Part shown: positions 1 through 64,000 of the stretch, piece by piece
How positions within the stretch are numbered: the stretch's first letter is position 1
How the letters are laid out: every line of letters begins with the position of its first letter
Virus record (IMG/VR): IMGVR_UViG_3300009156_000027
Origin: a virus
Length of the DNA: 64,000 nt
Direction: 5' to 3' (one strand)
Program-made: the position numbers and the translations under genes
Notes under the pieces: generated by a model
Told to the model about the DNA's origin: nothing
Databases searched by the model: none
Seen by the model: only the letters and a program-made list of their open reading frames with translations

Positions 1-1
1 T

Positions 2-1279
2 GGTGTGATCGTTGAAGACGAGACACCAGATATCGAGACGCCGTTTGAGGAAGCGTACGAAGCCTTGAATCGACGTCTTAAGATCTGGACCATCTTCCAG
101 CAGGCCGACATCCTGGCTGGAATGGGACACTACGCCGTGATCCTGATCGGTGCGCCGGGAAATCTCGACACGCCGTTGAAGAAGGTCAAAGGTCCGGACG
201 ACTTACTGTACCTGCAACCGTACTCCGAAGCCGATGCACCCGTTGCGACGTGGGACAACGATTTCAAGAGTCCTCGCTTCGGACAGCCAGTGATGTACAA
301 TCTGTCACGCCAGAATCCCACGACGTTGTCACCGATCATCACGAATGTGCAGCAAGGAAATAACCGAATGTCGGGTCGTCCGGTTCATTTCTCGCGAATC
401 ATTCACATTGCCGACGGATTGTTGGACGATCGCATCAACGGGATCCCTCGACTCGAACGTTGTTGGAACAATCTCGACGACCTTGACAAAATCACTGGTG
501 GTGGTGCGGAGGCCTTCTGGCGTCGTGCCGATGCGGGGTTTCAGGTCGACGTTGATCCGGAGATGGAACTCGAACCGGACGACGAGGCTCAACTCGACAA
601 CGAAATCGACGAGTACCTCCACGACCTTCGCCGGATTGTTCGCACTCGTGGTGTGAAGATGAATCCGTTGACCTCGCAGGTCGCCGGAATCAAGGATCCC
701 ATCGAAGGAGTCATGTCCCAAATCTCCGCCGGGACAGGAATTCCCCAGCGCATTCTGATGGGATCCGAACGAGGTCAGTTGGCGTCTACTCAAGACGACG
801 ACAATTGGACGGCACGTATCTCTGACCGTCGAAAGGATTATGCGAGTCCCGTTGTGGTTCATCCCACACTCGATCGGTTCATCGAAATCGGTGCATTGCC
901 GACTCCGAAACTCGACTACGAACCGAGGTGGCCGGAAATCGACGACTTGAACGATCTCCAGAAAGCAGAGGTCGCGAGCAAGTGGGCGGGAATCAATAAG
1001 GATATGGCACAAGTCGTGGTTCTGCCAGACGAGATTCGAGACCGACTGCTCGGACTGCCGCCGTTGGACGACATAGCGACTCCCGAACAACTTGACAATC
1101 CGAATCTGGTCCCAGTTGCTGCACGTCGGCGAGCGACCTTCGATCGGAAGTGGGCGGTCCTCTCTTATAATAAGAAGGTCGCTTATCTTCGAAAGAAGAT
1201 GCCGGAGAAATTCGCAAAGATGAAGTCGCTGATCGGAACCACCCCGAAGCGATTGCAGCGGAAAGGAGTGGTGGCTTGA
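2..1279 (+). CDS. Portal protein, DUF1073-like (5' truncated by window edge)
   Basis: Frame is open from the window edge. Motifs ADILAGMGHYAVILIG, H.SRIIH, IPQRILMGSERGQLASTQD match DUF1073-type portals. Lies directly upstream of the protease and capsid genes. Confidence 0.9.
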   Translation, partial: GVIVEDETPDIETPFEEAYEALNRRLKIWTIFQQADILAGMGHYAVILIGAPGNLDTPLKKVKGPDDLLYLQPYSEADAPVATWDNDFKSPRFGQPVMYNLSRQNPTTLSPIITNVQQGNNRMSGRPVHFSRIIHIADGLLDDRINGIPRLERCWNNLDDLDKITGGGAEAFWRRADAGFQVDVDPEMELEPDDEAQLDNEIDEYLHDLRRIVRTRGVKMNPLTSQVAGIKDPIEGVMSQISAGTGIPQRILMGSERGQLASTQDDDNWTARISDRRKDYASPVVVHPTLDRFIEIGALPTPKLDYEPRWPEIDDLNDLQKAEVASKWAGINKDMAQVVVLPDEIRDRLLGLPPLDDIATPEQLDNPNLVPVAARRRATFDRKWAVLSYNKKVAYLRKKMPEKFAKMKSLIGTTPKRLQRKGVVA

Positions 1280-2988
1280 AGGTAAAGGTCAATCGTAGTC
1301 TCCATCTGGTCAGCGCGACGTCTGCTGCTCGGAAGGAGACTTTTCGCGGGCGTGACTATCTCGCTATTCCGGTTGTCGCGCTTGTCGAAGGTGTCATCTG
1401 GCCTGTCAATGCGGAATCTCCGGAGTACGTGACGGCGGATGCGTACTCGATGGCTCCCGAAGGATGGAACGGACGGCCAGTGTTCCCGGGTCATCCGGTT
1501 CGAGGTGGCACCCAGGTTCTCGGGAATACTCCAGAGATCCTGGAGAAGGAACAATTCGGATACATCTTCAACGCTGGTGTCGTCGACGGCAAGCTTACGA
1601 TGGAAGCTTGGCTTAACGCCGAAGATGCCGAGGCAGCTGGTGAGCATGCAGTCGAGATCTACACTCGCGCCGAAGCGGGTGAGCCCATCGAGATCTCGGT
1701 TGGTGCAATTGTTTTGATGGAGGAGGTCGAAGGAGAATACAACGGAACAGCTTACAGCGGCAAGTGGCTCGAAGTCATTCCTGACCATCTCGCGTTGTTG
1801 CCAAACGGCGACATCGGTGCTTGTAGCATTTCGATGGGATGCGGAGTGAGGACCGCGACTGTCCATCGCATGGCAGCGAAAGGTTACGAGCTCGTGAACG
1901 GAAAGGAGAAAGAGGTGCCCGAGAAGGACAAGAAGGAGAAACCAGCGAGACGGTCGCTCAAGGACCGACTGCTGGCCTCGCTTCGAACGCTCGCGCCAGC
2001 CGGACGAAGTGACAGCGAAGTTCGATCCGAGTTGCTCGAAGCGCTCGAAGAGAAAGAACCTCGACTCGCCCTATACGGCTGGGTGGTCGACGTCTACGAA
2101 AACGAAGGTCTGGTCGTCTATTGCATGTACGACGAAGAGTACGACATGGACCTTTACGTTCGAGACTACAAGTGGGATGGCAAGACCGCGATCATCGGCG
2201 ATCTGTACGCCGAGGTCGAGGCCCACACGGTCTACGAAATCGAAGACGACGAAAACCAAGCGAACGAGGTTCTCATCACCCAGCTTCGTGCCGCTCAGAA
2301 GCTGACTCCGAAGACCGCAGCTGCGCCGTGTGGGTGCGGCAACAAAACCACCACGACCCCAACATCAGCAACCACAGGAGACACCGGAATGAAGACGAGA
2401 GACGAACGGATCACTGCGTTGATCGCCGCCAGCGCTGCCCTGGTCACGACCGGGAAGACGAAGACGGCGTACGCGGAAAGCGATCGGAAGTGGCTGACGG
2501 ACGTTCCCGATGCCCACTTCGAGACGATCGAGAAGGCGTGTTCGGCTGATGCGCCACCGCCCAACGACGGCAAACCGCATCCGAACGATGGTGGGACGAA
2601 GGAGATTCCGACCAAGCCCGCCGAACCGAAGCCGAAGGAGACCGTCGCCGAAGCCGCTCCGGAAACGCAGGAACAGTTCCTCGCGCGCAACCCGGAGATC
2701 AAGCGGATGGTCGATCGTCAGCTCGCCCAGGACAAGTCCCGTCGGACGTACCTGGTCGGCAAGCTGAAAACGGCGCAGACGGAGTACGACGAAGCGGCGC
2801 TCACCGGGATGCCGCTCGATGAACTCGAGCGTCTGGGTCGGTTGCTCAAGGCGACGGGACCGGAACCGGTGTCGGACTACTCCGGTATCGCGACCCCGCA
2901 CGAAGTGGCCGCGTCGGACAGCGCGCCGAAGGCTCCGGACTTCAATGCGGCGGTCCGGGCAGCGACGGGCAAGACCAAAGCCTCGTAG
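1276..2988 (+). CDS. Prohead protease/scaffold, DUF2213-like
   Basis: N-terminal VVALVEGV...WNGRPVFPGHP...PDHLALLP...GACS..GCG resembles DUF2213 maturation proteases; C-terminal low-complexity/coiled scaffold region; sits between portal and capsid genes. Confidence 0.8.
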   Translation: MKVKVNRSLHLVSATSAARKETFRGRDYLAIPVVALVEGVIWPVNAESPEYVTADAYSMAPEGWNGRPVFPGHPVRGGTQVLGNTPEILEKEQFGYIFNAGVVDGKLTMEAWLNAEDAEAAGEHAVEIYTRAEAGEPIEISVGAIVLMEEVEGEYNGTAYSGKWLEVIPDHLALLPNGDIGACSISMGCGVRTATVHRMAAKGYELVNGKEKEVPEKDKKEKPARRSLKDRLLASLRTLAPAGRSDSEVRSELLEALEEKEPRLALYGWVVDVYENEGLVVYCMYDEEYDMDLYVRDYKWDGKTAIIGDLYAEVEAHTVYEIEDDENQANEVLITQLRAAQKLTPKTAAAPCGCGNKTTTTPTSATTGDTGMKTRDERITALIAASAALVTTGKTKTAYAESDRKWLTDVPDAHFETIEKACSADAPPPNDGKPHPNDGGTKEIPTKPAEPKPKETVAEAAPETQEQFLARNPEIKRMVDRQLAQDKSRRTYLVGKLKTAQTEYDEAALTGMPLDELERLGRLLKATGPEPVSDYSGIATPHEVAASDSAPKAPDFNAAVRAATGKTKAS

Positions 2989-3053
2989 ACGGGGTTCGTT
3001 CGTTCGGGTTCTGAAGTTTCACTCGGTTTCGATTCACAAGGAGAGATTCAGAC

Positions 3054-3518
3054 ATGGCAAACGTTCCTCGTGCAGGACGGCGGCAGATCCTTCTCAAGGG
3101 TCGGCCCAATCAGAGCGAAGAGGGAATCGCCGGAGCCGTGATCCAGCCAGGTATGCTGGTTGACGGCGTCACGACGATCCTCCCTCACGCATCGGCGGGT
3201 GGCGTCGCACCGAAGTGCTTCGCTGCCGAACGCGACGAGATGGGTGCGGGCGTCGACGACTCGTACCAGTACGGTTACGCGCCCAGCGCGAACTACGCGA
3301 TCGGTGATTCGGTCAAGGTGCTCGCATGCGCACCTGGCGATCGTGTGTGCGTTCTCATTCCGTCGGGTCAGAACATCACGTCGAACGATCGACTCGAATC
3401 GAACGGCGACGGTATGATGCGCAAGTTCGCGGCCGGAACGATCCTCGCGCGTTCGCTCGAGACGTACGATGCGCGCAACGTCGTCGGCCCGATCTTGATC
3501 AAAGCGGAGGTGATGTAG
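3054..3518 (+). CDS. Head decoration/cement protein
   Basis: 154 aa small beta-rich protein between scaffold and major capsid gene; good SD (AAGGAG). Confidence 0.65.
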   Translation: MANVPRAGRRQILLKGRPNQSEEGIAGAVIQPGMLVDGVTTILPHASAGGVAPKCFAAERDEMGAGVDDSYQYGYAPSANYAIGDSVKVLACAPGDRVCVLIPSGQNITSNDRLESNGDGMMRKFAAGTILARSLETYDARNVVGPILIKAEVM

Positions 3519-3580
3519 CACCTCGTTCGGTTCAGCATTCACTTTCGGTTTGAGTTTCGTTTCCAAGGAGAAGCAGAGAC

Positions 3581-4612
3581 ATGAGAAAGCATCGCAATGA
3601 AGCGTCCATCTCGAGTGGTCGCGCCCTCATGCGAGGGAGCTCGGGAAAATGGGCGGGTGAGCGGCTTGCAGAAGCGGCACGACTCGGTCTGCCTCTGACC
3701 GCGCAAGTCCTCCGAACCAACAACACCCTGCGAAGGGACGAGTGGATCGAGTTCGACACCGCCGTTCTCGAGGAGTCGGTCATTCAGCTGAACGGCATCG
3801 CGGATCTCATCAACGGAAATCTGACTCGCCCAGTTCCGAACTCGCTCGGCAAGACGCTCTTCAGCTACGAGCGAGAGACGGACATGGACGATGCGCAGAT
3901 TTCCATGGATCCGGTCAGTCGGACCGACTACGATCGCGGGGACTTCGATCTGGCGAGCGTTCCCTTGCCGATCATCCACAAGGATTGGTTCCTGAACCTC
4001 CGTCGTCTCGCGTCCTCGCGCAGCGGCGGCGAACCGCTCGACACCACGACGGCGCGGCTGGCTGGTCGCAAGGTCACGGAGAAGTCTGAACAAGTTCTCT
4101 TCCAGGGTGCGGGCAAGTCGTTCGGTGGGTTTCCCATCTACGGCTACACTACGCACCCCAACCGGACGACCGTATCGTACGGTACCAACGGCAACTGGCT
4201 GAACACCAACACGGCGAAGACGGGCGAGAACATCCTCGCCGACGTTCTCACGATGTTGCTGGCAGCTCAGAACGCCCGCCACTACGGACCGTATTGGTTG
4301 TACGTCTCGAGGGATTCGGCAGTCAAGCTGTCCGGTGACTTCAAGACCAACACCCAGGGAACGATTCGTCAGCGGCTCCTCGAAGTCGAAGGCATCGACG
4401 CCGTCAAGTCCTCGGACAAGATGCCGGCGGCAACAGTGCTCCTCGTTCAGCACACGTCGGACGTCGTCCAGCTTCTCCAGGGCGAGACGTTGCAGAACGT
4501 TCAGTGGGACGTCGAAGGTGGTTTCCACATCAACTTCAAGACGTTCCAGATTCAGGTACCGCTGATCAAGGCGGACATCGCGGGTCGGTCAGGTATCGTT
4601 CACATGTCGTAG
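3581..4612 (+). CDS. Major capsid protein (HK97 fold, Linocin-M18/encapsulin-like)
   Basis: 343 aa; LRRDEWIEFD.AV, PLPIIHKDWFLNLRRL, YGYTTHPNR, HYGPYWLYV patterns; strong codon bias; SD AAGGAG. Confidence 0.88.
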   Translation: MRKHRNEASISSGRALMRGSSGKWAGERLAEAARLGLPLTAQVLRTNNTLRRDEWIEFDTAVLEESVIQLNGIADLINGNLTRPVPNSLGKTLFSYERETDMDDAQISMDPVSRTDYDRGDFDLASVPLPIIHKDWFLNLRRLASSRSGGEPLDTTTARLAGRKVTEKSEQVLFQGAGKSFGGFPIYGYTTHPNRTTVSYGTNGNWLNTNTAKTGENILADVLTMLLAAQNARHYGPYWLYVSRDSAVKLSGDFKTNTQGTIRQRLLEVEGIDAVKSSDKMPAATVLLVQHTSDVVQLLQGETLQNVQWDVEGGFHINFKTFQIQVPLIKADIAGRSGIVHMS

Positions 4613-4664
4613 TCCCCAAACCCGGTAGGGTGACCACCATCACCCCACCATTCGAAAGGCAGTT

Positions 4665-5063
4665 ATGGAAGCCACCACTTCTACGAAACCGTACCGTCTC
4701 AAGCACGGCATGAACCACTTCAACGCCGACACCGGTCGGATGGTCAAAGCTGGTGAGGTCGTCGAGCTTACACCGAACCAGGCGCGAGCGTTCCGGGACA
4801 AGTTCGTTGCTGCGGATCAACCGCTTCCTCCGCCACCGGACGAGGAGGAGAACCTCGACAACAACGAGGACGAGGAAGAAGAAGGATCTGATGAGGGTGA
4901 AGAGGACGACGAAGAAGAGGACGATGGAGACGACGACGATACGAATCTTCAAGGCAACGACAACGAAACCATCGAGCAGATCCGTGAGCGTCGCGCGCGC
5001 GAGAAGCAAGAACGTCTCGAAGAGAAACGACGCAAACGAGAACTGAAGAAAAAGAAGAAGTAG
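4665..5063 (+). CDS. Small head-associated protein with acidic linker and basic C-terminus
   Basis: Follows the capsid gene; N-terminal ~45 aa globular segment, then a D/E tract and K/R-rich end. Confidence 0.6.
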   Translation: MEATTSTKPYRLKHGMNHFNADTGRMVKAGEVVELTPNQARAFRDKFVAADQPLPPPPDEEENLDNNEDEEEEGSDEGEEDDEEEDDGDDDDTNLQGNDNETIEQIRERRAREKQERLEEKRRKRELKKKKK

Positions 5064-5078
5064 ACACGGAGGAGTCGG

Positions 5079-5699
5079 ATGCCTGTTACGATCGTCGAAA
5101 CACCGGGGGCTGTGAATGCGAACAGCTACGAGTCCCTGAATGAGTTCAAGGCGTACCTTGGACTCCGACTCCACGTTCCTGCTTCTGTGTCGGCGTTGTT
5201 GACTTCGGACCCAGACGAGATTCTTCCGAAGTCGCTGATCATGGCCACGAGAGGCCTCGATCAGATCTTCACCAGATTCAGAAAGCTCAACATCGTCGAA
5301 GGGAAGAACGGTATCATCAAGTTCTACGTCACTCGGCCATATTGGACTGGTTCGGTTGCGTCTGCTACACAGGCGTTGGCGTGGCCTCGAATCGGAATGT
5401 TCGATCGGAACGGGAACGCGATTGCCAGTACCGTCATCCCGCAAGAACTCAAGAACGCCGAATCGGAAATGGCGATCCTGGCGATCACAACGGATCTCAC
5501 GGCCGACAACCAAGTCGTCGCCCAAGGTATCACGTCAATCAAAGCGGGACCGGTTGCGCTTACCTTCAAAGACTTTATTCAGAAGCAACTGATTCCGGAT
5601 GCGGTCTCGTTGGCGTTGGTTCCGAGTTGGATCACCGACGAACTCGTTGAACAGATCCCGCAGGCGCAGTTCAGTACTCTCGGATCTCGGAGCTTCTGA
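5079..5699 (+). CDS. Head-tail adaptor (DnaT-like phage family)
   Basis: IVETPGAVNANSY...QALAWPR...IPQELKNA..E.A signature of the DnaT-like head-completion family. Confidence 0.8.
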   Translation: MPVTIVETPGAVNANSYESLNEFKAYLGLRLHVPASVSALLTSDPDEILPKSLIMATRGLDQIFTRFRKLNIVEGKNGIIKFYVTRPYWTGSVASATQALAWPRIGMFDRNGNAIASTVIPQELKNAESEMAILAITTDLTADNQVVAQGITSIKAGPVALTFKDFIQKQLIPDAVSLALVPSWITDELVEQIPQAQFSTLGSRSF

Positions 5700-5700
5700 T

Positions 5701-6105
5701 ATGGGTTTCGGTAGCATCATTCGGAACACGGCGCTCCCACTCACCAAGAGCTTGATTGGTGGGGACGACGGTTTCATGGACAACGTCACGATTGCGGCGT
5801 GGCAGGGAGACAGCGACGACGCGGGTAATGCTTCTTATGGTTCGCCGATGCCCTTTCAAGCGATTGTGGTTCGAAAGCAACAGCTCATTAAGAAGGCCGA
5901 TGGCCAAGAGGCCATGTCTCAGACCTACTTGGCATTTCTTGAAGAACTACCTAGTCATGGTGGTGCTAACGGTCGTCGGGAACCGCTTGATGAGCGTGAC
6001 ATTATTACTCTATCGGACGGGACTACTGGGCCCATCTTGAACATTGAAGGACTGATGGACGAGACCACGGCCGCACCGTTCCTGCTCGAGGTCTATCTTG
6101 GTTAA
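5701..6105 (+). CDS. Head-closure protein
   Basis: ATG immediately after the adaptor stop, in frame with ORF 5599-6105; 134 aa, D.ITL.DG motif; synteny. Confidence 0.6.
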   Translation: MGFGSIIRNTALPLTKSLIGGDDGFMDNVTIAAWQGDSDDAGNASYGSPMPFQAIVVRKQQLIKKADGQEAMSQTYLAFLEELPSHGGANGRREPLDERDIITLSDGTTGPILNIEGLMDETTAAPFLLEVYLG

Positions 6106-6745
6106 TCTCTGCGTGACGGTGCGAAACCGTTACGACATGATTCGGGCCATGTTGCTGTCCGCATTCGAAGGGACGGTGAAACCAGACCACGTCTACATTA
6201 TCGACAACGGCAAGTGCCCGGGACTTCTCATCCCAGAGCTCGAAGGAATTCCAAGTTGGACGATGGTTGACATTAGCGCGGACCCGGAACCGGGACAGTC
6301 ATGTTGGTCGCTCGCGCGATCGCTCAACTGGTTCATGACTCAAGTCCCTGAAGAACGGGTGATCGCACACGATGATTTGACCTTTGCACCGCATAGTATT
6401 GAGAAATTCATCTCCACTCCTGGCGCGTTTCTTCTGGACACGGCGCTTGGAGTGCTAACGTATCGAGACGAGTGTATCCGAGCGGTTGGTCTGAACGACG
6501 AGACGATCTCTCCGGGTTTCTATCGATACGAAGATTGCGATTACCAACATCGATTGGCGCTGGCTGGAATTCGTTGTACGTTGGTTGAGTGCGGCATTCG
6601 TCATACTCCCAATGGAACAATGCGAAAGTATACCGACGAGGAAATGCAAGACTACCTGCATCGACAGCATCAGGCCGCGGTCAACTATCACAACAAGTGG
6701 GGCAAGGGACCGGAACGCGATCCAGAAACTGGACAGTGGTGGTAA
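6098..6745 (+). CDS. Glycosyltransferase, GT-A fold (GT2-like)
   Basis: VYIIDNG, SLARSLN, IAHDD (DxD-like), G..DE......YEDCDY..RL motifs. Confidence 0.75.
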   Translation: MVNLCVTVRNRYDMIRAMLLSAFEGTVKPDHVYIIDNGKCPGLLIPELEGIPSWTMVDISADPEPGQSCWSLARSLNWFMTQVPEERVIAHDDLTFAPHSIEKFISTPGAFLLDTALGVLTYRDECIRAVGLNDETISPGFYRYEDCDYQHRLALAGIRCTLVECGIRHTPNGTMRKYTDEEMQDYLHRQHQAAVNYHNKWGKGPERDPETGQWW

Positions 6746-7437
6746 TGAAGATCGCGCTTGGGTCGATGTTTCGAGATTCTACGGGGTACCTTGATCGGTA
6801 CTTCGGACAAGTGGGACATTTGCGTTCTGTACTTGAGTCCCATGGACATTCATTGAAGTTATTCCTCGCCGAAGGAGATAGCGAAGATCGGACGTGGGAT
6901 CGACTTCAAGTCTATCTTTCAGATGGAGGATGGGATCATGCGCTACTAAAACGTGAGCATGGCAGTAAACATCCATGGCATTGGTCTGACGTACCTGAGC
7001 GTTGGAAAGCGATCTCATGGGTGTGTAATGGAATCATTGAATGCGTTCAGGGGGACCACGCAGTAGACGCATTCATCTACGTCGAATCAGATCTCGGATG
7101 GGATAGCCAGACCATGATCAAGTTGTTGTCTCATCTGGCGGACGTGCCGTCGGTTGCTCCGATGGCGTTCGCTGGAGACAACTTCTATGATCTCTGGGGT
7201 CACATTGGTATGGATGGGAAACACTTCGGTCCGTTTCCTCCATATCATCCGTCTCTCGTCCCAGGACAGTTAACCGAGATCTATTCGGCGGGTTCGTGCA
7301 TCCTCATGAGAGGAGACGTAGTGAGATCCGGTGTTCGTTGGGATTCGATCGACCACTGCAGAGGGTTGGGTCGGTCCATTCGAGAAGCCGGCTATTCCCT
7401 TTGGATTGATCCTGACTCACGGGTGGTGCACTATTGA
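6745..7437 (+). CDS. Glycosyltransferase, GT-A fold
   Basis: TAATG overlap with upstream stop; LAEGDSEDRT, YVESDL (DxD-like), SAGSCILMRG, W.DP...V.H motifs. Confidence 0.7.
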   Translation: MKIALGSMFRDSTGYLDRYFGQVGHLRSVLESHGHSLKLFLAEGDSEDRTWDRLQVYLSDGGWDHALLKREHGSKHPWHWSDVPERWKAISWVCNGIIECVQGDHAVDAFIYVESDLGWDSQTMIKLLSHLADVPSVAPMAFAGDNFYDLWGHIGMDGKHFGPFPPYHPSLVPGQLTEIYSAGSCILMRGDVVRSGVRWDSIDHCRGLGRSIREAGYSLWIDPDSRVVHY

Positions 7438-7751
7438 CTTCGGTTGTCGCGACCAAATGCGCTTCGCTCGACGAACTGTTCGAGGCCGAGAAGCCTGGAT
7501 CGTTCTGCATCAAGGAAGGAGAGAAGTGGTTTTACTGTGAGTGCCCATGTGGATGCGGACATCATATGAATCTGCCGATTCACAGGGCCGAAGAAACCGA
7601 TGGAAGAACTCCGTCGTGGATTTGGAACGGCGATCGTGACAAGCCAACGCTCCAACCGAGTATCCGAGATGTAGGGAGTTGTTTCTATCACGGTCACATT
7701 ACCGAAGGAGTGTGGACATTCGAAGGAGACAGCGGCGTTAACCCAAATTAG
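7434..7751 (+). CDS. DUF6527-like Cys/His metal-binding protein
   Basis: CPCGCG...W.WNG...PTLQPSI....C.YHGHI..G.W pattern. Confidence 0.65.
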   Translation: MTSVVATKCASLDELFEAEKPGSFCIKEGEKWFYCECPCGCGHHMNLPIHRAEETDGRTPSWIWNGDRDKPTLQPSIRDVGSCFYHGHITEGVWTFEGDSGVNPN

Positions 7752-7765
7752 GAGATCTCACCACC

Positions 7766-8668
7766 ATGAGAGCGTACATCGAGTTGCCACCCAACATGTC
7801 CAAGGCGATGGACAGAGTTGTTCGAGCGTTGAAAGTGCACGCACCTCGCCACGTGCAATTCGTGAAGAAAGAAGAAGACGCCGAGTTCGTGTTGATCCAC
7901 GTGATCGGCTACCCAGAGACTGTGGAGACCGTTAAGCGTTGCGTTGATCGTGGCCAGAAATACGGTATCGTCCAATACTGTATGCGTTCGACACAACGTC
8001 CAAACACACGTGATTGGATTGGCATGTGGCAGCACGCCGAAATCGTCTGGTCGTATTACGACCTTAAGGCATTGCTTGAACACGACCATCCGTCGATGTC
8101 ATCAGGAGTTCTCGACGATGGATGGGCGATTAAATTCTACATGTCGCCGCTCGGAGTAGATCCGATCTTCCTGAACACGGAACCGATCTACACGAAGATG
8201 CACACCATGTTGACTTCCGGCTTCGTGGCCGAGTCCGAGGGTGTTGCCGAAGTCTCTGCGGCGGTCAAGCAAATTGGTGGTCGCCACTTCCACCTTGGAC
8301 CAAAAGATGCAGCACCCAATGCAGACCTTTGGGGAATGGGGATCTCCGATCCTCAACTCGCCGATGTCTACGCTAGATGCTGCTGGGTTGCGGGGCTCAG
8401 ACGTTGTGAAGGTTTCGAGATGCCCGCAGCCGAAGGGCTTGTGTGTGGCGCGCGACCCATAATGTTTGACGCCCCGCACTACCGTCGCTGGTTCGAGCCG
8501 TGGGCGCAGTTTGTTCCCGAAGGAACCTTTGACGAAGTGGTCGCCGCGATCGTTGACATTTTCGAAGGCGGATTCAAAGTTCCGACCGACGACGAACGGA
8601 AAGCTGCTGTCGAACGATTCGATTGGAAGCGGATTATTCCACCGTTTTGGGAAGGAGTTGCCGCATGA
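7766..8668 (+). CDS. Glycosyltransferase, GT-B fold (GT4-like)
   Basis: EGFEMPAAEGLVCGARPI (EX7E motif) and terminal RFDW..I. Confidence 0.85.
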   Translation: MRAYIELPPNMSKAMDRVVRALKVHAPRHVQFVKKEEDAEFVLIHVIGYPETVETVKRCVDRGQKYGIVQYCMRSTQRPNTRDWIGMWQHAEIVWSYYDLKALLEHDHPSMSSGVLDDGWAIKFYMSPLGVDPIFLNTEPIYTKMHTMLTSGFVAESEGVAEVSAAVKQIGGRHFHLGPKDAAPNADLWGMGISDPQLADVYARCCWVAGLRRCEGFEMPAAEGLVCGARPIMFDAPHYRRWFEPWAQFVPEGTFDEVVAAIVDIFEGGFKVPTDDERKAAVERFDWKRIIPPFWEGVAA

Positions 8669-9864
8669 GGAAACTCCTTTTCTGCGGTGATGCCGCGTGT
8701 CCGAGTGGGTTCGCCCGTTCGACGCACAAGCTGTGCGACTACTTGGACTATCGAGCGAATCCGGACAACCCGCATCCGTGGGAAGTCCACGTCATGGGTT
8801 TGAACTATCGGGGAGATCCGCATCCATATAAGTACGACATCTGGCCAGCGAAGTTGAAGGATCGAGAGGACCTCTTCGGCCAGATGCTGATCCCGGACCT
8901 CATCCAGAAAATTCGACCGGATGTTGTGGCCGTTCAAAATGACCCGTGGAATTTTTGGCGATACCTCGATGTTCTTCGCAATGTACCGGTTGTTGGTATC
9001 GTTGCGATCGACGGAAAGAATGTCCAAGGTCGCCAGTTGAATGGTCTCCACGCGGCGGTCTTCTGGACCAAATTCGGTGCGGATCAAGCGATGCTCGGTG
9101 GATTCAGTGGACCGTACGCAGTCATTCCACTTGGTGTCGATCTGGATACCTACAAGCCGATGGACAAAGACGAGGCTAGAAAGCTGTTCTTCCAACCGAA
9201 CGATTACGACAGCGGTTTGAAGGACGCGTTCATTGTCTCGAACGTAAATCGCAACCAACCGAGGAAGCGATTCGACTTGTCGATTTCCTACTTCGCTGAA
9301 TGGATTAAGTCTCGGAAGATCACGGACGCGTATCTCCATCTCCATGTCGCACCGACCGGCGATGTGGGATATGACTGTCATCAACTCGCAGTCTACTACG
9401 GGATTGCGAACCGTCTCATCCTCTCAGATTCCGAAGTCTGGAAGGGTGTGACCGAAGAAGTGCTCGCCCGAAACTACAACATCGCCGACCTTGGGATTTC
9501 TACTTCCCAGGGAGAGGGCTTTGGTTTGACGACGGCAGAAATGATGGCGTGCGAGATTCCGAATCAAGTACCTGACAACGCGGCTTTGGGAGAGTGGCCT
9601 GAAGACACCGTAGTCAAGATACCGTGTTCGGAGATCGCCGTCACACTCAATCGCGTCAACATCGTTGGTAGTCTGGCGGATCGGCAGCCGTTCATCGAAG
9701 GTCTAGACCGATTTTATCGAGATTCGGATATGAGAAAGGATTACGGTAAGCGCGGGCGCGCGTTAATTGAACGTCCAAACTTCCGCTGGTCGGATATCGG
9801 TGCGAAGTTCGCCGAAGTTCTTGAAGCGGCGACGGATGTGCTCGGAGTGAAAACGATACGCTGA
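8665..9864 (+). CDS. Glycosyltransferase, GT-B fold (GT4-like)
   Basis: ATGA overlap; GFAR, PLGVD...YKP, VNRNQPRKR, EGFGLTTAEMMAC (EX7E), F.WS.I motifs. Confidence 0.9.
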   Translation: MRKLLFCGDAACPSGFARSTHKLCDYLDYRANPDNPHPWEVHVMGLNYRGDPHPYKYDIWPAKLKDREDLFGQMLIPDLIQKIRPDVVAVQNDPWNFWRYLDVLRNVPVVGIVAIDGKNVQGRQLNGLHAAVFWTKFGADQAMLGGFSGPYAVIPLGVDLDTYKPMDKDEARKLFFQPNDYDSGLKDAFIVSNVNRNQPRKRFDLSISYFAEWIKSRKITDAYLHLHVAPTGDVGYDCHQLAVYYGIANRLILSDSEVWKGVTEEVLARNYNIADLGISTSQGEGFGLTTAEMMACEIPNQVPDNAALGEWPEDTVVKIPCSEIAVTLNRVNIVGSLADRQPFIEGLDRFYRDSDMRKDYGKRGRALIERPNFRWSDIGAKFAEVLEAATDVLGVKTIR

Positions 9865-10256
9865 TGGCTTCTGGTGCGTCGCTCACCGGCAAAGCGGAGA
9901 TGAAGACGAAGTTGGAAAACGTCGTCAAGAATTATCCTCGTAAAGTTGGTGATGCGCTTTATGCGGAAATGAAAATTGAACTGGTCGAAGTGATTCGGAG
10001 AACTCCAATTGAAAGCGGGGATCTTCGAAGCACAGAACATTTGATCGGACCAAGTGTCGACCAGAACAACAAAGTTTCTGTACTGATTGTTGCCGGAGGA
10101 CCGGACGCACCGTATGCCGTTATCGTTCACGAAGATTTGGAAGCGTTCCACAAGATCGGGCAAGCAAAGTACATTGAGTCCGTGATCATGGAGAGTCGCG
10201 CATACATCGGACAGCGGGTGGCGCGTCGGCTTAACATCGCAGACTGGGTGGCGTGA
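9864..10256 (+). CDS. Neck protein, HK97 gp10-like
   Basis: TPIESGDLRST, APYAVIVHE, GQAKYIE motifs. Confidence 0.8.
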   Translation: MASGASLTGKAEMKTKLENVVKNYPRKVGDALYAEMKIELVEVIRRTPIESGDLRSTEHLIGPSVDQNNKVSVLIVAGGPDAPYAVIVHEDLEAFHKIGQAKYIESVIMESRAYIGQRVARRLNIADWVA

Positions 10257-10257
10257 T

Positions 10258-10689
10258 ATGGGATGGTCTGAAGATGTAATGTTTATCTTATCGGGAGACG
10301 GTGTTGGACTCCCGAGAGTGAACATGTTCCGTTCAACGGCCAAGGTACTGCCTACTGGGCCAGGACCGTTTCTCTCTATCATCGAAACAGGAGGTACGAC
10401 ACCAGACAATACGCAAAACTCGGTCATCATCCCTGCGTATCAACGGCCAGGAGCGCAGATTGTTGTCCGAGCAGATAGTTACGTAGTCGCCTACGCAATG
10501 GCGAGAGCAGCGTATAACTCGTTGGTGAAGATCCGCAACGAGTACATCGGATCGGGAATTCTCAGTCCAACGGGAACCTGGTATCGAAAGATACGTCCAC
10601 TTCAGGAACCCAGTGACATTCTCGGTCTTGATGCAGAGGGCCGACCGCGTGTGTCTTTCAACATTCTAGGCGACAAACGACCGTCATAA
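10258..10689 (+). CDS. Tail terminator protein
   Basis: Position between neck and tail tube; P..QIVVRA..Y..A, Q.P..LG.D...RPR.SFN pattern. Confidence 0.75.
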   Translation: MGWSEDVMFILSGDGVGLPRVNMFRSTAKVLPTGPGPFLSIIETGGTTPDNTQNSVIIPAYQRPGAQIVVRADSYVVAYAMARAAYNSLVKIRNEYIGSGILSPTGTWYRKIRPLQEPSDILGLDAEGRPRVSFNILGDKRPS

Positions 10690-10701
10690 GGAGAAACGCA
10701 G

Positions 10702-11130
10702 ATGCCTTCAATCAGTACGGGGTTCGAGAGCAACGGTATTTCGGCACACGGAACGCTGGTCCAAAGGAACGGCGTCGAGATCGCCGAACTGAAAGACATC
10801 ACGCCGCCACCGCTGTCTCGGAAGCCGATCGAGACCTCAACACAGAACTCGTCGGATGACAGCTACGTGGTCGGCATCCGGCGAAAGGGTGAGCTCGGGT
10901 TCATGGTCAACTTCCTTCCCCAGAGTGAAGGAACGCACGACTCGGCGACGGGGTTGATCAAGGCCTGGCACGATGGGTCGAAAGATCGATACAACGTTTT
11001 GTACCCCGACGGATCGGATTGGATGTTCTCGGGCTTCGTGTCGAACATCGCGCCCAAGGCTCCGGTCGATGGCGGACTCGAAGCGCAGATCTCGATTCGG
11101 CCGTCCGGCGGACATATCTTCAATCCGTAG
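10702..11130 (+). CDS. Major tail tube protein
   Basis: 142 aa; IAELKDITPP.LSR..IETST, G.R..GEL.F.VNF, W.FSGFV pattern of lambda-V/TP901-like tubes. Confidence 0.85.
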   Translation: MPSISTGFESNGISAHGTLVQRNGVEIAELKDITPPPLSRKPIETSTQNSSDDSYVVGIRRKGELGFMVNFLPQSEGTHDSATGLIKAWHDGSKDRYNVLYPDGSDWMFSGFVSNIAPKAPVDGGLEAQISIRPSGGHIFNP

Positions 11131-11180
11131 TCGGTAGTCGACAGCGGGTTCGTTAACCACCAAACGAACGGAGCAGAGTA

Positions 11181-11627
11181 ATGGCAGACGCGAAAAAGGA
11201 AGCGGTTGTACTCGACGACAAGGATGCAGACATCTTCGAATCGATGGAAGACATCCTCGGGACCGACGGAACGGAGTATCGTACCGTCAAATCCTGGGGA
11301 GGAAAGATGGCTCGCATCGGGTCGTTGACCGCGGGTCAGCTGATCACGTTTCTCGAGAACAACGAGATCGCCGAGAAGAAGAGACAGAACGGATTGATGC
11401 TGATCGCATTGAGCTTGGTCAACAAGGAAGGCGAACGTCTCGTTGATGTTACCAACCCAGAAGCGGTGCAAGCCGCGATCGAGAAGCTCAAGACGAGAGA
11501 TGCGAACGCGAACGGGCATGTCGTCGAAGCCGTGCTCCTGCTCAACGGATTGAACAAGAAGGATGCGGTGAACATCGCAAAAAACGCCTTAGGCGAAGCT
11601 CCAACTGGCGCTTCGCCCACCGCCTAG
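11181..11627 (+). CDS. Tail assembly chaperone (gpG equivalent)
   Basis: Lies between tail tube and tape measure; contains an in-frame slippery heptamer near its 3' end. Confidence 0.8.
   Translation: MADAKKEAVVLDDKDADIFESMEDILGTDGTEYRTVKSWGGKMARIGSLTAGQLITFLENNEIAEKKRQNGLMLIALSLVNKEGERLVDVTNPEAVQAAIEKLKTRDANANGHVVEAVLLLNGLNKKDAVNIAKNALGEAPTGASPTA
11579..11585 (+). other. Programmed -1 ribosomal frameshift site A AAA AAC
   Basis: X XXY YYZ heptamer in the correct frame (GCA AAA AAC); the -1 frame is open and runs into ORF 11669-12004. Confidence 0.88.
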
Positions 11628-12004
11628 CACTCGAGTTCAAGATCCCTTCGGTACACACGCTACTGAGGATGCTTTCAGCAAAGGAGTTCATTGCGTGGCA
11701 GGCGTTTGACGAGATCGAACCGATCGGTGGGGTGCGTTTAGACTACCTCTTCGCGTCGGTGTGTTCGACACTCGTTAATCTGAGACGGGATATCGAGAAG
11801 CATCCGAAACCGTTTCCGGTTAGCGACTTCCTTCTGAAGTGGGGAGAGAAGAAAGCCGGGCAGCCGGCTGAGCCTCCTCGCAAGACGTGGCAACAATTAA
11901 AGTTGATCGGACAGGTGTTGGCGGCGTCGTACAATATGATGGAAGAAGCGGACAGGGAGAAGAGAGAACGACTTCGTCGGAAGAGGGAGAAGAACCGTGG
12001 CTGA
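11585..12004 (+). CDS. Tail assembly chaperone -1 frame extension (gpT equivalent)
   Basis: -1 frame reads RLRRSSNWRFAHRLALEFKIPSVHTLLRMLSAKEFIAWQAFDEIEPIGGVRLD, a typical gpT-like pattern. Confidence 0.85.
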   Translation, partial: RLRRSSNWRFAHRLALEFKIPSVHTLLRMLSAKEFIAWQAFDEIEPIGGVRLDYLFASVCSTLVNLRRDIEKHPKPFPVSDFLLKWGEKKAGQPAEPPRKTWQQLKLIGQVLAASYNMMEEADREKRERLRRKREKNRG

Positions 12005-14702
12005 AGGTGGACTGTCAATCGGAACATTGTCGGGCCGGATCGAACTGGACGACAAGTTTACCGCTACGCTCACGATCTCCAACGAAGCTCTCGACGCTCT
12101 CGAGAAACGTTTCGGTGGTGTGCATGCTTCCGCGGTCCATGTGGCCGAAGGTATGCTCATCGCCGAAACGGCAATCGAAGCGGTAAAGGAAGTTGCGCAT
12201 CTTGCGGCCGAAGCCCTTTCCGAGATCACCGTTGAAGGTGCGAAGGTTGCAGATGTCGAACAGAATTTCAATCGTCTCACACTCGCTGCGGGAGATCTGG
12301 GCGAAGAACTTCTCGGGAGTCTGAAGAAAGGAACTCACGATACTATCACCGACTTTGAACTCATGAAGTCGGTTAATGATAACTTGGCAGCGGGTGTTAA
12401 ACTCACCGACGCACAGTATAGTACTTTGGCAACCGGAGCCTTCGCGCTTGCCCAGGCGAAGGGAATGGAAGTCAAGGACGCATTCGAGCGTATTAACGAT
12501 GCTCTACTCACCGGCAGGGTTCGTGGGGTGCAGTACCTAACCGGTAAACTCGACCTGGCGGCAGCCGAAGAGGCCTATGCGAAATCCATCGGTACGACAG
12601 CTGAACGATTGGATGCTGAAGAAAAAGTTGAAGCTGCTCGTGTTGCGATACTTGATCGAGTGTCTGCGTCCGTGCAGCGACTCGGCGAACAACACGATGG
12701 GCTCGATGAGAAGATCGCACAGGCGGGTGTCCGATGGAAGAACTTCCAAGAAGACCTCGGCAAGATGGTCGCCACATCACCGGTCATCCTTCATGCATTC
12801 GACGAAGTCAGTGATATCCTCACCGAAGCCTTCGGTACGGATAAAGAGCATCTCATCGAAGTCATCGTCGGAAAAGTTGAAGGACTCGCCGTCGCGGGAG
12901 TCGAAGTCGTTCGGGTTGGTACGGACGTCGTCAAGTTCATGGTTGAGTGGCGGTCGATACTCGAACCACTAGCAGTGGGTTTGGGTGGAATCACCACAGC
13001 ACTCGTTGCCGTCAAACTCGGTGAGGAAGCGGTAGAGACCGCGAGCAAGTTCTGGGTAGCACTCACACCAGGAGTACTCGCTTTCGGTGCCGCGGCCGCT
13101 TCAGTGTATGCCGCGTTCGAACTCGGTAAGTGGCAACCGGTATCCGACTTCTTTGAACAACTTGGTCTGGAAGTCTTCTATGGTTTGAGTTCGCAAGAAG
13201 CGTTCGTTGCCGTCCAGACCCATCACATGACCGACGAGATGGTCAAAGCTACCGCAGCTGCGAAAGAGCATTCGGCGGCAGCCGAGGAGATTGCGCTCGC
13301 TACCCAGAATTGGCGTGAGGTGATCCTGACGATCAGTCCTGAGATCGCAAATGAAGCGGAGCATCTGCTTGCGTCTGGAGTATCCGCGAAGACGGTGGCG
13401 GAGGAATTCAAACTCACGGCAGGTCAAACCAAAGCATTGCAATCTGAGTTGGCGGAGAACGCCCGAATCGCGGAGCACAACGAGAAGATGCTCGCTCAGA
13501 TGAACGAAACCGTTAAACTCTCGAAGAAAGAGTTGAAGGACTTTGCGGATACGTGGGAGAGCTTAAATTCGATTGGACATTCCTACGAAGAAACCCTCGC
13601 TGGGGTCAATCCGAAGATCGTCGAATCGGTGAAGTACTATGCGGACCTTGGCGCGTCCGTAAATGACTTGGAGAAAGCGTTCCCCGGTCTGACCAAGGCG
13701 CAAGCTGAGGCCGCAGTACAAGGTGCAAAGTCGGCTCTTGAAATTCAGAAAGCGTGGACCGACGTCTTCGCGATTCAAATGAAGTTGCACGGTGACAACA
13801 TCGATGACTTCATCAAGCTGGAAACCAGGCGCTTCGATACGCACATTAAACAATTGGAGCAGGAAGGGAAGCTCACCGAGGACCGTCTCAATGCCGAGAA
13901 GGCATTGTACATGTCAACGATCGAAGCGGAGATCCAAAAGCGAACCGAACAGATTGATACTTCTCGAGCCTTCTTTCAAAAGGAAGCCGACGAAGCCAAG
14001 GCGAAGCTCGATCTGATGATCGAAAATTCTGGGGACTTCGTCGAACAAGATATTCAACTCGCACGACAGCAGTACGCCGAGAAAGAACGAATCCTTGAAC
14101 ACTGGGCAGCGTACGCCAACGAGAAGATCGAAGCGAAAACCGCAAAGGACAAAGAAGAACTCGGAAAGCAAGGTCGAGCAATCGACGAAATGTCGACCCA
14201 TTGGAATGGAGCGAACGCCGCCATCGATATGAACATTCAGAAGGTGCGAACACTTTCTGGAGAATTGATTTCGTTGGCGGAATTCCAAAAGAGACAATCC
14301 GCTGGAAGTTCGATGACGTACGACCTGTCAACCAAAGCGGGTCTCGATACCTTCCACAAGTTGAATCCGGCCGCAACGTCAAGTTACAGCGACCAGCAAA
14401 TCATGTATGCGGTTCAGCATGGTGCGTCGTTGCAGTCGTTGATCCAAGCAGGTATCATTAGTCTCTATGGGAAGGGAATGCCGGGGTTCGCAGGAGGTAC
14501 GGGCGGTGAGTACGTCGACTTCGGTCCAGGAACGATCGCAATGCTCCACGGAAAGGAAGCGATTGTTCCTGAAGGACAAGGCCTTGGCGGTGGTCATCTC
14601 GAGATGAACTTCTACGTCAACGGTACCGCGGTGCAAGTCGCTCAACAAATCAAAGAACTCATCATGCGGGAATTGAAGGGCATCAAACAATTCGGGGCCT
14701 AA
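11997..14702 (+). CDS. Tape measure protein
   Basis: 901 aa, Ala-rich helical, N-terminal IGTLSGRIELDD, central hydrophobic stretch, C-terminal G.....AMLHGKEAIVP; follows the chaperones. Confidence 0.92.
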   Translation: MAEGGLSIGTLSGRIELDDKFTATLTISNEALDALEKRFGGVHASAVHVAEGMLIAETAIEAVKEVAHLAAEALSEITVEGAKVADVEQNFNRLTLAAGDLGEELLGSLKKGTHDTITDFELMKSVNDNLAAGVKLTDAQYSTLATGAFALAQAKGMEVKDAFERINDALLTGRVRGVQYLTGKLDLAAAEEAYAKSIGTTAERLDAEEKVEAARVAILDRVSASVQRLGEQHDGLDEKIAQAGVRWKNFQEDLGKMVATSPVILHAFDEVSDILTEAFGTDKEHLIEVIVGKVEGLAVAGVEVVRVGTDVVKFMVEWRSILEPLAVGLGGITTALVAVKLGEEAVETASKFWVALTPGVLAFGAAAASVYAAFELGKWQPVSDFFEQLGLEVFYGLSSQEAFVAVQTHHMTDEMVKATAAAKEHSAAAEEIALATQNWREVILTISPEIANEAEHLLASGVSAKTVAEEFKLTAGQTKALQSELAENARIAEHNEKMLAQMNETVKLSKKELKDFADTWESLNSIGHSYEETLAGVNPKIVESVKYYADLGASVNDLEKAFPGLTKAQAEAAVQGAKSALEIQKAWTDVFAIQMKLHGDNIDDFIKLETRRFDTHIKQLEQEGKLTEDRLNAEKALYMSTIEAEIQKRTEQIDTSRAFFQKEADEAKAKLDLMIENSGDFVEQDIQLARQQYAEKERILEHWAAYANEKIEAKTAKDKEELGKQGRAIDEMSTHWNGANAAIDMNIQKVRTLSGELISLAEFQKRQSAGSSMTYDLSTKAGLDTFHKLNPAATSSYSDQQIMYAVQHGASLQSLIQAGIISLYGKGMPGFAGGTGGEYVDFGPGTIAMLHGKEAIVPEGQGLGGGHLEMNFYVNGTAVQVAQQIKELIMRELKGIKQFGA

Positions 14703-14715
14703 GAGGAGCTAAGCT

Positions 14716-15279
14716 ATGTCATCACAATCGTGGGGAGAAGTTCTCGTTACTTCGCAATCAGACGGAGCGACGTTGACGGCCGCAGCCGCCGCGTCAGCAA
14801 TTCCGGCGCAGGCGAAGTATACGCTACCGGCGAACTTCTTCAAGAAGATCGGTGACAAAATTCTCGTTCGTGGCAACGGACGGTTGTCAACCGTTGCGAC
14901 GACACCGGGAACATGGCGGTTTGACGTTCGATTCGGCGCGACCATCGTGTTCGATACGTTGGCTGGTGCATTCAATGCAGCGACGAACGCCTACACCACC
15001 GTGGGCTTCGCATTCGAGTTCGTCTTGACGGCTCGTACGATTGGTTCTGCGGCCAGCTTGATGCAAGGTGGGTGGTTCACCGCACCCAATATCAAGGGTG
15101 GTGCGGACGTCGCGATGCCGATCGGCGGCGTCAACGCGTTGGTACCGTGGAATACTGCACCAGCCGTTGGTGCTACGTTCGACTCGAGCATCTCACAGCA
15201 AGTCGATCTATTCTGGACGCAGACCGTGGCAACGGGGTCGATGACATTGCATCAGTATGAACTTGTTTCCTTGAACTAA
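14716..15279 (+). CDS. Virion/tail protein in the distal-tail position
   Basis: 187 aa beta-rich protein directly after the tape measure gene; no recognisable family. Confidence 0.55.
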   Translation: MSSQSWGEVLVTSQSDGATLTAAAAASAIPAQAKYTLPANFFKKIGDKILVRGNGRLSTVATTPGTWRFDVRFGATIVFDTLAGAFNAATNAYTTVGFAFEFVLTARTIGSAASLMQGGWFTAPNIKGGADVAMPIGGVNALVPWNTAPAVGATFDSSISQQVDLFWTQTVATGSMTLHQYELVSLN

Positions 15280-15283
15280 CGTT

Positions 15284-18200
15284 ATGCCGTCTGGACCTGG
15301 ACATCCGCAATTCACTGGACCGATCGCTGAGTTCAAGCGACCGGACGCCTTCACCACGAAACCGGTTATTACGAACGTCTCCCCAAATGCTGGGCGGATC
15401 AGCGGAGGGGAATCGATCACACTCACCGGATCACATTTCTCTGGAGTTGAATCGGTTCTGTTCGGTAGTCAACCGGCGACTTCTGTTGTTATCGTTAGCG
15501 ATACTTCGATCACTCTTGTTGCTCCCGCGCAAACGGAAGCCGGTCTCGTCGATGTTTCTGTTGTAAAAGGTTCCGAGACCGGAACGATTCTCAATGCGTA
15601 CACCTATGTCGAGGGTGTCATCACCAAGATCACTCCCAGCCATGGTCCCTTTGGTGGTGGCACTCAGGTTCAGATTGAAGGGTACAACTTCGTTACCGGA
15701 TCAACGATTACCTTCGGAGGTGAGCCTGCGACAAACGTCGTGTTTATTGACGAGAACCATTTCTCGGCGGTCACTCCGGCACACGCACGTGGCTATGTTG
15801 ACGTTGTTATTACGGAGCCTCTAACCGCCGAGGTTACATTTCGAAACGGCTTCCAATTCACCTTTCTCACCAGAGGAGATGACATTCGACGGCAACCCGG
15901 AATTTCGATCCGGGACGTTCTGAGTAGCGAACCGAATACCTGTAACATGGTTATCGATGGGGAGAGCAACACTCCAACCATCGGGGAAGTCATTGAGATC
16001 ATTGATTCCGCGGACGGGAATCGTTTGCTCTTCCGTGGCTCGGTACTTACGATCGATCAGAACTACGAAGGTCAGACGGATCAGTTGTGTTGGGCGACTC
16101 GTTGTGTTGACTTTACGTGGCTCTTCAATCGTCGTCGTCCGGTTGGACACTTCTCCCAGGTATCAGTATCGGATGTTGTAAAGAGTTTGGTGACGAGTTT
16201 CGCTCCAGGGTTCACGACGAACCATGTTCAGACCAACCTCGCAAAGGTCTCGGTCTCTCTCGATGGATCTCAAGACTTCATCTCAGTGATGAATGACTTG
16301 GCCGCAGCCATTGGTGGGGGTCATTGGTACATTGACTACGACATGGATGTACATTTCTTCCATGTGGTACCGGCCTCGTTGGAAGTGCCTCCGTCGTTGA
16401 TGCCAACCGATACCAGTCACATGACCGTGGCTGAAGGGTCAAACATCCCAACAACGTTTAGTTATGAGCCTGGGTACTATCTGTTCCGTCATTCATTCCT
16501 TTACAGCGATGGAACCGAGTCTGTACTGAAAGCCGTATCGAACATGTTGACGGCGACGGGGTTCAAACAGCTGTCGTTTACAGGAATCCCTACCGGAGCG
16601 AATCCAGGTGGTGGCATCACCTGTGTGGGTCGTCGAATCTACTACAATCGGTGGATCGCCTATACGAAAGAGCAGAGTCCGATTGAGAATATTCGAGGAT
16701 TCATTCAGATCAACGACAACGTCACAACAGCGTTTACGACGAACTTCAAAACTAACGGCATCAGCATCACTGCCGTTGAACTCGAGGATACTCAACAACC
16801 GATTAAGGGATTTACGGGACACCCAGTGGGACCATCGAATGCACCCTCAGCTACGGGTGTGGTGTTGAACGGAGGACAGTCGCTCTGGGGCGGTGGTGCG
16901 TGGCAATTCAAGGTGGCGTATCTCTATCGGGATGGAAGCGTGTCGATGCCGAGTCCGGCGTCGAATACGGTTGTTCAACAGTTGATCCTAGGGCAATTTC
17001 TTAGTGGTTTCAATCTGACGGGTATTCAGACGGGACCGGTCATTGGTACGTTGGACGTCGTCGCTCGATTCATCTACATGGGCGCGGGATTGTTGAAGAA
17101 CCCGAACTTCAGTTTGACCGCGCCTGGTGCGGCGGGTTTTCCGCTCGGTACGAATTCGAGTCCCGAAGGTTTCAACGATCCGACATGGGGTTCTAACGTC
17201 ACGGGCATCATCATTGTACCGGACAACACAACGACCGATCTGTCGAATTTCTCGCATGCGGATTATGGTTACATTGATCCGAACGGAGCGTACCTGCCGG
17301 GATTGCTCGTAGGTGGTTTCGGAGCGAACCTGCCATACGATAGCGGATCCATCTTGTCTGTCGATCCCGTTCCGATCTGGCCGAATCCTGACGGACCGTA
17401 TCTCGAAGATGTCGATCCTCCAGACGATCTGACCGATGACAACCCGCTGACACTACACCAGGATGCGGGTCAGAGCTTTACGGTTACGGTCGATCTCAGT
17501 CAGGTACGAAACCGAGTCATCGTATTAGGTTCGGGAAGTTTGTCGTCGCTGACCGCGAAGATCGGAGACACACAAGTCTTTGTTGCAGATATCTCGAACT
17601 TCTCTCCGTCTGGTGGTCGTGTGCGTATCGAGGATGCGGCGTCGTTCCAACGATTCGAGATTGGTTACGTTGGTGTCACCGGTGTCCCCGGTCGCGCAGC
17701 GATTCAACTTCGATCCGCTTTGACTGTGAACCTTGCGCAGGGTTCTACAGTAGTGAACTTCTTCCAAGCGGACGACTTCGAATCGCAGAAACTTCTTGCG
17801 AAAGCTGAACTCGACGCCAACGGGAATGAGACGGACGGTATTCACGAATACGTTATCTCAGATGGTTCGCTCAAAGCGGTGTTCCAGTTATTCATGCGAG
17901 CGCACGCTGAGTTAGAAATGTATTCTCGGCCGATCGTTCAGATTCGATTTGCATCTCGTGATCCGAAGATGAAGTCCGGGCAGATGGTGCATGTCGATCA
18001 AACCGATCCGCCGTGCCAAGGCGACTTTCTGATCCAAGAAGTGACCATCGATCAGATCGGAGACGAAGCCGAACTCAGTATGCTGTCGCCACGGTATACG
18101 GTAACTGCGACGTCGAGTCGGTTCGAGCTAAACGATCTGCTCTTGCGAATTATTGGTGGTCAGATTGGACAGAGTGTTTCTTCTGCCGGTATTGCGACGG

Positions 18201-18916
18201 CGGGCACCTCTGCCGCGCAGACCTTGGCTCGAGGCAACCTCTCCGCAGTCACCGGACAAACGTCTCGCGCATTCACCGCGGCATGGATCGAGAGTACGTC
18301 AACCACCATGGCGCAGGTGCCGGCATCATGCTGGCAGAATACGCAGGGTACGTTCAGTAGTGTGATCGACACAACCTCAATGTGGTTGCGAGCAACAGCG
18401 GCAACGGCGCTTCAACAGAACCAACCTGGTGGCGCCAATCGATGTTGGCTGGAGCATCTCCCGTTCTTCCAAGTGAAGTTCCGAACGGGACCAGCGGCGG
18501 CAGACGTCACTGGTGTCGAGTTCTGGATCAGTTGGGGAGCTACGGTGTCACCGCAATTGAACGCACAGTTCCAGGCCTCGGGTGTTGGCCAGAAAGGATT
18601 GGGGTTTCGGTATTCCTCGGCGGCTGGAGATGGTGGGTTCAGACCTTTCACTCACGATGCGACCAACGGCATCGCGGGTCAGACGATGTATCCGTCGTTG
18701 ATCTCGGTAGCGCCAGCGACGATCTACGTGTGTACGATCAATGTCATTTCGGCGACGCAGGCAATCTTGGACATCAACGGATTCTCACAGACAGTAGCGA
18801 TTCCTGCAAGTGCGTTGAGTACGCTCATGGGTGGGAACATCATCATGTATGCGGAAGACGGTGTGACGACAACCAAGCGACTCGACTTCCACAGTATGTA
18901 TCTGGAACGTGGCTAA
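15284..18916 (+). CDS. Large tail tip/baseplate hub protein with two N-terminal IPT/TIG domains
   Basis: Two repeats P.IT.VSP..G...GG..ITL.G..F......FG...AT.V..V.D..I....PA; hub-like segments (LLFRGSV...RCVDFTWL; SQVRNRVIVLG; GDFLIQEV); C-terminal beta-sandwich. Confidence 0.8.
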   Translation: MPSGPGHPQFTGPIAEFKRPDAFTTKPVITNVSPNAGRISGGESITLTGSHFSGVESVLFGSQPATSVVIVSDTSITLVAPAQTEAGLVDVSVVKGSETGTILNAYTYVEGVITKITPSHGPFGGGTQVQIEGYNFVTGSTITFGGEPATNVVFIDENHFSAVTPAHARGYVDVVITEPLTAEVTFRNGFQFTFLTRGDDIRRQPGISIRDVLSSEPNTCNMVIDGESNTPTIGEVIEIIDSADGNRLLFRGSVLTIDQNYEGQTDQLCWATRCVDFTWLFNRRRPVGHFSQVSVSDVVKSLVTSFAPGFTTNHVQTNLAKVSVSLDGSQDFISVMNDLAAAIGGGHWYIDYDMDVHFFHVVPASLEVPPSLMPTDTSHMTVAEGSNIPTTFSYEPGYYLFRHSFLYSDGTESVLKAVSNMLTATGFKQLSFTGIPTGANPGGGITCVGRRIYYNRWIAYTKEQSPIENIRGFIQINDNVTTAFTTNFKTNGISITAVELEDTQQPIKGFTGHPVGPSNAPSATGVVLNGGQSLWGGGAWQFKVAYLYRDGSVSMPSPASNTVVQQLILGQFLSGFNLTGIQTGPVIGTLDVVARFIYMGAGLLKNPNFSLTAPGAAGFPLGTNSSPEGFNDPTWGSNVTGIIIVPDNTTTDLSNFSHADYGYIDPNGAYLPGLLVGGFGANLPYDSGSILSVDPVPIWPNPDGPYLEDVDPPDDLTDDNPLTLHQDAGQSFTVTVDLSQVRNRVIVLGSGSLSSLTAKIGDTQVFVADISNFSPSGGRVRIEDAASFQRFEIGYVGVTGVPGRAAIQLRSALTVNLAQGSTVVNFFQADDFESQKLLAKAELDANGNETDGIHEYVISDGSLKAVFQLFMRAHAELEMYSRPIVQIRFASRDPKMKSGQMVHVDQTDPPCQGDFLIQEVTIDQIGDEAELSMLSPRYTVTATSSRFELNDLLLRIIGGQIGQSVSSAGIATAGTSAAQTLARGNLSAVTGQTSRAFTAAWIESTSTTMAQVPASCWQNTQGTFSSVIDTTSMWLRATAATALQQNQPGGANRCWLEHLPFFQVKFRTGPAAADVTGVEFWISWGATVSPQLNAQFQASGVGQKGLGFRYSSAAGDGGFRPFTHDATNGIAGQTMYPSLISVAPATIYVCTINVISATQAILDINGFSQTVAIPASALSTLMGGNIIMYAEDGVTTTKRLDFHSMYLERG

Positions 18917-19443
18917 TGGATTTTCTCCAAGTCGAAATCAACGCGGCGGCAAACCGTCACGGTCTCAAACCGTTGGATGTGGCCGCGATCGTTTCTGTTG
19001 AATCCAGCTTCAATCCTTGGGCGTGGAATCCGGAACCTCGGTACCGCTACCTCTGGGATACGAAACAGAAGACGCCGTTCCGACCGTTGCTCCCGGCAGA
19101 GATTCTTTCGGAGTATCCGCCCAAAGACTTTCACAGTATGTACGGTGATCCTGATAACGAGTGGTGGGGTCAGTCATGCTCGTGGGGATTGATGCAAGTG
19201 ATGGGCGCGGTGGCTCGAGAGCATGGCTTCCAAGGAGCGTATCTCACCCAGCTATGCGATCCAGTTATCAATCTCGAATACGGATGTAAACAACTCGCAG
19301 CCTTGTTCCGATGGTCCGGTGGTGAAGAGGAGCCGGCATTCGCCGCCTACAACGGTGGCAAGGTGGGTAATCTCCATAGACCATTTCGGAACCAAAATTA
19401 TGTAGTCAAAGTTCTTGCGGCGCGTTCGTCCCTCAAACCTTAG
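18916..19443 (+). CDS. Endolysin, lytic transglycosylase (SLT) domain
   Basis: TAATG overlap; AAIVSVESSFNP, SWGLMQVM, DP..NLEYG, AAYNGG motifs. Confidence 0.9.
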   Translation: MDFLQVEINAAANRHGLKPLDVAAIVSVESSFNPWAWNPEPRYRYLWDTKQKTPFRPLLPAEILSEYPPKDFHSMYGDPDNEWWGQSCSWGLMQVMGAVAREHGFQGAYLTQLCDPVINLEYGCKQLAALFRWSGGEEEPAFAAYNGGKVGNLHRPFRNQNYVVKVLAARSSLKP

Positions 19444-19451
19444 GAGCCACC

Positions 19452-20999
19452 ATGCACATCTTCGCTGAGAATGGAATGTTCGTCACCGCAGAGCTCGGGG
19501 GCGGCATTGACAGTCGTGTCCCCGGTTCGCCACCGGCGGTTACGGCTCGTGGGTTGCCCGGAGAACCGGGAGCCGACGGTCCGTGGCAACAGTGGGAAGA
19601 GATTCGCAACGACGACGGTACGTTCAGCTATCGTTGTGTGGACGGCCATTACCTGACCGCGGAAGAGGGTGGTGGCAAAACCGTGTCGACCGATCGCGAC
19701 GTCAACAGTGTGTGGCAGCGATTCAAGAAGGTCGGCAACATGTTGCAGTGCTCCGATGGTGTTCACTATCTTCGCACACGGACGGACCTTGGGCCGGTTG
19801 CGGTGGTTGATGCCACCGGAACCACCCAAGGCTTGACGTTTCGTATAGGCGACGGCGGCACGGTCCCGACGCTCAACGGACGTCTGCACGTACAAGGGAT
19901 CCGATTGTTCGATACGGTCGGTCCGTATCGGTGGAAGATTTGCACGGGATTCAACGCCCAGGATCTCGCGTTACAGAACCGATGGGATGTCCTCGGTACC
20001 TACTTCGATTGGATGGACACGGTAGGTGGCAACGGCATCCGAGTCTTCTTGAATTGGGAAGTCGTTGGTCTGGACTACCGCGATCATCCTGATTACTTCA
20101 CCATCCTTCGGGAGCTGTGCAAGTTCACTCGCGAACGGAGCAAACGTCTCCTTGGGACGGCGATCTGCGATCAAATTCCCTCCGGTCTCGGACAGCAGCA
20201 GGACTTCCTCGATAGTGCATTCTCCGTTTTGAACGAGTTCGATCACACACTGGGCGAATGCGCCAACGAACCGTACAACGGCAACAGTGTCTTTCCGGGA
20301 TTGTTTCGGCGAACGTCTTCATGGGGTTCATTGATGGTGGCACGTGGGATGTGTCGACCGGATTCGAACCCGGCGAGTGGCGATCCCAACGACGCACCCT
20401 ACGTGCCGTCGCTCGGTTACACCACCTACCAGAATGGGCGGTCCGCTGATTGGTATCGCAAAGCTGGCAAGGATGGATTGGAGATCCACGACGGATGGCC
20501 GGGTCTTGGTGTGCCAGGAACCGGCGACGCCACGATCAACAACGAGACCATGGGTGCCGCCGAGATCGGCGTGCCGGGGCGTCGGTCGAATCGTCCGATT
20601 GAATTCCAAGCGGCCGGAGGTGGGGCGGGACTCTTCACTTCCGGAATCACTGGGCACGGCGACTCGTTGACTATGCAACGATGCATCCCACCGGGACCAA
20701 CGGAGACCTCATGCATCAAGGCGTTGTTCGATTCGCTTGAATTCGTTCCGATCGATGCTCCCGATTGGATATACACTCGGTATGGTCCTGGACATCCTCC
20801 GGAGCCGATGCCGGTTCAGATGGATCCTGCTGATGCAGACGAGACCGTTTCTCGTATGCACGCCAAGGTTGGCCCCAACCAAGCGTCTGCGGTCAACTAC
20901 AACGCCGCCATCCCTGGGAGAGAAGGATGGAAGGCGGTCGCTGCCAACGGATGGCGTATCGTCGAACAGCGCGGTCCGGTGGTTCTCTGTGAACGATAA
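19452..20999 (+). CDS. Fascin-like beta-trefoil plus clan GH-A (GH5-like) TIM-barrel protein
   Basis: N-terminal repeats (NGMFVTAELGGG / DGHYLTAEEGGG / DGVHYLRT); NGIRVFL, ECANEP (acid/base) and NNETMG (possible nucleophile). Confidence 0.65.
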   Translation: MHIFAENGMFVTAELGGGIDSRVPGSPPAVTARGLPGEPGADGPWQQWEEIRNDDGTFSYRCVDGHYLTAEEGGGKTVSTDRDVNSVWQRFKKVGNMLQCSDGVHYLRTRTDLGPVAVVDATGTTQGLTFRIGDGGTVPTLNGRLHVQGIRLFDTVGPYRWKICTGFNAQDLALQNRWDVLGTYFDWMDTVGGNGIRVFLNWEVVGLDYRDHPDYFTILRELCKFTRERSKRLLGTAICDQIPSGLGQQQDFLDSAFSVLNEFDHTLGECANEPYNGNSVFPGLFRRTSSWGSLMVARGMCRPDSNPASGDPNDAPYVPSLGYTTYQNGRSADWYRKAGKDGLEIHDGWPGLGVPGTGDATINNETMGAAEIGVPGRRSNRPIEFQAAGGGAGLFTSGITGHGDSLTMQRCIPPGPTETSCIKALFDSLEFVPIDAPDWIYTRYGPGHPPEPMPVQMDPADADETVSRMHAKVGPNQASAVNYNAAIPGREGWKAVAANGWRIVEQRGPVVLCER

Positions 21000-21009
21000 A
21001 GGAGACAAG

Positions 21010-21411
21010 ATGACAAAGAGACGAACCATCTCGCTCGTTTTAGCGCTCACCGCGCTACTGACGAGCACCATCCTTAACGGATGCGCCGCCAACGCACCAC
21101 CTCGGTTGGGTCAACAAGCCGCGGTCGCGTACAACAATCATCGGGTGCAACGTGCGCTCGATCTCATTCGCGATACCGTGCAAGACGGTAATGCATTGCA
21201 ACCGCCGGTGTTCTCCACGGCGACGACACGAAAGGTCACCATCTGGCACAAGGCCGCGATCACAACAATCCACGCAACCCAGACAGGTTGGCAGTCCGCT
21301 GTGGAAACTGGTCTCGATCAACTCGTCGCGACGTTACCGAAGGAGGACGCCGACCGTATTCGTATCTACGTCAACTTGGCGAAGACCATTCTCAAGGAGG
21401 TCACGTCTTGA
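21010..21411 (+). CDS. Predicted lipoprotein (possible o-spanin-like)
   Basis: SD GGAG; basic N-terminus, hydrophobic stretch and lipobox LNGC. Confidence 0.65.
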   Translation: MTKRRTISLVLALTALLTSTILNGCAANAPPRLGQQAAVAYNNHRVQRALDLIRDTVQDGNALQPPVFSTATTRKVTIWHKAAITTIHATQTGWQSAVETGLDQLVATLPKEDADRIRIYVNLAKTILKEVTS

Positions 21412-21620
21412 ACGAGCAGCTCATCGCACTGGCGATTCAGTCGGCACCGAACATCATCGCGGGATTGAAGGCACTATTCCGCAAGGAGCACCCGGACGCT
21501 CCGGAGCCGACCGACGCCGAAGTGATCGAGGCCTACAATCAAGCCTTTGAGTCGTCGGTCGCGAAAGACGATCGGTGGCTCGCGGTCCATCCGGAACAAG
21601 AGATCGATCCGGAAACCTAA
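21408..21620 (+). CDS. Small hypothetical protein coupled to the lipoprotein
   Basis: TTG start overlapping upstream TGA, SD AAGGAGG; 70 aa. Confidence 0.65.
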   Translation: MNEQLIALAIQSAPNIIAGLKALFRKEHPDAPEPTDAEVIEAYNQAFESSVAKDDRWLAVHPEQEIDPET

Positions 21621-21793
21621 AAGAACTTCCGTGGACGTGAAGACCCCACCATACCCGCTTCCTGGAACAGGGAATGCGACTCTGGGTCTGTCACCCTGCG
21701 GTAGTCACAGCCCGCGCTCGATTGTGGTTATGGTGGTGACCATGATCGGGCGCGGGTGCGGGTGTTGAAGCTACCACCAGAAAGGATTGTTCT

Positions 21794-21931
21794 ATGCCTT
21801 GGCATCTTCTCTGTGTCGCGTTCTCGATTTGTTGCTTCGCCTTTGCGGCATGGCAGCATGCGAGCCCGATGTGGAATCGTGTCGTGGCGGTTGGCTTTGC
21901 GCTGTTCGCCTTGGCCACTCTCATCCCGTAG
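21794..21931 (+). CDS. 45-aa two-TM membrane protein (holin-like), not in ORF track
   Basis: SD GAAAGGA; MPWHLLCVAFSICCFAFAAWQHASPMWNRVVAVGFALFALATLIP has two hydrophobic helices. Confidence 0.6.
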   Translation: MPWHLLCVAFSICCFAFAAWQHASPMWNRVVAVGFALFALATLIP

Positions 21932-22054
21932 GTGATCCCATGTATACCTTGTGCTGGATCTTTCTGCGACTTCCGAAACCGATTCGGCATTGGGTAGCAC
22001 GTCATGCCACCACATGGGTCACACAGACTCGACGTATCATTCGGAGGTTGAACA

Positions 22055-22204
22055 ATGGCGAAGAAAAATCCGAACGTGGACGCGCAAGTGACTGCAGCCA
22101 AGTCGGCGGCAACGGTATTCGTCAACGCCACCAACCCGGCGGAAGTCAAAGCGGCCGCGCAGACGCTGAAAGACAAACTCGACGCGATCGTTTGGGACGA
22201 CTAG
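22055..22204 (+). CDS. 49-aa hypothetical protein, not in ORF track
   Basis: SD GGAGGT; MAKKNPNVDAQVTAAKSAATVFVNATNPAEVKAAAQTLKDKLDAIVWDD with typical codon usage. Confidence 0.65.
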   Translation: MAKKNPNVDAQVTAAKSAATVFVNATNPAEVKAAAQTLKDKLDAIVWDD

Positions 22205-22254
22205 CGACCACCAGGGTGTCCAATCCGGATACTCTATTACCGTAGGAGTGCAGT

Positions 22255-22563
22255 ATGAACGAAAGCGCAGCAAGCGGCAAGGGCCACGGTGGCGGACACG
22301 GTCACGCCAATCGCCATCCGATGCATCAGGCGATGCGGTCCAAGGCGATCGGGAAGATCAAGAAGGCCAAGGATGTTGAGGGTCGCGTCCGTGCGTTCCT
22401 CGACGACGAGGTCGAGAACTTCGAGACGCTGTTCGCAGCGGCGTCCGACCCCGCGGTGACCAAGGAGCAGTTGCTCGCCGAAGTCCGAAAGGCGATCGAG
22501 GATCGCAAGGACGACATCGACGAGATTGTTCCGTTCCTCGCGACCGGTCAGGTTCAGGAATAG
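22255..22563 (+). CDS. Hypothetical helical protein
   Basis: SD AGGAG; 102 aa, strong GC3 bias. Confidence 0.7.
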   Translation: MNESAASGKGHGGGHGHANRHPMHQAMRSKAIGKIKKAKDVEGRVRAFLDDEVENFETLFAAASDPAVTKEQLLAEVRKAIEDRKDDIDEIVPFLATGQVQE

Positions 22564-22578
22564 CAAAGGGAGACGGCG

Positions 22579-22734
22579 ATGTCTCTCGAGCACTTCTTCA
22601 CGGCGCAGGCTGAAGACCAGATGCTGGTGCTCATACGTCTCACACAGATGGGATTGTATACGCTTCTCGCAGCCATTGTCGCTGTGATTGCTATTCAGAC
22701 GTGGCGGTTGGTCAAGAAGGATCACCACGTTTAA
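22579..22734 (+). CDS. 51-aa single-TM protein, not in ORF track
   Basis: SD GGGAG; MSLEHFFTAQAEDQMLVLIRLTQMGLYTLLAAIVAVIAIQTWRLVKKDHHV. Confidence 0.55.
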   Translation: MSLEHFFTAQAEDQMLVLIRLTQMGLYTLLAAIVAVIAIQTWRLVKKDHHV

Positions 22735-22747
22735 GTTCGTATCCGAT

Positions 22748-22773
22748 CCCCGGTGGTAATAGGGCCACCGGGG
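22748..22773. repeat. GC-rich hairpin, copy 1
   Basis: CCCCGGTGG-TAATAGGG-CCACCGGGG; shares both arms with 24099-24127. Confidence 0.7.
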
Positions 22774-22802
22774 AACTCTCCTAAACCACCTACGGAGAAA
22801 TC

Positions 22803-24083
22803 ATGAAGATCCACGCTCATCCGCAGAAGACCGACTACGCCAGTCCAGCCGAGTGGCCAACGCGTTCCTTTCAACATCATTGGAAAGCGTCTGATGCGAT
22901 CCTTGTACCGCCGCCAGCGAATCCGCAAACAGGTCACCTCCACATCGACATGACCTATCCCGAAGATGCCGAGTGGGCCACCGGGACGTTGACGATTCCG
23001 TTCAAACTCAAGCTGTTCCACGTGGCTGGACGTATCACTCAGGTATTCGCGGCTGTCCTCCAAAGCCACAATGCGCGAGAGATCATCTGGGATGCAACCG
23101 GAACCACGACTCCACCATCGATGATTGGCGACATCAACAGCCTGAAGGAGTGGTCTGGGCATTTCGTGATCGACCCGCCGTCGAATCCCAGGATGCCGGA
23201 ATTCCTGCACGGCTGGATCTTCCTGTCAGTCAGTGCGGCGATGCAGTTCGACAACGGCGTGGCGGTCACTGGCAATTCTCTTGGGGCGGTGTGGTCGATG
23301 GTTGATCCGTCACTTCCGCCGGTTGGTGGTTTCCATCTCCCAACGGTTGGCAGCCGAACGATGTCAAAAGATCCGAGTCTGCCGAACGTATTCACTGGCG
23401 CGAATCAGATGGACGCGATGTCGTTCTTGCCGTTGGCCCCGATCAGTACACCGTGGGAGATTTCCACGTCCGCGATTCAATACGCGGCACAATCGCCGCT
23501 ACCGATTGCGACGTTCGAACTTCGTGCGGATTTGGACTTGCATGCCGGGATCCCTGGGCGCGTACTCCAACGCGTGGTCAAACCACCAGACGGCGGATTC
23601 GTTTCTGTACTCGATCCGAAGGTGATCGGACCTGGGGTGCATCGAATCGCGATGATGCTGATCCAACCCCTGGCGGAGATTCAAGAGGTAACCACCCTGT
23701 TGGTGTTCGATGTGACCATCGGCGATGTGCCGCCTGCGGAACTCGTGGTGGTGCCGAACGTCGTTGGAGAAGATCAATCGGCGGCTGCCGCAATCCTTGA
23801 AGCGGCGGGCCTCCACAGCTCACCGATGCTGCACGAGAACGAAGCTCCCAAAGGTCAAGTCTTCATGCAGGATCCATCTGCGGGATCGTCGGTCCAAAAA
23901 GGATGGGTGGTTTCGTTGATGGTGTCTGAAGGACCGATCGCTCCACCCCACCAGGATATGCGTCCGGTGGAAGTGTTCCAGTTGTTGGAGAACGGGAAAC
24001 CGGTCAATCGATTCTTCGCATGCTTCGACAGTCCTGACGGGACCCACGAGGTGTGCGCGGAGCTGATGGTGAAACCGAGCTAA
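22803..24083 (+). CDS. PASTA-domain-containing protein
   Basis: C-terminal VVVPNVVGEDQSAAAAILEAAGL...APKGQVFMQDPSAGSSVQKGWVVSLMVSEGP is a textbook PASTA repeat; N-terminal ~310 aa unrecognised. Confidence 0.8.
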   Translation: MKIHAHPQKTDYASPAEWPTRSFQHHWKASDAILVPPPANPQTGHLHIDMTYPEDAEWATGTLTIPFKLKLFHVAGRITQVFAAVLQSHNAREIIWDATGTTTPPSMIGDINSLKEWSGHFVIDPPSNPRMPEFLHGWIFLSVSAAMQFDNGVAVTGNSLGAVWSMVDPSLPPVGGFHLPTVGSRTMSKDPSLPNVFTGANQMDAMSFLPLAPISTPWEISTSAIQYAAQSPLPIATFELRADLDLHAGIPGRVLQRVVKPPDGGFVSVLDPKVIGPGVHRIAMMLIQPLAEIQEVTTLLVFDVTIGDVPPAELVVVPNVVGEDQSAAAAILEAAGLHSSPMLHENEAPKGQVFMQDPSAGSSVQKGWVVSLMVSEGPIAPPHQDMRPVEVFQLLENGKPVNRFFACFDSPDGTHEVCAELMVKPS

Positions 24084-24098
24084 GGATTTTGAGGAGCA

Positions 24099-24127
24099 CC
24101 CCGGTGGCCGCGACAGGGCCACCGGGG
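24099..24127. terminator. GC-rich hairpin, copy 2, at the convergence of the late and early blocks
   Basis: 11-bp stem CCCCGGTGGCC/GGCCACCGGGG between convergent stops 24083 and 24138; no U-tract. Confidence 0.55.
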
Positions 24128-24137
24128 CACCGGTAGG

Positions 24138-24431
24138 CTACGGATTCTTCGGGCAACGTTTCTCGTCTGCGATATTCAATCGGATTCGTTCCTCCTGATA
24201 CGGTTCCAGATACAATCTCACGGCCGTATCGCCTGAGCTATACTTCACATTCTCTCGACGTACGATTCTGAACAAATCCGTTCCCAATTCTTCCAATCGC
24301 CGCAGCACCCGCTGTTCACGTTTATCCTCAGCCACTTCTTCTGGGTAGAATCCCGACCAGCTGCGCACATGCTTGCATAGGCTGAGCGTGACTTGATGCT
24401 TGCCGATTCGCTTCCGTTTCGATTTCGCCAT
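24138..24431 (-). CDS. Hypothetical protein
   Basis: 97 aa; start preceded by the GGAGATGAAG motif. Confidence 0.65.
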   Translation of the reverse strand: MAKSKRKRIGKHQVTLSLCKHVRSWSGFYPEEVAEDKREQRVLRRLEELGTDLFRIVRRENVKYSSGDTAVRLYLEPYQEERIRLNIADEKRCPKNP

Positions 24432-24470
24432 CTTCATCTCCTCATGGCCGGCGGGATGCCGTACCGGAAA

Positions 24471-24480
24471 TTATTATCGC
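24471..24480 (-). promoter_or_regulatory. Candidate promoter -10 element GCGATAATAA (also at 57274-57283; partial at 52552-52558)
   Basis: Identical 10-mer upstream of two minus-strand gene starts; TATAAT-like core; no clear -35. Confidence 0.35.
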
Positions 24481-24734
24481 CTGAGTACGATTTCTGCACC
24501 ATACGAAAATTACTGACTCAGGGAATTTCGTAGGCAAGGCCTTGCCACGCCCGGCCGCACGCCCCGGTAACGGGCCTTCCCGCCCCGGCTAAACTGGAAC
24601 GCCCCGGAATCCAGGCGTAACCCGGTCTAATTGAGGACTTCCGGACAGGCCGGGGGCCGGGGGCTGCCCCCGTTTCGGTCCGTTCCTACAGGCGTTTGGC
24701 CGCAACCCTCATACCTTCTTAGGTTTAGCGCGCC

Positions 24735-27068
24735 CTATTTCGCAGCGTTTGGGGGCGATTTCGGCAGCACCGGGGCCTCGCCGCCCCCGGCCGCACCCGC
24801 CCCGGCCACTGGCACGGTGGTGGCAGCAGGCTGGCCGTTGTCGCTCACTACGATTTTCGTACCTGTGCTACCGATGGTTACCTTGCCCAATGGGATGCGT
24901 ATGAACCGACGATGTTCCTTGATGCGACGTTTGATGACACGAATGCGTCCGGTAGGTCGACCTTTCATATCCTCCTGGGTGTACAGTTCGGCATCCTTGA
25001 CTTCCTTCAATACATAATCGGATAACGTCCAGGCACTCACCGAACCAGATCCATGGCGTTTGACGATTTGCAACGCGACAAGGTCTTGCATCAGGCGCTG
25101 TATCGTGGCAAACGGGTAGTGAGTTTTGGCAGCCATTTCCCGCATTGAGATTGGGGCCATGTTTTCGGTCCCACCCATTGCGCCAACGCCAATCAGGGTC
25201 CGCAACACATCCTCATTCCGCTGACTGATGGTATCCAGCATCACCTTCTTGATGAGATGATATTCGACCTCAGTCACCTCCACCTTGTTGTAGACCATCG
25301 CCATGCCGCGGGCCAGCTTCGCCAGTTGCTGACCGAGACGGGTACCAACCTCCGCCATCGGTCGCGACATCACGATATCATTTCGGTAGAAATCCCTTGA
25401 GACCGAGCCACGCATACGCGCTCCGAACTTCGCAAGGGCAACGATCTTGGAGAGGATGGCTTTCGGCATTCTCGGGGGCTGACGACTTGCACAAGTCCTT
25501 TCGAGGAAATTCTTAACGACATCGACAAGTTCGACACGCATGGCCGTTTCTCGGTCCGCGTTTTCGATCGCCTTTCGGATGACCTCATTTTCAGACTCAT
25601 GATGCAGATTGTCGCCTACCAGAAATTTCAAGAACCGTTCGCCAAGGGCCGCGTGCTGTTCCGCAAGGTCATAGATCCTAGGAGTCGTAGCGGCCAGGAT
25701 TGTGAACCGACTTTCGTAGGTCCTGTCGACGCCATTCCCGAATGACTTCCCGCATCGCCCGTCGTAGGCATCCCGCAAAATACCAAAGATCTCCTTCTGC
25801 TCGCGATCGGGGAGACTCAGGATTGAGGTGAAGTCTTTGACGACGAGAACTTTCCCATCCAGTTTTGGTATGAGAGAAGGGTCCCCCGTCTGCCCAGTAA
25901 AGTTGGCGCCCGAAATCAAGGATGGTGCTGTCAACGTCGACGTAGCGTGGGTCATCTCCACTTCCTGCAATGAGGAGACTATCGCCGTCTTCGCGGAGCC
26001 AGGCGGTCCCACCAAAAACATCCACACCGGAGAGCCGTCGATACGTTGTGACAGTACCACGGCCATCATCACATCGATGACTTCGGTCGTCCGGAGAAAC
26101 AGCCACCGGTTGAAGACATCGTGGACATCTCGTAAAGTAGGTGGGTGCGTCTTCCATTTGGACTCTGGCTCCTTACGTTTCTTGATTGTGATCTTACCGC
26201 TCTTTGAGACTACGGTCTCCCGTACTGGTTCCGACGGCGAATCCCACTTCGGCTTTCGATTGAACCGACGCTTTAATCGCTCCCAGCAGATGTCTGGGGT
26301 ATCGCGAATCGTCGTTCCGTAGACGATCCAATCTCTGGTGTCGAAACCCACTGGCACTTCGTCGGGCCAATGAACGAAGGTCAACTTGCGAACCCGACCT
26401 TGCAATCGTTCAAGTAAGATCTCTTCGCCCTTGCGGCCCGCCGGGTCATAGTCGTACAATGAATGGACGGTACGCCCCGAGAACCAAGACACCCAATCTT
26501 TCTTGAACGTCCCTGCACCCGGCACTCCAACAACCACACCGGGTTCGTTCAAGGTCTTCAAGAGCCACCGCAACGCAATGGTGTCCCATTCGCCTTCGCA
26601 CAAGTAGACCGGGTCCTTCTGGTTCTCCTTCAGAAGTTGGGCACGGAACAACCCCACATGACATCCAGACGTTGACATCATCAGCTTCGAACGGATGTTG
26701 TACTTCCGAATGTCGACGTAGTGTCCGTAATAGTCTTGGATAGGAAACGTAAATGCTTGACCATCCCACCCCATTCCCAATCCTTCGAACGCCGTCTTCC
26801 GAAGTTGCCGATTCTCCGCCAACTGACGAACCATCGATCCCTTGAGATCCTGCGCGTAGCGTTCGCCAGTCAGCTTCAAAAACTGGGAGATGTTTCCGGA
26901 TAGTCCCGCAGACTTGCTGTCCCACAATCCGAGCTTCGTGTTTACATAGAACTTATCATCCTTCCCAGAAAACGGACAATAGCCGAACGTTTGATTTCCA
27001 CGCTCACCGGTAAATTCAACTCCGTGAGCTTCGAAGATCTTCAACAGATTCTTCTTTTCACTCATCAC
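24735..27068 (-). CDS. Primase-helicase fusion: Zn-finger-like, TOPRIM, MCM-like AAA+
   Basis: CPF N-terminus; VYLCEGEWD and YDYDPAG (TOPRIM); LVGPPGSAKT (Walker A), LVVKDFT, ILRDAYDG, AATTP, GERF. Confidence 0.85.
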   Translation of the reverse strand: MMSEKKNLLKIFEAHGVEFTGERGNQTFGYCPFSGKDDKFYVNTKLGLWDSKSAGLSGNISQFLKLTGERYAQDLKGSMVRQLAENRQLRKTAFEGLGMGWDGQAFTFPIQDYYGHYVDIRKYNIRSKLMMSTSGCHVGLFRAQLLKENQKDPVYLCEGEWDTIALRWLLKTLNEPGVVVGVPGAGTFKKDWVSWFSGRTVHSLYDYDPAGRKGEEILLERLQGRVRKLTFVHWPDEVPVGFDTRDWIVYGTTIRDTPDICWERLKRRFNRKPKWDSPSEPVRETVVSKSGKITIKKRKEPESKWKTHPPTLRDVHDVFNRWLFLRTTEVIDVMMAVVLSQRIDGSPVWMFLVGPPGSAKTAIVSSLQEVEMTHATSTLTAPSLISGANFTGQTGDPSLIPKLDGKVLVVKDFTSILSLPDREQKEIFGILRDAYDGRCGKSFGNGVDRTYESRFTILAATTPRIYDLAEQHAALGERFLKFLVGDNLHHESENEVIRKAIENADRETAMRVELVDVVKNFLERTCASRQPPRMPKAILSKIVALAKFGARMRGSVSRDFYRNDIVMSRPMAEVGTRLGQQLAKLARGMAMVYNKVEVTEVEYHLIKKVMLDTISQRNEDVLRTLIGVGAMGGTENMAPISMREMAAKTHYPFATIQRLMQDLVALQIVKRHGSGSVSAWTLSDYVLKEVKDAELYTQEDMKGRPTGRIRVIKRRIKEHRRFIRIPLGKVTIGSTGTKIVVSDNGQPAATTVPVAGAGAAGGGEAPVLPKSPPNAAK

Positions 27069-29206
27069 GCCGCCATCTTCTTAGGAGCACCACCAACGAT
27101 CTCTGGTGGGAGAACAATCTTCGTTGGCCGTGACCAACGAGTCTTGGCGATTTTCATTTCAACCGGCAGTCGGACCGGCAACCCGAGACGCTTACTATCC
27201 TTCTGCATAGCTCGGATGATATCCTTCATCAGCTCGATACTATGCAACTTCTTTGGCAACTCGATAATGACTTCGTCGTGTACAGTCAGGAGCAGTCTCA
27301 CTCCCAACCGATACCAATCCGTCTCCTTCAACATCTCGTGAATGTTGATGAGACCGTTCTTCATCACATCCGCCGCGGTGCCTTGAATCAAGTAGTTAAC
27401 TGCACGATACGCGTAGTCTGGTTCGAACGTATAGCGACGACCAAATGGACTGTAGATCTCTCCAACCTGTGTCGCCTCAGCAATGAGGGCAGACATAAAC
27501 CGTTTGACACCGGGGAGCTTGGCTTCGTAGCCGGCCACGAACTCCTGTGCAGTATCGAGGTCGGATTTGAGAAGCTTCGCCACCTTGGGAACACCGCCCC
27601 CATACAACTTACAGAACATGATCAGCTTAGCGCACTTGCGGTAATAATCTTTGTGTTCGTCGAAGTCGTCGCGACTACTGAAGACTTGTTTGGCGATGCC
27701 TCCGTGATAGTCCTGTCCAGACATGAGGGCCGCTTGCATGGCCTTCTCGCCGGACAGATAGGCGAACAACCAAACTTCAATCTGCGAATAGTCGGGTAGA
27801 TACCAAATGCAACCAGGACGTGGACCAAAAGCTTCACGCGGTCTCGATTGAATATCCGCCTTGCGTCGGCCGGTGGTCTCCGACGCTACTTGTTGAAGGT
27901 TCGGATCAGAACACGACAGTCGGCCGGTAATCGCTCCTGTCTGTTTGAAGTTGGGATGAAGCGTCCATACTCCTGGCGACTCCTTCAACCAGTAGCGACG
28001 GTACACATGGAGAAATGAATTGTTTGTCTGCTGTGCCGCATTGTGTTCTAATACGGCTTTGGCCAATGGGTCTGGTGGAACCTTAATATACCGCGCACCG
28101 GTCTTCCGATTACGAAGCCACTTGCCACCAATCGGCAGGTGCTCGGTCTTCCGGTCCATATTGAACCACTCGGCGCTCTGGATCACATACCCGGTTCCCA
28201 TCTTTAGGAGATGTTCTCCGGTGAGCGAGTAGTTGAATGTCCCGGTCTTCTTGTTGAGTGTGCCAGTGAAGTTTGGTGGATGATGACGGGTCTCATAGAA
28301 CACCTTCGACATCTCTGGGGTGCTCTTGTAGTTCAGACCTTCGCCACCATTCGCCGAAGCGATCTTGCGTTGCTCCGCTCGATAGTTATTGTAGAACTTA
28401 ATCAAGGAACGTACACGCGGTCGGTGGATACGTGTGCCCGTGTCCTCCATATCTTTCAACACCCAGAACAACTTGTGCTCTCGATCGCAAACCTCCTTGG
28501 TCCGTGCGTCGGCTTGGATCTGGTCCCACCACGCTTTGTAAATGAGCATGGAACGAACCGCGTCGCCAACAGCATATGGAGCGATGAAACTATCCGGACA
28601 CAACCACATGTCCGACTTGGCGGGTTTCTTGCCACCGATGATCTTGTCGGCGATGGACCAACGTGTCTTCTTGGCCTGTTGCCGTCGCCGGTTGACTTCT
28701 TGGAGGAGCGTCTTCTCGTCGTCATCGGGATACTTGAAACGACGTTTGCAGAACTGCTTCAACGCGTAGGTGAGTTCTTGTCCACTCGTAGCGATATGGG
28801 CAATGATCTGCGTATCGAGGCAACGACCTCGCACTCGCATCCCGCCGTGTTCGGCCATCAAGATGTCGAATCGAAGGTTATGGCCGATCTTCGTAATGTC
28901 TTTGTCGTCCCAGAGTTCGGCAATCGCGGCGAGCTTTGACTTGTCGTGAAAGGAAACTTCTCTGGTGATCGGATCAACGTGACCACGAAGATAGTCGGTG
29001 TTTCCGTCTTGGTCGCACATCGACCACACGAATGCGCGAGCAGGAACTACCGACCGTACTTCAATGTCAGGCTTCTTCTTCGTTCCGAAGTTCAGGATTA
29101 GCCGACGCCAATCACCGTATGGCATCATGCCGGTCGTCTCGGAGTCGATGGCGATTGCTTTGCCGCGAACCTTGAGACCCGAACGCGAACCCAGTCTAAC
29201 TAACAC
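27065..29206 (-). CDS. polA: DNA polymerase, family A with 3'-5' exonuclease (start uncertain)
   Basis: IDSETTG, GHNLRFD, YA..D (Exo I-III); TGRLS..PNLQQ, DYSQIE (A), RKCAKLIMFCKLYG (B), TVHDE (C). Confidence 0.95.
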   Translation of the reverse strand: MLVRLGSRSGLKVRGKAIAIDSETTGMMPYGDWRRLILNFGTKKKPDIEVRSVVPARAFVWSMCDQDGNTDYLRGHVDPITREVSFHDKSKLAAIAELWDDKDITKIGHNLRFDILMAEHGGMRVRGRCLDTQIIAHIATSGQELTYALKQFCKRRFKYPDDDEKTLLQEVNRRRQQAKKTRWSIADKIIGGKKPAKSDMWLCPDSFIAPYAVGDAVRSMLIYKAWWDQIQADARTKEVCDREHKLFWVLKDMEDTGTRIHRPRVRSLIKFYNNYRAEQRKIASANGGEGLNYKSTPEMSKVFYETRHHPPNFTGTLNKKTGTFNYSLTGEHLLKMGTGYVIQSAEWFNMDRKTEHLPIGGKWLRNRKTGARYIKVPPDPLAKAVLEHNAAQQTNNSFLHVYRRYWLKESPGVWTLHPNFKQTGAITGRLSCSDPNLQQVASETTGRRKADIQSRPREAFGPRPGCIWYLPDYSQIEVWLFAYLSGEKAMQAALMSGQDYHGGIAKQVFSSRDDFDEHKDYYRKCAKLIMFCKLYGGGVPKVAKLLKSDLDTAQEFVAGYEAKLPGVKRFMSALIAEATQVGEIYSPFGRRYTFEPDYAYRAVNYLIQGTAADVMKNGLINIHEMLKETDWYRLGVRLLLTVHDEVIIELPKKLHSIELMKDIIRAMQKDSKRLGLPVRLPVEMKIAKTRWSRPTKIVLPPEIVGGAPKKMAA

Positions 29207-29669
29207 GGATGCTACGGGAGTAGCGTTGCAACCAGAACAAGAACGAACAACGATCGCAAATCTTCGGCGTCGTCTGCAACATATTACAACGCGTCGGTTC
29301 ATCGCTCTCGCAGCGACGGTGTGACTCGACGAACAAGGCCGCATCTTCAATGATACGAACCTTGTATTTCAACCAGAAATGAAACATCCCCATGTACACC
29401 GCGATGTCGATCATTCGCGATTCGGGCGACTCGCTTTCAACCTGACCTTCGATTACGAAACTTCGAAGGGCGATGTACTGCTTCCGAATCTTCGCCCAGA
29501 GATCTTGCTCGACTGTCATCTGACATTCCCACGCCGTCTGCAGTATCTCCAGGAAGGCGACTTTATCTGGATGGTAGTCGGCATTCTTCCGCCATTGGAG
29601 CTTGTTGGCGTCTTCGAAGAATGCCGCGACCTCTTCACTCATTTGCGTTGCATGCATCGTCGTCTCCAT
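29196..29669 (-). CDS. Nucleotide-modification-associated domain protein (Nmad1/DUF1599-like, all-alpha NTP pyrophosphohydrolase fold)
   Basis: L..RKNADY, AKIRK...L, ES.ESR.ID.AVY pattern. Confidence 0.65.
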   Translation of the reverse strand: METTMHATQMSEEVAAFFEDANKLQWRKNADYHPDKVAFLEILQTAWECQMTVEQDLWAKIRKQYIALRSFVIEGQVESESPESRMIDIAVYMGMFHFWLKYKVRIIEDAALFVESHRRCESDEPTRCNMLQTTPKICDRCSFLFWLQRYSRSIRVS

Positions 29670-29673
29670 CCAC

Positions 29674-29722
29674 GAAAGAACCCACCGACGTCGCTACCTA
29701 GGGCGGCAACAACGTCGGTGGG
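29674..29722 (-). terminator. Rho-independent terminator/attenuator after SSB gene
   Basis: Perfect 11-bp stem CCCACCGACGT/ACGTCGGTGGG followed on the minus strand by TTCTTTC. Confidence 0.55.
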
Positions 29723-29767
29723 GTTGGGCGCGGATCAACAACCTCCCAGCGGCTGACCCGACCCGAT

Positions 29768-30811
29768 CTATTTCTTGCTCTTCTTCTTGCCCTTCTTCGG
29801 AACGGACTTCGCGGGTGATTCCTCAACGGACGTAATGGCGTCGGCCTTGATCTTGACCGTCTTGCCCTTGTCGGTCTTGATCAGGACCTTACCTTCCTGC
29901 TCGAAGAGTTCGACGACCTCGCCCTTGATCTTGCCGGACTTCTTCGTCTCGGCCTTGACCACGGACCCGACGACGACGTCGACTTCATCTTCGACCTCTT
30001 CTTCTTCGTCGTCTTCTTCGTCTTCGTCCTCTTCGTCTTCCTCTTCGTCGTCCTCGTCTTTGGACTTGGATTTCTTGCCCTTCTTTTTCTTGCTGGGCTT
30101 CTCCTCCTCGTCCTCGTCGTCTTCCTCCTCGTCTTCTTCCTCTTCCTCCTCGTCGTCGTCAGACTCCTCGTCGTCATCGGACTCTTCTTCTTCCTCGTCG
30201 TCCGATTCCTCCTCGTCGTCCTCTTCTTCTTCGTCTTCGTCGTCCTCTTCGTCGTCCTCGTCGTCGTCCTTCTTCTTGGACTTCTTCTTGGACTTCTTCG
30301 GTTCGTCGTCGTCCTCGTCCTCGTCCTCTTCTTCCTCCTCGTCGTCATCTCCAACGAGGCCGTCGACGTAGACGTTCTGGAACTCGCCCTTGGTCTTCAA
30401 GCGGACGCGGCACTTCGGCTTCGTCTTCTTGATGTCATCGAGGATGTCCTTGAGTTCCTTCTCCATGTCCTCGAGCTCGGACACATCGTAGCCCATCGCG
30501 TCGAGTTTGCGAAGCAAGTACTCCAGATGGTCCTCGGTCAGACCTTCGAAGTCGAGCTTCTCCTTGCCCTTGTATTCGCCATCCATGAACTTCCACGTGA
30601 TGACGACCTGGACCCGCTTGTTCTTCGAGACACCGATCTTCGCATCGGTCGCCCGCATCCGATAGCGACCGTCGTCGTATTCAGCGAACCCGCCGGTTGC
30701 CGCCTTCTCCTTCGCTTCGTCGAGATTCTTGTTGAGCCGGCGAAGGTACTTGCCGAAATCAACCCCAGATGACGACGACTTGCCTTTCGATTTCTTTTCC
30801 TTCTTCTTCAT
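29768..30811 (-). CDS. ssDNA-binding protein (DUF669-like) with very long acidic tract
   Basis: FAEYDDGRY...V.ITWKF.DGEYKG, CRVRLKTKGEFQNVYV (OB-like); ~130 aa D/E/K low-complexity region; small C-terminal SH3/KOW-like domain; next to Sak4-like ATPase. Confidence 0.75.
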   Translation of the reverse strand: MKKKEKKSKGKSSSSGVDFGKYLRRLNKNLDEAKEKAATGGFAEYDDGRYRMRATDAKIGVSKNKRVQVVITWKFMDGEYKGKEKLDFEGLTEDHLEYLLRKLDAMGYDVSELEDMEKELKDILDDIKKTKPKCRVRLKTKGEFQNVYVDGLVGDDDEEEEEDEDEDDDEPKKSKKKSKKKDDDEDDEEDDEDEEEEDDEEESDDEEEEESDDDEESDDDEEEEEEDEEEDDEDEEEKPSKKKKGKKSKSKDEDDEEEDEEDEDEEDDEEEEVEDEVDVVVGSVVKAETKKSGKIKGEVVELFEQEGKVLIKTDKGKTVKIKADAITSVEESPAKSVPKKGKKKSKK

Positions 30812-30822
30812 GTGATCTCCTG

Positions 30823-31707
30823 TCAATGTTTACCGATCCGGAACTTCTTCTTCTTGACTGTGGTGGCAGCCTCCTCTTCGTCGATGTCCGACGACCGCGT
30901 CGGGACGTACTCGTTGTTGAACGCCGCGGTGACGTTCTTGTACGCTTCCTTGGCCGAGGTTCCCATATCGATTCGACGAATCGGTTTCCCGTCTGGTGTG
31001 AGAAACCGTCCTTCGAGTCGATGTCCTGCCGAGACGTGGTCGTCGCCAAGGATCTGTAGAACCCGTCGTCGCTTGTCGTATGAATAGTACGCCCAGATGT
31101 CGACCGATCCTTCGACGAGGTCGCGCATCTTCTTGTGCATGGTCGGCATCATGCGGTCGTACGTTGCGCCGTCCCGTGTCTCCACTTCCACTTCTTGGGC
31201 ATGTGAAAGGAAGATCACTCCCTTGCCGGAGTTGAGCAATTCACCAAACGTTCGTTCGAACTCCCTACGATTCTCTCGCCACCCCTTGCCCCACTCCTCG
31301 TCGGCCAAGTCGTCGATGACCAACTTCTCGCAAGTGTAGTCTTCGACCATTGGGTACAACGGATCGACAATGTCAACGACCACGGTGTCGAAGGTCTTGT
31401 CTTTTCTCAACGCCTTGATCGCCTTCTTGAACTTCCGCCAGCTGTTGATCACCACTGGGTAGAGACGTAGTGCCTTGCCACCCGGCTCCGTGAATAGGTG
31501 AATCGCTTTGCCGAACAACGCGGTCAACGACGTCTTGCCGATTTTCTTCTCGCCGAAGATCAGCCACGTGTAGGCTCCCAAGGAATCTTCCGGTTCGGAC
31601 CGCTCAGTAGGGAGTACGAACTTCTCCTCCCCAGTCTCCTCGCGCTCGCGAACCTTCTTTTTCTTGTCGGCCTTTTTGTGGCCCTTCAACTTCTTCAGGA
31701 CGGCCAC
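30823..31707 (-). CDS. Sak4-like/AAA_24 P-loop ATPase (ssDNA annealing protein)
   Basis: WLIFGEKKIGKTSL, FDTVVVD, GVIFLSHA, VDIWAY motifs. Confidence 0.85.
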   Translation of the reverse strand: MAVLKKLKGHKKADKKKKVREREETGEEKFVLPTERSEPEDSLGAYTWLIFGEKKIGKTSLTALFGKAIHLFTEPGGKALRLYPVVINSWRKFKKAIKALRKDKTFDTVVVDIVDPLYPMVEDYTCEKLVIDDLADEEWGKGWRENRREFERTFGELLNSGKGVIFLSHAQEVEVETRDGATYDRMMPTMHKKMRDLVEGSVDIWAYYSYDKRRRVLQILGDDHVSAGHRLEGRFLTPDGKPIRRIDMGTSAKEAYKNVTAAFNNEYVPTRSSDIDEEEAATTVKKKKFRIGKH

Positions 31708-31708
31708 G

Positions 31709-31921
31709 TTACTCGTCGTCCTCGGTCTTGACGTGGCGGATCTCCACGTTGTTCGCGCCACCGTTCGTCTCAAGCACGATGGTGCGACCACCCGTCGGCT
31801 TGTACGTCGCTTTGTTACCGTCGTCCGTGTCGTTGGTTTGTTTCATCCCACTGAAGAGTTGAATCTTGCACGTGGGATCGTCCACCATCTTTCGGACGAT
31901 GTCTTTCAGTGCCTCATCCAT
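31709..31921 (-). CDS. Hypothetical protein
   Basis: 70 aa, coupled to its neighbours. Confidence 0.55.
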   Translation of the reverse strand: MDEALKDIVRKMVDDPTCKIQLFSGMKQTNDTDDGNKATYKPTGGRTIVLETNGGANNVEIRHVKTEDDE

Positions 31922-33080
31922 GACGAGCCTTCACTTTCAACGAGGCGAGTGGAATCACCTGACCGGCCACCTCTACCGGTTCAGGCTTAAGGGAATTACC
32001 ATTCCCTGCGAAGACGTATTGACGCATCGTCTTCAGATGCTCTGCAACCATTAGCTGCAGTTTCTCGTCGGAATCCTTCGCGTATTCGGCTCCCGGCGGT
32101 TTGATGAGACCCTGACGCCATCCACCGTTGTAGCTGCACACAGAACAGGGTGTCATGTTACGGTTCTTCCGGAACAGCAATTCCCGAATCGCGTTCATCT
32201 GCACAGACTCCCAGATCTGCTGCAGCGATTGATTGGGAAACTTACCAACCGGTAACTGCGTCGACCAGTCGTAGCAGCACACAGGCACTACACCATTGTA
32301 GCCCATATTGAGTTCTCGGAACGGCCGTGTGCATTTCTTCTTAAGCGGCTCGGTGATTGGCTCCTGTCCCAAGAGATTCTGCAACGGCTTCTCCGGCGAG
32401 TTGCCAGCTTCGTTGTTGATATCCTTTGAGACCGGACGTCCGGTCTCCGCCCGCTTCTTCGTGTTCACCTCTCCCAGATCGTCGAGCACAAAGATCTGTT
32501 GTCGGTTGGTCGGATACCGTCGATAGATCGAGAGATGATCTGGGTTGTCGTAGTAGTGATCCGTGACCCGGATGTCTTTGTCCTTGGCGTATTGCTTAGC
32601 GTAGGCCATGAACATTTCATACCGAGTCTTATGTCGTTCATGCGGTTTGCCCCACCACCGCTTGTAGGCGTTGATAGCCAACAAGTTCAGACCCTTGGCA
32701 AACCATTCGTCAGCCGACGATCTGAACGTCTTCCAGTCCTCGATCTGGGAGCCGTTGGTCTGCAGTTGGATATGGGCGTTGGGATCCAACCGAATCGCTG
32801 CAATGATTCCTGCGAAGTTCTTGTGCAACGTCGGCTCACCATGGTTGTCGAGTTCGACACGCACCCCACCAGGGAGCCATCGCTGAGTCTCCTTGAACAT
32901 CGCGCGAACGAGTTCGACTGGCATCTCTCGATAGTCCGCCCACCCGGTGCCTGGGGTGTCTTTGGAACGAACGCTATGGATGCCGCAGAACCAACAACTA
33001 TAATTACAACCTTCCACAACCTCCAATTGTATGGACCACGGCAAGGCGACGAACGGTTTCTTTGGCAACGAGATCTTCAT
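31914..33080 (-). CDS. Radical SAM enzyme with SPASM/twitch domain
   Basis: CNYSCWFC (CxxxCxxC), HGEPTLH, TNGS; C-terminal CTRPF...VCCYDW...CSVC; ATGA overlap at start. Confidence 0.92.
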   Translation of the reverse strand: MKISLPKKPFVALPWSIQLEVVEGCNYSCWFCGIHSVRSKDTPGTGWADYREMPVELVRAMFKETQRWLPGGVRVELDNHGEPTLHKNFAGIIAAIRLDPNAHIQLQTNGSQIEDWKTFRSSADEWFAKGLNLLAINAYKRWWGKPHERHKTRYEMFMAYAKQYAKDKDIRVTDHYYDNPDHLSIYRRYPTNRQQIFVLDDLGEVNTKKRAETGRPVSKDINNEAGNSPEKPLQNLLGQEPITEPLKKKCTRPFRELNMGYNGVVPVCCYDWSTQLPVGKFPNQSLQQIWESVQMNAIRELLFRKNRNMTPCSVCSYNGGWRQGLIKPPGAEYAKDSDEKLQLMVAEHLKTMRQYVFAGNGNSLKPEPVEVAGQVIPLASLKVKARHG

Positions 33081-33211
33081 TTCTTCAACTCCGCCGCCAA
33101 CGCCAACACGTTGGGCAGGCATAGCAGTACAACAATGAATAGGACAAAGACACCAATCGCGATCATTGACAGAGCGCCCCACGCAAAGAGTATAATCTCC
33201 AACCAAGTCAT
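33077..33211 (-). CDS. Small membrane protein
   Basis: MTWLEIILFAWGALSMIAIGVFVLFIVVLL hydrophobic stretch; ATGA coupling on both sides. Confidence 0.55.
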   Translation of the reverse strand: MTWLEIILFAWGALSMIAIGVFVLFIVVLLCLPNVLALAAELKK

Positions 33212-33390
33212 TTCATCATCTCCTTCTTCTTCTGCTTGTCCATGTATTGGATATAACGCCACGCCGCATACAGCACACGGTGAGCAATCGGATTCGAAAT
33301 CGGCGCGTTGGCTGGAGCACCGGCATAGTTCGCTTCAGCGACCGCATCTCGTAGACGCTTGTACAACGACTCCTCTTTCGTCAGACTCAC
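33208..33390 (-). CDS. Hypothetical protein
   Basis: 60 aa, translationally coupled. Confidence 0.55.
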   Translation of the reverse strand: MSLTKEESLYKRLRDAVAEANYAGAPANAPISNPIAHRVLYAAWRYIQYMDKQKKKEMMK

Positions 33391-34163
33391 GGTTCAACCT
33401 CCAACGACTTTTCGATTTGCGTCCACGGAAAAGTCACCCGGACCTTCTCCATGTATTGCGGATGCGTCTGCGAGAATCTCTGGATAGCGATTCCGACTTT
33501 CCGAACCCGTTCGCCGATACCGCCGTAGCCTCCCGGCATGTAACGTTTCTTCTGAAATGGCGCGTCCATACAGACCATCTGCGCAGTGAGGTTCATATCG
33601 AACGCGGCAAAGGTGACCTGCACATCGTCCATACAACCTTCGTCAACGACGTAGCGCATCTTGTTGTACAGAGTATGTGGGATCGCCCAGAACATCGCCG
33701 ACCTCTTCTTGTAGAAGCGTAACCCGTCGTGGGTCTCGACTCCCTTCTTGATACGCCCAGAATCGAAATGTTCGGCTGTCCCATGCATCCCTGCGATGAG
33801 GCAAGGTTGAATCGGATAGACGAACGACGCACGCACCAGGTTTTTCAAACTCTTTTCGGTGTAACGCGTATTGTCGTCGGTCACCACGTAGCGATCGAAC
33901 TTCACTTCAGTGGCTTCCTGACGAAGCATCTCACGCGCGTAGGTCCCACTACCATAGGGATTCTCGTACGTGATCCAAGTTACCCTATCGAACTCCCTTC
34001 GTACCGGGAGGTATTTCTTCCTTTCTTTTTCTTCCACACCAATGAATGTGCTGGGTCGGTTCAGGAACGGCTGTGCGCGTAAGGTCTTCAACAAGACTTC
34101 TGGTCGTCCCTTCGATGGGATCAGTACTGCAAATGAACGTTGAAGTTTAACACGCACAGCCAT
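33387..34163 (-). CDS. TAGT/GREB1-like glycosyltransferase (GT-A)
   Basis: VLIPSKGRP, IGVEEKE..KY, G...ARE, VVTDDN, MDD, MPGG pattern of the TET-associated glycosyltransferase family. Confidence 0.75.
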   Translation of the reverse strand: MAVRVKLQRSFAVLIPSKGRPEVLLKTLRAQPFLNRPSTFIGVEEKERKKYLPVRREFDRVTWITYENPYGSGTYAREMLRQEATEVKFDRYVVTDDNTRYTEKSLKNLVRASFVYPIQPCLIAGMHGTAEHFDSGRIKKGVETHDGLRFYKKRSAMFWAIPHTLYNKMRYVVDEGCMDDVQVTFAAFDMNLTAQMVCMDAPFQKKRYMPGGYGGIGERVRKVGIAIQRFSQTHPQYMEKVRVTFPWTQIEKSLEVEP

Positions 34164-34169
34164 CTCCTT

Positions 34170-34541
34170 CTACTTGACGGTGTCCCGCTTCTTCTCGAGC
34201 TTCGCTTTCTTGGCCGAGAGCTTGTTGATGCGACTGTCGATCTTGTCGATCCGCTTCTGGATTCGCGCGACCTTCTTATCGACCTTCTTCTTTGCTCGCG
34301 CGTCGGCCGGTGTCGACTTCTTCGGTGGTACTGCAACAGACTTCTTCGCCATGGTGGTTAGTTCCTGCGCCAAACGTTTTTTGAATTGTGGTCGTGCGCG
34401 GCGCAAAGCGTCCGCCACAAAGTGTGAGCCTTTTAAAAACAGCGTTGGGTCTTCCTGGATTGCACGGCCTGGTTCTCCTGCGAACGGATTCCCGTCTCGC
34501 TCGCCCAGATAGTCGATGTATCGGTCCTCATGATATCCCAT
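34170..34541 (-). CDS. Basic coiled-coil protein (alternative start 34352)
   Basis: Lys-rich helical C-terminal half. Confidence 0.5.
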   Translation of the reverse strand: MGYHEDRYIDYLGERDGNPFAGEPGRAIQEDPTLFLKGSHFVADALRRARPQFKKRLAQELTTMAKKSVAVPPKKSTPADARAKKKVDKKVARIQKRIDKIDSRINKLSAKKAKLEKKRDTVK

Positions 34542-34553
34542 GCCCAGGTACCG

Positions 34554-35810
34554 CTACTTTATCTGGTCGTGTGGGTACTTTCCGTTGGTCGGGATCCAAC
34601 GAATCTGTCCGCCCTCCATACTCTCAGGAGCGAGAACGAAGAACGGCATCTGCTCAGGCCGGTGTTGCCGAGTCAAACTGTCTTTCCCAACGTACTTGTG
34701 ATACGGAGCATAACGATGTCCACCGGGTTCCGGATCTCTCTTGCAGACCTCGCAGTACTCCTGGGCTGGTCCTTCTTCTCGATCAATCAGATGATTGCCT
34801 TGCGCGTGTCCGCACTCCGCACATCGTTCGTACGGGTTCGGATACTTGCCGTCCGGTGGCCAGGACTCGAGACCTGCAAACCGTGCCGCCTTGGCCTTGT
34901 CGCTGTGACTGCCGAGATACTTCGAGATGATGGGTGGGCATTTCATCTTCACTTCGCGCAGCATCAACTGAGCGACGCAATTGAATTCCCAGTCCATAAT
35001 GTGCTCAAGACGGTTGGCCAACACACCGGACAGGGCAATCCAATTGTACTGGTCGTGGATATAGGTCTGCATTCCCATGAACAGTACGCGACGAGCGTCC
35101 TGCCAGGGAATGCCGGCATCGACCAGTGCCGAGTACAACCGACGACCGTTGTCGATGTGCTTCAGAATCTGCGCATGGAGTGTCGGGTCACCGTCTTTCG
35201 ATTCCATCCCATCGAACACCGGCTGATGTGACAGATACTCCTTGATGGGTTCCCAATTCGTAATGCAATGCTCGAGACTCTCCGGCAAGAGGGCACCCTT
35301 GTCGTGCACTGCACACGCCCGACGTATCGTCTCCGGCATCGTCCACGCGCGATGACGCCAGTCGTTGTCGCGCCCGCCGTGCTGCATGAAACCGGCACCC
35401 AGACGCGTCCGAACGTTCTGGTGTGTAAATGCGCGTGAGACTCCGTCGATGCAGAAGTCGAACGTGATTCCTTCGAGGACCTGCTGCAACGTCTTGCCCG
35501 CGAAGCAGGACTCGACATAGTCGCGTTCGTCTGGAAGCAACCGTGTCCATCCGGTGACGAAGGCAACCTTCGGATCGTTCACACGCGTGTCGATCGTCAG
35601 ATTGAGATTGGGTTCGCGGTTCACAGTCCGCGATGGCGACTCGCCCCAGTTCGCTTGGAGTGCGTCGTACATGGATGTGAACAAGTTCACTGTCGGACCC
35701 CATCGATCCAATGTGACCTTCAGACTGTCCGGCCCGTAGGTGATGGGATTCGTTGGCTCTTCGCCCGTATGAATGGCGTGAGGCCGGTGCTTCGCATCTT
35801 CGTAAGCCAT
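34554..35810 (-). CDS. Divergent ThyX-like (flavin-dependent thymidylate synthase fold) protein
   Basis: LEGITFDFCIDGVSRAFTHQNVRTR...QHGGRD and WQDARRVL...YN...L....RL...WEF align with ThyX; several catalytic positions differ; Cys-rich C-terminal extension. Confidence 0.8.
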   Translation of the reverse strand: MAYEDAKHRPHAIHTGEEPTNPITYGPDSLKVTLDRWGPTVNLFTSMYDALQANWGESPSRTVNREPNLNLTIDTRVNDPKVAFVTGWTRLLPDERDYVESCFAGKTLQQVLEGITFDFCIDGVSRAFTHQNVRTRLGAGFMQHGGRDNDWRHRAWTMPETIRRACAVHDKGALLPESLEHCITNWEPIKEYLSHQPVFDGMESKDGDPTLHAQILKHIDNGRRLYSALVDAGIPWQDARRVLFMGMQTYIHDQYNWIALSGVLANRLEHIMDWEFNCVAQLMLREVKMKCPPIISKYLGSHSDKAKAARFAGLESWPPDGKYPNPYERCAECGHAQGNHLIDREEGPAQEYCEVCKRDPEPGGHRYAPYHKYVGKDSLTRQHRPEQMPFFVLAPESMEGGQIRWIPTNGKYPHDQIK

Positions 35811-35822
35811 CTTCGTCTCCTT

Positions 35823-36845
35823 TTATTCTGCGGTGATCTCGAACGGGATCTTCCCAGGCATCTTCTTCTCCCTCTCCATCAAATCGTGCAGGCTTCGTAC
35901 GGTGAGCGGGTTGTGCGTCGGGTCGGATTCGTCGAACGGTAGTTTGCGATCGAGCTTGTAAGTCTTGATCATTCGAGACCGCAACTGTTCGACGAACTTG
36001 TCGCTGTCGTCAACTGCGAACACGATTTGTCCGCGCATGGTTGCTGGTCCCTCTTCGATGCGCTCTCCTTTCTCGTTAGCCCACCACAGGAAATCGAATG
36101 GCAAATTGTTGTTGGTCAACCACGTGATCGTGTCGGTGAAGATGTTCGGATACAAATCGACCGGTCTGCTAGTGATGAGAATGATCGTCCAGCCTTGGGC
36201 TCGGCACCATTCGAGAAACGGCTTGGCGTCCGGGAACACCGGAAGGGTTTGCTTGCCGCCGCGTGTGCGGAAGTCGTGTTTAACTTTCTGCCACTCCAGA
36301 TGGGGAAACCCAACGGATGACGACGAAATAAATGTCCCGGACTTCTCGATACGGTCCAGGTTTTCAATCAGTCGCCGAGTATCGGAAGGAGAGAGCTTCA
36401 TCAACTGCGCTCCCCATTCACGAGCCCACCGACACATCCCGGTCAGGTAGTCGGCTAACACCTGATCGATATCAACGATCACCGAGGGTCCATCGATCGT
36501 TGCTAACCACTCCTCCTGGTAGCGATAGCGGACCACTCGGCTCTTGGCGTAGTAGAGTTCTTCCAATCGTTCCATCGGGAAGTCTGCGAGGTCGCAGAGC
36601 GAGAGCCAGTACTTGAACTGGTCAATCAACTCCTCGTGTGAATGAGCGACGTTCTGAAGACGAACCTTCGACCGACGATGCACCTTATAATCGAAGGTGC
36701 GGATGAACTCTAAGGACTCCTCAATCAACCCGAAGGTCAGATCGCGAAGTCGTGCGAGGAACGCCGGCTGATCGTCCTTGAATTTCTCGCGGTCCCAAAT
36801 CAGTTTGTTGAACGCTCGCTGGTCTTTGTAGAGTTTTGTAATCAT
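35823..36845 (-). CDS. Dimeric dUTPase/MazG-like dNTP pyrophosphatase fused to a HAD phosphatase
   Basis: LIEESLEF...HEELIDQFKY (all-alpha NTPase acidic helices); VDIDQVLAD, ITSR, VDD (HAD motifs I, II, IV). Confidence 0.8.
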   Translation of the reverse strand: MITKLYKDQRAFNKLIWDREKFKDDQPAFLARLRDLTFGLIEESLEFIRTFDYKVHRRSKVRLQNVAHSHEELIDQFKYWLSLCDLADFPMERLEELYYAKSRVVRYRYQEEWLATIDGPSVIVDIDQVLADYLTGMCRWAREWGAQLMKLSPSDTRRLIENLDRIEKSGTFISSSSVGFPHLEWQKVKHDFRTRGGKQTLPVFPDAKPFLEWCRAQGWTIILITSRPVDLYPNIFTDTITWLTNNNLPFDFLWWANEKGERIEEGPATMRGQIVFAVDDSDKFVEQLRSRMIKTYKLDRKLPFDESDPTHNPLTVRSLHDLMEREKKMPGKIPFEITAE

Positions 36846-37663
36846 CGCTTGTCGCCATTCTCCGAGACCCAGGTCTCGATATGATGCCACGTCTCGTGGG
36901 CGAGTTCGTCTGGACGCCATGTGGCGAAGCGACCGAAACAGTGCACATCATGTAGACGCATCGTCGCTAGCATCAACTCGCTTTCCGGATGTGCATGAAT
37001 CTTTCCAGGAAGAAGTTTCTTGGCTAGTGACGTCGGAGTGAGTTGTTCGTAGAAATCGTATCCCGGTGTGCGGGTCTCCCGATAGCAAGATACGGTGGGG
37101 TCGGAGAGATAGTTGAGCACCATCCCTTTCGGGTCGTTGAACTTCTTGGGAATGGTGGTCATGAAGATGGCGTTGGACTTAAAGGGTTCCTTGAACTCCG
37201 GACCCACGATCATCAGATCAAGGAAGGCAGGAAGCGGGATCGTGTTGATCAGGATGTCATATTCAATCGTTTTCCAGTCCGCCATCCCCAAGGTATGGCC
37301 GGGCAGGTCGACCATGCGAACCGTCTGACCGAATTCAATCGTGGGCACGGGAAGTTTGGATTCCCACCCTACGCTCTCGTGTTGAAACTGAAGACCCCAG
37401 TTGCCACCATCGTCTTCTTTGCCGATCTTCTTCTTGTAAGCCAAGATGCTCTCTGGGGTAGGAGGTTGGCCGTCAACCAGCGTCGTCACCGGAAACGACT
37501 CCGACGGCACACCCGGGATTGGCTCCCAGAGATACTGCGGCCCCATCCGCGTCTCCATATGATTGACTGGGGGCGTCTTCCGCCAATCCAACAACCGAGC
37601 TTCTGGAACAGCCAACTGGAACAGCTGCGCTGCAAACCCGCCACCTATCACGACTATCTTCAT
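36842..37663 (-). CDS. FAD-dependent enzyme, UDP-galactopyranose-mutase-like fold
   Basis: KIVVIGGGFAA (Rossmann), GPQYL, YDILINTIPL, CFGRFATW motifs. Confidence 0.7.
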   Translation of the reverse strand: MKIVVIGGGFAAQLFQLAVPEARLLDWRKTPPVNHMETRMGPQYLWEPIPGVPSESFPVTTLVDGQPPTPESILAYKKKIGKEDDGGNWGLQFQHESVGWESKLPVPTIEFGQTVRMVDLPGHTLGMADWKTIEYDILINTIPLPAFLDLMIVGPEFKEPFKSNAIFMTTIPKKFNDPKGMVLNYLSDPTVSCYRETRTPGYDFYEQLTPTSLAKKLLPGKIHAHPESELMLATMRLHDVHCFGRFATWRPDELAHETWHHIETWVSENGDKR

Positions 37664-37923
37664 CTCATCCTCACATCTTTGATCGACGCTTCCAGTTGGC
37701 CCTTCGTGGTCAGTACGTAATATCCGCGACGGTCGAGTGTAATATATCCTTTCCGCGCCAAGGCCGCTACCATCGTCCCGTGCAACGATCGCATCGGAAA
37801 TGAATTGATAGCATATCGAATTGCCATCCATTGCCTCGGATGCTTCTGAAGGAAGATGACTCGTTTCTCCGATGCCATCTCCCACAACAACGCTCGTTGT
37901 GCTCTTGTTAGTTCTTTCTTCAC
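37660..37923 (-). CDS. Small winged-helix-like protein
   Basis: LTRAQRALL...TMVAALARKGYI...Y.LT.KG; GTGA coupling. Confidence 0.5.
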   Translation of the reverse strand: MKKELTRAQRALLWEMASEKRVIFLQKHPRQWMAIRYAINSFPMRSLHGTMVAALARKGYITLDRRGYYVLTTKGQLEASIKDVRMR

Positions 37924-38171
37924 TGGTTCGGAACCACCATCGTCGGTACCGCGAGATACCGATGCAGACTCTCTGGGAAGTAGCCGTGTTCGGTTAAGCC
38001 GGTATCGTCCCAGCGAACCGCGCACATCAACACGCCCTGACTCATTGCCGACGGATGTCCTCGATAGACGTCAACGAGCACACCAAACCGCGGTGTGTCG
38101 GTTGCGGTTAATCCCTTGCGCATGACACGCTCACCGATCTCAAGTTGTTTCGGGTTTTCCATCTCCATCCT
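37920..38171 (-). CDS. Small SH3-like hypothetical protein
   Basis: IGERV...G.LV.V...V.WD pattern. Confidence 0.5.
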   Translation of the reverse strand, partial: RMEMENPKQLEIGERVMRKGLTATDTPRFGVLVDVYRGHPSAMSQGVLMCAVRWDDTGLTEHGYFPESLHRYLAVPTMVVPNQ

Positions 38172-38340
38172 CCATAACTGCGATGACACCGACCCGCTCT
38201 GCGCTCAGTGCCTTCAGTTTCTCCACCATGTCATCGAGATATGTTTTCTGAACCAAGGGATTGAACGGGAGCTCCCTCGGCGACATTACGACGGTAAAGA
38301 TGTAACGAATCTTCCGTACCGGAGCCGGATCGTCGCTCAT
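38140..38340 (-). CDS. Hypothetical protein
   Basis: 66 aa, ATGA coupling with upstream gene. Confidence 0.5.
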   Translation of the reverse strand: MSDDPAPVRKIRYIFTVVMSPRELPFNPLVQKTYLDDMVEKLKALSAERVGVIAVMEDGDGKPETT

Positions 38341-38489
38341 GCGACACCCCGTCTCTTCGCTACCGCATCACACGACCGCCATCCCCTGCGGTACCCGAAC
38401 CCATAACTGATTCCAATGACAGGGATCAACGAGATTCCCCACATCATGAGCCAAAACAGATTCCAAAAGTCTTGCTGGTCGATTGGCAT
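38337..38489 (-). CDS. 50-aa single-TM protein, not in ORF track
   Basis: GGAGATGGAGATG start motif; MPIDQQDFWNLFWLMMWGISLIPVIGISYGFGYRRG. Confidence 0.55.
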   Translation of the reverse strand: MPIDQQDFWNLFWLMMWGISLIPVIGISYGFGYRRGWRSCDAVAKRRGVA

Positions 38490-38501
38490 CTCCATCTCCT
38501 T

Positions 38502-39533
38502 TTACAGTTCGTCGGCCAGTTCGCGAAATACCTTTTCGCGTTTGTAAAATCCCGTATAATCTCCACGTGCGCAAATCGGCAGCATCGCACACGTGCCGTA
38601 CTTGTTCTGACACGCATCCGAATTCTTGTAGTGACCGGCCAACCCATTCCACCACAACATGAAGTCGGACACCAGATCCCGAAGCTCCAGCTCGTTGCGT
38701 TCGAGATCCTTCTTCGTCACACGCATCTGCATGCGTATGAAATACCATTCAGGTCGCTTGCGAACGTCCTCAGCAACCCGTCGTGCAAATTTTACTACTG
38801 ATTCAGTTTTCTTTTGCCGAAGCCCCGGCCGCCTTATTATGTTGTAAAGCAAGCCCTCTGGCAACACCTTTTCTAGCCACCACAAATTCAACAGGTAAAT
38901 GTTAACTTGCAGTTCATGGGGTAGGATATCTGCGATGTCGCTCTCCCCACGCTCACCGAGGTTTGACTTCGTTTTGGTCTCCAAAAGCCATGGCCGACCC
39001 GCAGTGGTTCGCTTGTACGATCCGTCCATCTTGCCACGGATGAACGTTTTCATTAAGCGGCCGTCCGGTCGTTCGACCTTGAACCGAACTTTGAATTCAG
39101 ATTCGATTCGTTCCCACAACAACTTGAAGTCTTTTTGCCAATAGCGGAAATACTCAGGCATCAGCGCTTCAAGCAGGATCATGGAAAACTCGAGGTACTG
39201 CAACGACTCCGCATCAGCTCTTGGATTCTCCTCCTTCCAGATTCGCTCGACTTTTCGACAGACGTCCTTGATGTATTGAGGACTAGGCAAGGAAGTGAGA
39301 CGACCTTCTCGCACATCCTCGTACATACGTTGGCAGATGCCATGGCAGAGTCCACCGAAGACTTGGCCCAAGGAGTTCTTCCGTGATGTCCATCCATTCA
39401 GGAACAAGCGTGCGCGCTCCCGACATCCTTTGAACGTGGTGAGAAGAGAGAAGGTCACACCGTCCCGCTCTGGGTCGTAGAACCGAGCCGGGACTTCCTT
39501 CATCGGAATGAGACGCAACGCTTTGATTTTCAC
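38502..39533 (-). CDS. PD-(D/E)xK Cas4/RecB-like exonuclease
   Basis: S.L.TFKGC.ER, RGKMDG, LLETKT, QVNIY, C....GTC.MLPIC motifs. Confidence 0.85.
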   Translation of the reverse strand: MKIKALRLIPMKEVPARFYDPERDGVTFSLLTTFKGCRERARLFLNGWTSRKNSLGQVFGGLCHGICQRMYEDVREGRLTSLPSPQYIKDVCRKVERIWKEENPRADAESLQYLEFSMILLEALMPEYFRYWQKDFKLLWERIESEFKVRFKVERPDGRLMKTFIRGKMDGSYKRTTAGRPWLLETKTKSNLGERGESDIADILPHELQVNIYLLNLWWLEKVLPEGLLYNIIRRPGLRQKKTESVVKFARRVAEDVRKRPEWYFIRMQMRVTKKDLERNELELRDLVSDFMLWWNGLAGHYKNSDACQNKYGTCAMLPICARGDYTGFYKREKVFRELADEL

Positions 39534-39549
39534 AACGACTCCAAATTGT

Positions 39550-39630
39550 GCCCGGCCCCGGACCTGGATTAGGGATCCGTAGCGGTATGCATACCCACTA
39601 TCCGCTCGACTGGTCGTGGGCGGGCCGGGC
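39550..39630 (-). other. Structured intergenic element (81 nt)
   Basis: 9-bp terminal stem GCCCGGCCC/GGGCCGGGC enclosing further complementary segments and the 12-bp palindrome GGTATGCATACC (39584-39595). Confidence 0.45.
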
Positions 39631-39639
39631 GACCTCGAA

Positions 39640-39747
39640 CTATCTTGCCATACACCGGATTACATCGCTGTAAAATCCCTGCGCGAGAATCCCGAACATA
39701 AACGCGCAGGCAGCGATGATCAGGAGTGTCAGCGGAGCGATCTTCAC
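39640..39747 (-). CDS. 35-aa hydrophobic peptide, not in ORF track
   Basis: GTG start after SD-like AGGT; MKIAPLTLLIIAACAFMFGILAQGFYSDVIRCMAR. Confidence 0.4.
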   Translation of the reverse strand: MKIAPLTLLIIAACAFMFGILAQGFYSDVIRCMAR

Positions 39748-39750
39748 GAC

Positions 39751-39963
39751 CTACTTTCCTTTCTTCTGGGCGTACTTGTAGATGTTCAGACCGATGACCA
39801 CGTCACCGACCTTCTTGTTCCCTTGCGTCGTTGCAATGATGAGCGTCTTCCCCGACGCCGACGGCTCCGTGGGTGCCGCCAGGTCGACCACGATGGTCAT
39901 TTCGTTCCCGTCGACCGACACATTGACATTCCGTCCGAGTTCTTCCGTCTTCTTCTTAGCCAT
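39751..39963 (-). CDS. Small conserved putative DNA-binding protein
   Basis: PSASGKTLIIATTQGN motif; SD AGGAG. Confidence 0.65.
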   Translation of the reverse strand: MAKKKTEELGRNVNVSVDGNEMTIVVDLAAPTEPSASGKTLIIATTQGNKKVGDVVIGLNIYKYAQKKGK

Positions 39964-40447
39964 CTACCTCTCCTTTGAGAAACTTCTTGACATTCTTGAC
40001 TCGATCTACGGGAACCTCGAAAGTCATCCGAACCATCTTCTTCTTCAACTTGGGATCGATTTCGGTTTCGGCTTCGTCTACCTTCTCCTTGGAGTACCAC
40101 AGGAGCGCGAATCGTGCGTTCGTGGGTTTCTCCCGTCTCGTCTTTTTTCCGTTCTTCGTGGGAGGACGATCCATTGGATTGAACTCGAAGAGGTGATTTT
40201 TGAAACCCTTCTTCTCGAGTTCAACCCTCTTCGGATTATTGATGAGTCGCAACCACATAGCGACTCTCCACCAATCTCCTTCCAATCGCACGCGAGCACC
40301 ATTCGCTAGTCGTTCTTGAAATGACCCGAGGTTCGTGTAGTTACTGCTCCCAGCCGGAACGATTTCGTGAATGTCCGGATGGGCTTGGAGAGATACCAGA
40401 CAATTTCCAGTATCCTTCCTTCGAGGAAGTCGCTTCTTCTTTTCCAT
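39956..40447 (-). CDS. Hypothetical basic protein
   Basis: SD AGGAG; 163 aa. Confidence 0.55.
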   Translation of the reverse strand: MEKKKRLPRRKDTGNCLVSLQAHPDIHEIVPAGSSNYTNLGSFQERLANGARVRLEGDWWRVAMWLRLINNPKRVELEKKGFKNHLFEFNPMDRPPTKNGKKTRREKPTNARFALLWYSKEKVDEAETEIDPKLKKKMVRMTFEVPVDRVKNVKKFLKGEVDG

Positions 40448-40458
40448 CTCGTCTTCTC

Positions 40459-40671
40459 CTAGTTACCAAAGCCGATCGTAATGATGAACGACCTTGGTTT
40501 CTTCTGTGAACGACGCAGAGCCTCTGCACGGAGGTACTGTTTCGCTCGGTTAAGATCGTTGGTCCACTTGCTGCCGGTCCAGTACTTGCGTTCTCCATCC
40601 CCAGTATCGACACGGCAGATCACTGTTGACGGATACTCCACATCTCGCTCCTTTCTCGCTCTGATCTTCAT
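40459..40671 (-). CDS. Hypothetical protein
   Basis: TAATG coupling with the RuvC stop; 70 aa. Confidence 0.55.
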   Translation of the reverse strand: MKIRARKERDVEYPSTVICRVDTGDGERKYWTGSKWTNDLNRAKQYLRAEALRRSQKKPRSFIITIGFGN

Positions 40672-41156
40672 TAGAATTTTCCCATCTTCCACAAACCGAT
40701 ACCTACTGCATCCCACACGTCCTTCTCCCAATTTCGTGTGGCCCCCGGCCCGTAGCGTTTAATCAACCGACGTGTGACGACCGATTTCGGTAACTGCCCT
40801 TTCCAATCCTTGGGGGTCACCGGTGTAAACGATTTCGCTTCCTTGAAGTAGCCGGCCAACACACCCACCAGAAAGACGAGCTTCTGGAGATCGCCTGCCG
40901 CCCATCCAAGTTGAATCCCGTGCCACGACGGAAACTCGGAAACGAAATCAGTCTCGTACACGCTTACCGATCCCCCCATTGGTCCGAGATCCCACATCGC
41001 TTGGTCGAGCTCCTTGGCGATCCACAGTGCTCTGGCGGTGAGTTCGAGTTTCCGTGGGGCCTTGATAAGACCGACTCGGTGTGGCGGACGAACGGAAGGA
41101 GTGCGTTCCCAATAGGCCCATCCAAGCGAGTTCAACCCAGGGTCGATCGCTAGCAT
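40671..41156 (-). CDS. RuvC-like Holliday junction resolvase
   Basis: LAIDPG..SLGWA, acidic residue in SEFP, V.P..WKG, D.WDAVGIG motifs. Confidence 0.85.
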   Translation of the reverse strand: MLAIDPGLNSLGWAYWERTPSVRPPHRVGLIKAPRKLELTARALWIAKELDQAMWDLGPMGGSVSVYETDFVSEFPSWHGIQLGWAAGDLQKLVFLVGVLAGYFKEAKSFTPVTPKDWKGQLPKSVVTRRLIKRYGPGATRNWEKDVWDAVGIGLWKMGKF

Positions 41157-41466
41157 CCCCATACACAGGCACCCCATTGATATACAATCCGCAGCAGTTC
41201 AACGGACGAGAAAACGAATAGCGTTCAGGAAATACTCTTGACGACGCCGAACCGGTGGTCGCGACCGTCGGACCAATAGGGTATCTTCTCGTAGGCGCGA
41301 CGAACTCTCTGCTCTTCATCGCTTGGAGGACGGACGGATCGACTGTCGGTCCGTGGATCATATCGATAGGCTTTCCGAGGTCCGCGTTCGTATAGACCTT
41401 TTGGCACAGGACCAACCTCGTCGAAAATGTAGATAGTACGAAGATCGTAATCAGGAACTCTTTCAT
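40948..41466 (-). CDS. Putative secreted protein with KVYTNADL motif (3' end uncertain)
   Basis: SD AAGGTGA; signal-like N-terminus; GC3-biased codons; long overlaps with both neighbours. Confidence 0.45.
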   Translation of the reverse strand: MKEFLITIFVLSTFSTRLVLCQKVYTNADLGKPIDMIHGPTVDPSVLQAMKSREFVAPTRRYPIGPTVATTGSASSRVFPERYSFSRPLNCCGLYINGVPVYGDASDRPWVELAWMGLLGTHSFRSSATPSRSYQGPTETRTHRQSTVDRQGARPSDVGSRTNGGIGKRVRD

Positions 41467-41686
41467 GGCGGATCACCTTCAGACGGTAGACACCGTCCGC
41501 TCCTTTTTTCATATCGAAGGTTGACTCGTGATGATGGCCCAATCCCCATGTCGACTCGATATCGATAGAGGACGTTCCATCCTCGTGTTCGACGACGACG
41601 TACTGCGAGTCTCCAAGTCCGATCGATTCGTACATATGCCGTTCGATATCGGACCAGTCGAACTGGTAGTGGCGTCGTCGTTTCAT
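41225..41686 (-). CDS. Hypothetical protein (3' end uncertain)
   Basis: ATGA-coupled start; overlaps the next ORF by 242 nt. Confidence 0.45.
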   Translation of the reverse strand: MKRRRHYQFDWSDIERHMYESIGLGDSQYVVVEHEDGTSSIDIESTWGLGHHHESTFDMKKGADGVYRLKVIRHERVPDYDLRTIYIFDEVGPVPKGLYERGPRKAYRYDPRTDSRSVRPPSDEEQRVRRAYEKIPYWSDGRDHRFGVVKSIS

Positions 41687-41996
41687 CGGAGTGTTCCCAA
41701 GTCGTGAGCGATGAGAAGATACTTCTGGATCTTCTGCGTCTTCGCGAACTCGAACCGCCCGCCCGATCGGACATGTCCCAGGCATCGATCCCGATCATGC
41801 CCAACGACGCACGCAGGTCGTAGTATTCCCGAAGGATGCGTTCCCGATTCGTTAAGAGTCCGGGGTTGTCCTCCGGCTTATCGTCTGGAAGGTGTTGCAC
41901 CTGTTCCATCCCGAACCGTTTCGCCTTGGCGATACGATGCGCGACTTCGCAACACTCTTCCATCGTGACAGTCATCAGGTGTTCCATCTCAGTCAC
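41683..41996 (-). pseudogene. MazG-like pyrophosphohydrolase, frameshifted near 41760
   Basis: EHLM....EECCEVAHRIAKAKRFG...TNRERI..E..DL; the expected tail KTQKIQKYLLIAHDLGTLR* lies in the -1 frame and its TGA overlaps the next ATG. Confidence 0.65.
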
Positions 41997-42466
41997 GACA
42001 CCACCGTCCCCTTCGCGATCCGGTCCTCGCTCAGACGTTGGAAGAACTGTGCCTGCGTCTCCACGTTCAGATGCATGTTGTGCACCATCGCGACGTAGAG
42101 TTCGTAGGCCGCCGCACGGACAGGAAGTTGCGCATGACGATAGGCGATCACCTCCAACGCATGCATGATATGCGAATACCAATGCTGCGGCAGATGGCCG
42201 AACTCCGACGGTTTGAAATTCGTCGGCGGATGGCTTTGAAAGAACGCCCCTGGGACGTCGACCTCGCGCACATCTGCAGGGTTCATGAAACACCAACGGA
42301 CAAACGCCGTGATCCGCCGACCAGGCGACTCCGCCACTCCTCGTGCGGTCCATTGCTTCGGTTCGTCGTCGCAGCCACGCACCGCGGTCAACAGTGTTCC
42401 CTGTTCGCGCAAAGGGAGTCGCATCACCCAATCTTGCAACACACTTGTCTCGGGATTCTCCAACAT
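41993..42466 (-). CDS. Conserved phage hypothetical protein
   Basis: SVLQDWV..LP.R.QG.LLTAVRGCD, HWY.H.MHA.EV.AYRH; GGAGACGAAGATG start motif. Confidence 0.65.
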   Translation of the reverse strand: MLENPETSVLQDWVMRLPLREQGTLLTAVRGCDDEPKQWTARGVAESPGRRITAFVRWCFMNPADVREVDVPGAFFQSHPPTNFKPSEFGHLPQHWYSHIMHALEVIAYRHAQLPVRAAAYELYVAMVHNMHLNVETQAQFFQRLSEDRIAKGTVVS

Positions 42467-42478
42467 CTTCGTCTCCTT

Positions 42479-42697
42479 TTACATTACCGGTTCTTTGATC
42501 CGATCGACACGGATCAATCGTACCCCAGGGACTGGCCGTCGTGCTCGTTCTTCATGTTGCACGCAGAAGTACAGATGGAACAGTCCGCCACCTTCGAGCT
42601 CTCGTTGCGAACACCAGATAGCTGGTTTGTCGCACAAGGCTCGATCGTCGTTCTCGATCACGGCGTCACACTTGCCTTCTCGGTTCCTTTTCTTCAT
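42479..42697 (-). CDS. Small Cys/His-rich protein
   Basis: C...C..PA...FC..H pattern. Confidence 0.5.
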   Translation of the reverse strand: MKKRNREGKCDAVIENDDRALCDKPAIWCSQRELEGGGLFHLYFCVQHEERARRPVPGVRLIRVDRIKEPVM

Positions 42698-42986
42698 CTT
42701 CTTCTCCTAATCTTAATTCGTATCCGATGACCCGACGACAATCTCATGACATCGAAATCGCAATACAGAAAACACGGAAAACAGGTCGTGTGCCGAACCG
42801 TGACTAAATTCTTGCAACCTCGACAGATACAACGAAACAACTTCACAGCGGACGCGCTCAACGAAAGTAAACCCAAATCGACCCACCGACCATCAGTGCC
42901 AAAAAGAACGCCAAGATCGCCCAATCAAGCCACCATGGATTCGACGGACCCCAATCATCTCCCGATCCTGTAGCCATCCTCATCTC

Positions 42987-44356
42987 CTATGCAACGTTGT
43001 CCAACGGATACACCCGACGCCATCGATCGATCATACCCTTCAAGACCAAGTTGAACTGTTTGGCGGTCAGCTTCTTCTCGCGCAGTCGCGGCACTACCTC
43101 TTCGTCAACCGAATTTCTGGTGATGAGATCGATATGCAACAGTGGACGTTTCTTCGTCAGATGCTCAATCCGCTTCTCGCATTGGCTTCGGACTTCGTTC
43201 TCCCACATGTTGCTATAGTAGATATCCGTGTCTGCGGCTGCGAGATTCAAACCGTACATACCGAGCTTTTCCTGCACCACCAAAACGCGAATCTTCCCTT
43301 TCTGGAAATCCTTAATCCGATGGCGACGTTTGACTCGGTCCGTCGCGCCGGTCATGGTCGCAGTCTTGATCCCCTTTGAGTTGAGGTATTGATACAGTCC
43401 GCGTATCTCCGAACGGAACCGTGCCCATACCACGATCTGCGAGTTCTTCGGAAGGTCGTTCTTGAGAATCGATAGAACCTCTTTTAGCTTGGCGTCGCTC
43501 ACCAGATCCTTGCCGTCCGGAGCATATCCGCCAGCCAGTCGAGCCAACCAGGTCTGTTGAACGGGTGCCCACTTCGTTTCCTTTCCTTCGTATTCAAAAT
43601 CCTTAATGATCTGCCGCTGCAAGCGTTTCTGAACTCCGTTCATCTCGACCACACGTTTTTCGTAGACGTGTTGCGACCCCATCCCGGCTTGTTTGGCTGT
43701 GAGGATGAAGACATTCGAGTGTACTTCGTTCTTGATCGCTTCCATCGTTCCTTTCTTCGGACGCCATTCATACGTGGCCCATCTGGGTTGATAGAAGTGG
43801 CGTCCCCGGAACTGCCAGTAGTTGTCCGTCCCGAGCATATCTCCTTTCATCCAGACGACTTGATTGAACCAGTTGAGGACCGACTCCGGGTTAGGCAAGC
43901 CAGACATAGCGCGCGATGCTCCACCTCAGTTTGACGAAGTAATACTTTAGTGATCGCCGCTTTCGGCGACCGGATGCGTGTGCTTTCGTCGAGGATGATC
44001 CCATCTTCATCCTTGTCTAAGAGTTCGAGCAACTCCGGGTGGGTGCGGAGATACTCGTAGTTAATGAGATGCCAGCCCGGTAGGTTGGCGACAACCGACG
44101 GTCGATGTGATTTCGTAATCTCAGTAAGAATGTGCACACGACGATCAGGTACACCTTCAATCTCAAGCTCTTCGACCCAACCGGGATTGATGGTGGACAA
44201 GGGAGCCACCACCAACACCCGCCTGAGCCGCCGCGCCTTGGCCCAACGAATCGCTACAGAAGACTTTCCTGTGCGCATCTCCATCGCCAGGAAGATCCGA
44301 CTTCTGGGTAACGCGTATGCCATTGCCCGAACCTGATGGGGTCTATGTTTGTGCAT
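42987..44356 (-). pseudogene. SNF2-family helicase split by a frameshift near 43908
   Basis: HQ, EMRTGKS, VVAP, INYE, LDES in ORF 43847-44368; SGLP, IVVWARF, TG, YGLNL, YYSN, Q...R..H in ORF 42987-43907; the break falls in motif III. Confidence 0.8.
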
Positions 44357-44609
44357 TCCCCATCTCAATCGCTTCGGCCGAAGGACCGCGCGAGTCCCCG
44401 ACCTTCGGTTCGAACGAACAGGGTTGTCCTTCCCACATATCGTAGATGGGGAATCCGTACTTCACTTTCGTCTGGTGGGCGAAGTACTTTACACCATCAT
44501 CGCCGGTGATCCAAAAGAATCCCCGATCAGGCAAGGTGGCCTTGACTTTGCCGGTCATCCGTACCGATGTCCTATTCTGCATGTCCGATCCTCGATCCGT
44601 GATCAGCAT
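44343..44609 (-). CDS. Cold-shock domain protein
   Basis: MTGKVK....RGFFWI...G..YFAH......GQ...FE......GP.A..I (RNP1/RNP2-like). Confidence 0.8.
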   Translation of the reverse strand: MLITDRGSDMQNRTSVRMTGKVKATLPDRGFFWITGDDGVKYFAHQTKVKYGFPIYDMWEGQPCSFEPKVGDSRGPSAEAIEMGNAQT

Positions 44610-44669
44610 CTTCATCTCCATAAGTCTAAAGGTGGACCGCCGACCGCCGTACCGACGGTCCCCCGGTTG

Positions 44670-45467
44670 CTACTTCTTCGCTTTCTTCGCGGTGGTCTTC
44701 TTGATGACCTTCTTCTTCGGCTTCTCTTCTGCCGGTTCTTCTTCCTCGTCGTCGACCTCTTCGTCGTCGCCACCAGATTCTTCACCATCTTCGTCTTCCG
44801 ACTCGTCGTCGGACTCGCTCTCCTCCTCCTCGTCGTCTTCCTCTTCTTCCTTCTCGCCGCCGGAGAAGCTCGCCATAAACGTTTTGAGCTCCTCGTTGTT
44901 CTTGATCTCACGTTGCTTGACCACGACACCGGCTCGCAGCATGTTGCGGAGGATCCCCTTGACGAGTTTCTTGACCGTCTTCTTGCCTTCGGCCTTGACA
45001 CCCGCCTTTTCCATCGCGAGGACTAACTCGTTCTCACCCATCGTATGCTCGTCGGCGCCTTGCATCGCCTTCAAGACCTTCGACAAGAGCGAACCCTTCG
45101 GCGCGAAGCACCGATTGGCCACCAGGACGAGTTTGCGCCCCACCTTGACACCCTTCGTCTTCTTCGTCTTCTTGAGATCCTTCTTCTTCGCCACCTTCTT
45201 GCTCGCCATCTTTTTCTTTGCCACGACTGCCTCCACCTGTTGTTGATACTTTCGTTGACGTTTCACCCGTCTCGCTTTCTTTCGTTCGCGACGCTCCTGC
45301 TTGGTCTCACGCTCCTTCGTTAAAAACGTGCACATCGCGCAATGGACATTTGCCCACATCCGACCAGGACGGTGGTCCCGTCGTGTGATGTGCCCACACC
45401 TAAGAACTAACGTCACCCTCGCCGTCCCCGGCTTGGGTCCGTAGACTTTAGTTACCGGACGTAGCAT
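44670..45467 (-). CDS. Lys-rich nucleoid-associated-like protein with acidic tail (possible internal GTG start)
   Basis: Zn-finger-like N-terminus (CGH...CAMC), histone-H1-like Lys-rich segment, helical core, ~45 aa D/E tail. Confidence 0.6.
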   Translation of the reverse strand: MLRPVTKVYGPKPGTARVTLVLRCGHITRRDHRPGRMWANVHCAMCTFLTKERETKQERRERKKARRVKRQRKYQQQVEAVVAKKKMASKKVAKKKDLKKTKKTKGVKVGRKLVLVANRCFAPKGSLLSKVLKAMQGADEHTMGENELVLAMEKAGVKAEGKKTVKKLVKGILRNMLRAGVVVKQREIKNNEELKTFMASFSGGEKEEEEDDEEEESESDDESEDEDGEESGGDDEEVDDEEEEPAEEKPKKKVIKKTTAKKAKK

Positions 45468-45470
45468 CCG

Positions 45471-46772
45471 TCACGCTCGACACTCCGACGGCTTCTTGTC
45501 GTCTCGCTTTCGAATGAAAACCGGAAAACGAAATCCACTATCCGACTTCTGATCGTATTCAATCTGGATCACGCATGGATACTTCCACGACAACGCGGCC
45601 TTGCGCGTCTTATCATCGAGACCAGTACCGCATCGCCCCATTTCCTTGAACCCAGTCAGTCCCTGGGCACAGAGAGCGATGTTGAACTTACCGACTACGT
45701 TGTGGTTCTTGCCTTTCCCAAGTTCGTATCCAGTTGCGATCACATCCTCCTCTTGAACGGGTTTGACCTTCCAACAGTTGACTCGCGCCGGTGTTCCGTT
45801 CACATGGACCACTGTCGCCTGGTCTTTGCGCCACACCACCAGACCTTCCCATTTGAACTTCTTGACCCGATCGATCGCTTCCGACAGGGTCGCCAATCTG
45901 GTGGGTGAGATCGCCACCAATGGCATTCGTACGAGCGGCGGGTAACCCTCCGCGACTTCGCGTTCGAGGTCTTCCATCGCGAAGTCAACCGCCTTCGCCA
46001 ACATGGCGTAGCGTTCAGAGTATGGTTTTTTGTAAACCGGTTCTCCTTTCCACCACAACAAGTCGAAGGCGTGTAGTTGAACTTGCATCCCCTGTTTCTC
46101 CGCTTGCTCGATCATCAGATGCGCTCGTTGCGGTAGCGACCGAGCGATTCCGGAGACGAGGTTGAATTCGTCCTTGTCGTTCATACCAGGATTTCGGTTC
46201 GTCACCACGAGCTCGACATCCATAATCGACTTCGGTGGCATGGACAGATCTTTCACCAATGGCATCAGATGATCGGTCACGTCGTCCTTGCCGCTACTGT
46301 AGATGTGCCGCTCGCCTTCGAAATCGGAGACGAGGAAGTGCCGCATCCCATCCCGCTTGCGTTGGATAAAGACCAGGTTGTCCCTGGCCCAGTTCGCCAT
46401 GTCCGTGGGATCGTACGTCTTGATGGGCTTGGCTGCCGCGAACTCCTTCGGCAACCGTCTCCATTCCATCTTCTTCTCATCGACCGTTACAGTGGCGGTG
46501 ACGTTCAACAGTTCGTCTCGGTATCCTTTCTTCATCTTCTTCTCGATCCGCTTCGTGTACAAGGCGAGCGCCCGCTCTCGTGCGGTCATCCGCTCGTTGG
46601 CCTTGAGACGTTCGACAGTGTGTTGCATCTCACCGTCTTGCTGGCCCCATGTGGTGTGGACCTCATCTCCTTTCAGTTCGCAGGACCACACCTTCACACC
46701 ACCCTTGGACTTTCGATGAAACAACGTAATCCGAGTCCCCATCTTCATCTCCTTTTTGATACGGACTTTCAC
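45471..46772 (-). CDS. ATP-dependent DNA ligase with WGR-like N-terminal domain
   Basis: QRKRDG (KxDG), DVEL, AFDLL, EGLVV, WKVK motifs; C-terminal OB fold (RFPVF..KRDDK). Confidence 0.92.
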   Translation of the reverse strand: MKVRIKKEMKMGTRITLFHRKSKGGVKVWSCELKGDEVHTTWGQQDGEMQHTVERLKANERMTARERALALYTKRIEKKMKKGYRDELLNVTATVTVDEKKMEWRRLPKEFAAAKPIKTYDPTDMANWARDNLVFIQRKRDGMRHFLVSDFEGERHIYSSGKDDVTDHLMPLVKDLSMPPKSIMDVELVVTNRNPGMNDKDEFNLVSGIARSLPQRAHLMIEQAEKQGMQVQLHAFDLLWWKGEPVYKKPYSERYAMLAKAVDFAMEDLEREVAEGYPPLVRMPLVAISPTRLATLSEAIDRVKKFKWEGLVVWRKDQATVVHVNGTPARVNCWKVKPVQEEDVIATGYELGKGKNHNVVGKFNIALCAQGLTGFKEMGRCGTGLDDKTRKAALSWKYPCVIQIEYDQKSDSGFRFPVFIRKRDDKKPSECRA

Positions 46773-46848
46773 GCGCGCTTCCTTTTTCGTTGTGGCACCG
46801 CGGCCATGTAGTACTTCGGTGCGCGAACTTTCACCGCACGTGGATGTT

Positions 46849-47118
46849 TCATTTGTTGATGCTCCACAAGTTGTCGAGCACCTGCTCTCGAATCTCTGCC
46901 ACCAACTTCGGGAGTTCGTTGGCTGTGATTGCCGTCTTCACGGCATGCTGGTATTGCATGTAACGAACAAGTGCTGGTGCTGTTTTAGTGGACACCGACA
47001 CCTTTGCTCTGACCAGTGTCTCGGCCTTCGACGTGTGTCCGTTCTTCAACACACGCCACCGCTTCTTCTGTGCCCGAGAAATCTTCTTGCGTGCTTCTGC
47101 CGACATCTTCTTCTTCAT
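46849..47118 (-). CDS. Small protein with NUMOD3-like motif
   Basis: MSAEARKKISRAQKKRW. Confidence 0.55.
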   Translation of the reverse strand: MKKKMSAEARKKISRAQKKRWRVLKNGHTSKAETLVRAKVSVSTKTAPALVRYMQYQHAVKTAITANELPKLVAEIREQVLDNLWSINK

Positions 47119-47137
47119 CTCAGTCTCCTTTTTCCTT

Positions 47138-47371
47138 CTACTCCGGTTTGAGGTTTGACTCCATCGTTGAAAACCGTCCGTTCGATTCCGCTTTCTTGCT
47201 ACGCGCGAGTCCTTCGGCTCGCAACACCAATGACATTTGCGACTTCGTCAGTGGGATCTGCACCACGACTTCGTGTCGTTCCTTCCCATCCATCGCCTGC
47301 TGGGGCGTGTCCCACAATGTGAGACGACCATTGTGATCCACACGGAAATGCAGAATCCCGTTGCTGTTCAT
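47138..47371 (-). CDS. Hypothetical protein
   Basis: 77 aa, ATGA coupling. Confidence 0.5.
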   Translation of the reverse strand: MNSNGILHFRVDHNGRLTLWDTPQQAMDGKERHEVVVQIPLTKSQMSLVLRAEGLARSKKAESNGRFSTMESNLKPE

Positions 47372-47808
47372 CGGCCTGTCCTCCTCGCTTCTGTGTATCC
47401 GTTAATTCCAAAGTAACGAACCTGTTCCATCGCTACCGTCCAAATGAACACCTGCTCGATATAATACCGAGCCCATGTCCACGCCGCTTCCTCACACACC
47501 AGCTTCGCGGCTCGATACTCGAACATCTCTCTGGGATGAGCTCCCGGTTTCGGTTTCTGCTTCGTGCAAAACCCGTCCGGTGCCAGATGGTGTCCGAATT
47601 CGTGCATCACCACTGCGTAGCTCGTCTCATCGTCGATCTCTCGTGCGATCACTACCCGACCAACCGACTCCTTGGTTACACGATGGATTGCGTTCAAGGC
47701 AATCGCCTTGTGTCGCTCCCGTTCGCTATCAAGAATGACTGGGATCTGGAATCGCTTCGAGATCTCGGCCACATGCCATTTGAAGTTGGCGACAGTCATC
47801 TCCATCAT
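47368..47808 (-). CDS. HExxH zinc metallopeptidase-like protein
   Basis: VVMHEFGH and downstream CEEAAW.WA; ATGA coupling. Confidence 0.6.
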   Translation of the reverse strand: MMEMTVANFKWHVAEISKRFQIPVILDSERERHKAIALNAIHRVTKESVGRVVIAREIDDETSYAVVMHEFGHHLAPDGFCTKQKPKPGAHPREMFEYRAAKLVCEEAAWTWARYYIEQVFIWTVAMEQVRYFGINGYTEARRTGR

Positions 47809-48224
47809 CGCCGACCTCGCTTCTTCTTCAGCTTCACGGACATCTTCCGTTTCGGCTGTTCCGGCAAATCCGGAATCAACGGCGACGTGTGCGCGCTGAC
47901 CGTCTTGTTGTCGATCTGCACGACTACCTCTTCTTCGACCGCTACTTCTTTCGGTGGCCACTCACCACCGTGCGATTCGATTTCGGCCTTGCACAGGAGC
48001 CGAGCAATCACCTCGTCGCTCACACCCCAGCGCTTGGCATGCATACGTTCGTTGGCGATCCATGCCGTGATGTCCCAGACCGCCTTCGAATTCCGCGATG
48101 CCTGTCGTTCAATCTCCTCCGCCAACATCGTTTGGCATTTCGGACACCGCATCTTCAGGTACTGCGCCATCGACACATTCAATCGCGTGCCACACACGCA
48201 CACGATCATCATCTTCATCTCCAT
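47805..48224 (-). CDS. Zinc-ribbon protein
   Basis: CVCG...CPKC; tandem start motif. Confidence 0.6.
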   Translation of the reverse strand: MEMKMMIVCVCGTRLNVSMAQYLKMRCPKCQTMLAEEIERQASRNSKAVWDITAWIANERMHAKRWGVSDEVIARLLCKAEIESHGGEWPPKEVAVEEEVVVQIDNKTVSAHTSPLIPDLPEQPKRKMSVKLKKKRGRR

Positions 48225-48397
48225 CTTCATCTCCTACCTATTCGCAGCGGCCGAGTCGTCGGCCAGTGCCATGCTCAGTGATATCGCCGTGCCCATCCAC
48301 ATGCACGATCTGCATATGTGAGACGACAACGTGCGGAAGGTAGACAACCTTCCCACCATTGCGTCGTGCCGTCCGTTCAAGCGACGCCACGGTTCCG

Positions 48398-49054
48398 CTA
48401 AAGGTCGTCTTCGTCTTCGTCGTCTTCGTCTTCATCGTCGTCCTCTTCGTCATCGTCGTCTTCGTCATCGGTTTCTTCGAGCACCGCACCGTTCAACAAC
48501 CCGACCACCGCACTGGTGATCTCCTTGACATCGGACAGATCGCCTTCGAATCGCTGTCCACCCGTTGCCTTCGCCAACTGATCCAGAAAATGTGAACCCG
48601 GTTCTCCTGGATTGCCAACGAAAATAACATCGATACGACCACCGAAGGATGCCGCGGCTCCCATCGCATCGTCCGTCGGCGCTCCATCTGAGATGACCAC
48701 CACGCGACCAAACCCACTCTGACCAGCGAGGGTGATTGCCGCACCCATCGGGGTACCACCACAAGCCTCTGGCACTTCAGTTACGAACCCGACTTCCGAT
48801 GGCGCAGGCGCACCGGGTTCGATCACGGTAGCGAGACCGAACGCGATCATCGGTGTAACTCGCTTGGCTTGCAGCCCAGTCACGACCTCGCGCAATCCTT
48901 GAAGACGCGTCTTACCATTCTTCAAGTAAGTCGTCATACTGAACGACACGTCGATCAACAACGCCGAATGCTCGCTGGTTCTGGCACGCACCAGATCTTT
49001 GAGCGATTTGATTGCCGAGGTCTTCTCCGCCAGTTTCATCAACTTGTTGTCCAT
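48398..49054 (-). CDS. von Willebrand factor A domain protein with acidic tail
   Basis: LLIDVSFSM (MIDAS DxSxS), GGTPM, VVISDG motifs. Confidence 0.85.
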   Translation of the reverse strand: MDNKLMKLAEKTSAIKSLKDLVRARTSEHSALLIDVSFSMTTYLKNGKTRLQGLREVVTGLQAKRVTPMIAFGLATVIEPGAPAPSEVGFVTEVPEACGGTPMGAAITLAGQSGFGRVVVISDGAPTDDAMGAAASFGGRIDVIFVGNPGEPGSHFLDQLAKATGGQRFEGDLSDVKEITSAVVGLLNGAVLEETDDEDDDDEEDDDEDEDDEDEDDL

Positions 49055-49064
49055 CTTCATCTCC

Positions 49065-49562
49065 TCAGAAAAACGTTTTAACGATTTCAAGGATAGACAG
49101 GCGAGCGGCCTGCTTCTCCTCCTGTTCACTACCCGGACGCAGGAACATGTTCTTGACTTTTCCGTATCTATCGAATGCTTTCTCCATCTCTGGTGTGATG
49201 GTAGACTTCTTCGCCACCACGACCATCGCGTTTTCCAACGCCAGCATGGCCACCAACTTCGCTTCGCCGATGGACCAATTCGACGACAAGGCTTTCACCA
49301 CATCCTCCGGCTTGTCTCCAATCACGGACGGCCCGGTAGCCGTTGGCAGCTGGCCCACATTCGCCGGTACGCATCCGTGGCGATGGTAGGTCTTTCGGCG
49401 GATGTTGACCACCGTGACCTCGTCGCCCTTCTCATATCGGATACGACATGCGGCGCACCGCCCACCTTTCTTAGCGATGCGTTCTTTGACACGAACTGTC
49501 GGACGGATCTTCTTCGTCCGTGTCGTACTCCGCATCCCACCGTATCGACTTCGTCTCCTCAT
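49065..49562 (-). CDS. Zn-finger (CxxC...HxxC) protein
   Basis: GRCAAC...I..G...YH..C pattern. Confidence 0.55.
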   Translation of the reverse strand: MRRRSRYGGMRSTTRTKKIRPTVRVKERIAKKGGRCAACRIRYEKGDEVTVVNIRRKTYHRHGCVPANVGQLPTATGPSVIGDKPEDVVKALSSNWSIGEAKLVAMLALENAMVVVAKKSTITPEMEKAFDRYGKVKNMFLRPGSEQEEKQAARLSILEIVKTFF

Positions 49563-49578
49563 CTTCATCTCCTCCTGT

Positions 49579-49929
49579 TTACCACCAACTGGTTCCGCCG
49601 TCCCCACATCGCGGACACGACCACGACACCCAAGGATTCTCGGCGCTCCCTTCCTGCACATCCACATTGGTGTGTCCGAAGAATCTACAGAGCACCGCAC
49701 CCAAATGCCACGAGAGACGGAGCCAGAGCACACCCATGATGTTCTCGAAATGCAATTGGTGTTTCAACCAAGATGGCATTTCATATGCGTGGGCTTCAAC
49801 GGATTCACCCTTCGCAATCGCTTGGTTGTACTCCTCTTCGCACATGGGACCGAAATGCCAATAGTAATAGTCGGACGCATCCCAGTCGAATACGTGCTGT
49901 TTGAAATCATCGAACATCTTCATCTTCAT
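49579..49929 (-). CDS. Hypothetical protein with C-terminal LCRFFGH...CPRCG motif
   Basis: Zn-binding-like C/H pattern common in phage early genes. Confidence 0.55.
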   Translation of the reverse strand: MKMKMFDDFKQHVFDWDASDYYYWHFGPMCEEEYNQAIAKGESVEAHAYEMPSWLKHQLHFENIMGVLWLRLSWHLGAVLCRFFGHTNVDVQEGSAENPWVSWSCPRCGDGGTSWW

Positions 49930-49939
49930 TCTCTCCTTG

Positions 49940-50155
49940 TTATCGAAGATCGATCCATGCCGACACCGTTTGCTTGTGAAATGTCAACATCTCGCGGTCC
50001 GAATGAATCGTCGAACCATCCCGTGCCTCGAAGTGGACTTCCGCCATCTCCACCACGGCTGTGCAACGATATGCCGACGATAGTCGCTTCTCCAAACCTT
50101 CTACGGACACCCGACCGTCTGACGCCGCGATCTCAACGAGAAAGTATCTCTTCAT
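49940..50155 (-). CDS. Hypothetical protein
   Basis: GGAGATGGAGATG start motif. Confidence 0.55.
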   Translation of the reverse strand: MKRYFLVEIAASDGRVSVEGLEKRLSSAYRCTAVVEMAEVHFEARDGSTIHSDREMLTFHKQTVSAWIDLR

Positions 50156-50164
50156 CTCCATCTC

Positions 50165-50440
50165 CTACTTGAATACGACCGGTTTCATCTCGCGACGGAA
50201 TCGTTCCATGTGCCGACATTCGCTTCGGAACTTGAATCCGTTGCATTCACACCATACCGCGTTGTTGGTACCCAGCACGATCTTGTACGGAGGCTTTCCT
50301 TCCTTCGACGAAGGCACAAGTCCGATCACAGTCGTATGCTTGTCCTTCAATCGTTCAAGCGCCGCTTTGATTCGAGCCTCGGTGGCTTCCGGAATGCGCT
50401 GATCCGGTGTCACCGTCTTCACCTTCTTCTTCAGGATCAT
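50165..50440 (-). CDS. SWIM zinc-finger protein
   Basis: WCECNGFKFRSECRHM (CxC...CxH). Confidence 0.75.
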   Translation of the reverse strand: MILKKKVKTVTPDQRIPEATEARIKAALERLKDKHTTVIGLVPSSKEGKPPYKIVLGTNNAVWCECNGFKFRSECRHMERFRREMKPVVFK

Positions 50441-51219
50441 CGCGCACCCCTATGAATCTTCCCTACCCGACCCAGTGTGGTCTTCCCCATAACCTTCTTT
50501 CTTATTGCCGCGCACGCATGGATCTCGAAGTCGGTTGCGTCGTATCCTTTGTCCTCCTCTTCGAATTCCGCCAACTGCAACGCCTGGGCCTGTTCGGCGC
50601 TGTGTGCTTCGATGATCCACGAATCGCCCCCATGCTTCGAGATGGCGCGTTTTCGTTCCTGATCCAGTCGACCGCATGTCGCCGTGTGAATACGAAACGT
50701 AGCCACACCCTCTCGCGTCTTCGGATCGTAAAAACAAACGTATGGTACGTTCATCTTCAGCAGCGGCTTCTCTGGGATGGGCTTGGACTGTCCCTTCAGA
50801 TGCCTCACCATCCGCTTCGTGGCCAAGTGGGATTGGAACCTCTCCACCGCTTGTTTCATATACCGCTTGCGGCGGCTACGCTCCTTGGATTCGGACGGAG
50901 GTTGGTTGTGCCGTGCCATATGACCAGCATACCAGACCGCCAGCTTGCGTTGCGAATCCATCAACACCGGTACCGGGATCGGTGTCATACCATTGGGCGG
51001 CACTGGGAATGCGCGCAGATCGACCAACGTCTTTGTCCTGTTGATAGACTGGACTGTGTATCCCTGTTCTGCGGCCATCCGCACGACCATGATCCGACGC
51101 TTGCGATCCTTGGTTCGAAACTTACGGACCACATACGCCTTCATAGCCTTCGGAACCGCCACGGTCTTCGGTGGGGCCTTCTTCGGCTTTCGCTTCCGCA
51201 TCTTCATCTTCTTCTTCAC
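50437..51219 (-). CDS. Basic hypothetical protein
   Basis: 260 aa, GTG start with SD GAGGG. Confidence 0.55.
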   Translation of the reverse strand: MKKKMKMRKRKPKKAPPKTVAVPKAMKAYVVRKFRTKDRKRRIMVVRMAAEQGYTVQSINRTKTLVDLRAFPVPPNGMTPIPVPVLMDSQRKLAVWYAGHMARHNQPPSESKERSRRKRYMKQAVERFQSHLATKRMVRHLKGQSKPIPEKPLLKMNVPYVCFYDPKTREGVATFRIHTATCGRLDQERKRAISKHGGDSWIIEAHSAEQAQALQLAEFEEEDKGYDATDFEIHACAAIRKKVMGKTTLGRVGKIHRGAR

Positions 51220-51227
51220 GGAACCCT

Positions 51228-51491
51228 CTACAGCAAGTCTTTCGTGAAGAGCACTATACCGTCTGCGACATCCACTTCGTGTTCGTAGACACGCACCCAA
51301 CCATCCGGAATGTTCTCACCGTTGGCATCGACGAAGCACCCATCGAAGATTTGCATTGTGCCGTCTTTGGTTGCCGCTTCAATGATCGAGTAGACACGCA
51401 CGAAACGTCCCGCATCCTCCGGCTTGGGAGGATTCTTCCTTCGTGTGGACGCTATGCCAACCCAGGAACTGACTTGCAGATACATCTCCAT
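51228..51491 (-). CDS. Hypothetical protein
   Basis: 87 aa, TGATG coupling. Confidence 0.5.
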   Translation of the reverse strand: MEMYLQVSSWVGIASTRRKNPPKPEDAGRFVRVYSIIEAATKDGTMQIFDGCFVDANGENIPDGWVRVYEHEVDVADGIVLFTKDLL

Positions 51492-51730
51492 CAGAGCATC
51501 TCCACTTCGTACGAACCAGGATTAAGATTGCGGCAACACCGCACCGCTTCGATGAACGAAAAGATCTTGGCGTGCGCCTTTTCGTCTACCCACTTGTTGT
51601 TCTCGCCCACCCACTGTTCTGGGTAAAGTAGTCGGACCACGAACCCGCCGGTCTTCGCTTCTGCGGGAACGAAGGACCCTACCGACACCAGCATGTCTTG
51701 CATCAACTCCGCATTCGATTTCATCGCCAT
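51491..51730 (-). CDS. Hypothetical protein
   Basis: GGAGATGAAGATG start motif. Confidence 0.55.
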   Translation of the reverse strand: MAMKSNAELMQDMLVSVGSFVPAEAKTGGFVVRLLYPEQWVGENNKWVDEKAHAKIFSFIEAVRCCRNLNPGSYEVEML

Positions 51731-51732
51731 CT

Positions 51733-52059
51733 TCATCTCCTCTTTGCTGCGTGGCGCTCCGCCATGTGGTGGCCTTTGTGGCACCGACGGTGGGCCCACG
51801 CGTGGTTGCGCCGATCGTTGTTCGAATGGTTGCCGTCTTTATGGTGCAATGTTACGTCCAAATCCATCGGCGACGATTCACCATCGCCAGGATTGTAGCA
51901 ATCAACAGGCACGATGTCGTCGTCTTCATCATCGTCGTGTTCCGGATCGTGGAACAGCAACGATTCGTGACAGAAGAAACAGACGACATCGGCGAAGGCC
52001 CAGCGCACCATCTCGCGGAGCTTCCGCAATTCCTGTCGTGTCGACTTGCGCATGCCCAT
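51733..52059 (-). CDS. HNH endonuclease-like protein
   Basis: CFFC...LHHKDGNHSNN...N.....HRRCH. Confidence 0.8.
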   Translation of the reverse strand: MGMRKSTRQELRKLREMVRWAFADVVCFFCHESLLFHDPEHDDDEDDDIVPVDCYNPGDGESSPMDLDVTLHHKDGNHSNNDRRNHAWAHRRCHKGHHMAERHAAKRR

Positions 52060-52060
52060 C

Positions 52061-52243
52061 TCACGCCACCCGCTTGATGTGCTTGCACGTCTTCGACGAC
52101 GACCCGATCTCGCCAGTAGCAAACCGGAACGCCATGCACGTGCACATCAGCGCCCCAGGAGCGACACGCTTGATTTTGTAAAACTTCGAGGGATTCGAGT
52201 CCGACGGAACCAACGCCACAACTTTCGCATTCTTGGTCTTCAT
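52061..52243 (-). CDS. SWIM zinc-finger protein
   Basis: CTCMAFRF.....CKHI. Confidence 0.75.
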   Translation of the reverse strand: MKTKNAKVVALVPSDSNPSKFYKIKRVAPGALMCTCMAFRFATGEIGSSSKTCKHIKRVA

Positions 52244-52275
52244 CTTCATCTCCATATGCAACCGAGTTTCCGAAC

Positions 52276-52488
52276 CTACGAAATCTTCAGGATACGCCCC
52301 AACCGATCAACGCCAAACCGTCCGAACTTCGCTACACACCGCGACGCCCGATACTCGCGCTCTTGCTCTGCCATCTTACCTTGGCACGACAGGCACATTG
52401 TATGCGATACCTGGTTGCCTTCCGCAATCGCCGCTGCCGTCTTCGTTCTGTTGTCTGGACACCACGCGCAAACCGTGACCAACTTCAT
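52276..52488 (-). CDS. Small Cys-rich protein
   Basis: CAWC...SHTMC..C; start motif. Confidence 0.6.
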   Translation of the reverse strand: MKLVTVCAWCPDNRTKTAAAIAEGNQVSHTMCLSCQGKMAEQEREYRASRCVAKFGRFGVDRLGRILKIS

Positions 52489-52499
52489 CTCCATCTCCA

Positions 52500-53160
52500 T
52501 TTGCTGTTCGCCCGGGAAGCCCCCGGCCGGTGTGGCCCTCGCCCCACACCATATTATCCCCCGAAATGCTGCTAATAAGAAGGTGCACCGAAAATATTTC
52601 GTAAACCCCGCGTTTCCTATGGTTTACGGGGAATGGGAAAACGCCCGGTAGACTCAGGATCATGGATTCTGAGGTCCTGCTCATGAATCCGTAGTAAATC
52701 GTGCGCAAGACATGAGAATGCCTCAGAATAACCATGAGAAAACCACATGTGCAATTACGGATTTGGTGCTGAAATTTCATGTGCAAAGGTGTGCAAACCT
52801 CACCAAACCCCACGCCAATTGGCGCTTTTTCACAGGATGCGAAACGGTGCAATTCCCCGCAAACCCCATTAAAACTCAGTATGAAGAACCCTGAGAATTC
52901 CGGTGCGAAAACACATGTTTTTCAGAAAACCTCACTTCTTCACTAAGCAATAATGAGAATTAAGGAATCAAACGTAGCGGCCCCGAACCCCCTGTTTTTC
53001 GGACTCAGGGTTTCGTGAGGAAATGAGAATTCCCTCAGGAATTGTGCCCATTCCCGCACCCGCGGGCATGAGAATTAATGAGCAATCCTGAGAATTTGGG
53101 TGATTTAGGATGATTTGGAACCAAGAACTCATTATTCCCTGAGTAAATGCGATGCCCGGA
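52500..53160. promoter_or_regulatory. AT-rich non-coding control region with TGAGAATT repeats
   Basis: ~660 bp without a credible gene; TGAGAATT at 52892, 52954, 53024, 53069, 53089, with variants at 52713 and 52735. Confidence 0.6.
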
Positions 53161-53162
53161 AA

Positions 53163-53531
53163 TCATATCGGCGCTGAGTTCGCCGCCTGCTGTTTTTTGA
53201 ACCATTCCGGCTGACCGGGGCAGATCGCACTCGGTTCTTTCCCTCGTACCACCCGACATTCCTCGCAAATCTCCTTGCCCATAACCTTCGGAAAGTACCA
53301 TTTGTGCGCTGGGGGAGTGGTGGGTTTCGGGCGGAGCTCGTTCAGGACGATATTCACGTCACCTTCCAGATCGATCTCATCCACGTGGACATCGAGTTGA
53401 AGCATCGTGCCCTTCCCCACTTCGGAGAACACTCGAAATCCGGACATCACGTGGCCCATCGACACGCCACGGATGAAGAGCTCGCCGGTCCCATCGGGTT
53501 GAATACGAATCTTCACTTTCGCGTTTGCCAC
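53163..53531 (-). CDS. Hypothetical protein
   Basis: GTG start with SD GGAG; C-terminal H..CEEC...C motif. Confidence 0.55.
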   Translation of the reverse strand: MANAKVKIRIQPDGTGELFIRGVSMGHVMSGFRVFSEVGKGTMLQLDVHVDEIDLEGDVNIVLNELRPKPTTPPAHKWYFPKVMGKEICEECRVVRGKEPSAICPGQPEWFKKQQAANSAPI

Positions 53532-53705
53532 TGCTCCTCCGTTCCGGCTTTCGGCACCACCGGATACTTTTCCCGAATCAGTAGCGCGAAATGGTGGTGA
53601 CAGACGACATTTTCTTGACCATCCACCCGCACCGCAATGCTGGCGAACTGAACACAACGAACTACTTCGCCTTCTACGGTATCGTCGGCACCACATCGCA
53701 ACATA

Positions 53706-53969
53706 TCAGGGACGTGGCGGTCGCGGAGAAATTCGATTTTGCGCATTGACACCCTCGCTAGAGAGGACCCGAATGAATCGGATCAAGACCTTGACCTGGA
53801 CACCGTCCGAATCGGCGGCATCACAACGAACGATTTCGTATTCGAGAAACCGTCCCTCGGCGCGGAACAGAATGGGTTTCCCCACCTGCAAAATGTTCTT
53901 CTCCAATACGTAAGTGGAATACGGCACCATGATCTCGTATTCGATGGGTGGTTCAGTTGGCGTGTCCAC
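53706..53969 (-). CDS. Hypothetical protein
   Basis: SD AGGAG; 87 aa. Confidence 0.5.
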   Translation of the reverse strand: MDTPTEPPIEYEIMVPYSTYVLEKNILQVGKPILFRAEGRFLEYEIVRCDAADSDGVQVKVLIRFIRVLSSEGVNAQNRISPRPPRP

Positions 53970-54186
53970 GTCTCCTCCTATAGGCCAACCACGTGTAGAT
54001 GTGTTTCTTGACCGGCTTCGGGACCTTGGAATCGCGCAGCATCCGTTTGAGCAACGCGTTGTTCGGTTTGGTTAACACCGCACACTCCGCTCCAATCAAA
54101 CTGGAATAATCACGCACGATCTTCTGGAAGTTCTCCCGCATCCAGGCCCGAGCAATCGTTGAAGGGATCTTAGCAGAAATTCCCAT
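53953..54186 (-). CDS. Hypothetical protein
   Basis: TAATG coupling; 77 aa. Confidence 0.5.
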   Translation of the reverse strand: MGISAKIPSTIARAWMRENFQKIVRDYSSLIGAECAVLTKPNNALLKRMLRDSKVPKPVKKHIYTWLAYRRRRGHAN

Positions 54187-54431
54187 TAGTCGCCTTTCAC
54201 GAACGACATCGTGTCGTGGCCGAGCGCCGCGCGCATGATATTCTCGACTTGCGGATCGACCGGTCCAATGGCGAGGACGATGTACAAGGTCTCACCCACC
54301 CGATACGTGGCCCACATCTTCCCTTCGTTGTCCGGCTGCGGATCACCTTCTTTCACGGCACGCGCCATCCAGACGCGGGCCTCGGGATGGTTCATCATTC
54401 GATTCACGATCTCCTTAGTTCGATGGTCCAT
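54186..54431 (-). CDS. Hypothetical protein
   Basis: SD GGAGG; 81 aa. Confidence 0.6.
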   Translation of the reverse strand: MDHRTKEIVNRMMNHPEARVWMARAVKEGDPQPDNEGKMWATYRVGETLYIVLAIGPVDPQVENIMRAALGHDTMSFVKGD

Positions 54432-54514
54432 CTTATTCCTCCCCTTACTGATCGTCTTGTTTTTCTGTCAATCGTGGCCCTCGGGATCGCCGAGGAGGCC
54501 CGTGGGCTTGTCCC

Positions 54515-54649
54515 TCATAGCACTCCGCGTTTTTGCAGAATGGCACGGACCCACCGTTCCGTGAGCCTGAAGCGCCGCGCCAGTTGCCGGGTCGACCGCC
54601 CCGACTTGAAGTAGGCGCTGATTTGTCGATTACGTTCGTAGCGGTTCAT
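54515..54649 (-). CDS. Small HTH protein
   Basis: RNRQI...F.SG.STRQLARRFRLTERWVRAIL. Confidence 0.65.
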   Translation of the reverse strand: MNRYERNRQISAYFKSGRSTRQLARRFRLTERWVRAILQKRGVL

Positions 54650-54849
54650 GGGCGCTCCTGCGCGGGATCGCCGAGGATACGGGCCAGCGCCGCATCGAGT
54701 TCGTCCGCATCCACCCATCGCTTCGTCTCGTCGGCATGATGCACATGTCGGGGCAGGGCGCGGATCGCCGCCACCAGTGCATCTGCCTTCCTCTCAGCAG
54801 CCCTGCGTCGGTCAATCTCCTGGACGATGATCGCTTCGGTATCAGTCAT
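54646..54849 (-). CDS. Hypothetical protein (paralog of next gene)
   Basis: Shares AAIRAL and ALARILG with 54846-55160. Confidence 0.55.
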   Translation of the reverse strand: MTDTEAIIVQEIDRRRAAERKADALVAAIRALPRHVHHADETKRWVDADELDAALARILGDPAQERP

Positions 54850-55160
54850 TTTGATTTCTCCTCGCCGAGGATACGGGCCAGCGCCTCAACGTGCGTCTCA
54901 CACAGCTGCGCTCGGGGATGACAATGCCGCCGCCGCAAGTCTTTCGCATCCTCTTGCCATTCGTCTCGCAGGGCGCGGATCGCCGCGTGCGTGGCCGCCA
55001 ACTGGGCCGCCAATTGGTCGATGAGCATGTGCGGGCTCGGCACGTATTCGCCAGCAAGTCCCTGATGGCGGAAGAACGAGCCGTGCTCAGCGCTGCCCGA
55101 ATATGCTGCGTCGATTGCTCGCCTCAACTGCTCAATCAGCTTCGCCGGTTGGTCGCTCAC
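54846..55160 (-). CDS. Hypothetical protein
   Basis: SD GGAGG, GTG start. Confidence 0.55.
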   Translation of the reverse strand: MSDQPAKLIEQLRRAIDAAYSGSAEHGSFFRHQGLAGEYVPSPHMLIDQLAAQLAATHAAIRALRDEWQEDAKDLRRRHCHPRAQLCETHVEALARILGEEKSK

Positions 55161-55202
55161 GCCTGCCTCCGAGTCCCGTCTGCTCCCGAATTATGGTCCA
55201 TC

Positions 55203-55796
55203 TTATTCCTCCCGTTCTGCGTCGTCCGCTAATTTTCGGTCGGTGTGTTCGCCAGGACGATCCGTGCGATCAGCAGAATCGCTAGCGCCGCGTCCGCTTG
55301 TGTCTTCTTCTCCAGGTCCTCGATCCGACTCAGAATGTCCTTCCGTTGCGCGGTAGTGATGGGCACGTTTCCGCTCCTTTGCGTAATACCGAGTTTTCCC
55401 TTCGGGCAGATGTTCCACGATCAACTCGAGATCGAGGTTGCTGAACATAATGTTCGGGGACACGAGACCGTAGATCTCAACATCGAGCGCGGCGAACATA
55501 TTCTGGGTGAGTGTGAGTCGAGGAATCCCATCCACCGGACAGTCGAGATGGATGTCGACGACCTCTTGGATCTCTTGTCCGTTGATGACCGTCTTGACAC
55601 CACCGTGTTGCCATCCCGCGTGTGGATAGTTCGTCAACTGCAACCGATTGGCGTTCTTGGCCGTACCGCCTTCCGGGATCGCATTCAACAAGTCGGCGAT
55701 CTGTTGAAGATTTCGACGACCCGCACCTTCGTCGAACGGAGGTTCCATTGGCCCCGCCGGAGAAACCAGCCACTCAGCGAGCTCTTTCGGTGTCAT
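55203..55796 (-). CDS. Hypothetical protein
   Basis: SD AGGAG; 197 aa. Confidence 0.6.
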   Translation of the reverse strand: MTPKELAEWLVSPAGPMEPPFDEGAGRRNLQQIADLLNAIPEGGTAKNANRLQLTNYPHAGWQHGGVKTVINGQEIQEVVDIHLDCPVDGIPRLTLTQNMFAALDVEIYGLVSPNIMFSNLDLELIVEHLPEGKTRYYAKERKRAHHYRATEGHSESDRGPGEEDTSGRGASDSADRTDRPGEHTDRKLADDAEREE

Positions 55797-55981
55797 CTTG
55801 GTCTCCTTGTTAGCGCATGTACACAGCCAGTCAGGAACTTCCGAATACCACCCGGGACATCGGCGGTCGTGAAGCATTGACACTTCTCCTCGCGTTGGCC
55901 ACAATGATAGCATCGGGCCGGTCCACCACTATTGTAGCTAATCGGCGGATGCCGTTTGTTGCAGACAGGACAGACCATCAT
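55793..55981 (-). CDS. Small Cys-rich protein
   Basis: CPVC...CYHC...CQC. Confidence 0.55.
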   Translation of the reverse strand: MMVCPVCNKRHPPISYNSGGPARCYHCGQREEKCQCFTTADVPGGIRKFLTGCVHALTRRPR

Positions 55982-56135
55982 GATGGGACCCCGTCGTCGA
56001 GGAGTTCGAGAACGAAGGTATATTCGTTCCCATCAACCGCATGGCTTCGAACTCGCCACCCTCTCGCGTAATGCGCGTCGAGGAGCTTGGTGACTTCCTC
56101 GGCTTTCTGAATACGCACACGCATGAATAGCACAG

Positions 56136-56330
56136 TCATGGCTTCCACCTGCTTTCGATGATACGTATTCCAGGATATCCTTCCAACTCAGGATAGATAT
56201 TGGGATCATAGCCCATGACAATCAAGGACTCGTCGGGAATATACATCTGAAACGGTCCATAAGCTCGATCCTTTTGGATTGCTTCCAGCATCTTCACGAT
56301 ATCTTCTTTGATAGGATCCTGCTTGGCCAT
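56136..56330 (-). CDS. Hypothetical protein
   Basis: SD GGAG; 64 aa. Confidence 0.5.
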   Translation of the reverse strand: MAKQDPIKEDIVKMLEAIQKDRAYGPFQMYIPDESLIVMGYDPNIYPELEGYPGIRIIESRWKP

Positions 56331-56347
56331 TAGCTTCTCTCCATTGA

Positions 56348-56725
56348 TCACGGTGTCTGTCCTTTCGGCACCGCGGCTTCTTCGTAGACCAACCATCGAG
56401 TGTAGCCAACCCCAATGACTTTGTGATCCTGGGCGATGACTTTGAACCGATGCCCACCCGCCAAGAAGATGTTCGGCGGAATGCTCGTAATCAATCCTTT
56501 TCGGAGCATGTAGATATCGAACCAGTACATCGGCACCTTACATGCCGGCACGACCCACACGGTCTTGGGGTAGCGACGTTCAAACACCAACGTGGGCAAT
56601 CGGGCGTATTGGTCGGGCGTGTCTTCTAGCGCCGCATGCACGTTTGTTTTCGTAGGCGCGCGCTTGCGATGACGCCGGCTCTTCCTATCAATTACAGGGA
56701 CGACGATTCGTTTCGACTTGGCCAC
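56348..56725 (-). CDS. Hypothetical protein
   Basis: TAGTG coupling; 125 aa. Confidence 0.5.
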   Translation of the reverse strand: MAKSKRIVVPVIDRKSRRHRKRAPTKTNVHAALEDTPDQYARLPTLVFERRYPKTVWVVPACKVPMYWFDIYMLRKGLITSIPPNIFLAGGHRFKVIAQDHKVIGVGYTRWLVYEEAAVPKGQTP

Positions 56726-57267
56726 TACTCTCCTTCTCCAAGGGTCGCCGTATGCACTACACCTTTGGTGGCTGGGATTCCCGTCGTGAGTGCATATACG
56801 TGATGACCTTCCCACCCATTAGCTGCATTGGGTTTCGTCAGACTCGACGTTCTCGGCACGAATACTTCTACAAACCATCGGCCCGGACGCTCGGGATCTG
56901 GTGTGAGCTTTCGTACGACGGCTCCTGACGCCGAAATACTATCCGCCCATTCTTGGAAGGCTGGAGGAATTCGAATGATCGGGGCTTCGTCGGTGGCGCG
57001 GCGTTGGCGTACGGGTTTCTCCTTACCATTAATTGGCATGCTCACAGACGGTACTTGCGTTCGCGTGGGTTCGGCGTGTGGCCAGGGACACTGATCGGGG
57101 TTGCAATCTACACACCAGAGTCGGGCGCAATGGGAGCAGACGATTGGGGTCTGTCCACACGTGGGGCACGGTCGGTGTCGACGGCGATTGGCGCGACGTA
57201 GCTTATTTCGTAGTAAGCGATTTCTCACTTCTTCGGGCAGTTGGACCGTTCTTTTCAGCGTAGGCAT
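56725..57267 (-). CDS. Zn-finger protein, first gene of the leftward block
   Basis: CPTC...CSHC...CVDC...CPW. Confidence 0.6.
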   Translation of the reverse strand: MPTLKRTVQLPEEVRNRLLRNKLRRANRRRHRPCPTCGQTPIVCSHCARLWCVDCNPDQCPWPHAEPTRTQVPSVSMPINGKEKPVRQRRATDEAPIIRIPPAFQEWADSISASGAVVRKLTPDPERPGRWFVEVFVPRTSSLTKPNAANGWEGHHVYALTTGIPATKGVVHTATLGEGE

Positions 57268-57269
57268 GT

Positions 57270-58046
57270 CCCGTTATTATCGCTCGGAACGGCCGGGCTC
57301 GCGCAACAATATTATTGGCCGGAGGTTTCGTGAGGCCTCAGGTGTGATTCATGAGAATTTGGAAGGTTGGCATGGGGCCTTCCCATCGAAGTGGAACTCA
57401 GGGTTATTTGGAGTGGTTTGTGAATGGTGCGCTTAGTCAGGGTTTAATCATCATTGCGTGAGACCGAAAAGAGGATATGCTCCATCACCATTCTCAATTG
57501 AGGAGCTAGACAAGCGGGTGGAAGTGAGGAAAAATTACATTGACCCGGTATAGCGCGGGGGTATGGGTCCCCCCTCTTCTTCTAACCCTAAATCGAAAGT
57601 AAGTTAGTTAATTAAGGCACGAAAATTAGAGCGAAGGAAGGCGCCCCACGTCCCGACCCTACCCCCTGGGGGGCCGGAACCCGGGTCAATGTTGGGAAAC
57701 TCAGAAATCCCCTAAGTATGAATCACACGTATCTGAATTCGTGCCGGTATTATCGTCAGCACGTATCGGTGGAACTGCCTCGATTACGCCATATTGATGG
57801 AAGTGGACGGGATCACAGGAAACACTAAGTGGAATGCGAATTATGGACAGCATTCATGAGCCACCGAGGACTGGAAATCGTCATGACTCAGCCAGCTCAC
57901 GTCATGACCTCACGTAATTATGATCATGGCCGTCATCACGTCACCTCACCAGACCTCATGACTCATCACATCAACCGAAAAAATCACGGAAATAATGACG
58001 CGCGACGTGACGTTTCGCCTCACGTCACGGTCACCTTACGGTAATC
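57270..58046. promoter_or_regulatory. Divergent non-coding region; candidate promoters and packaging (cos/pac) zone
   Basis: Lies between the divergent blocks just upstream of putative terS; G/C runs (GGGGGTATGGG at 57557), AT-rich stretch, dense TCAYG repeats. Confidence 0.5.
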
Positions 58047-58460
58047 ATGAGCAAATCACGTAAGAAGTCACCTACGGTCCTCGTCGACGTCCCGTCATCG
58101 TCACGTGGCGTACCGCTGACCCTCGCGCCGTTAGGGCCAGTGAGTCGGCGTAACATACGAGGGATCGCGAAAGACCTCGTGAGTCAGCATACCACCGAGA
58201 TCGCCCTCAGGTTACGAGAAGGTATGCTGAGTCAGAACCTTAGGCTGGCCCTCAAGTACCTCACATTCGTGGGTGATCGGACGGATGGGAAGCCAGTCGA
58301 GACCCATCGCATGGTCGGCTTACAGGACGGACCTACTGGGACCTATGACTTAGATAAGCTCTCGAGTAAGGAACGCATTGCGTTGTTGAAGTTGTTACGA
58401 GTAGCGAGGCAGGAGGCTGAGGCCAGTAGTCCTCCTCATCCTCAGAACAAGAAGAAGTAA
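58047..58460 (+). CDS. Putative terminase small subunit
   Basis: First rightward gene; DRTDGKPVE...DL.KLS..E pattern seen in TerS-like proteins; upstream of terL. Confidence 0.5.
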   Translation: MSKSRKKSPTVLVDVPSSSRGVPLTLAPLGPVSRRNIRGIAKDLVSQHTTEIALRLREGMLSQNLRLALKYLTFVGDRTDGKPVETHRMVGLQDGPTGTYDLDKLSSKERIALLKLLRVARQEAEASSPPHPQNKKK

Positions 58461-58807
58461 GGACAACGACCACGAGTAGTCGATCGTGGGCACAGAACCG
58501 ACAGCCCGCATTCTCATAATTCTAGTAGGGTACTTAGGAAAGTGAGAATGCGCAATGAGTGGCGGTAGATCCATAGGCGGATTGGGACGTGGTCGCGACA
58601 TGAGGATGCTGACCGTGCAACGCGCTGAACGGAAAATGACCCGTGGGGAATCTTCCCTCCCCATTATCATCATTGCGTTCCTCGTCGCGATTGCCTTGCT
58701 CTCCCTATCACACGCCTGTACCTACGCACGGAATCACTACCGAATTCACCGGCTAACGCAAGTATCGGCTTCGGAGGGCCAATTTATTAATCGTTAGGAA
58801 ATAACTC

Positions 58808-59083
58808 ATGACACCACCAAACTCAACCCCAATCATCCTCGGCGCCCCGATCGTCAACGACTGGTCCATCTCGTTGCTCGTTACGTGTTCTTGTCATACG
58901 GTACTCCTCGTCGTCGGGAAGATGGGCGTGATCTTCCAATGCAACCGATGCCAACGCATGTACTGCTTGACCAGACTCACTTCTACCCCAGAAGGTCAGT
59001 TGCAGGTCGGCATCAGTTCTCCGCAAGCCAATTCGCCGTCCCTCTCCTTACCCCTAACCCCTCCCCCTTCTCCGAATGGGTAA
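58808..59083 (+). CDS. Small Cys-containing protein
   Basis: SD AGGA; CSC...CNRC. Confidence 0.5.
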   Translation: MTPPNSTPIILGAPIVNDWSISLLVTCSCHTVLLVVGKMGVIFQCNRCQRMYCLTRLTSTPEGQLQVGISSPQANSPSLSLPLTPPPSPNG

Positions 59084-59114
59084 CGCGAGCGCGCGCGAAT
59101 AAGAAAAAACGTCC

Positions 59115-59360
59115 ATGCAACCACCCACGGATCCACAACTCGTCGACTGGGGACTGAAACAATTTGGTCCACCAGCGACGCTCCTCGCAATCTTTATCGT
59201 GGGTCTCTTGCGGAAGTGGTGGGTCATCGGATGGCAGTACTCTGAATTGCAAGCGCTCGTGGTGAGAGCCGATGCGCGAGCCGACAAGTGGCAAGAAGTC
59301 GCTCTCAAAGCCATGGGAGTAGGAGAGACCCTCGTCAACATCGCGAAAGACAAGCTGTAA
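59115..59360 (+). CDS. Holin-like membrane protein
   Basis: One TM (ATLLAIFIVGLL), WWV.G motif, coiled-coil C-terminus. Confidence 0.5.
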   Translation: MQPPTDPQLVDWGLKQFGPPATLLAIFIVGLLRKWWVIGWQYSELQALVVRADARADKWQEVALKAMGVGETLVNIAKDKL

Positions 59361-59366
59361 CGCGTT

Positions 59367-59579
59367 ATGTGGAGACGCCTTGTGCAACGAACGTTTCTGT
59401 GGTTGAAAGAGTCGCTCGCACCACCAGAACTTGCGAACGATCCTGAAAACGTTGAGGACCTGGCGTGGTTGGAGAGGGAGAAGGCAAAGCAGCTGGCTGA
59501 AACACAAGATCGACTTGTTAGACTGCAAGAACAACTCGCCGTCGTTGATCGACGGAAAACGGAGCGGTACTATCCATGA
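59367..59579 (+). CDS. Small coiled-coil protein
   Basis: 70 aa, ATGA coupling. Confidence 0.55.
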   Translation: MWRRLVQRTFLWLKESLAPPELANDPENVEDLAWLEREKAKQLAETQDRLVRLQEQLAVVDRRKTERYYP

Positions 59580-60025
59580 GTTGGATTGTTGCGTATTGGC
59601 CGGTCTGGTTGGAGAGTGCGGATGTCTGGCGTATCATCTTCCTTGGAGTACTTCTCATCTGTCTGAGGTACCTTCGACGGTTGTTGACGATGGGCCAGCA
59701 AGATCGAATCGCTCGAGAGATCCAACTGAGTCAGATTAACCGGAAAGCCACCGACCTCACACGGCAGGCACAAGAAATCGCGGATCAAGTGAAAGCTAGA
59801 AACAACATCGCCGCGGAACTGGTTCGAGAACAACTTGTACAGATCGATGACAAGATGGACGCGAATACGGAGATGACGAAGAAGGCGGCAGAAGCCAGCG
59901 CGGAAGCGGCCCACGTTGCGAACGACGTCAACGCGAAGATCGCAGCCACGAACGAACATCTCTCGAAAGTTGTTGACAGTCTAACTCCGTCGGCGACCAC
60001 GAAGGAAACAACCACCAAGAAATGA
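59576..60025 (+). CDS. Membrane-anchored coiled-coil protein (holin or i-spanin-like)
   Basis: TM WRIIFLGVLLICL followed by a long Ala/Gln-rich coiled coil. Confidence 0.55.
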   Translation: MSWIVAYWPVWLESADVWRIIFLGVLLICLRYLRRLLTMGQQDRIAREIQLSQINRKATDLTRQAQEIADQVKARNNIAAELVREQLVQIDDKMDANTEMTKKAAEASAEAAHVANDVNAKIAATNEHLSKVVDSLTPSATTKETTTKK

Positions 60026-61569
60026 AGATTCGGATCAAACGGAAGAAAGGGCGACCGGCGCGTACGGTAGCCATTCCTTCGGTTAACGTCACCGCGGGGT
60101 TCTCGCAGGAGGACCTCGCCGGTGTCGTCTCCGAACTTGAACGATTGGTGTGGCTGGAAGATCCGGTCGCCTTTGTCAACGAGCGGTGTAACGAGTTCTT
60201 GTGGAGTAAGCAACGAGAGATCGCGCTCTCTGTAGTGAACAATCGGCGTACCGCGGTTCATTCATGTCATGAGACCGGAAAGTCGTTTCTCGCTGCTCGC
60301 CTAGCTGCGTGGTGGTTGGCGACGCACAAGCCCGGAGAAGCTTTCGTCGTCTCATCGGCACCTACCGGTCGTCAGGTACGAACCATCTTATGGCGTGAGA
60401 TTGGTCGTGTCCACGCCAAGGCTGGCCTCCCGGGTCGTACGAACCAAACGGAGTGGATGATGGACGTCACTCACGAGAGTGGCGCGTCCAACGAGGAGAT
60501 CGTTGCCTTTGGTATGAAGCCGGACGACATGAGTCCGACGGCCTTCCAAGGGATCCATGCCAAGTACGTCCTGGTGATCTTCGACGAAGCGTGCGGGATC
60601 GCTCCTGCGTTGTGGGATGCGGCCGACTCGCTCGTGGCCAACGATTTTTCACGAATGCTCGCCATTGGCAACCCCGACGACCCCGAGACCGAGTTCCACG
60701 AAGTCTGTAAGCCCGGCTCGGGATGGAATGTTATTGGTATCGGGTACCTCGACACGCCCAATTTCACCCAGGAGGAGGTACCGGACGACATTCGACCGCT
60801 CCTCATCGGTTCGTTCTGGGTAGAGGAGAAACGAAAGAAGTGGGGAGAAGAAAATCCGCTGTTCATCTCGAAGGTCATGGGACAGTTCCCCGAGACGACC
60901 CTCGATGGATTAATTCCGATGAAGTGGATTCGCCAAGCCCAAGAGCGAGAACTCAAACCAGGACTGCCTAGCGAGCTTGGGGTCGACATCGGCGGTGGTG
61001 GCGACCCGAATATCATCGCACACCGGCGTGGTTACGTCGTACGGATCATCCGTAAGGACGTTGAACCAGATACGATGAAGACGTGTGGCCATATCATCCA
61101 AGCCTTGCGAGCCACCAATGCCGACTGTGCCAAGATTGACGTTATCGGCATTGGCCGCGGTGTTGTTAACCGAGGACAGGAGCTTAAGAAACCGTTCATC
61201 GGCGTTAACGTTGCCGAGAAACCCTTGTCCCGTGCTAAATCCAAGTTGGAACGAAAGCATGGACGTCGTCCTGACCAGGAGTTCGCGAACCTTAAGGCTG
61301 AAGGCTACTGGAACCTACGTACACACTTCCAGGAAGGGAATATTGACATTGACGCGGAGGATGACGATCTGGCCGCGCAACTTGCCGCGCTCAAGTACAC
61401 GAGCAACAGCAAGGGCGAGACGATTATGGTTCCAAAGAAAGAAACGAAAGACGATTTGAAGCGATCGCCTGACGAGGCCGAGGCTGTGATGTTGGCGTTC
61501 ATCAAACCGATCACTCTACCGAAGAAGAAGCACAAGGTCACCTGGGGACGTGGAAGGAGAGCGGCATGA
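60022..61569 (+). CDS. terL: Terminase large subunit
   Basis: W.KQ, SCHETGKS (Walker A), APT..Q, VIFDEA (Walker B), GNP, LGVDIG and SPD..EA (RNase H-like nuclease). Confidence 0.95.
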   Translation: MKIRIKRKKGRPARTVAIPSVNVTAGFSQEDLAGVVSELERLVWLEDPVAFVNERCNEFLWSKQREIALSVVNNRRTAVHSCHETGKSFLAARLAAWWLATHKPGEAFVVSSAPTGRQVRTILWREIGRVHAKAGLPGRTNQTEWMMDVTHESGASNEEIVAFGMKPDDMSPTAFQGIHAKYVLVIFDEACGIAPALWDAADSLVANDFSRMLAIGNPDDPETEFHEVCKPGSGWNVIGIGYLDTPNFTQEEVPDDIRPLLIGSFWVEEKRKKWGEENPLFISKVMGQFPETTLDGLIPMKWIRQAQERELKPGLPSELGVDIGGGGDPNIIAHRRGYVVRIIRKDVEPDTMKTCGHIIQALRATNADCAKIDVIGIGRGVVNRGQELKKPFIGVNVAEKPLSRAKSKLERKHGRRPDQEFANLKAEGYWNLRTHFQEGNIDIDAEDDDLAAQLAALKYTSNSKGETIMVPKKETKDDLKRSPDEAEAVMLAFIKPITLPKKKHKVTWGRGRRAA

Positions 61570-62297
61570 TCTTGACCGTGGTCGAGACGGCGATTGGCGA
61601 AGACGTATACGACGAGCAGGGTGCGTTGTATCAACGTCGAGTTCGAACCGGTCTTGGAGTTGACATCTACGATGCGAACGGAGTACTCGCATCACAAGAG
61701 GTGACTATCGCTGGAGGTCGCCTTGAAGATAGCGCTCCGCTCGGCGACGACGATCCAGACCCACCGGCAGAAGGAGGAAGCGACGTGATACGTTCTGCGA
61801 CCATTCAACTCAACAACGCTCAGATCCTCGCGCTTCCTACTACCCCAATCACGGTGGTACCCGGCCAGGGGGAGGGGACCTATATCGTCCCGATCATGTG
61901 CGTGATCGAAAAGGACTTTCCGGGGGCGGGTGGGCCGATTGGTGGACTCGGCAATATCTCGAATAACTCACTGGATCAGGGATCGACAGATTTCGTTGTA
62001 GGTTGGGGTGACAACGAGGTCAATGCGTTCCGTCCAGTACCGATTCCACCGATTCAATTTGGATCGGCGTGCATGGCGTTCTTCTGCATTCCCTGGCAGC
62101 AGGTATCAGATCCGATCGCCGTTGAAGATGGCTTGTTCCCAATGGGTATCGGACTCAACAGCGACTTGAGTGATACCAACAAGCCGTTGAAGATGTGTGC
62201 GGACAATGCGGGTGGTGATTTCACCGGCGGATTTGCCGGTAACAAGATGACCATCACGGTGTATTATGCCGTGAGAACGTTCCGTAGTCTGACGTGA
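61566..62297 (+). CDS. Hypothetical (probable virion) protein
   Basis: 243 aa, ATGA-coupled to terL, beta-rich. Confidence 0.6.
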   Translation: MILTVVETAIGEDVYDEQGALYQRRVRTGLGVDIYDANGVLASQEVTIAGGRLEDSAPLGDDDPDPPAEGGSDVIRSATIQLNNAQILALPTTPITVVPGQGEGTYIVPIMCVIEKDFPGAGGPIGGLGNISNNSLDQGSTDFVVGWGDNEVNAFRPVPIPPIQFGSACMAFFCIPWQQVSDPIAVEDGLFPMGIGLNSDLSDTNKPLKMCADNAGGDFTGGFAGNKMTITVYYAVRTFRSLT

Positions 62298-62305
62298 GGC
62301 GGCGG

Positions 62306-62470
62306 TTGAATAAGGACGATCCGTTCTATTACGATCATTTACTCGTTCTATTTCTGAAAGGAAAGCTCAAGAGCGAGGAAATGACGGTGACCGAACGTCG
62401 GATTGTCCATTCGATGGTTCTTTTTCGAGCGATTCGAGAATTAAAACCCTGGAAACGTACGGCAGCTTAG
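62306..62470 (+). CDS. 54-aa hypothetical protein, not in ORF track
   Basis: TTG start filling the gap, open to TAG at 62468-62470. Confidence 0.35.
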   Translation: MNKDDPFYYDHLLVLFLKGKLKSEEMTVTERRIVHSMVLFRAIRELKPWKRTAA

Positions 62471-62481
62471 GAGACACCACC

Positions 62482-62691
62482 ATGTTCATTGAGGTTCGAG
62501 CGTTCGACGACATGAAGCGGGAGTTCATCGTCAAGAGCATCAAGAAAGAAAACGTGAATGCGTACGACCCCGATGTCGTCGTGATGTACGGACCTCACGG
62601 TGAGCGTGCCTGTGTCAAGGTGTTCATGGTCGGGTACTGGTTCTGGATGAGTGCGGAGGACGTGACACTGATCGGACCGACGACGGCGTAG
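62482..62691 (+). CDS. Hypothetical protein
   Basis: SD AGGAG; 69 aa. Confidence 0.6.
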   Translation: MFIEVRAFDDMKREFIVKSIKKENVNAYDPDVVVMYGPHGERACVKVFMVGYWFWMSAEDVTLIGPTTA

Positions 62692-62707
62692 GATCGGAAT
62701 CACCACC

Positions 62708-63781
62708 ATGTTTATCACCTCCGATTATATCCATGAACCACTCTATGTGGTCACGACTGTGTTCAATCCGATTCGCTACAAGAGTCGGTGGAAGCACTAC
62801 GAGCGATTCGCCGCCCATGTCAAAGCGAGTGGCGGAGTGCTCGTAACTGTCGAGGCTGCATTCGGTGAACGTCACCATGCGTTGCAGTCCGGGATGTCTC
62901 AGCATGAGGTACCGGTTCACGGCTTCGCACCGACGAAGGCGACGGAATTCCATAAATCGCGTACTACCGAACCGCATCAGTACATCCGTGTACGTACGGA
63001 TGACGAGTTGTGGTTCAAGGAGAATCTGATCAATATTGGCATCTCGCGACTACCCGAGAATTGGAAGTATGTTGCGTGGGTCGACGCCGACGTCATGTTC
63101 ACCAGACCGAACTGGGTTGGAGAAACGATTCACCAACTTCAGCACTACAAGATGGTGCAGATGTTCTCTGAGTCGCAAGATACCGGACCACGGTACGCAT
63201 CGATCAACCAAGCACGGAGCTTCGCCCACTGCTACATCAAAGGCGTCCCGGTGCCCAAGGGTTTCAACCCTAGTTACTATGGGGTTCAGAAACCACAAGG
63301 ACCGATTCTTTGGCACCCAGGATTTGCGTGGGCGGCGAGACGGGAAGCAATCGACGCGTTGGGTGGGTTGGTCGACTTCGCTATGATGGGTGCGGCGGAC
63401 AACCATATGGCGTATGCGCTCATTGGTCGGGTGCGTGACTCGTTTCATCCCAAAGTGCATCCGCGTTATCGGGAGCGGTTGCTCGAATGGGAGAGTCGAG
63501 CGGAGAAACATATTCGTCGGAACATCGGGTACGTCTCCGGTTTGCTGGTTCACTACTGGCATGGCCGGAAAATCGATCGTCGGTATTGGGATCGGTGGCG
63601 GGTCATCGTTGACAACCACTACAATCCTGATATCGATTTGAAATATGACTGGCAGGGTCTCTTGCAGTTGGTCGATCGCGGTAATCACCGGTCGATCAAA
63701 CTCCGAGACGACGCTCGTCGGTACTTCCGTGCGCGAAACGAGGACAGTATCGAACTCGACGGGACACCCGACGAAACGTAG
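62708..63781 (+). CDS. GT-A-fold glycosyltransferase-like protein
   Basis: W.KENLIN, YVAWVDADV (DxD), HPGFAWA.RRE....GG, G.AD..MA, HYWHG motifs. Confidence 0.7.
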   Translation: MFITSDYIHEPLYVVTTVFNPIRYKSRWKHYERFAAHVKASGGVLVTVEAAFGERHHALQSGMSQHEVPVHGFAPTKATEFHKSRTTEPHQYIRVRTDDELWFKENLINIGISRLPENWKYVAWVDADVMFTRPNWVGETIHQLQHYKMVQMFSESQDTGPRYASINQARSFAHCYIKGVPVPKGFNPSYYGVQKPQGPILWHPGFAWAARREAIDALGGLVDFAMMGAADNHMAYALIGRVRDSFHPKVHPRYRERLLEWESRAEKHIRRNIGYVSGLLVHYWHGRKIDRRYWDRWRVIVDNHYNPDIDLKYDWQGLLQLVDRGNHRSIKLRDDARRYFRARNEDSIELDGTPDET

Positions 63782-63790
63782 GAGAGTCGA

Positions 63791-64000
63791 ATGAAGAGAA
63801 CGTCCAAACGGAATTCGAGAACGCTCGCGATCCGCAATCCGAGCAATCTGATTTCGTTCCGGCATCTAGCGGCAACGGCGCAAGCTGGGGAGCTCGTTAG
63901 CCGGTCGCGGTTGGGGGCCGTTGCTGGGGTAACCTACAACGGCCGACGCGACATGTTCACCGCGCTCGGATACAAACCTATCCTCTTCCCGGCGGACTAT
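63791..64000 (+). CDS. Portal protein N-terminus (3' truncated by window edge)
   Basis: SD AGGAG; SRSRL...AG.TYNG.RDMFTALGY is the typical DUF1073 portal N-terminus; not in ORF track because there is no stop. Confidence 0.85.
   Translation, partial: MKRTSKRNSRTLAIRNPSNLISFRHLAATAQAGELVSRSRLGAVAGVTYNGRRDMFTALGYKPILFPADY

Follow-up and report, generated by a model that had tools for sequence, protein, structure and literature searches.

Glycosylation of virion proteins by phage-encoded enzymes has been demonstrated only in mycobacteriophages, with the giant algal viruses as an analogous case, according to PMC12363180 and PMC11600133. Che8 and Corndog glycosylate their capsid and tube proteins (Freeman et al. 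2023, as related in the same two articles). Corndog gp35-38, a methyltransferase and three glycosyltransferases (GTs), are encoded between portal and protease, and the GTs of Che8, gp108-110, lie at the right genome end. A sequence-only reading of the DNA described here had assumed that the GTs of some actinobacteriophages lie among structural genes; this holds for Corndog but not for Che8.

We analyzed a window of 64,000 nucleotides (IMG/VR record IMGVR_UViG_3300009156_000027) from an uncultured rhizosphere phage, which encodes four GTs and an unrelated small protease between head-closure and neck genes. As in Corndog, several soluble phage-encoded GTs stand inside a structural operon, and the proposed outcome is likewise a glycan on capsid and tube proteins. 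The slot differs, being closure/gp10 here, portal/protease in Corndog and the right genome end in Che8. No blastp match better than E 0.19 was obtained between gA–gE and Che8 gp108-110 or Corndog gp36-38.

Layout of the cassette and its enzymes

Open reading frames and junctions were read directly. Five co-directional genes, gA to gE, separate the putative head-closure gene from the gp10-like neck gene:

5079..5699, plus strand: head-tail adaptor (Ad1/DnaT_2-like), upstream landmark (PF20557, 1.2e-19; phrog_477, 4e-26)
5701..6105, plus strand: putative head-closure protein, 5′ border of the insertion site (weak phrog_3881, E 0.006; position after the adaptor)
6098..6745, plus strand: gA, predicted GT2-like GT-A glycosyltransferase, 215 aa (phrog_29879 'galactosyl transferase', 9e-11; motifs; Atlas model)
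6745..7437, plus strand: gB, GT-A-fold glycosyltransferase without a sequence family, 230 aa (AF2 and Foldseek)
7434..7751, plus strand: gC, stand-alone BubE/DUF6527 Ser-His peptidase-like protein, 105 aa (PF20137, 3.9e-15)
7766..8668, plus strand: gD, compact GT-B glycosyltransferase with EX7E, 300 aa (AF2 and Foldseek; profile match to 7QSG, 2e-9)
8665..9864, plus strand: gE, GT4 GT-B glycosyltransferase, 399 aa, conserved anchor gene of the locus (PF00534; phrog_2170, 2e-21)
9864..10256, plus strand: gp10-like/Neck1 tail-completion protein, 3′ border (phrog_5, 7e-4)
10258..10689, plus strand: tail terminator (PF12691, 7.7e-6)
10702..11130, plus strand: tail tube protein (PF16461, 2.7e-9; phrog_158, 1.3e-12)

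The labels 'closure' and 'gp10' combine weak PHROG matches with position; a homologue of the gp10-like gene in one relative (L002) bears PF04883. The genes gA–gE are start/stop-coupled within a single operon. The TTG start of gA overlaps the stop of the upstream gene, with GAGG 6 nt upstream of the start, and the N-terminus of its product aligns with 11 homologues. gA and gB meet in a TAATG overlap, and the TTG start of gC overlaps the gB stop; this long form of gC is supported by the length of its homologues (104–107 aa). gD and gE share an ATGA overlap, and the stop codon of gE overlaps the ATG at 9864 that starts the gp10-like gene. No promoter-like or terminator-like site was found on the plus strand of 3500–11900. 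Together with the family and fold assignments, these junctions confirm the earlier placement of the GTs and a DUF6527-like gene between closure and neck genes, and the four GTs that it described as mostly tightly coupled among the late genes prove genuine, with translational coupling within the late operon.

Both gA and gB combine a GT-A fold with an acidic DxD-type metal/nucleotide motif. gA scores below the gathering threshold of PF00535 (15.5 bits against a cut-off of 23.3, E 0.017). It carries the motifs IIDNG, NDD and EDxDY, the latter two invariant in 12 sequences, and its Atlas structure model reaches TM values of 0.75–0.84 to GT2 clusters; gA is thus predicted to be GT2-like by structure and motifs only. 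For gB, sequence searches gave no family. Its AF2 model (pLDDT 93) has a GT-A fold, with COLGALT1, Mnn9/Anp1, LH3 and giant-virus GTs as the best Foldseek matches (E ~1e-11, TM ~0.75), and its motif is YVESDLxW, in which ESD is invariant. The end of gB abuts the start of gD in 19 relatives. The AF2 model of gD (pLDDT 92) is a GT-B enzyme of two Rossmann domains that matches SenB, ManT and PimA in Foldseek (TM ~0.7), and its EX7E motif is EGFEMPAAE, with Glu215 and Glu223 invariant. In at least eight related loci gD is fused to gE, giving fusion proteins of 690–720 aa.

Regarding gE, the match to PF00534 lies just above the gathering score (26.7 against 26.4 bits, E 4.7e-6), and most of its 953 homologues carry precomputed PF00534/PF13692 matches. 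Its EX7E motif, EGFGLTTAE, has Glu284 and Glu292 invariant in 36 sequences; the Pfam score and the GT-B fold with EX7E in the C-terminal domain place it in CAZy GT4/Glycos_transf_1. The closest solved structure is chlorovirus B736L (3OY2), with a profile E of 1.5e-26 against 8e-6 for the next. Residues 3–379 of gE align to 2–394 of the 3OY2 chain, a full-length homology to the B736L/A546L family that a single-sequence comparison also detects (E 2.9e-11). Verrucomicrobiaceae and Planctomycetes have full-length cellular homologues (39–41% identity) as conserved genes of the chromosome, and the neighbours of these genes encode a Ser/Thr kinase, a polysaccharide pyruvyl transferase and another GT4. 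In the N-terminal domain of these homologues, on the acceptor side, the invariant residues are retained, so a cellular glycoconjugate may have been the ancestral acceptor.

The DUF6527-like gene, gC, had been counted in the glycosylation cassette, and this part of the sequence-only reading has to be given up. gC matches PF20137 with 55.9 bits against a cut-off of 23.6, and its invariant residues comprise Cys37, Cys39, Cys41 and Cys83 of a C4 zinc finger and the Ser76/His86 dyad. The dyad spacing, S-x6-C-x2-H, is the same as that of Citrobacter BubE (Ser92, Cys99, His102), whose biochemistry has been described (bioRxiv 10.1101/2024.11.21.623953). gC therefore shares the Pfam match, the zinc finger and the dyad spacing with BubE of bacterial Bub ubiquitination-like operons, but it differs in being a single gene of a phage structural operon, where GTs are its neighbours in place of the E1, E2 and Ubl partners. 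In relatives the gene lies beside terminase, portal or head-closure genes; since it moves there around structural modules without GTs, gC is not part of the sugar pathway. From its sequence, gC is best described as a BubE-type Ser-His peptidase-like protein, a separate passenger and no glycosylation gene. It possibly serves counter-defence, and such a stand-alone gene is a separate lead to phage counter-defence against ubiquitin-like conjugation systems.

Conservation and variability among relatives

gE is present at this site in 26 of 30 MCP lineages, always adjoining neck and tail genes. It directly precedes these genes in ~85 related loci, and a gp10-like homologue follows it in 75. In the other four lineages the whole cassette is missing and the closure homologue directly abuts gp10, which upholds the earlier statement that the genes interrupt the standard order. 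The description of the GTs as 'inserted' does not suit gE: its mean pairwise identity (0.49–0.51) equals that of MCP and the tube protein, and it is a long-kept gene, not a recent insert.

Upstream of gE, the distance to the closure gene varies among relatives from 36 bp to 9.8 kb. The cargo in this stretch includes GT2-like and GT1-like enzymes, a DegT sugar aminotransferase, hexapeptide transferases/acyltransferases, class I methyltransferases and radical SAM/B12 enzymes, and two layouts, gA–gE and gB–gD–gE, are common. Non-glycan cargo also occurs, namely a GH108 lysozyme and a cytochrome-like protein in one relative (L003) and BubE here. Comparison of the loci shows the site to be an insertion hot spot. 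Among 114 cassette ORFs from 24 relatives' cassettes, none encodes a transporter-like or multi-TM protein. Some of the relatives are prophages in Acidobacteriota MAG chromosomes. As a set, the relatives provide natural controls: four lineages without the cassette, loci with gE alone and cassettes of up to 9.8 kb.

Candidate acceptors of the glycan

Most relatives keep one of these enzymes at this site beside a very variable sugar-tailoring set, which makes it probable that the phage decorates its own particle with sugars. For the specific proposal that the cassette carries out late, cytoplasmic glycosylation of the phage's own virion protein or proteins, before or during assembly, we see about an even chance. 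gE, as a retaining-type GT4 related to chlorovirus B736L/A546L, would be the conserved core enzyme, and gD would act together with it, since both are a single polypeptide in several relatives. gB would accompany gD, and gA would be an alternative or additional GT-A; this phage joins the two common layouts and could thereby build a multi-sugar glycan. The sugars would be drawn from host nucleotide sugars, and the stretch upstream of gE would form a glycan-diversity locus, in which relatives exchange GTs, a sugar aminotransferase, acyltransferases and methyltransferases. The timing of expression, the protein acceptor, the identity of the sugars and the order of action are proposed here, beside the observed folds and motifs, coupling, conservation and variability. 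The fold matches of gB to COLGALT1, LH3, Anp1/Mnn9 and ppGalNAc-T, which act on proteins or protein-linked glycans, favour a virion protein, although GT-A and GT-B fold matches discriminate poorly between acceptors; the acidic character of all four GTs (pI 5.2–5.8) is counted on the same side. The operon coupling, the conserved place and MCP-like identity of gE, the glycan-tailoring cargo, the gD–gE fusions, the kinship to viral B736L, the Corndog precedent and the independence from the DNA-modification module are further points in favour. Against it, no acceptor signature and no Ser/Thr-rich tract was found in the late proteins of the phage, and sequence comparison shows no difference in the termini of MCP, p154 and tube between relatives with and without gE. 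The dissimilarity to the Che8 and Corndog GTs, the cellular homologues of gE and the non-glycan cargo of the hot spot also count against it.

The cellular homologues of gE direct attention to the host envelope. The GTs would then act late on a host-cell glycoconjugate (a lipid-linked envelope precursor, LPS/EPS or a cell-wall polymer) and serve receptor masking on lysing cells and debris, or redirected envelope synthesis. Enzymes of GT2 and GT4, the usual families in the assembly of polysaccharides, work on the cytoplasmic face of the membrane and do so without TM segments. The cellular homologues share the N-domain invariants and stand beside a GT4 and a polysaccharide pyruvyl transferase, and the prophages in Acidobacteriota also fit. 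None of gA–gE has a 19-residue hydrophobic window above 1.6. The earlier observation that TM segments are lacking thus stands, but as an argument against host-surface conversion it is weak by itself, because cytoplasmic GT2/GT4 enzymes of polysaccharide pathways likewise have no TM segment. A stronger argument comes from the 24 relatives' cassettes, which contain no flippase-, polymerase-, ligase- or GtrA/B-like membrane protein; membrane-embedded components as in Gtr-type O-antigen conversion (GtrA/GtrB/GtrC) are absent from gA–gE as well. Moreover, the GT genes are coupled to head-tail joining genes, unlike an independently expressed moron, and late expression would leave little time for export. 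We regard a host-cell glycoconjugate as an unlikely acceptor.

DNA is a further candidate acceptor. Mono- to tri-saccharides on 5hmC are known as products of GT-A and GT-B enzymes of phages, and some clusters of this kind are found near structural genes (bioRxiv 10.1101/2023.12.21.572611). This phage has ThyX-like and TAGT-like genes, and several relatives with gE have a gene for a long ThyA-family protein. The cassette might thus extend a glycan on hypermodified DNA, after replication and near packaging, on a hydroxymethyl-pyrimidine of the ThyX module, adding to the sugar of the early TAGT-like GT. We consider this quite improbable. Known DNA sugar-modification pathways are usually clustered with base-modifying enzymes (Pyle et al., bioRxiv 10.1101/2023.12.21.572611), but the cassette, which encodes no such enzyme of either the C5-MT/5mYOX or the ThyS type, stands ~25 kb away from the ThyX block; the acidic GTs also speak against it. 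In complete relatives, the presence of gE is uncoupled from ThyX-like, ThyA-like and Tet_JBP genes. For example, the 100%-complete record of L177 has ThyX-like (74% identity) and TAGT-like (50%) genes and no gE, which agrees with the earlier separation of the cassette from the early DNA-directed GT, and in the 94%-complete record of L077 gE occurs without any ThyX, ThyA or Tet_JBP match. Lastly, the site could be a mere hot spot for late-expressed cargo, whose GTs make or modify another soluble product (a small-molecule glycoside, a free oligosaccharide or a host protein). The heterogeneous cargo (GH108 lysozyme, cytochrome-like protein, phosphoribosyltransferase and BubE) and the small-molecule GTs SenB, BshA and MshA among the fold matches of gD would suit this explanation. 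It is very improbable in our view, given that gE is kept at one position with MCP-like conservation; the consistent enrichment of the cargo in glycan-tailoring enzymes points to one shared macromolecular glycan.

Glycosylation of the virion could be part of a broader picture, which we offer tentatively and hold to be rather doubtful as a whole. A large clade of uncultured soil and freshwater siphoviruses (~60–68 kb), with hosts probably in Acidobacteriota or PVC, would have a 'virion serotype' locus in the neck module. The B736L-like GT4 would start or anchor a virion-protein glycan, the hypervariable upstream cassette (0 to ~10 kb) would diversify it like bacterial O-antigen loci, and the captured BubE-type peptidase would strip ubiquitin-like tags put on virion proteins by host Bil/Bub-type defences. 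If virion glycosylation is correct, the trait would reach a large environmental phage clade on Gram-negative-type hosts, through unrelated enzymes and with a built-in diversity locus. It would then matter for how phage and host recognize each other, for how stable the particles are in soil and for their escape from recognition by hosts or predators.

Comparison with known systems

Unlike the mycobacteriophages, the present phage probably has hosts outside Actinobacteria, and no C-terminal acceptor feature is seen. Chlorovirus NY-2A B736L and PBCV-1 A546L (3OY2/3OY7), the closest solved full-length homologues of gE, are GT4 GT-B enzymes that bind GDP-mannose. The virus with the B736L gene carries out the glycosylation of its capsid autonomously, which we count as a likeness to the proposed role of gE; however, the identity is only ~25% and B736L belongs to a eukaryotic giant virus. 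The acceptor and true donor of B736L are not established, and the NY-2A capsid glycan is without mannose (PMC9614988).

The Synechococcus siphovirus S-CBS4 encodes a GT4, a 'galactosyl transferase' and a SAM methyltransferase (gp14–gp16) inside its morphogenesis module. Identity amounts to 30% between its gp14 and gE (over 366 aa) and to 25% between its gp15 and gA, but the slot, between portal and protease, is another one and homologues of gB and gD are absent. As a cultured phage carrying the gE/gA pair, S-CBS4 offers an experimental entry point.

Bacterial surface-glycan loci have Wzx/Wzy/WaaL-type membrane proteins, which are absent here, and the present locus is phage-borne, within a neck module. 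Nevertheless, it resembles O-antigen clusters and flagellin glycosylation islands in that a conserved flanking or core gene stands beside hypervariable GTs, aminotransferases, acyltransferases and methyltransferases.

The glycosyltransferase cassette and its enzymes

The window is a tailed-phage genome with its late genes on the plus strand. Its sequence also occurs in DNA runs of rhizosphere metagenomes, which may be where it came from. The late genes 5' of the cassette encode the portal, a protease/scaffold, a 154-aa protein (p154), the major capsid protein (MCP), an acidic protein, the adaptor and a putative head-closure protein, and the gp10-like gene beyond it is followed by the terminator, tube, chaperone and tape measure genes.

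3581-4612 (+), major capsid protein
5079-5699 (+), adaptor (PF20557, phrog_477)
5701-6105 (+), putative head-closure protein, 134 aa
6098-6745 (+), gA, 215 aa
6745-7437 (+), gB, 230 aa
7434-7751 (+), gC, 105 aa
7766-8668 (+), gD, 300 aa
8665-9864 (+), gE, 399 aa
9864-10256 (+), gp10-like/Neck1 gene

The starts and stops of the five genes in 6098-9864 overlap or nearly touch, the junctions being TAATG, ATTGA, a 14-nt gap, ATGA and TGATG in order. No promoter-like or terminator-like site was seen on the plus strand between 3500 and 11900, and the cassette shows no difference in base composition from its flanks. All five proteins lack membrane-spanning segments. Upstream, the 570-aa protease/scaffold-like protein (1276-2988, +) has a Thr-rich linker at residues ~339-386 (KTTTTPTSATTGDTG), the most Ser/Thr-rich stretch among the head proteins, with no link to the glycosyltransferases (GTs).

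The sequence-only reading had counted two GT-A genes, two GT-B genes and one DUF6527 gene here, and the folds, motifs and a PF20137 match of gC bear this count out. gA is a GT2-like GT-A enzyme: its Pfam match falls below threshold, but it matches a PHROG 'galactosyl transferase' family at 9e-11, its NDD and EDxDY motifs are invariant among 12 aligned sequences, and its Atlas model superposes on GT2 clusters with TM values of 0.75-0.84. gB belongs to no sequence family and is predicted to form a GT-A domain (pLDDT 93) with an invariant YVESDLxW motif; in structural comparison it comes closest to collagen galactosyltransferase, LH3, the yeast mannan polymerase subunits and giant-virus GTs. Among solved structures, neither the gA nor the gB sequence profile gave a significant match. 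gD is predicted to be a compact two-domain GT-B protein (pLDDT 92) in which the EX7E motif is invariant, and gE is a GT4 enzyme carrying EX7E. Complex prediction for gD with gE gave a median of 0.31 against a mark of 0.32, with controls at 0.00. A further 357-aa protein (62708-63781, +), taken as a fifth GT in the sequence-only reading, has no Pfam or NCBIfam match and is basic (pI 9.25), unlike gA-gE.

A conserved anchor with variable cargo

A blastn search with 5000-11200 found no match among 50,697 phage records, and gE as a single query retrieved no related loci from viral contigs; an alignment-based profile was needed. At least 953 gE homologues are present, many on contigs of 60-68 kb. 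We compared the best 80 of 318 viral loci from the gE profile and the best 80 of 458 from the capsid profile (IMG/VR). Among the matches listed, ~85 loci have the gp10-like, terminator and tube genes immediately after gE, and one subgroup has gE between terminator and tube. In the capsid-anchored set (best 80 of 458), gE is present in 34 of the 42 loci that reach the tail genes and in 26 of 30 lineages, defined as capsid clusters at 95% identity. In the other four lineages closure and gp10 are contiguous or overlapping; thus, the cassette does interrupt a canonical gene order, as had been proposed. A Pfam search for relocated GTs between portal and protease in cassette-less relatives turned up only GH108 and Mu F. 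gE is old nonetheless, and its conservation equals that of capsid and tube. Its identities correlate only weakly with those of MCP or tube in Mantel tests (r 0.17-0.22), so we do not claim strict co-divergence.

Two relatives that have portal, capsid, gE and gp10 genes are true prophages within Acidobacteriota MAG chromosomes (L088 and L089, on contigs of 4.36 and 5.76 Mb). They suggest that some clade members are temperate and hint at which hosts the clade infects. In many relatives (L024, L031, L036, L173, L210-L212 and others), the gene that best matches the tube protein of this phage (66-74% identity) does not follow the terminator but is found 5' of the capsid gene or next to closure, and could be a relocated or duplicated tube-like gene.

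The distance from closure to gE varies from 36 bp to 9.8 kb, and the stretch holds many small gene families, including further GT2-like and GT1-like enzymes, a DegT-type sugar aminotransferase, hexapeptide acyltransferases, several class I methyltransferases and radical SAM/B12 enzymes. No multi-pass membrane protein was seen in this stretch in the relatives. Some of the cargo is unrelated: in one locus (L003:6150-8512), genes for a GH108 lysozyme and a protein with a cytochrome CBB3-like domain stand amid methyltransferase and GT genes at this hot spot. Two layouts recur, gA-gE and gB-gD-gE, and the window phage combines both. gB adjoins gD in 19 relatives, and at least eight relatives have gD and gE fused into one protein of 690-720 aa.

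The PF20137 family matched by gC is now named BubE. BubE proteins of bacterial Bub operons contain a C4 zinc finger and strip ubiquitin-like conjugates as Ser-His peptidases (bioRxiv 10.1101/2024.11.21.623953). CxCxC with C83 and the S76/H86 pair are conserved at BubE spacing in gC and seven phage homologues. Unlike BubE of the Bub operons, gC lacks an E1, E2 or Ubl partner. Its homologues in relatives lie between terminase and portal or beside a head-closure gene, without GTs and likewise without E1, E2 or Ubl genes, and one is near a gD homologue. The preferred reading of gC is as cargo of the hot spot in its own right. Since Bil-type systems attach tags to the tail proteins of phages, a putative counter-defence role against ubiquitin-like conjugation is a reasonable idea for gC.

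The acceptor of the glycosyltransferases

In the best reading, the cassette GTs would glycosylate the phage's own virion proteins, a proposal whose chances we regard as evenly balanced. It draws on the location of the genes, their long retention, the glycan-tailoring cargo, a link to viral B736L and the precedent of Corndog. No acceptor signature was found in the termini or Ser/Thr content of MCP, p154, tube, gp10, closure and terminator proteins when relatives with and without gE were compared, nor in Ser/Thr-rich windows scanned in the late proteins. It is rather unlikely that the GTs act on a host envelope glycoconjugate: the GT families and the cellular gE homologues fit this target, but the cassette is coupled to head-tail joining genes and has no export or lipid-carrier component. 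These full-length bacterial homologues (39-41% identity) are a conserved chromosomal gene in Verrucomicrobiaceae and some Planctomycetes and share invariant N-domain residues with phage gE. A conserved cellular trio comprises a Ser/Thr protein kinase, GT4 and a polysaccharide pyruvyl transferase (L091-L128; for example, L111:9764-11182), with the kinase beside GT4 in 28 of 35 loci. The homologues call for caution on the virion reading, since the ancestral acceptor of the gE family may be a cellular glycoconjugate.

Phage DNA as the acceptor is less probable still. The early block of this phage has ThyX-like and TAGT-like genes, a long ThyA-family gene occurs in other gE carriers, and some DNA-glycan clusters have been described close to structural genes (bioRxiv 10.1101/2023.12.21.572611). 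Against these points, a 100%-complete relative keeps the ThyX-like (74%) and TAGT-like (50% identity) genes with gE nowhere in its genome, and neither ThyX nor ThyA nor Tet is matched in a 94%-complete gE carrier, although the Tet_JBP search gave no match anywhere, controls included, and so carries no weight by itself. DNA is therefore disfavoured. Some other target or product has the slimmest chance.

The ThyA-family protein, an open frame of 353-373 aa with a partial model match, occurs in the gE-carrying records of L071, L009 and L023; instead of an ordinary thymidylate synthase, it may be a pyrimidine hydroxymethylase.

Comparison with known systems

The sole strong match of gE among solved structures is B736L of chlorovirus NY-2A (profile E 1.5e-26, full length), the next being at E 8e-6. 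B736L, which binds GDP-mannose but has no known acceptor, is encoded by a virus capable of glycosylating its capsid itself (PMC9614988). In the cultured Synechococcus phage S-CBS4, the interval from portal to protease holds a gE-like GT (30% identity), a gA-like GT (25%) and a methyltransferase, whereas the window cassette lies at closure/gp10; a literature search on the S-CBS4 GTs found nothing. Corndog carries a methyltransferase and three GTs between portal and protease, and its capsid and tube are glycosylated, as cited in PMC11600133 and PMC12363180. The mycobacteriophage virion glycosylation enzymes differ from gA-gE in lacking homology, no sequence similarity being found between the two sets. 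In summary, phage-encoded virion glycosylation is already known as a kind, and it is what we infer for this cassette; the new features are the enzyme set of gA, gB, gD and gE, the fixed slot at the closure/gp10 junction, the architecture of a conserved anchor gene with variable cargo, and the likely non-actinobacterial hosts.

What the first reader, a model, noticed from the sequence alone, without database searches (positions are those of the whole stretch)
29196..37663. Candidate new DNA hypermodification pathway: altered ThyX, TAGT-type GT, UGM-like flavoenzyme, radical SAM, dNTPase-HAD and Nmad1, with no TET
Seen: one translationally coupled minus-strand run next to PolA encodes a UGM-like FAD enzyme, a dUTPase/MazG-HAD fusion, a ThyX-fold protein, a TAGT/GREB1-like glycosyltransferase, a radical SAM-SPASM enzyme and an Nmad1/DUF1599-like protein. 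Established: TAGT-family enzymes glycosylate hydroxymethylated bases made by TET/JBP dioxygenases; phages that replace a base typically encode a dNTP pyrophosphatase to remove the canonical nucleotide; UGM enzymes make furanose NDP-sugars. No TET/JBP, ThyA-type hydroxymethylase, hmdU kinase or methyltransferase is recognisable in this nearly complete genome. Inference: the ThyX-like protein makes a hydroxylated or otherwise modified pyrimidine nucleotide, PolA incorporates it, and the GT adds a sugar, possibly a furanose from the UGM-like enzyme, that the radical SAM enzyme remodels. I do not know this combination as a described pathway.
Basis: partly seen in the sequence, partly recalled or inferred. 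Interest (0 to 1): 0.9.

Follow-up and report, generated by a model that had tools for sequence, protein, structure and literature searches.

The report
Phage ThyX–flavoprotein–nucleotidase cassette with add-ons
An uncultured soil phage carries, next to its DNA polymerase, a widespread but uncharacterised three-enzyme set (an altered ThyX, a small sugar-mutase-like flavoprotein and a nucleotidase fusion) that probably tailors a pyrimidine DNA building block, plus an optional sugar-adding enzyme and a radical enzyme; no chemistry has been shown.

Summary

**What each gene is**
- Confirmed: a 273-aa UGM-like flavoprotein, an all-alpha + NT5C-like HAD fusion, a 418-aa signature-variant ThyX, a sub-threshold TAGT-like GT-A and a radical SAM-SPASM enzyme.
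- The "MazG" call is weak. The "Nmad1" call is not confirmed.

**What travels together**
- Flavoprotein, HAD fusion and ThyX stay together in 14 of 16 long genomes of this phage family.
- Versions of the set sit beside the replicative polymerase in Pbunavirus, Krampusvirus, other actinophages and unrelated metagenomic phages.
- The GT is in 9 of 16 genomes, the rSAM in 2 of 16.
- Seven flavoprotein-bearing genomes have no GT homologue, so the flavoprotein is not the GT's furanose supplier.

**Against blanket DNA protection:** many family members, including GT carriers, avoid restriction sites strongly.

**Best reading (about 0.4):** a pool-level pyrimidine-tailoring cassette, with GT and rSAM as lineage-specific add-ons. 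Plain dTMP supply remains a serious rival (about 0.3).

**Context**
- Pbunavirus DNA carries a sugar-like thymidine with no genes assigned (Yee et al. 2025).
- ThyA-fold flavin 5-hydroxy-dCMP synthases working with a UGM and DNA GTs were described in 2026.
- This scan found the same cassette before on other DNA.

The parts
36842..37663 (-). Minimal UGM-like FAD flavoprotein (273 aa); constant member of the cassette
   Evidence: It has a GGG Rossmann motif. An invariant Y-R-E-T motif aligns to the AfUGM 'FYRAT' segment. It ends in a C-terminal GRFATWR motif. The family has 527 representative clusters, nearly all 270-310 aa.
35823..36920 (-). All-alpha N-domain (MazG/dimeric-dUTPase-like, weak) fused to an NT5C-like HAD phosphatase; probable true start at 36845
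   Evidence: The HAD domain matches Giuseppe gp64 by BLASTP at 2e-9, and gp64 hits PF06941 NT5C over its cut-off. HAD motif I reads D-I-D-x-V-L-A-D-Y.
34554..35810 (-). Long signature-variant ThyX-fold protein (418 aa), with N- and C-terminal extensions and an invariant insertion after the substrate loop
   Evidence: RHR has become RTR, the motif Ser is Gly145 and the Tyr is Asp148. The Arg equivalents R240 and R267 are kept. The score of 50.3 bits is below the TIGR02170 cut-off of 87.9.
34170..34541 (-). Small basic coiled-coil protein (123 aa), found in the closest GT-bearing relatives
33387..34163 (-). TAGT-like GT-A glycosyltransferase (258 aa), accessory
   Evidence: Orthologues are in 9 of 16 long genomes and conserve the GRP, TDDN and (D/E)D motifs.
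33208..33390 (-). 60-aa ORF between the GT and the rSAM gene; not conserved in relatives and possibly not a gene
31914..33080 (-). Radical SAM-SPASM/twitch enzyme (start taken at Met43 of the long ORF), accessory
   Evidence: It has the CxxxCxxC motif. The best solved relative is BtrN at E 2e-4. It occurs only in the window, G004 and L001.
29196..29669 (-). 157-aa all-alpha protein with a Cys-rich tail, just upstream of PolA; relation to the cassette uncertain
   Evidence: There is no DUF1599 HMM hit. Homologues are in 6 of the other 15 long genomes.

Best explanation
The window carries one version of a widespread phage cassette that sits beside the replicative polymerase. It has three members: a minimal UGM-like flavoprotein, a nucleotidase-type HAD fusion and a signature-variant ThyX.

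The most likely job is tailoring the pyrimidine deoxynucleotide pool before replication.
- Inferred: the ThyX-fold flavoenzyme puts a non-methyl or otherwise altered group on C5 of a pyrimidine dNMP.
- Inferred: the all-alpha/HAD fusion drains the competing canonical dNTP and dNMP.
- Unknown chemistry: the small flavoprotein acts on the same nucleotide-linked substrate.

In this phage's sub-lineage a TAGT-like GT-A, and here also a BtrN-like radical SAM enzyme, were added in a variable slot between ThyX and Sak4. They would decorate the product after replication (inferred). The modification is probably partial or context-dependent rather than a full base replacement.

Shown: gene identities, co-occurrence and altered motifs. 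Not shown: any chemistry, the substrate, or that DNA is the target.
For: **Gene identities:**

**The trio travels together**
- It is kept in 14 of 16 long genomes of the family, while structural genes and even the PolA type vary.
- ThyX is the best-conserved protein of the module (46-68% identity, against 29-60% for the flavoprotein).

**The same set occurs in unrelated phages, always before the polymerase**
- Krampusvirus Haunter: gp52 next to a 446-aa ThyX-like gp53.
- Pbunavirus phage 109: flavoprotein (hhalign E 1.4e-5, end to end), ThyX and a 345-aa HAD fusion before DnaE.
- Actinophages: flavoprotein plus NT5C-like HAD.
- Two distant metagenomic members: flavoprotein, Thy1 and a roughly 320-aa protein before a DnaE-UDG fusion.

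**Altered ThyX:** the substrate-loop Ser is Gly and the Tyr is Asp, followed by an invariant insertion, while the phosphate- and base-binding Arg are kept.

**A modification hot spot:** the slot between ThyX and Sak4 holds DNA-modification-type genes in relatives: class I MTases with a GT, or MT-A70.

**Published context**
- Pbunavirus DNA has a sugar-like thymidine derivative with no genes assigned (PMC12191111).
- Thymidylate-synthase homologues can be flavin-dependent C5 hydroxylases feeding DNA GTs (PMC13326640).
Against: - There are no chemical data for any carrier of this exact family.
- Hexamer palindromes are strongly avoided in many members that have the trio, and in GT carriers too: G011 has 17 sites at z < -2.5, G013 has 9 and G001 has 7. 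This fits DNA that restriction enzymes can cut.
- No dNMP kinase was found in the window.
- The three genes are separable. G016 has ThyX alone, actinophages have the flavoprotein and HAD without ThyX, and Haunter has no detectable HAD.
- Most catalytic Arg of ThyX are intact, so ordinary dTMP synthesis is not excluded.
- The Pbunavirus mark is TG-specific and covers about a quarter of T. A pool enzyme alone does not explain that.
- Within the family, co-occurrence is partly shared descent.
Confidence: 0.4

Rival explanations
1. Ordinary nucleotide supply. The ThyX-fold protein is a working thymidylate synthase with lineage-specific decorations. The all-alpha/HAD fusion sanitises or balances dUTP, dUMP and dTMP. 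The small flavoprotein is a redox or one-carbon helper. The GT and rSAM do something unrelated.
For: - Thy1 scores over Pfam's cut-off and the key Arg are kept.
- The nearest cultured-phage ThyX proteins share the RTR variant and are annotated as plain ThyX.
- Restriction-site avoidance across the family suggests largely unmodified DNA.
- No dNMP kinase was found.
- A later check of an earlier scan finding reached the same caution.
Against: - Ser to Gly and Tyr to Asp are invariant in the dUMP loop, and about 200 extra, highly conserved residues are present.
- The score is below the ThyX equivalog cut-off.
- A dedicated UGM-like flavoprotein has no role in known ThyX biology, yet it co-occurs across unrelated phages.
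- In actinophages the flavoprotein and HAD pair with MTases or SDRs in place of ThyX.
Confidence: 0.3
2. ThyX makes a hydroxylated pyrimidine, PolA incorporates it, the GT adds a furanose made by the UGM-like enzyme, and the rSAM remodels that sugar.
For: - All parts are present and tightly packed.
- There is a precedent: RL38J1 uses a phage UGM with DNA GTs on 5-hydroxycytosine.
- The rSAM's best solved relative is the sugar-type dehydrogenase BtrN.
- The two GT+rSAM genomes show no palindrome avoidance (n = 2).
Against: - The flavoprotein is present without any GT homologue in 7 of 16 long genomes. G001 and G002 also gave no hit to the GT2, GT1 or TAGT Pfam models.
- At 273 aa it gives no Pfam hit, and its size leaves no room for the helical domain that holds the uridine in UGMs.
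- GT carriers G011-G014 avoid restriction sites most strongly.
Confidence: 0.07
3. The GT (with the rSAM) glycosylates something other than DNA. Candidates are a replication-module protein, such as the adjacent basic 123-aa protein or the acidic SSB-like protein, or a host molecule. The trio works independently of it.
For: - TAGT stays below its cut-off and there is no TET/JBP partner.
- The window has five further GT-like genes that look virion-directed.
- GT presence does not relieve restriction-site avoidance.
- In G013 the GT sits between Sak4 and the acidic protein.
Against: - The nearest feature neighbours are viral TAGT clusters.
- The motif pattern R...DDN...(D/E)D resembles the R...DDD...EDY/F pattern of phage DNA GT-A enzymes and JGT.
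- The GT always lies in the replication module.
- The same slot holds DNA MTases in relatives.
Confidence: 0.2

Closest known systems
Glycosylated 5-hydroxycytosine pathways of RB69, DLP3 and Rhizobium phage RL38J1 (Lee et al., NAR 2026, PMC13326640)
   Same: A thymidylate-synthase homologue that uses flavin chemistry on C5 of a pyrimidine dNMP before replication. DNA GTs act afterwards. RL38J1 also has a phage-encoded UGM.
   Different: - There the enzyme has the ThyA fold; here it has the ThyX fold.
- Those phages have a dedicated dNMP kinase and full-size UGM or arabinose genes; here no kinase was found.
- The flavoprotein here is a 273-aa minimal form and is not linked to the GT.
- Nothing has been measured for this family.
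Pbunavirus replication-module cassette (phage 109 gp083-gp091) and the unassigned thymidine hypermodification of F8 and 14-1 (Yee et al. 2025, PMC12191111)
   Same: A remote homologue of the flavoprotein (hhalign E 1.4e-5), an RTR-variant ThyX (30% identity) and a roughly 345-aa HAD fusion sit in the same order before the polymerase. The DNA carries sugar-like thymidine derivatives.
   Different: - The polymerase is DnaE, not PolA.
- The ThyX is short (305 aa) and lacks the window clade's insertion and extensions.
- Pairwise HAD similarity is not detectable.
- There is no TAGT-like GT or rSAM.
- No gene-to-modification link has been shown there either.
Actinophage gene set annotated 'oxidoreductase' + phosphatase/NT5C (+ methyltransferase, SDR or ThyX-like): Mycobacterium Plotvirus, Gordonia Terapinvirus/Lambovirus, Microbacterium Krampusvirus, Streptomyces phages
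   Same: Full-length homologues of the flavoprotein occur in 126 records, and the HAD domain matches at BLASTP 2e-9. The position is the same, between the recombination genes and the polymerase.
   Different: The third partner varies and is often a SAM methyltransferase or an SDR. The HAD is not fused to an all-alpha domain. No function has been published.
Canonical flavin-dependent thymidylate synthase ThyX (T. maritima TM0449, PDB 1o26 and relatives)
   Same: The fold is the same: Pfam Thy1, and the profile matches PDB ThyX at E 5e-6. Equivalents of Arg78, Arg80, Arg90, Arg147 and Arg174 are kept.
   Different: - It is 418 aa against about 220-250.
- His79 is Thr, Ser88 is Gly, Tyr91 is Asp and the Arg165 position is lost.
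- An invariant insertion and conserved terminal extensions are present.
TET/JBP-associated glycosyltransferases (TAGT, PF20691) and base-J glucosyltransferase-like phage GT-A enzymes
   Same: GT-A fold with a DxD-type motif. Nearest neighbours by features are viral TAGT clusters. It lies among replication genes.
   Different: It scores below the family cut-off. There is no TET/JBP or C5-MTase partner. The acceptor is unknown.

Membership tests
ThyX / Thy1 flavin-dependent thymidylate synthase | Pfam PF02511 match over the gathering score | tested here: met
   63.6 bits against a cut-off of 24.8, E 2.7e-17
ThyX / Thy1 flavin-dependent thymidylate synthase | ThyX signature RHRxxSxxxxSxR(Y/F) | tested here: not met
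   Aligned with phage ThyX proteins, the motif reads R-T-R ... Q-H-G-G-R-D, so the Ser is Gly145 and the Tyr is Asp148. These two changes are invariant in 16 of 16 aligned family members.
ThyX / Thy1 flavin-dependent thymidylate synthase | NCBIfam equivalog TIGR02170 cut-off | tested here: not met
   50.3 bits against 87.9
ThyX / Thy1 flavin-dependent thymidylate synthase | dUMP to dTMP activity with CH2-THF and NADPH | not testable with these tools
   Needs an enzyme assay or thyA complementation.
UDP-galactopyranose mutase (GLF) | FAD Rossmann motif and sequence or fold likeness to UGM | tested here: met
   Profile E 2.1e-6 to T. cruzi UGM. Foldseek's top 11 hits are UGMs, E 1.6e-9.
UDP-galactopyranose mutase (GLF) | Three-domain architecture of about 370-510 aa with the helical uridine-binding domain; Pfam GLF match | tested here: not met
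   The protein is 273 aa. There is no Pfam hit at E up to 10. TM-score by target is 0.32-0.40. The whole family is 270-310 aa.
UDP-galactopyranose mutase (GLF) | Works with a glycosyltransferase that uses the furanose | tested here: not met
   It is present in 7 of 16 long genomes that have no GT homologue.
TAGT (PF20691) DNA-base glycosyltransferases | Pfam match over the gathering score | tested here: not met
   22.6 bits against 27.5. Six of six homologues hit at E about 1e-4, over the N-terminal 90 positions only.
TAGT (PF20691) DNA-base glycosyltransferases | Neighbouring TET/JBP dioxygenase (or another maker of a hydroxyl acceptor) | tested here: not met
   No TET/JBP in Pfam scans of the window's larger ORFs. 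A ThyX-fold gene is the neighbour instead.
TAGT (PF20691) DNA-base glycosyltransferases | Sugar transfer to a modified base in DNA | not testable with these tools
   Needs an in vitro assay or nucleoside LC-MS.
Radical SAM-SPASM/twitch enzymes | CxxxCxxC cluster motif plus a C-terminal auxiliary-cluster domain | tested here: met
   PF04055 at 41.5 bits and PF13186 at 38.7 bits, both over their cut-offs. The motif C-N-Y-S-C-W-F-C is visible.
MazG / dimeric dUTPase all-alpha NTP pyrophosphatases | Significant profile match and paired acidic metal-binding motifs | tested here: inconclusive
   - Best PDB hit is 5mil at E 0.46.
- PF08761 is only 'faint' in a homologue.
- The model is helical but has low pLDDT.
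- E-E-x-x-E and E-E-L-x-D motifs are conserved.
NT5C-type HAD 5'(3')-deoxyribonucleotidases | HAD fold with DxD motif I and an NT5C profile match | tested here: inconclusive
   The HAD fold and DxD motif are met. P0003 itself has no PF06941 hit, but its homologue Giuseppe gp64 (BLASTP 2e-9) scores 31.9 bits against a cut-off of 24.8.
Nmad1 / DUF1599 | PF07659 profile match | tested here: not met
   No hit in 6 of 6 family members at E up to 1. The only support is an Atlas lead, 0.89 by features and TM 0.57 by structure.

The most novel reading that the evidence does not exclude
The ThyX-fold enzyme and the UGM-like flavoprotein together carry out a new kind of flavin-N5 iminium chemistry. Instead of the one-carbon (formaldehyde-level) unit of ThyX, an aldose or sugar fragment is joined through its carbonyl carbon to C5 of a pyrimidine dNMP. 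The product would be a polyhydroxyalkyl-pyrimidine, like the 'sugar alcohol' thymidines of Pbunavirus F8 and 14-1 and the dihydroxypentyl-uracil of SP-15. The window's GT and rSAM would then elaborate it further.
Probability: 0.08. Interest if true: 0.92.

Novelty: new variant of a known kind. Interest (0 to 1): 0.62.

Why it matters
If the cassette tailors a pyrimidine nucleotide, it would be the first ThyX-fold route to a non-canonical DNA base.

It would also assign genes to a modification already seen in therapeutic Pseudomonas phages, and would predict unnoticed DNA modifications in more than a hundred cultured actinophages.

It is directly testable because cultured carriers exist: Pbunavirus, and Mycobacterium, Gordonia, Microbacterium and Streptomyces phages.

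If instead it is plain dTMP supply, the result still defines a large, unannotated family of minimal UGM-like flavoproteins tied to phage replication modules.

Tried and rejected
- **Complex prediction, ThyX-like with flavoprotein:** no verdict, score 0.00. This is not evidence either way.
- **Megablast of the region against GenBank phages:** no match.
- **tblastn of the GT against cultured phages:** no match.
- **GT profile against PDB sequences:** no hit.
- **P0006 as DUF1599/Nmad1:** no HMM support. hhalign of P0006 against the N-domain of the HAD fusion gave nothing.
- **Late GT cassette (6098-9864, 62708-63781) as the flavoprotein's client:** rejected, because those genes are absent from four relatives that keep the flavoprotein.
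- **GT presence explaining relaxed restriction-site avoidance:** rejected, no correlation across 16 genomes. Only the two GT+rSAM genomes show none, and that sample is too small.
- **Pairwise BLAST of the HAD fusion against the Pbunavirus HAD protein:** no significant similarity.
- **No whole genome is held for the window**.


Full report
**1. What is there**

The minus strand from about 24.7 to 39.5 kb is one tightly packed replication module. Read in the direction of transcription it holds:

| Coordinates | Gene | Evidence |
|---|---|---|
| 38502-39533 | PD-(D/E)XK nuclease | Atlas features, 98 of 100 hits |
| 37660-38025 | 121-aa ORF | |
| 36842-37663 | 273-aa flavoprotein | |
| 35823-36920 | fusion protein, likely start 36845 | |
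| 34554-35810 | 418-aa ThyX-fold protein | |
| 34170-34541 | 123-aa basic protein | |
| 33387-34163 | 258-aa GT-A | |
| 33208-33390 | unconserved 60-aa ORF | |
| 31914-33206 | radical SAM-SPASM, likely start 33080 | |
| 30823-31791 | Sak4-like AAA_24 ATPase | |
| 29768-30826 | acidic SSB-like protein | |
| 29196-29669 | 157-aa protein | |
| 27065-29350 | PolA | |
| 24735-27068 | primase/helicase-like protein | |

The DNA comes from rhizosphere metagenomes. No whole genome is held, and no cultured phage is close at the DNA level.

**2. The individual calls**

*Flavoprotein*
- A profile of eight homologues hits only eukaryotic UDP-galactopyranose mutases in the PDB (E 2.1e-6).
- An AF2 model (pLDDT 81) has UGMs as its best Foldseek matches (E 1.6e-9).
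- An invariant Y-R-E-T aligns with the UGM 'FYRAT' segment.
- It is 273 aa, against 470-510 for those UGMs, and it has no Pfam hit.
- An exhaustive profile search finds 527 representative clusters, nearly all 270-310 aa.
- It is therefore a distinct minimal family, not a UGM proper.

*Fusion protein*
- The C-terminal half is a confident HAD fold with a D-I-D-x-V-L-A-D-Y first motif.
- That half is homologous to mycobacteriophage Giuseppe gp64 (BLASTP 2e-9). Gp64 scores over the NT5C deoxyribonucleotidase cut-off.
- The N-terminal half is helical with conserved acidic motifs. Its likeness to dimeric dUTPase/MazG is weak (E 0.46; a 'faint' PF08761).

*ThyX-fold protein*
- It scores well over Pfam's cut-off but under the NCBIfam equivalog cut-off.
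- In alignment with phage ThyX proteins and T. maritima ThyX, RHR is RTR, the motif Ser is Gly and the Tyr is Asp.
- An invariant clade-specific insertion follows directly.
- The equivalents of Arg147 and Arg174 are kept.
- The family is very large: 297 hits, typically on 55-78 kb contigs.

*GT*
- All six close homologues match TAGT at E about 1e-4, below the cut-off.
- 88 of the 100 Atlas feature hits are viral TAGT-family clusters.

*rSAM*
- Both Pfam domains are over their cut-offs.
- Its only solved sequence relative is BtrN, a sugar-type dehydrogenase (E 2e-4).

*The 157-aa protein*
- It is not supported as DUF1599/Nmad1. Only a weak Atlas lead points that way.

**3. What travels with what**

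Sixteen long genomes of the family were compared: the window plus 15 IMG/VR records.

| Gene | Genomes with a homologue |
|---|---|
| ThyX-like | 16 |
| HAD fusion | 15 |
| Flavoprotein | 14 (one contig ends inside the cassette; G016 lacks both partners) |
| GT | 9 (E 1e-14 to 1e-136; conserved GRP, TDDN and (D/E)D motifs) |
| rSAM | 2 (plus fragment L001) |

Further points:
- The stretch between ThyX and Sak4 is a variable slot. It holds GT+rSAM here, a class I MTase plus GT in L008, an MTase plus GT plus a DUF559 nuclease in L012, MT-A70 in L019, and nothing in many relatives.
- Seven genomes have the flavoprotein but no GT homologue. G001 and G002 (89% and 98% complete) gave no hit to the GT2, GT1 or TAGT Pfam models.
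- The window's late GT genes are absent from four relatives.
- The flavoprotein therefore does not exist to feed a phage GT.

**4. The cassette outside this family**

tblastn of the flavoprotein finds full-length homologues annotated 'oxidoreductase' in cultured actinophages, 126 records in all.

| Phage | What lies next to the flavoprotein |
|---|---|
| Microbacterium Haunter | gene overlaps a 446-aa 'ThyX-like' gene |
| Microbacterium TinyMiny (same genus) | phosphatase and a second oxidoreductase in place of ThyX |
| Mycobacterium Giuseppe | NT5C-like or HAD phosphatase, with MTase or SDR |
| Gordonia NorManre | as above |
| Streptomyces ShakeNBake | as above |
| Mycobacterium Leopard | as above |

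Other carriers:
- Pbunavirus phage 109 has, before DnaE, a 'polyamine oxidase' that aligns end to end with the flavoprotein profile (hhalign E 1.4e-5). It also has an RTR-variant ThyX, the best cultured-phage match to the window's ThyX (30% identity), and a 345-aa HAD fusion.
- Two distant metagenomic members of the flavoprotein family sit next to a Thy1 gene and a roughly 320-aa gene, before a DnaE-UDG fusion.
- Earlier notes of this scan describe the same cassette in Pbunavirus, Wifcevirus and actinophages. I re-checked the Pbunavirus and actinophage cases myself.

**5. Literature**

- No ThyX-based DNA modification pathway turned up.
- SP-15 has two Thy1-family genes, and one was only hypothesised to be an hmdUMP synthase (PMC5977210).
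- Pbunavirus F8 and 14-1 replace about a quarter of T, in TG context, with sugar-alcohol-like or pentose-like derivatives. No genes are assigned (PMC12191111).
- ThyA-fold homologues in RB69, DLP3 and RL38J1 are flavin-dependent 5-hydroxy-dCMP synthases. Their product is glycosylated in DNA with furanoses, and RL38J1 encodes a UGM (PMC13326640).
- Phage DNA GT-A enzymes resemble JGT and share R...DDD...EDY/F motifs (bioRxiv 2023.12.21.572611).

**6. A test of heavy modification**

Markov-corrected counts of palindromic hexamers, as the number of sites at z < -2.5:

| Genomes | Sites |
|---|---|
| window, G004, G015 | 0 each |
| G001 | 7 |
| G002, G006 | 3 each |
| G008 | 5 |
| G011 | 17 (overall O/E 0.54) |
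| G012, G014 | 6 each |
| G013 | 9 |

- Strongly avoided sites include CCCGGG, CCGCGG, GTCGAC and CTGCAG.
- The trio alone does not shield DNA from type II enzymes, and neither does the trio plus GT (G011-G014).
- That argues against full replacement by a bulky base. It fits either a light or partial, context-dependent mark or no DNA mark at all.
- Only the two GT+rSAM genomes show no avoidance. That is suggestive, but n = 2 and the hosts may differ.

**7. Reading**

- Best supported (0.4): a pool-level pyrimidine-tailoring cassette, with the GT and rSAM as lineage-specific add-ons.
- Serious rival (0.3): ordinary dTMP supply and pool sanitation.
- The complex prediction for ThyX with the flavoprotein gave no verdict.
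- Every chemical step is inferred.
- I rate this a new variant of a known kind. Pathways built on thymidylate-synthase homologues that modify a pyrimidine before replication are known; here the enzyme has the ThyX fold and comes with a new minimal flavoprotein family. It can be tested in cultured phages.

Noticed in passing
L008:9992-11524 (IMG/VR relative G003): The ThyX-like protein carries a C-terminal acyl-carrier-protein-like domain (PF00550 is listed for P0040). The usual attachment Ser reads Glu (D-E-L-D).
   Followed up: no
window 42987-44368, minus strand: An SNF2-type helicase is split into two overlapping ORFs: the SNF2 N-part at 43847-44368 and Helicase_C at 42987-43907. Both halves are conserved in all four relatives compared, so the split may be natural or a conserved frameshift.
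   Followed up: partly
window 27065-29350 versus G001, G002, G006, G007: The family carries very divergent PolA versions. PolA is about 70% identical in G003 and G004, 39-56% in six other genomes, and only about 30% in G001, G002, G006 and G007. ThyX-like stays at 58-68% identity in these six genomes. This points to polymerase replacement beside a stable cassette.
   Followed up: partly
window 6098-9864 and 62708-63781: The late-region GT-like genes have no counterpart in four relatives. One is a GT4 that also gives a weak GT4-conflict hit. They are a window-specific addition.
   Followed up: partly
L123:8732-10876 and L124:7999-10870: Distant carriers of the flavoprotein and ThyX pair encode a DnaE-type polymerase with a uracil-DNA-glycosylase-family (PF03167) domain in the same product.
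   Followed up: no
L021:6986-7798 (Microbacterium phage Haunter gp52): The annotated start of the 'oxidoreductase' seems too far downstream. The GxGxxG Rossmann motif lies in frame just upstream, directly after the stop of gp51.
   Followed up: partly
L012:3003-3452 and L019:11642-12178: The variable slot between ThyX and Sak4 also takes up a DUF559/Vsr-like endonuclease and an MT-A70 adenine methyltransferase in relatives.
   Followed up: no
window, whole; G004; G015: Palindromic hexamers are not avoided in the window, G004 and G015, unlike most relatives of similar GC content and length (GTCGAC is 0 against 13-15 expected in G002 and G006).
   Followed up: partly

What the first reader, a model, noticed from the sequence alone, without database searches (positions are those of the whole stretch)
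34554..35810. ThyX-fold protein with rewired active site and a Cys-rich tail
Aligned by eye to canonical ThyX (GHxxxxEH...RHRx7SxRY), this protein reads GKTLQQVLEG...RTRLGAGFMQHGGRD. The folate-stacking His is absent, RHR is RTR, the dUMP-binding Ser position is Gly and the Tyr position is Asp, while later fold residues (ARRVL, N, R, WEF) are retained. It is 418 aa against roughly 220-250 aa for typical ThyX and ends in CAECGH...H...CEVC. Inference: it binds FAD and a pyrimidine nucleotide but performs a chemistry other than folate-dependent methylation, for example hydroxylation or action on dCMP.
Basis: partly seen in the sequence, partly recalled or inferred. Interest (0 to 1): 0.8.

Follow-up and report, generated by a model that had tools for sequence, protein, structure and literature searches.

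The report
Rewired phage ThyX-like enzyme
A phage gene encodes a relative of the flavin-dependent thymidylate synthase ThyX that has lost residues canonical ThyX keeps for methyl transfer; it sits in a conserved nucleotide-metabolism module, so it may make a modified DNA base, though plain thymidylate synthesis is not excluded.

Summary
Window 34554-35810 (-) encodes a 418-aa protein with a true ThyX fold (Pfam Thy1 E 2.7e-17; VIA-align Z 12.8 to solved ThyX). The ThyX signature RHR-x8-SxRY reads RTR-x8-GGRD. The folate-stacking His is Leu108. It scores below the NCBIfam thyX equivalog cut-off.

It is not a one-off. At least 297 metagenomic phage proteins share it, and a 13-residue loop (MQHGGRDNDWRHR) is invariant in 120 clusters. 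The dUMP-binding arginines are kept. Two of the five FAD-contact residues listed for the M. tuberculosis enzyme are lost, and the His of RHR is Thr.

In 46 related phage loci the gene order is fixed: mini flavoprotein (UGM/renalase fold), then dUTPase-like + HAD fusion, then ThyX-like. A variable tailoring cassette follows: TAGT-like glycosyltransferase, radical SAM, methyltransferase or ACP. No ThyA and no TET/JBP were found.

My best reading (0.45) is a pre-replicative C5-modifying enzyme that makes hydroxymethyl- or hydroxy-dUMP as a handle for DNA hypermodification. A still-functional, remodelled thymidylate synthase (0.35) is not excluded. No activity was tested.

This scan has noted related RTR-type phage ThyX proteins on other DNA. 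This clade is more derived.

The parts
34554..35810 (-). ThyX-like protein, 418 aa (P0001): ThyX core at about residues 26-307, plus a His-rich N-terminal arm and a roughly 120-aa C-terminal extension
35349..35411 (-). Rewired ThyX motif and loop, residues 134-154 (RTRLGAGFMQHGGRDNDWRHR). Residues M142-R152 are invariant and H153/R154 nearly so in 120 family clusters
35469..35498 (-). Residues 105-114 (GKTLQQVLEG). This is the counterpart of the canonical GHxSxLEH: folate His -> Leu108, FAD-contact Ser -> Gln110, Glu113 kept, His -> Gly114
34737..34829 (-). CxxC...CxxC cluster (Cys330/333/353/356), zinc-ribbon-like insert in the C-terminal extension; deleted in about 10 of 120 clusters
35751..35810 (-). 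N-terminal arm with Asp5, His8, Arg9, His11 and His14, present in every family cluster that has this end (115 of 120; His14 112); low pLDDT in the monomer model
35823..36920 (-). Fusion protein, 365 aa: N-terminal all-alpha dUTPase/DCTPP1/MazG-like NTP pyrophosphatase domain plus C-terminal HAD phosphatase (DxDxV, 5'(3')-deoxyribonucleotidase-like). Lies immediately upstream of the ThyX-like gene
36842..37663 (-). Mini flavoprotein, 273 aa, of the UGM / renalase / amine-oxidase fold. Its start ATG at 37663 overlaps the upstream stop (ATGA); the 347-aa ORF call is too long
34170..34541 (-). 123-aa coiled-coil, basic protein directly downstream; not conserved in relatives
33387..34163 (-). GT-A glycosyltransferase, 258 aa. 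TAGT is the only Pfam GT family it approaches, below the cut-off. Present in 23 of 46 related loci
31914..33206 (-). Radical SAM / SPASM protein, 430 aa; part of the variable cassette (found in only 2 related loci)

Best explanation
The gene encodes a neofunctionalised ThyX-fold enzyme. It still binds a uracil deoxynucleotide face-to-face with a flavin, but it no longer completes the folate-dependent methylation. It works at the nucleotide-pool stage, before replication.

Proposed pathway (inferred, not shown):
1. The dUTPase-like domain of the neighbouring fusion protein supplies dUMP.
2. The ThyX-like enzyme installs an oxygen-bearing group at C5. I favour hydroxymethyl, by water capture of the exocyclic-methylene intermediate now that the Tyr lid is an Asp. 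The alternative is hydroxyl, from a flavin hydroperoxide.
3. The HAD domain removes the competing canonical monophosphate.
4. The product is incorporated by the phage PolA.
5. It is then decorated by lineage-specific tailoring enzymes: here a TAGT-like glycosyltransferase and a radical SAM enzyme.

The co-inherited mini flavoprotein probably keeps the flavin in the right redox state.

Shown: the fold, the residue pattern, the family conservation, the synteny, and the absence of a ThyA hit (no Tet_JBP hit either, but that search had no positive control). Inferred: substrate, product, partner role, and every catalytic step.
For: (1) It has a true ThyX fold but fails the thyX equivalog cut-off.

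(2) The residue changes are selective. The dUMP contacts listed for solved ThyX are kept and 100 % invariant: Mtb R87/R95/R107/R199 = R126/R134/R147/R267, plus Tm R147 = R240. The changed positions are fixed in 120 clusters, except 135 (Thr/Ser/Ala) and 114 (variable): the folate-stacking His -> Leu108; Ser and Tyr, which assist methylene transfer, with the Tyr also forming the solvent-shielding lid over C5/N5 -> Gly145 and Asp148; and His of RHR -> Thr/Ser/Ala (PMC8316439; PMC6514825).

(3) A new 13-residue loop, MQHGGRDNDWRHR, is invariant across clusters that are only 53-77 % identical overall. This indicates a new constraint, not decay.

(4) The gene order flavoprotein -> dUTPase-like/HAD -> ThyX-like holds in 31 of 32 loci with enough upstream DNA. 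A variable cassette follows: TAGT-like GT in 23 of 46 loci, rSAM in 2, and SAM methyltransferase plus an ACP domain fused to the ThyX-like protein in L045. This is the core-plus-tailoring layout of known phage hypermodification clusters.

(5) The fusion neighbour combines a dimeric-dUTPase/DCTPP1-like domain (E 6e-5) with a deoxyribonucleotidase-like HAD. Such a pair is typical of phages that replace a canonical nucleotide.

(6) No other source of a C5 hydroxyl handle was found. The window has no ThyA and no Tet_JBP. None of 8 related IMG/VR phage records (5 of them 96-100 % complete) has a ThyA, and each of the 5 tested has a single Thy1 gene.

(7) There is precedent for thymidylate-synthase scaffolds changing chemistry in phages. 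ThyA homologues make hmdCMP and hmdUMP, and others use a flavin to make 5-hydroxy-dCMP (PMC13326640). Kropinski et al. 2018 hypothesised a Thy1-family hmdUMP synthase in phage SP-15.

(8) Complex prediction of the ThyX-like protein with the flavoprotein gave weak support: score 0.56, best of 3 controls 0.00. The mark was reached by 58 of 80 solved complexes and 2 of 110 mismatched pairs. At 0.60 or under, however, it was reached by only 7 of those 80 and by both mismatches that passed. The runs agree in at least 57 % of contacts, the partner pLDDT is at least 79, and one of three runs scored 0.00. My own alignments were used, so the counts hold only roughly.
Against: No activity, cofactor or product was measured.

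It is the only thymidylate-synthase-like gene in these phage genomes, which also fits a plain dTMP supplier.

Hydroxymethylation still needs a methylene donor, yet the residues linked to folate binding and methylene transfer are exactly the ones lost. Leu108 and its neighbours are invariant, so that site is still used for something.

Two FAD contacts are lost (Mtb S71 and R190 -> Gln110 and Ile/Leu/Val258), so even flavin binding is unproven.

The glycosyltransferase reaches TAGT only below Pfam's cut-off (22.6 against 27.5 bits; 6 of 20 homologues at E <= 0.01). Its substrate could be something other than DNA, and it is absent from half of the related loci.

The module is inherited together with the replication genes, so part of the synteny is shared descent.

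In Pbunavirus, where a distant RTR-type ThyX and a homologous flavoprotein occur, the known thymidine mark is confined to TG sites. A pool-level enzyme does not explain that.
Confidence: 0.45

Rival explanations
1. It is still a thymidylate synthase. On this reading, a virus-only branch of ThyX makes dTMP with a remodelled active site. Asp148, His144 and Trp151 would replace Ser and Tyr, and Leu108 would pack on the pterin. The enzyme may depend on the companion flavoprotein for flavin reduction. The dUTPase-like domain simply feeds it dUMP.
For: It is the only TS-like gene in the window and in five related genomes, with no ThyA. All dUMP-binding arginines and both RHR arginines are kept. Per the PDB entry titles, single S88A/C and Y91F mutants of T. 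maritima ThyX were made and crystallised; whether they keep activity was not checked. The segment around Leu108 is invariant, so the face of the flavin where folate and NADPH bind is still under constraint. An earlier check in this scan judged that the plain dTMP reading fits the related PB1-like proteins.
Against: Canonical ThyX, as seen in the solved bacterial and PBCV-1 structures and 17 metagenomic representatives, keeps His, Ser and Tyr. This clade has replaced all three and fixed the replacements. S88A, R90A and Y91A mutants slow methylene transfer, Y91A by over 100-fold (PMC8316439). The protein scores 50.3 bits against the 87.9-bit thyX equivalog cut-off. A nucleotidase fusion and a variable tailoring cassette next to it are not expected for simple dTMP supply.
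Confidence: 0.35
2. It is a two-component flavin monooxygenase on a ThyX scaffold. Reduced flavin reacts with O2, and the activated C5 of dUMP is hydroxylated to 5-hydroxy-dUMP. No folate is needed. The mini flavoprotein acts as the NAD(P)H-dependent reductase. This is a sub-case of the best explanation, counted separately here.
For: The lost residues are those tied to folate and methylene transfer, whereas the nucleotide-activating Arg267 and Arg147 stay. ThyA homologues have made the same switch to flavin-dependent C5 hydroxylation, and sugars are then attached directly (PMC13326640). The partner has the renalase/UGM fold, members of which bind NAD(P)H. Complex prediction gave weak support: 0.56 against a best control of 0.00, with the counts given under the best explanation.
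Against: There is no precedent in the ThyX fold. 5-hydroxyuracil is not a known phage DNA base. The invariant Leu108/Gln110 segment suggests a ligand still binds where folate would. Nothing identifies an oxygen-activating pocket.
Confidence: 0.15
3. It does not act on the free nucleotide pool. Either it works on thymine or uracil in DNA, with the Zn-ribbon and the basic loop as nucleic-acid-binding parts, or it is a non-catalytic nucleotide-binding subunit of the flavoprotein.
For: It carries extra N- and C-terminal parts with a Cys4 cluster and a basic, invariant RDNDWRHR loop. The TG-specific thymidine mark in Pbunavirus points to a DNA-level step somewhere in that pathway.
Against: The Cys4 insert is deleted in about 10 of 120 clusters. 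The monophosphate-binding arginines of ThyX are all kept. The adjacent dUTPase-like/HAD fusion argues for pool-level chemistry.
Confidence: 0.08

Closest known systems
Canonical flavin-dependent thymidylate synthase ThyX/FDTS (T. maritima TM0449, PDB 1O26; M. tuberculosis Rv2754c, PDB 3GWC/3HZG; Pfam PF02511, TIGR02170)
   Same: Same fold (Z 12.8; 206-210 of about 220-245 residues aligned). The dUMP-binding arginines, Glu (Tm E58), Gln (Tm Q75), both arginines of RHR, and W-E (Tm 181/182) are the same.
   Different: 418 aa against roughly 195-260 aa for canonical ThyX. The signature RHR-x8-SxRY reads RTR-x8-GGRD. The folate His is Leu, FAD-contact Ser71 is Gln, and FAD-contact Arg190 is hydrophobic. 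There is a new invariant loop, a His-rich N-arm, and a C-terminal extension with Cys4. It scores below the equivalog cut-off.
RTR-type ThyX of cultured phages: Pbunavirus (Pseudomonas phage 109 gene 109_085) and Xanthomonas phage Carpasina
   Same: Loss of the three His and of the Tyr lid. A homologous mini flavoprotein (annotated 'polyamine oxidase' in phage 109) lies nearby, with a HAD protein annotated in phage 109. Pbunavirus DNA carries thymidine derivatives of unknown genetic origin (PMC12191111).
   Different: Only 27-30 % identical over the core. Their motif is RTR...QQETSRA, so Thr stands at the Ser position and Arg165 is kept. They are shorter (252-305 aa). Their HAD neighbour is not detectably homologous to the one here. 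They sit in a different clade of the tree.
ThyA-family pyrimidine hydroxymethylases and the flavin-using 5-hydroxy-dCMP synthases of RB69/DLP3 (PMC13326640)
   Same: A functional analogy: a thymidylate-synthase scaffold in a phage retooled to put an oxygenated group at C5 of a dNMP, which is later glycosylated in DNA.
   Different: An unrelated fold. No PF00303 match in the window or in relatives.
PolB, the ThyX paralogue of polyoxin biosynthesis (UMP/dUMP C5-methylase, PDB 4P5A/4P5B)
   Same: A neofunctionalised ThyX-fold enzyme; structural match Z 12.0-12.4.
   Different: PolB is still a folate/flavin methylase with relaxed sugar specificity (PMC5954106). Whether it keeps the canonical motif was not checked here.
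Bacillus phage SP-15 gp130 (Thy1-family, 413 aa), hypothesised hmdUMP synthase (Kropinski et al. 2018, PMC5977210)
   Same: The same idea in print: a divergent Thy1-family protein as the hydroxymethyluridylate synthase of a phage with hypermodified thymine. It is of similar length and, like the ThyX-like genes of some relatives here, has a short-chain dehydrogenase as neighbour.
   Different: Untested. No detectable sequence similarity to this family (BLASTP E 0.29; profile A1 finds nothing).

Membership tests
ThyX / FDTS (EC 2.1.1.148) | ThyX fold | tested here: met
   AF2 model pLDDT 88. Foldseek TM by target about 0.7. VIA-align Z 12.8, rmsd 3.5-3.6, 206-210 aligned.
ThyX / FDTS (EC 2.1.1.148) | Pfam Thy1 (PF02511) gathering score | tested here: met
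   63.6 bits against 24.8
ThyX / FDTS (EC 2.1.1.148) | NCBIfam TIGR02170 thyX equivalog cut-off | tested here: not met
   50.3 bits against 87.9
ThyX / FDTS (EC 2.1.1.148) | ThyX motif RHR-x7/8-S-x-R-Y | tested here: not met
   Reads RTR-x8-G-G-R-D. Gly145 and Asp148 are invariant in 120 clusters.
ThyX / FDTS (EC 2.1.1.148) | Folate-stacking His (Tm H53 / Mtb H69) | tested here: not met
   Leu108, invariant
ThyX / FDTS (EC 2.1.1.148) | dUMP-binding arginines (Mtb R87, R95, R107, R199; Tm R147) | tested here: met
   R126, R134, R147, R267 and R240, all 120/120
ThyX / FDTS (EC 2.1.1.148) | FAD contacts (RHR, Mtb S71, R190) | tested here: inconclusive
   Both RHR arginines are kept. His -> Thr, S71 -> Gln110, R190 -> Ile/Leu/Val258. 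No ligand modelling was possible.
ThyX / FDTS (EC 2.1.1.148) | Homotetramer with active sites shared by three subunits | not tested
   Only a monomer was modelled.
ThyX / FDTS (EC 2.1.1.148) | dUMP + CH2-THF + NADPH -> dTMP | not testable with these tools
   Needs complementation and enzymology.
ThyA-superfamily hydroxymethylases / 5hodCMP synthases | Thymidylat_synt (PF00303) fold | tested here: not met
   No PF00303 hit among 113 window ORFs, in 8 related IMG/VR phage records, or in phage 109 and Carpasina.
UDP-galactopyranose mutase (for the partner flavoprotein) | FAD Rossmann domain plus the sugar-nucleotide-binding domains, about 380-510 aa | tested here: inconclusive
   A profile hit to UGM (E 4e-9) covers only short stretches. 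Foldseek TM by query is 0.65 but TM by target about 0.4. The protein is 273 aa, and renalase fits its size better (TM by target 0.52).
TAGT glycosyltransferases (for the downstream GT) | Pfam PF20691 gathering score | tested here: not met
   22.6 bits against 27.5. 6 of 20 homologues reach E <= 0.01, none reach the cut-off. PHROG 842 E 1.8e-6.

The most novel reading that the evidence does not exclude
The enzyme runs the last ThyX step backwards. Oxidised flavin takes a hydride from the methyl group of thymine, in dTMP or in DNA. This gives the exocyclic methylene, which Asp148-activated water converts to 5-hydroxymethyluracil. The chemistry is analogous to that of p-cresol methylhydroxylase. 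The co-inherited mini flavoprotein would carry the electrons on to O2. That would be a folate-independent, iron-independent thymine hydroxylase. It would also be the missing entry step for sugar-type thymidine hypermodification in many phage lineages.
Probability: 0.1. Interest if true: 0.9.

Novelty: new variant of a known kind. Interest (0 to 1): 0.65.

Why it matters
Every pre-replicative C5 pyrimidine modification characterised in phages so far, as far as I could find, starts from a ThyA-type enzyme. No ThyX-fold enzyme has been shown to do anything but methylate. This protein belongs to a large, virus-only radiation of ThyX-like proteins. A profile of this family finds 1816 clusters at 50 % identity (E up to 0.001, canonical ThyX among them), and most of the best 150 lack the canonical motif. 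These proteins have shed the residues that canonical ThyX keeps.

If even one branch makes hydroxymethyl- or hydroxy-dUMP, that would add a new enzyme activity. It would also explain how phages with no ThyA and no TET/JBP obtain a handle for glycosylation. And it would give a genetic marker for modified genomes that currently escape prediction. That matters for restriction evasion, for nanopore sequencing failures, and for the choice of therapeutic phages.

The link to Pbunavirus is testable in the laboratory. Their thymidine mark has no assigned genes, and they carry a distant relative of this enzyme together with a homologue of its flavoprotein.

Tried and rejected
- Megablast of 10 kb around the gene against 50,697 phage records found nothing. 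tblastn found only 27-30 % identical ThyX genes, so no cultured close relative is available.
- No whole genome is held for the window.
- phmmer of the single protein against the PDB saw only the C-terminal half of ThyX. A family profile and a canonical intermediate were needed to map the N-terminal half.
I therefore could not inspect the flavin/folate pocket or see where the N- and C-terminal extensions pack.
- Pfam on 20 further early-region ORFs gave no nucleotide-metabolism hit.
- The Tet_JBP search over phage 109, Carpasina and three complete relatives found nothing, but the model rang in no control genome. That absence is weak.
- The HAD proteins of phage 109 and Carpasina do not match the profile of the fusion protein here, so the 'trio' shared with those phages is really a pair.
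- SP-15 gp130 shows no similarity to this family.
- A profile of the glycosyltransferase found no solved relative.
- The partner flavoprotein's fold search does not separate UGM, renalase, PPO and amine oxidases, so I dropped the reading 'it makes a furanose sugar donor'. It is also present in 11 of 22 long loci that lack this glycosyltransferase.
- The other non-canonical ThyX clades sampled (QQCTGD, ARGSRD, TQGGRD types) had no gene with a flavoprotein Pfam hit beside them. The pairing is therefore clade-specific, not general.
- Literature searches for ThyX with hypermodification, hydroxymethyl, ThyX-like or amine oxidase found no description of this family.
- I considered dCMP as substrate and rejected it on Arg267 and the dUTPase-like neighbour.
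Full report
**The object.** The ORF at 34554..35810 (-) is real. It is 418 aa and is preceded by AAGGAG six bases before the ATG. The window is essentially a whole phage genome of about 64 kb. It encodes portal, major head protein, terminase, tail proteins, PolA, primase-helicase, Sak4, exonuclease, ligase and an SNF2 helicase. The identical protein is recorded on a 64,281-base contig. No similar genome exists among 50,697 GenBank phage records.

**It is a ThyX-fold protein.**
- Pfam Thy1 matches residues 96-292 at E 2.7e-17, 63.6 bits against a cut-off of 24.8.
- An AlphaFold2 model built on 36 family members has mean pLDDT 88.3.
- Foldseek puts T. maritima, M. tuberculosis and H. pylori ThyX and the PolB methylase on top, with TM by target about 0.7.
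- VIA-align gives Z 12.8, rmsd 3.5-3.6 and 206-210 aligned residues, spanning model residues 26-307. The next unrelated fold scores Z 2.4.
- Profile-profile alignment against 17 canonical ThyX sequences gives 99.8 %, E 1.7e-29.
- It nevertheless scores only 50.3 bits against the 87.9-bit cut-off of the NCBIfam thyX equivalog.

**Residue map.** I mapped positions in three ways: through a canonical intermediate aligned to solved T. maritima and M. tuberculosis chains, through a 138-sequence alignment, and through hhalign.

| T. maritima ThyX | M. tuberculosis ThyX | This protein |
|---|---|---|
| H53 | H69 | Leu108 |
| T55 | S71 | Gln110 |
| E58 | E74 | Glu113 |
| H59 | H75 | Gly114 |
| R74 | H91 | His130 |
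| Q75 | E92 | Gln131 |
| – | R87 | Arg126 |
| R78-H79-R80 | R95-H96-R97 | Arg134-Thr135-Arg136 |
| E86 | Q103 | Gln143 |
| S88 | S105 | Gly145 |
| R90 | R107 | Arg147 |
| Y91 | Y108 | Asp148 |
| R147 | R172 | Arg240 |
| N163 | – | Asn256 |
| R165 | R190 | Ile258 |
| R174 | R199 | Arg267 |
| W181/E182 | – | Trp274/Glu275 |

The one exception is that the folate His aligns with Leu108 rather than Lys106.

According to the literature held here:
- The RHR motif, Ser71 and Arg190 hold the FAD.
- Arg87, Arg95, Arg107, Arg199 and Ser105 hold dUMP.
- Tyr108 is a lid that shields C5 of the base and N5 of the flavin from solvent (PMC6514825).
- Ser88 and Tyr91 assist methylene transfer, with Y91A slowing it more than 100-fold (PMC8316439).

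The pattern is therefore selective. The nucleotide-binding and nucleotide-activating arginines are all kept. The residues tied to folate and methylene transfer, and two of the five FAD-contact residues, are replaced.

**It is a family under strong constraint, not a decayed copy.**
- A word-indexed search found 297 proteins at E <= 0.001. The 120 listed are 308-510 aa and 53-74 % identical, and many lie on contigs of 55-78 kb.
- Leu108, Glu113, Arg126, Arg134, Arg136, Arg240 and Arg267 are 120/120 in those clusters. So is every residue from Met142 to Arg152. His153 is 118/120 and Arg154 is 119/120.
- The N-terminal Asp5, His8, Arg9 and His11 (115 of 120), His14 (112 of 120) and about a dozen residues of the last 40 are kept in nearly all clusters.
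- The four Cys (330, 333, 353, 356) are present in 105-115 of 120. The insert that carries them is deleted in some members, so it is probably structural.
- An exhaustive profile search of 1.84 billion cluster representatives found 1816 proteins at E <= 0.001.
- Among the best 150 there is a graded series of motif types: THGGRD (this clade), QQGGRD, QQSMR, QQC(T/S)GD without the Arg90 equivalent, a D-Q...G.RD...ED type, and canonical RHR...SQRY.
- In a core-domain tree rooted on the canonical sequences, this family is a terminal clade inside the non-canonical radiation.
- The nearest ESM Atlas clusters are 100 % viral.

**Context.**
- In 46 IMG/VR loci the order is exonuclease, mini flavoprotein, NTPase-HAD fusion, ThyX-like, (variable genes), Sak4, (glycosyltransferase), acidic protein, PolA.
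- The flavoprotein is present in 31 of 32 loci with enough upstream DNA.
- The glycosyltransferase is present in 23 of 46 loci, and the radical SAM protein in only 2.
- In the window the flavoprotein's ATG overlaps the stop of the preceding gene (ATGA). This sets its length at 273 aa, not 347.
- Its model (pLDDT 91.6) has the two-domain FAD fold of UDP-galactopyranose mutase, renalase, protoporphyrinogen oxidase and amine oxidases. It lacks the extra substrate domains of UGM.
- The fusion protein's N-terminal domain matches dimeric all-alpha dUTPases (E 6e-5) and dCTP pyrophosphatase 1. Its HAD half carries the DxDxV start typical of 5'(3')-deoxyribonucleotidases, though that match is not significant.
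- The space between the ThyX-like gene and Sak4 is variable. It holds a coiled-coil protein, a TAGT-like GT and a radical SAM/SPASM enzyme here and in L001/L043. In L045 it holds an acyl-carrier domain fused to the ThyX-like protein (PP-binding E 2.5e-10), a SAM methyltransferase and the GT. In most other loci it holds nothing.
- A short-chain dehydrogenase recurs in 8 loci.
- Among 113 window ORFs, Pfam finds no ThyA, Tet_JBP, DHFR, dCMP deaminase or nucleotide kinase, but it does find a second glycosyltransferase (GT4).
- Eight related IMG/VR phage records (five of them 96-100 % complete) have no ThyA, and each of the five tested has exactly one Thy1 gene.

**Links to cultured phages.**
- The best tblastn hits are ThyX genes of Pbunavirus and of Xanthomonas phage Carpasina.
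- Those proteins also read RTR and also lack the three His and the Tyr. They keep Thr at the Ser position.
- A gene annotated 'polyamine oxidase' (phage 109) or 'hypothetical' (Carpasina) lies nearby and matches the profile of the flavoprotein here, at 27.9 and 35.6 bits. Their HAD neighbours do not match.
- Pbunaviruses F8 and 14-1 were recently shown to replace about a quarter of their thymidines, at TG, with nucleosides of 362 and 390 Da. These are described as tetrose-alcohol and pentose derivatives, with no genes assigned (PMC12191111).
- Native nanopore reads of Pbunavirus are poor until the DNA is amplified (bioRxiv 10.64898/2026.07.08.737226).
- By my own arithmetic these masses equal 5-hydroxymethyl-dU plus erythritol or a pentose, minus water. 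They equal thymidine plus C4H8O4 (362 Da) or C5H8O5 (390 Da) equally well.
- Phage 109 has no ThyA and no detectable Tet_JBP (the latter search had no positive control).
- This link is suggestive only. A pool enzyme does not explain TG specificity, as an earlier check in this scan pointed out.

**Mechanism.** ThyX normally passes a methylene from CH2-THF via flavin N5 to C5 of dUMP. This gives an exocyclic methylene, which reduced flavin then reduces (PMC8989533; PMC8316439).

I favour the reading that this clade stops short of reduction. With the aromatic lid replaced by Asp148, next to the invariant His144, Asn149 and Asp150, water could add to the methylene and give 5-hydroxymethyl-dUMP. 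That reaction is redox-neutral and only needs the flavin kept reduced, which would give the partner flavoprotein a role.

The weakness is that the folate His, the Ser and the Tyr, which promote the first half-reaction, are the very residues lost. That pattern fits a folate-free hydroxylation by a flavin hydroperoxide at least as well. ThyA homologues have made exactly that switch (PMC13326640).

Either product gives the hydroxyl handle that a TAGT-like glycosyltransferase would need. Either also fits a neighbour that makes dUMP from dUTP and carries a deoxyribonucleotidase-like domain that could deplete dTMP.

A prediction of the ThyX-like protein with the flavoprotein gave weak support: score 0.56, best of 3 controls 0.00.
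- The mark was reached by 58 of 80 solved complexes and 2 of 110 mismatched pairs.
- At 0.60 or under it was reached by only 7 of those 80 and by both mismatches that passed.
- The runs agree in at least 57 % of contacts, and the partner pLDDT is at least 79.
- One of three runs scored 0.00.

**The main rival** is that this is still the phage's thymidylate synthase, remodelled and perhaps partner-dependent. It is the only TS-like gene in these genomes. All nucleotide contacts are intact. The invariant Leu108-Gln110 stretch shows that the folate/NADPH face is still used.

My odds:
- A non-thymine C5 product: 0.45 (hydroxymethyl about 0.3, hydroxyl about 0.15).
- Thymidylate synthesis: 0.35.
- A DNA-level or non-catalytic role: about 0.08.
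- The remainder is unassigned.

**Novelty.** I found no paper that describes this family or any non-methylating ThyX-fold enzyme. The nearest statement in print is the untested hypothesis that SP-15 gp130, an unrelated and very divergent Thy1-family protein, is an hmdUMP synthase (PMC5977210). This scan has already reported RTR-type ThyX proteins with a flavoprotein partner in PB1-like phages and coliphages. The present clade is a more derived member of the same radiation. It additionally has Gly and Asp at the Ser and Tyr positions, has lost Arg165, has a fixed 13-residue loop, and has a dUTPase-like/HAD fusion partner.

Noticed in passing
window 42987-43907 (-) and 43847-44368 (-): The SNF2-family helicase is split into two overlapping ORFs: the SNF2 N-domain (173 aa) and Helicase_C (306 aa). 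Relatives carry a single ORF of about 460 aa (for example L004 4055-5500). This is a frameshift, an assembly error or recoding.
   Followed up: partly
window 29768-30826 (-): A 352-aa protein with a roughly 150-residue run of almost pure Asp/Glu flanked by Lys-rich ends. It is conserved next to Sak4 in 37 related loci. It could be a DNA mimic or an SSB-like acidic protein.
   Followed up: no
window 8623-9864 (+): A second glycosyltransferase (GT4; Glycos_transf_1, with a weak hit to 'GT4-conflict') sits inside the structural module. It may also act on DNA or on virion proteins.
   Followed up: no
L045 9992-11524 (P0031) and 11963-12916: In a complete relative the ThyX-like protein is fused to a C-terminal acyl-carrier (PP-binding) domain (E 2.5e-10). 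It is followed by a SAM methyltransferase and the TAGT-like GT, a different tailoring set on the same core.
   Followed up: partly
L004 14587-15324 and 7 other loci; Carpasina L049 5721-6416; SP-15 L052 45026-45670: A classical short-chain dehydrogenase recurs near divergent ThyX-like genes in three unrelated phage groups. It could be a pteridine/folate reductase or a flavin reductase.
   Followed up: no
P0222, P0243, P0236 and others; contig of P0222: Another non-canonical ThyX clade reads QQC(T/S)GD and lacks the Arg90 equivalent. In the one contig examined it sits next to a TylF-like methyltransferase and PolA.
   Followed up: partly
P0204 (700 aa): A ThyX-like protein interrupted by an intein (Hint / intein splicing domains).
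   Followed up: no
L019 2350-3312 and L021 2608-3570: The dUTPase-like/HAD homologue contains an in-frame stop within the aligned region in two related loci.
   Followed up: no
contig of P0167: In an actinophage-like contig (WhiB, Pol III alpha), a TQGGRD-type ThyX-like gene lies in the same gene run as an SDR, a YfbR-like 5'-deoxynucleotidase and a nucleoside 2-deoxyribosyltransferase-like gene. This is another set for manipulating the nucleotide pool.
   Followed up: no
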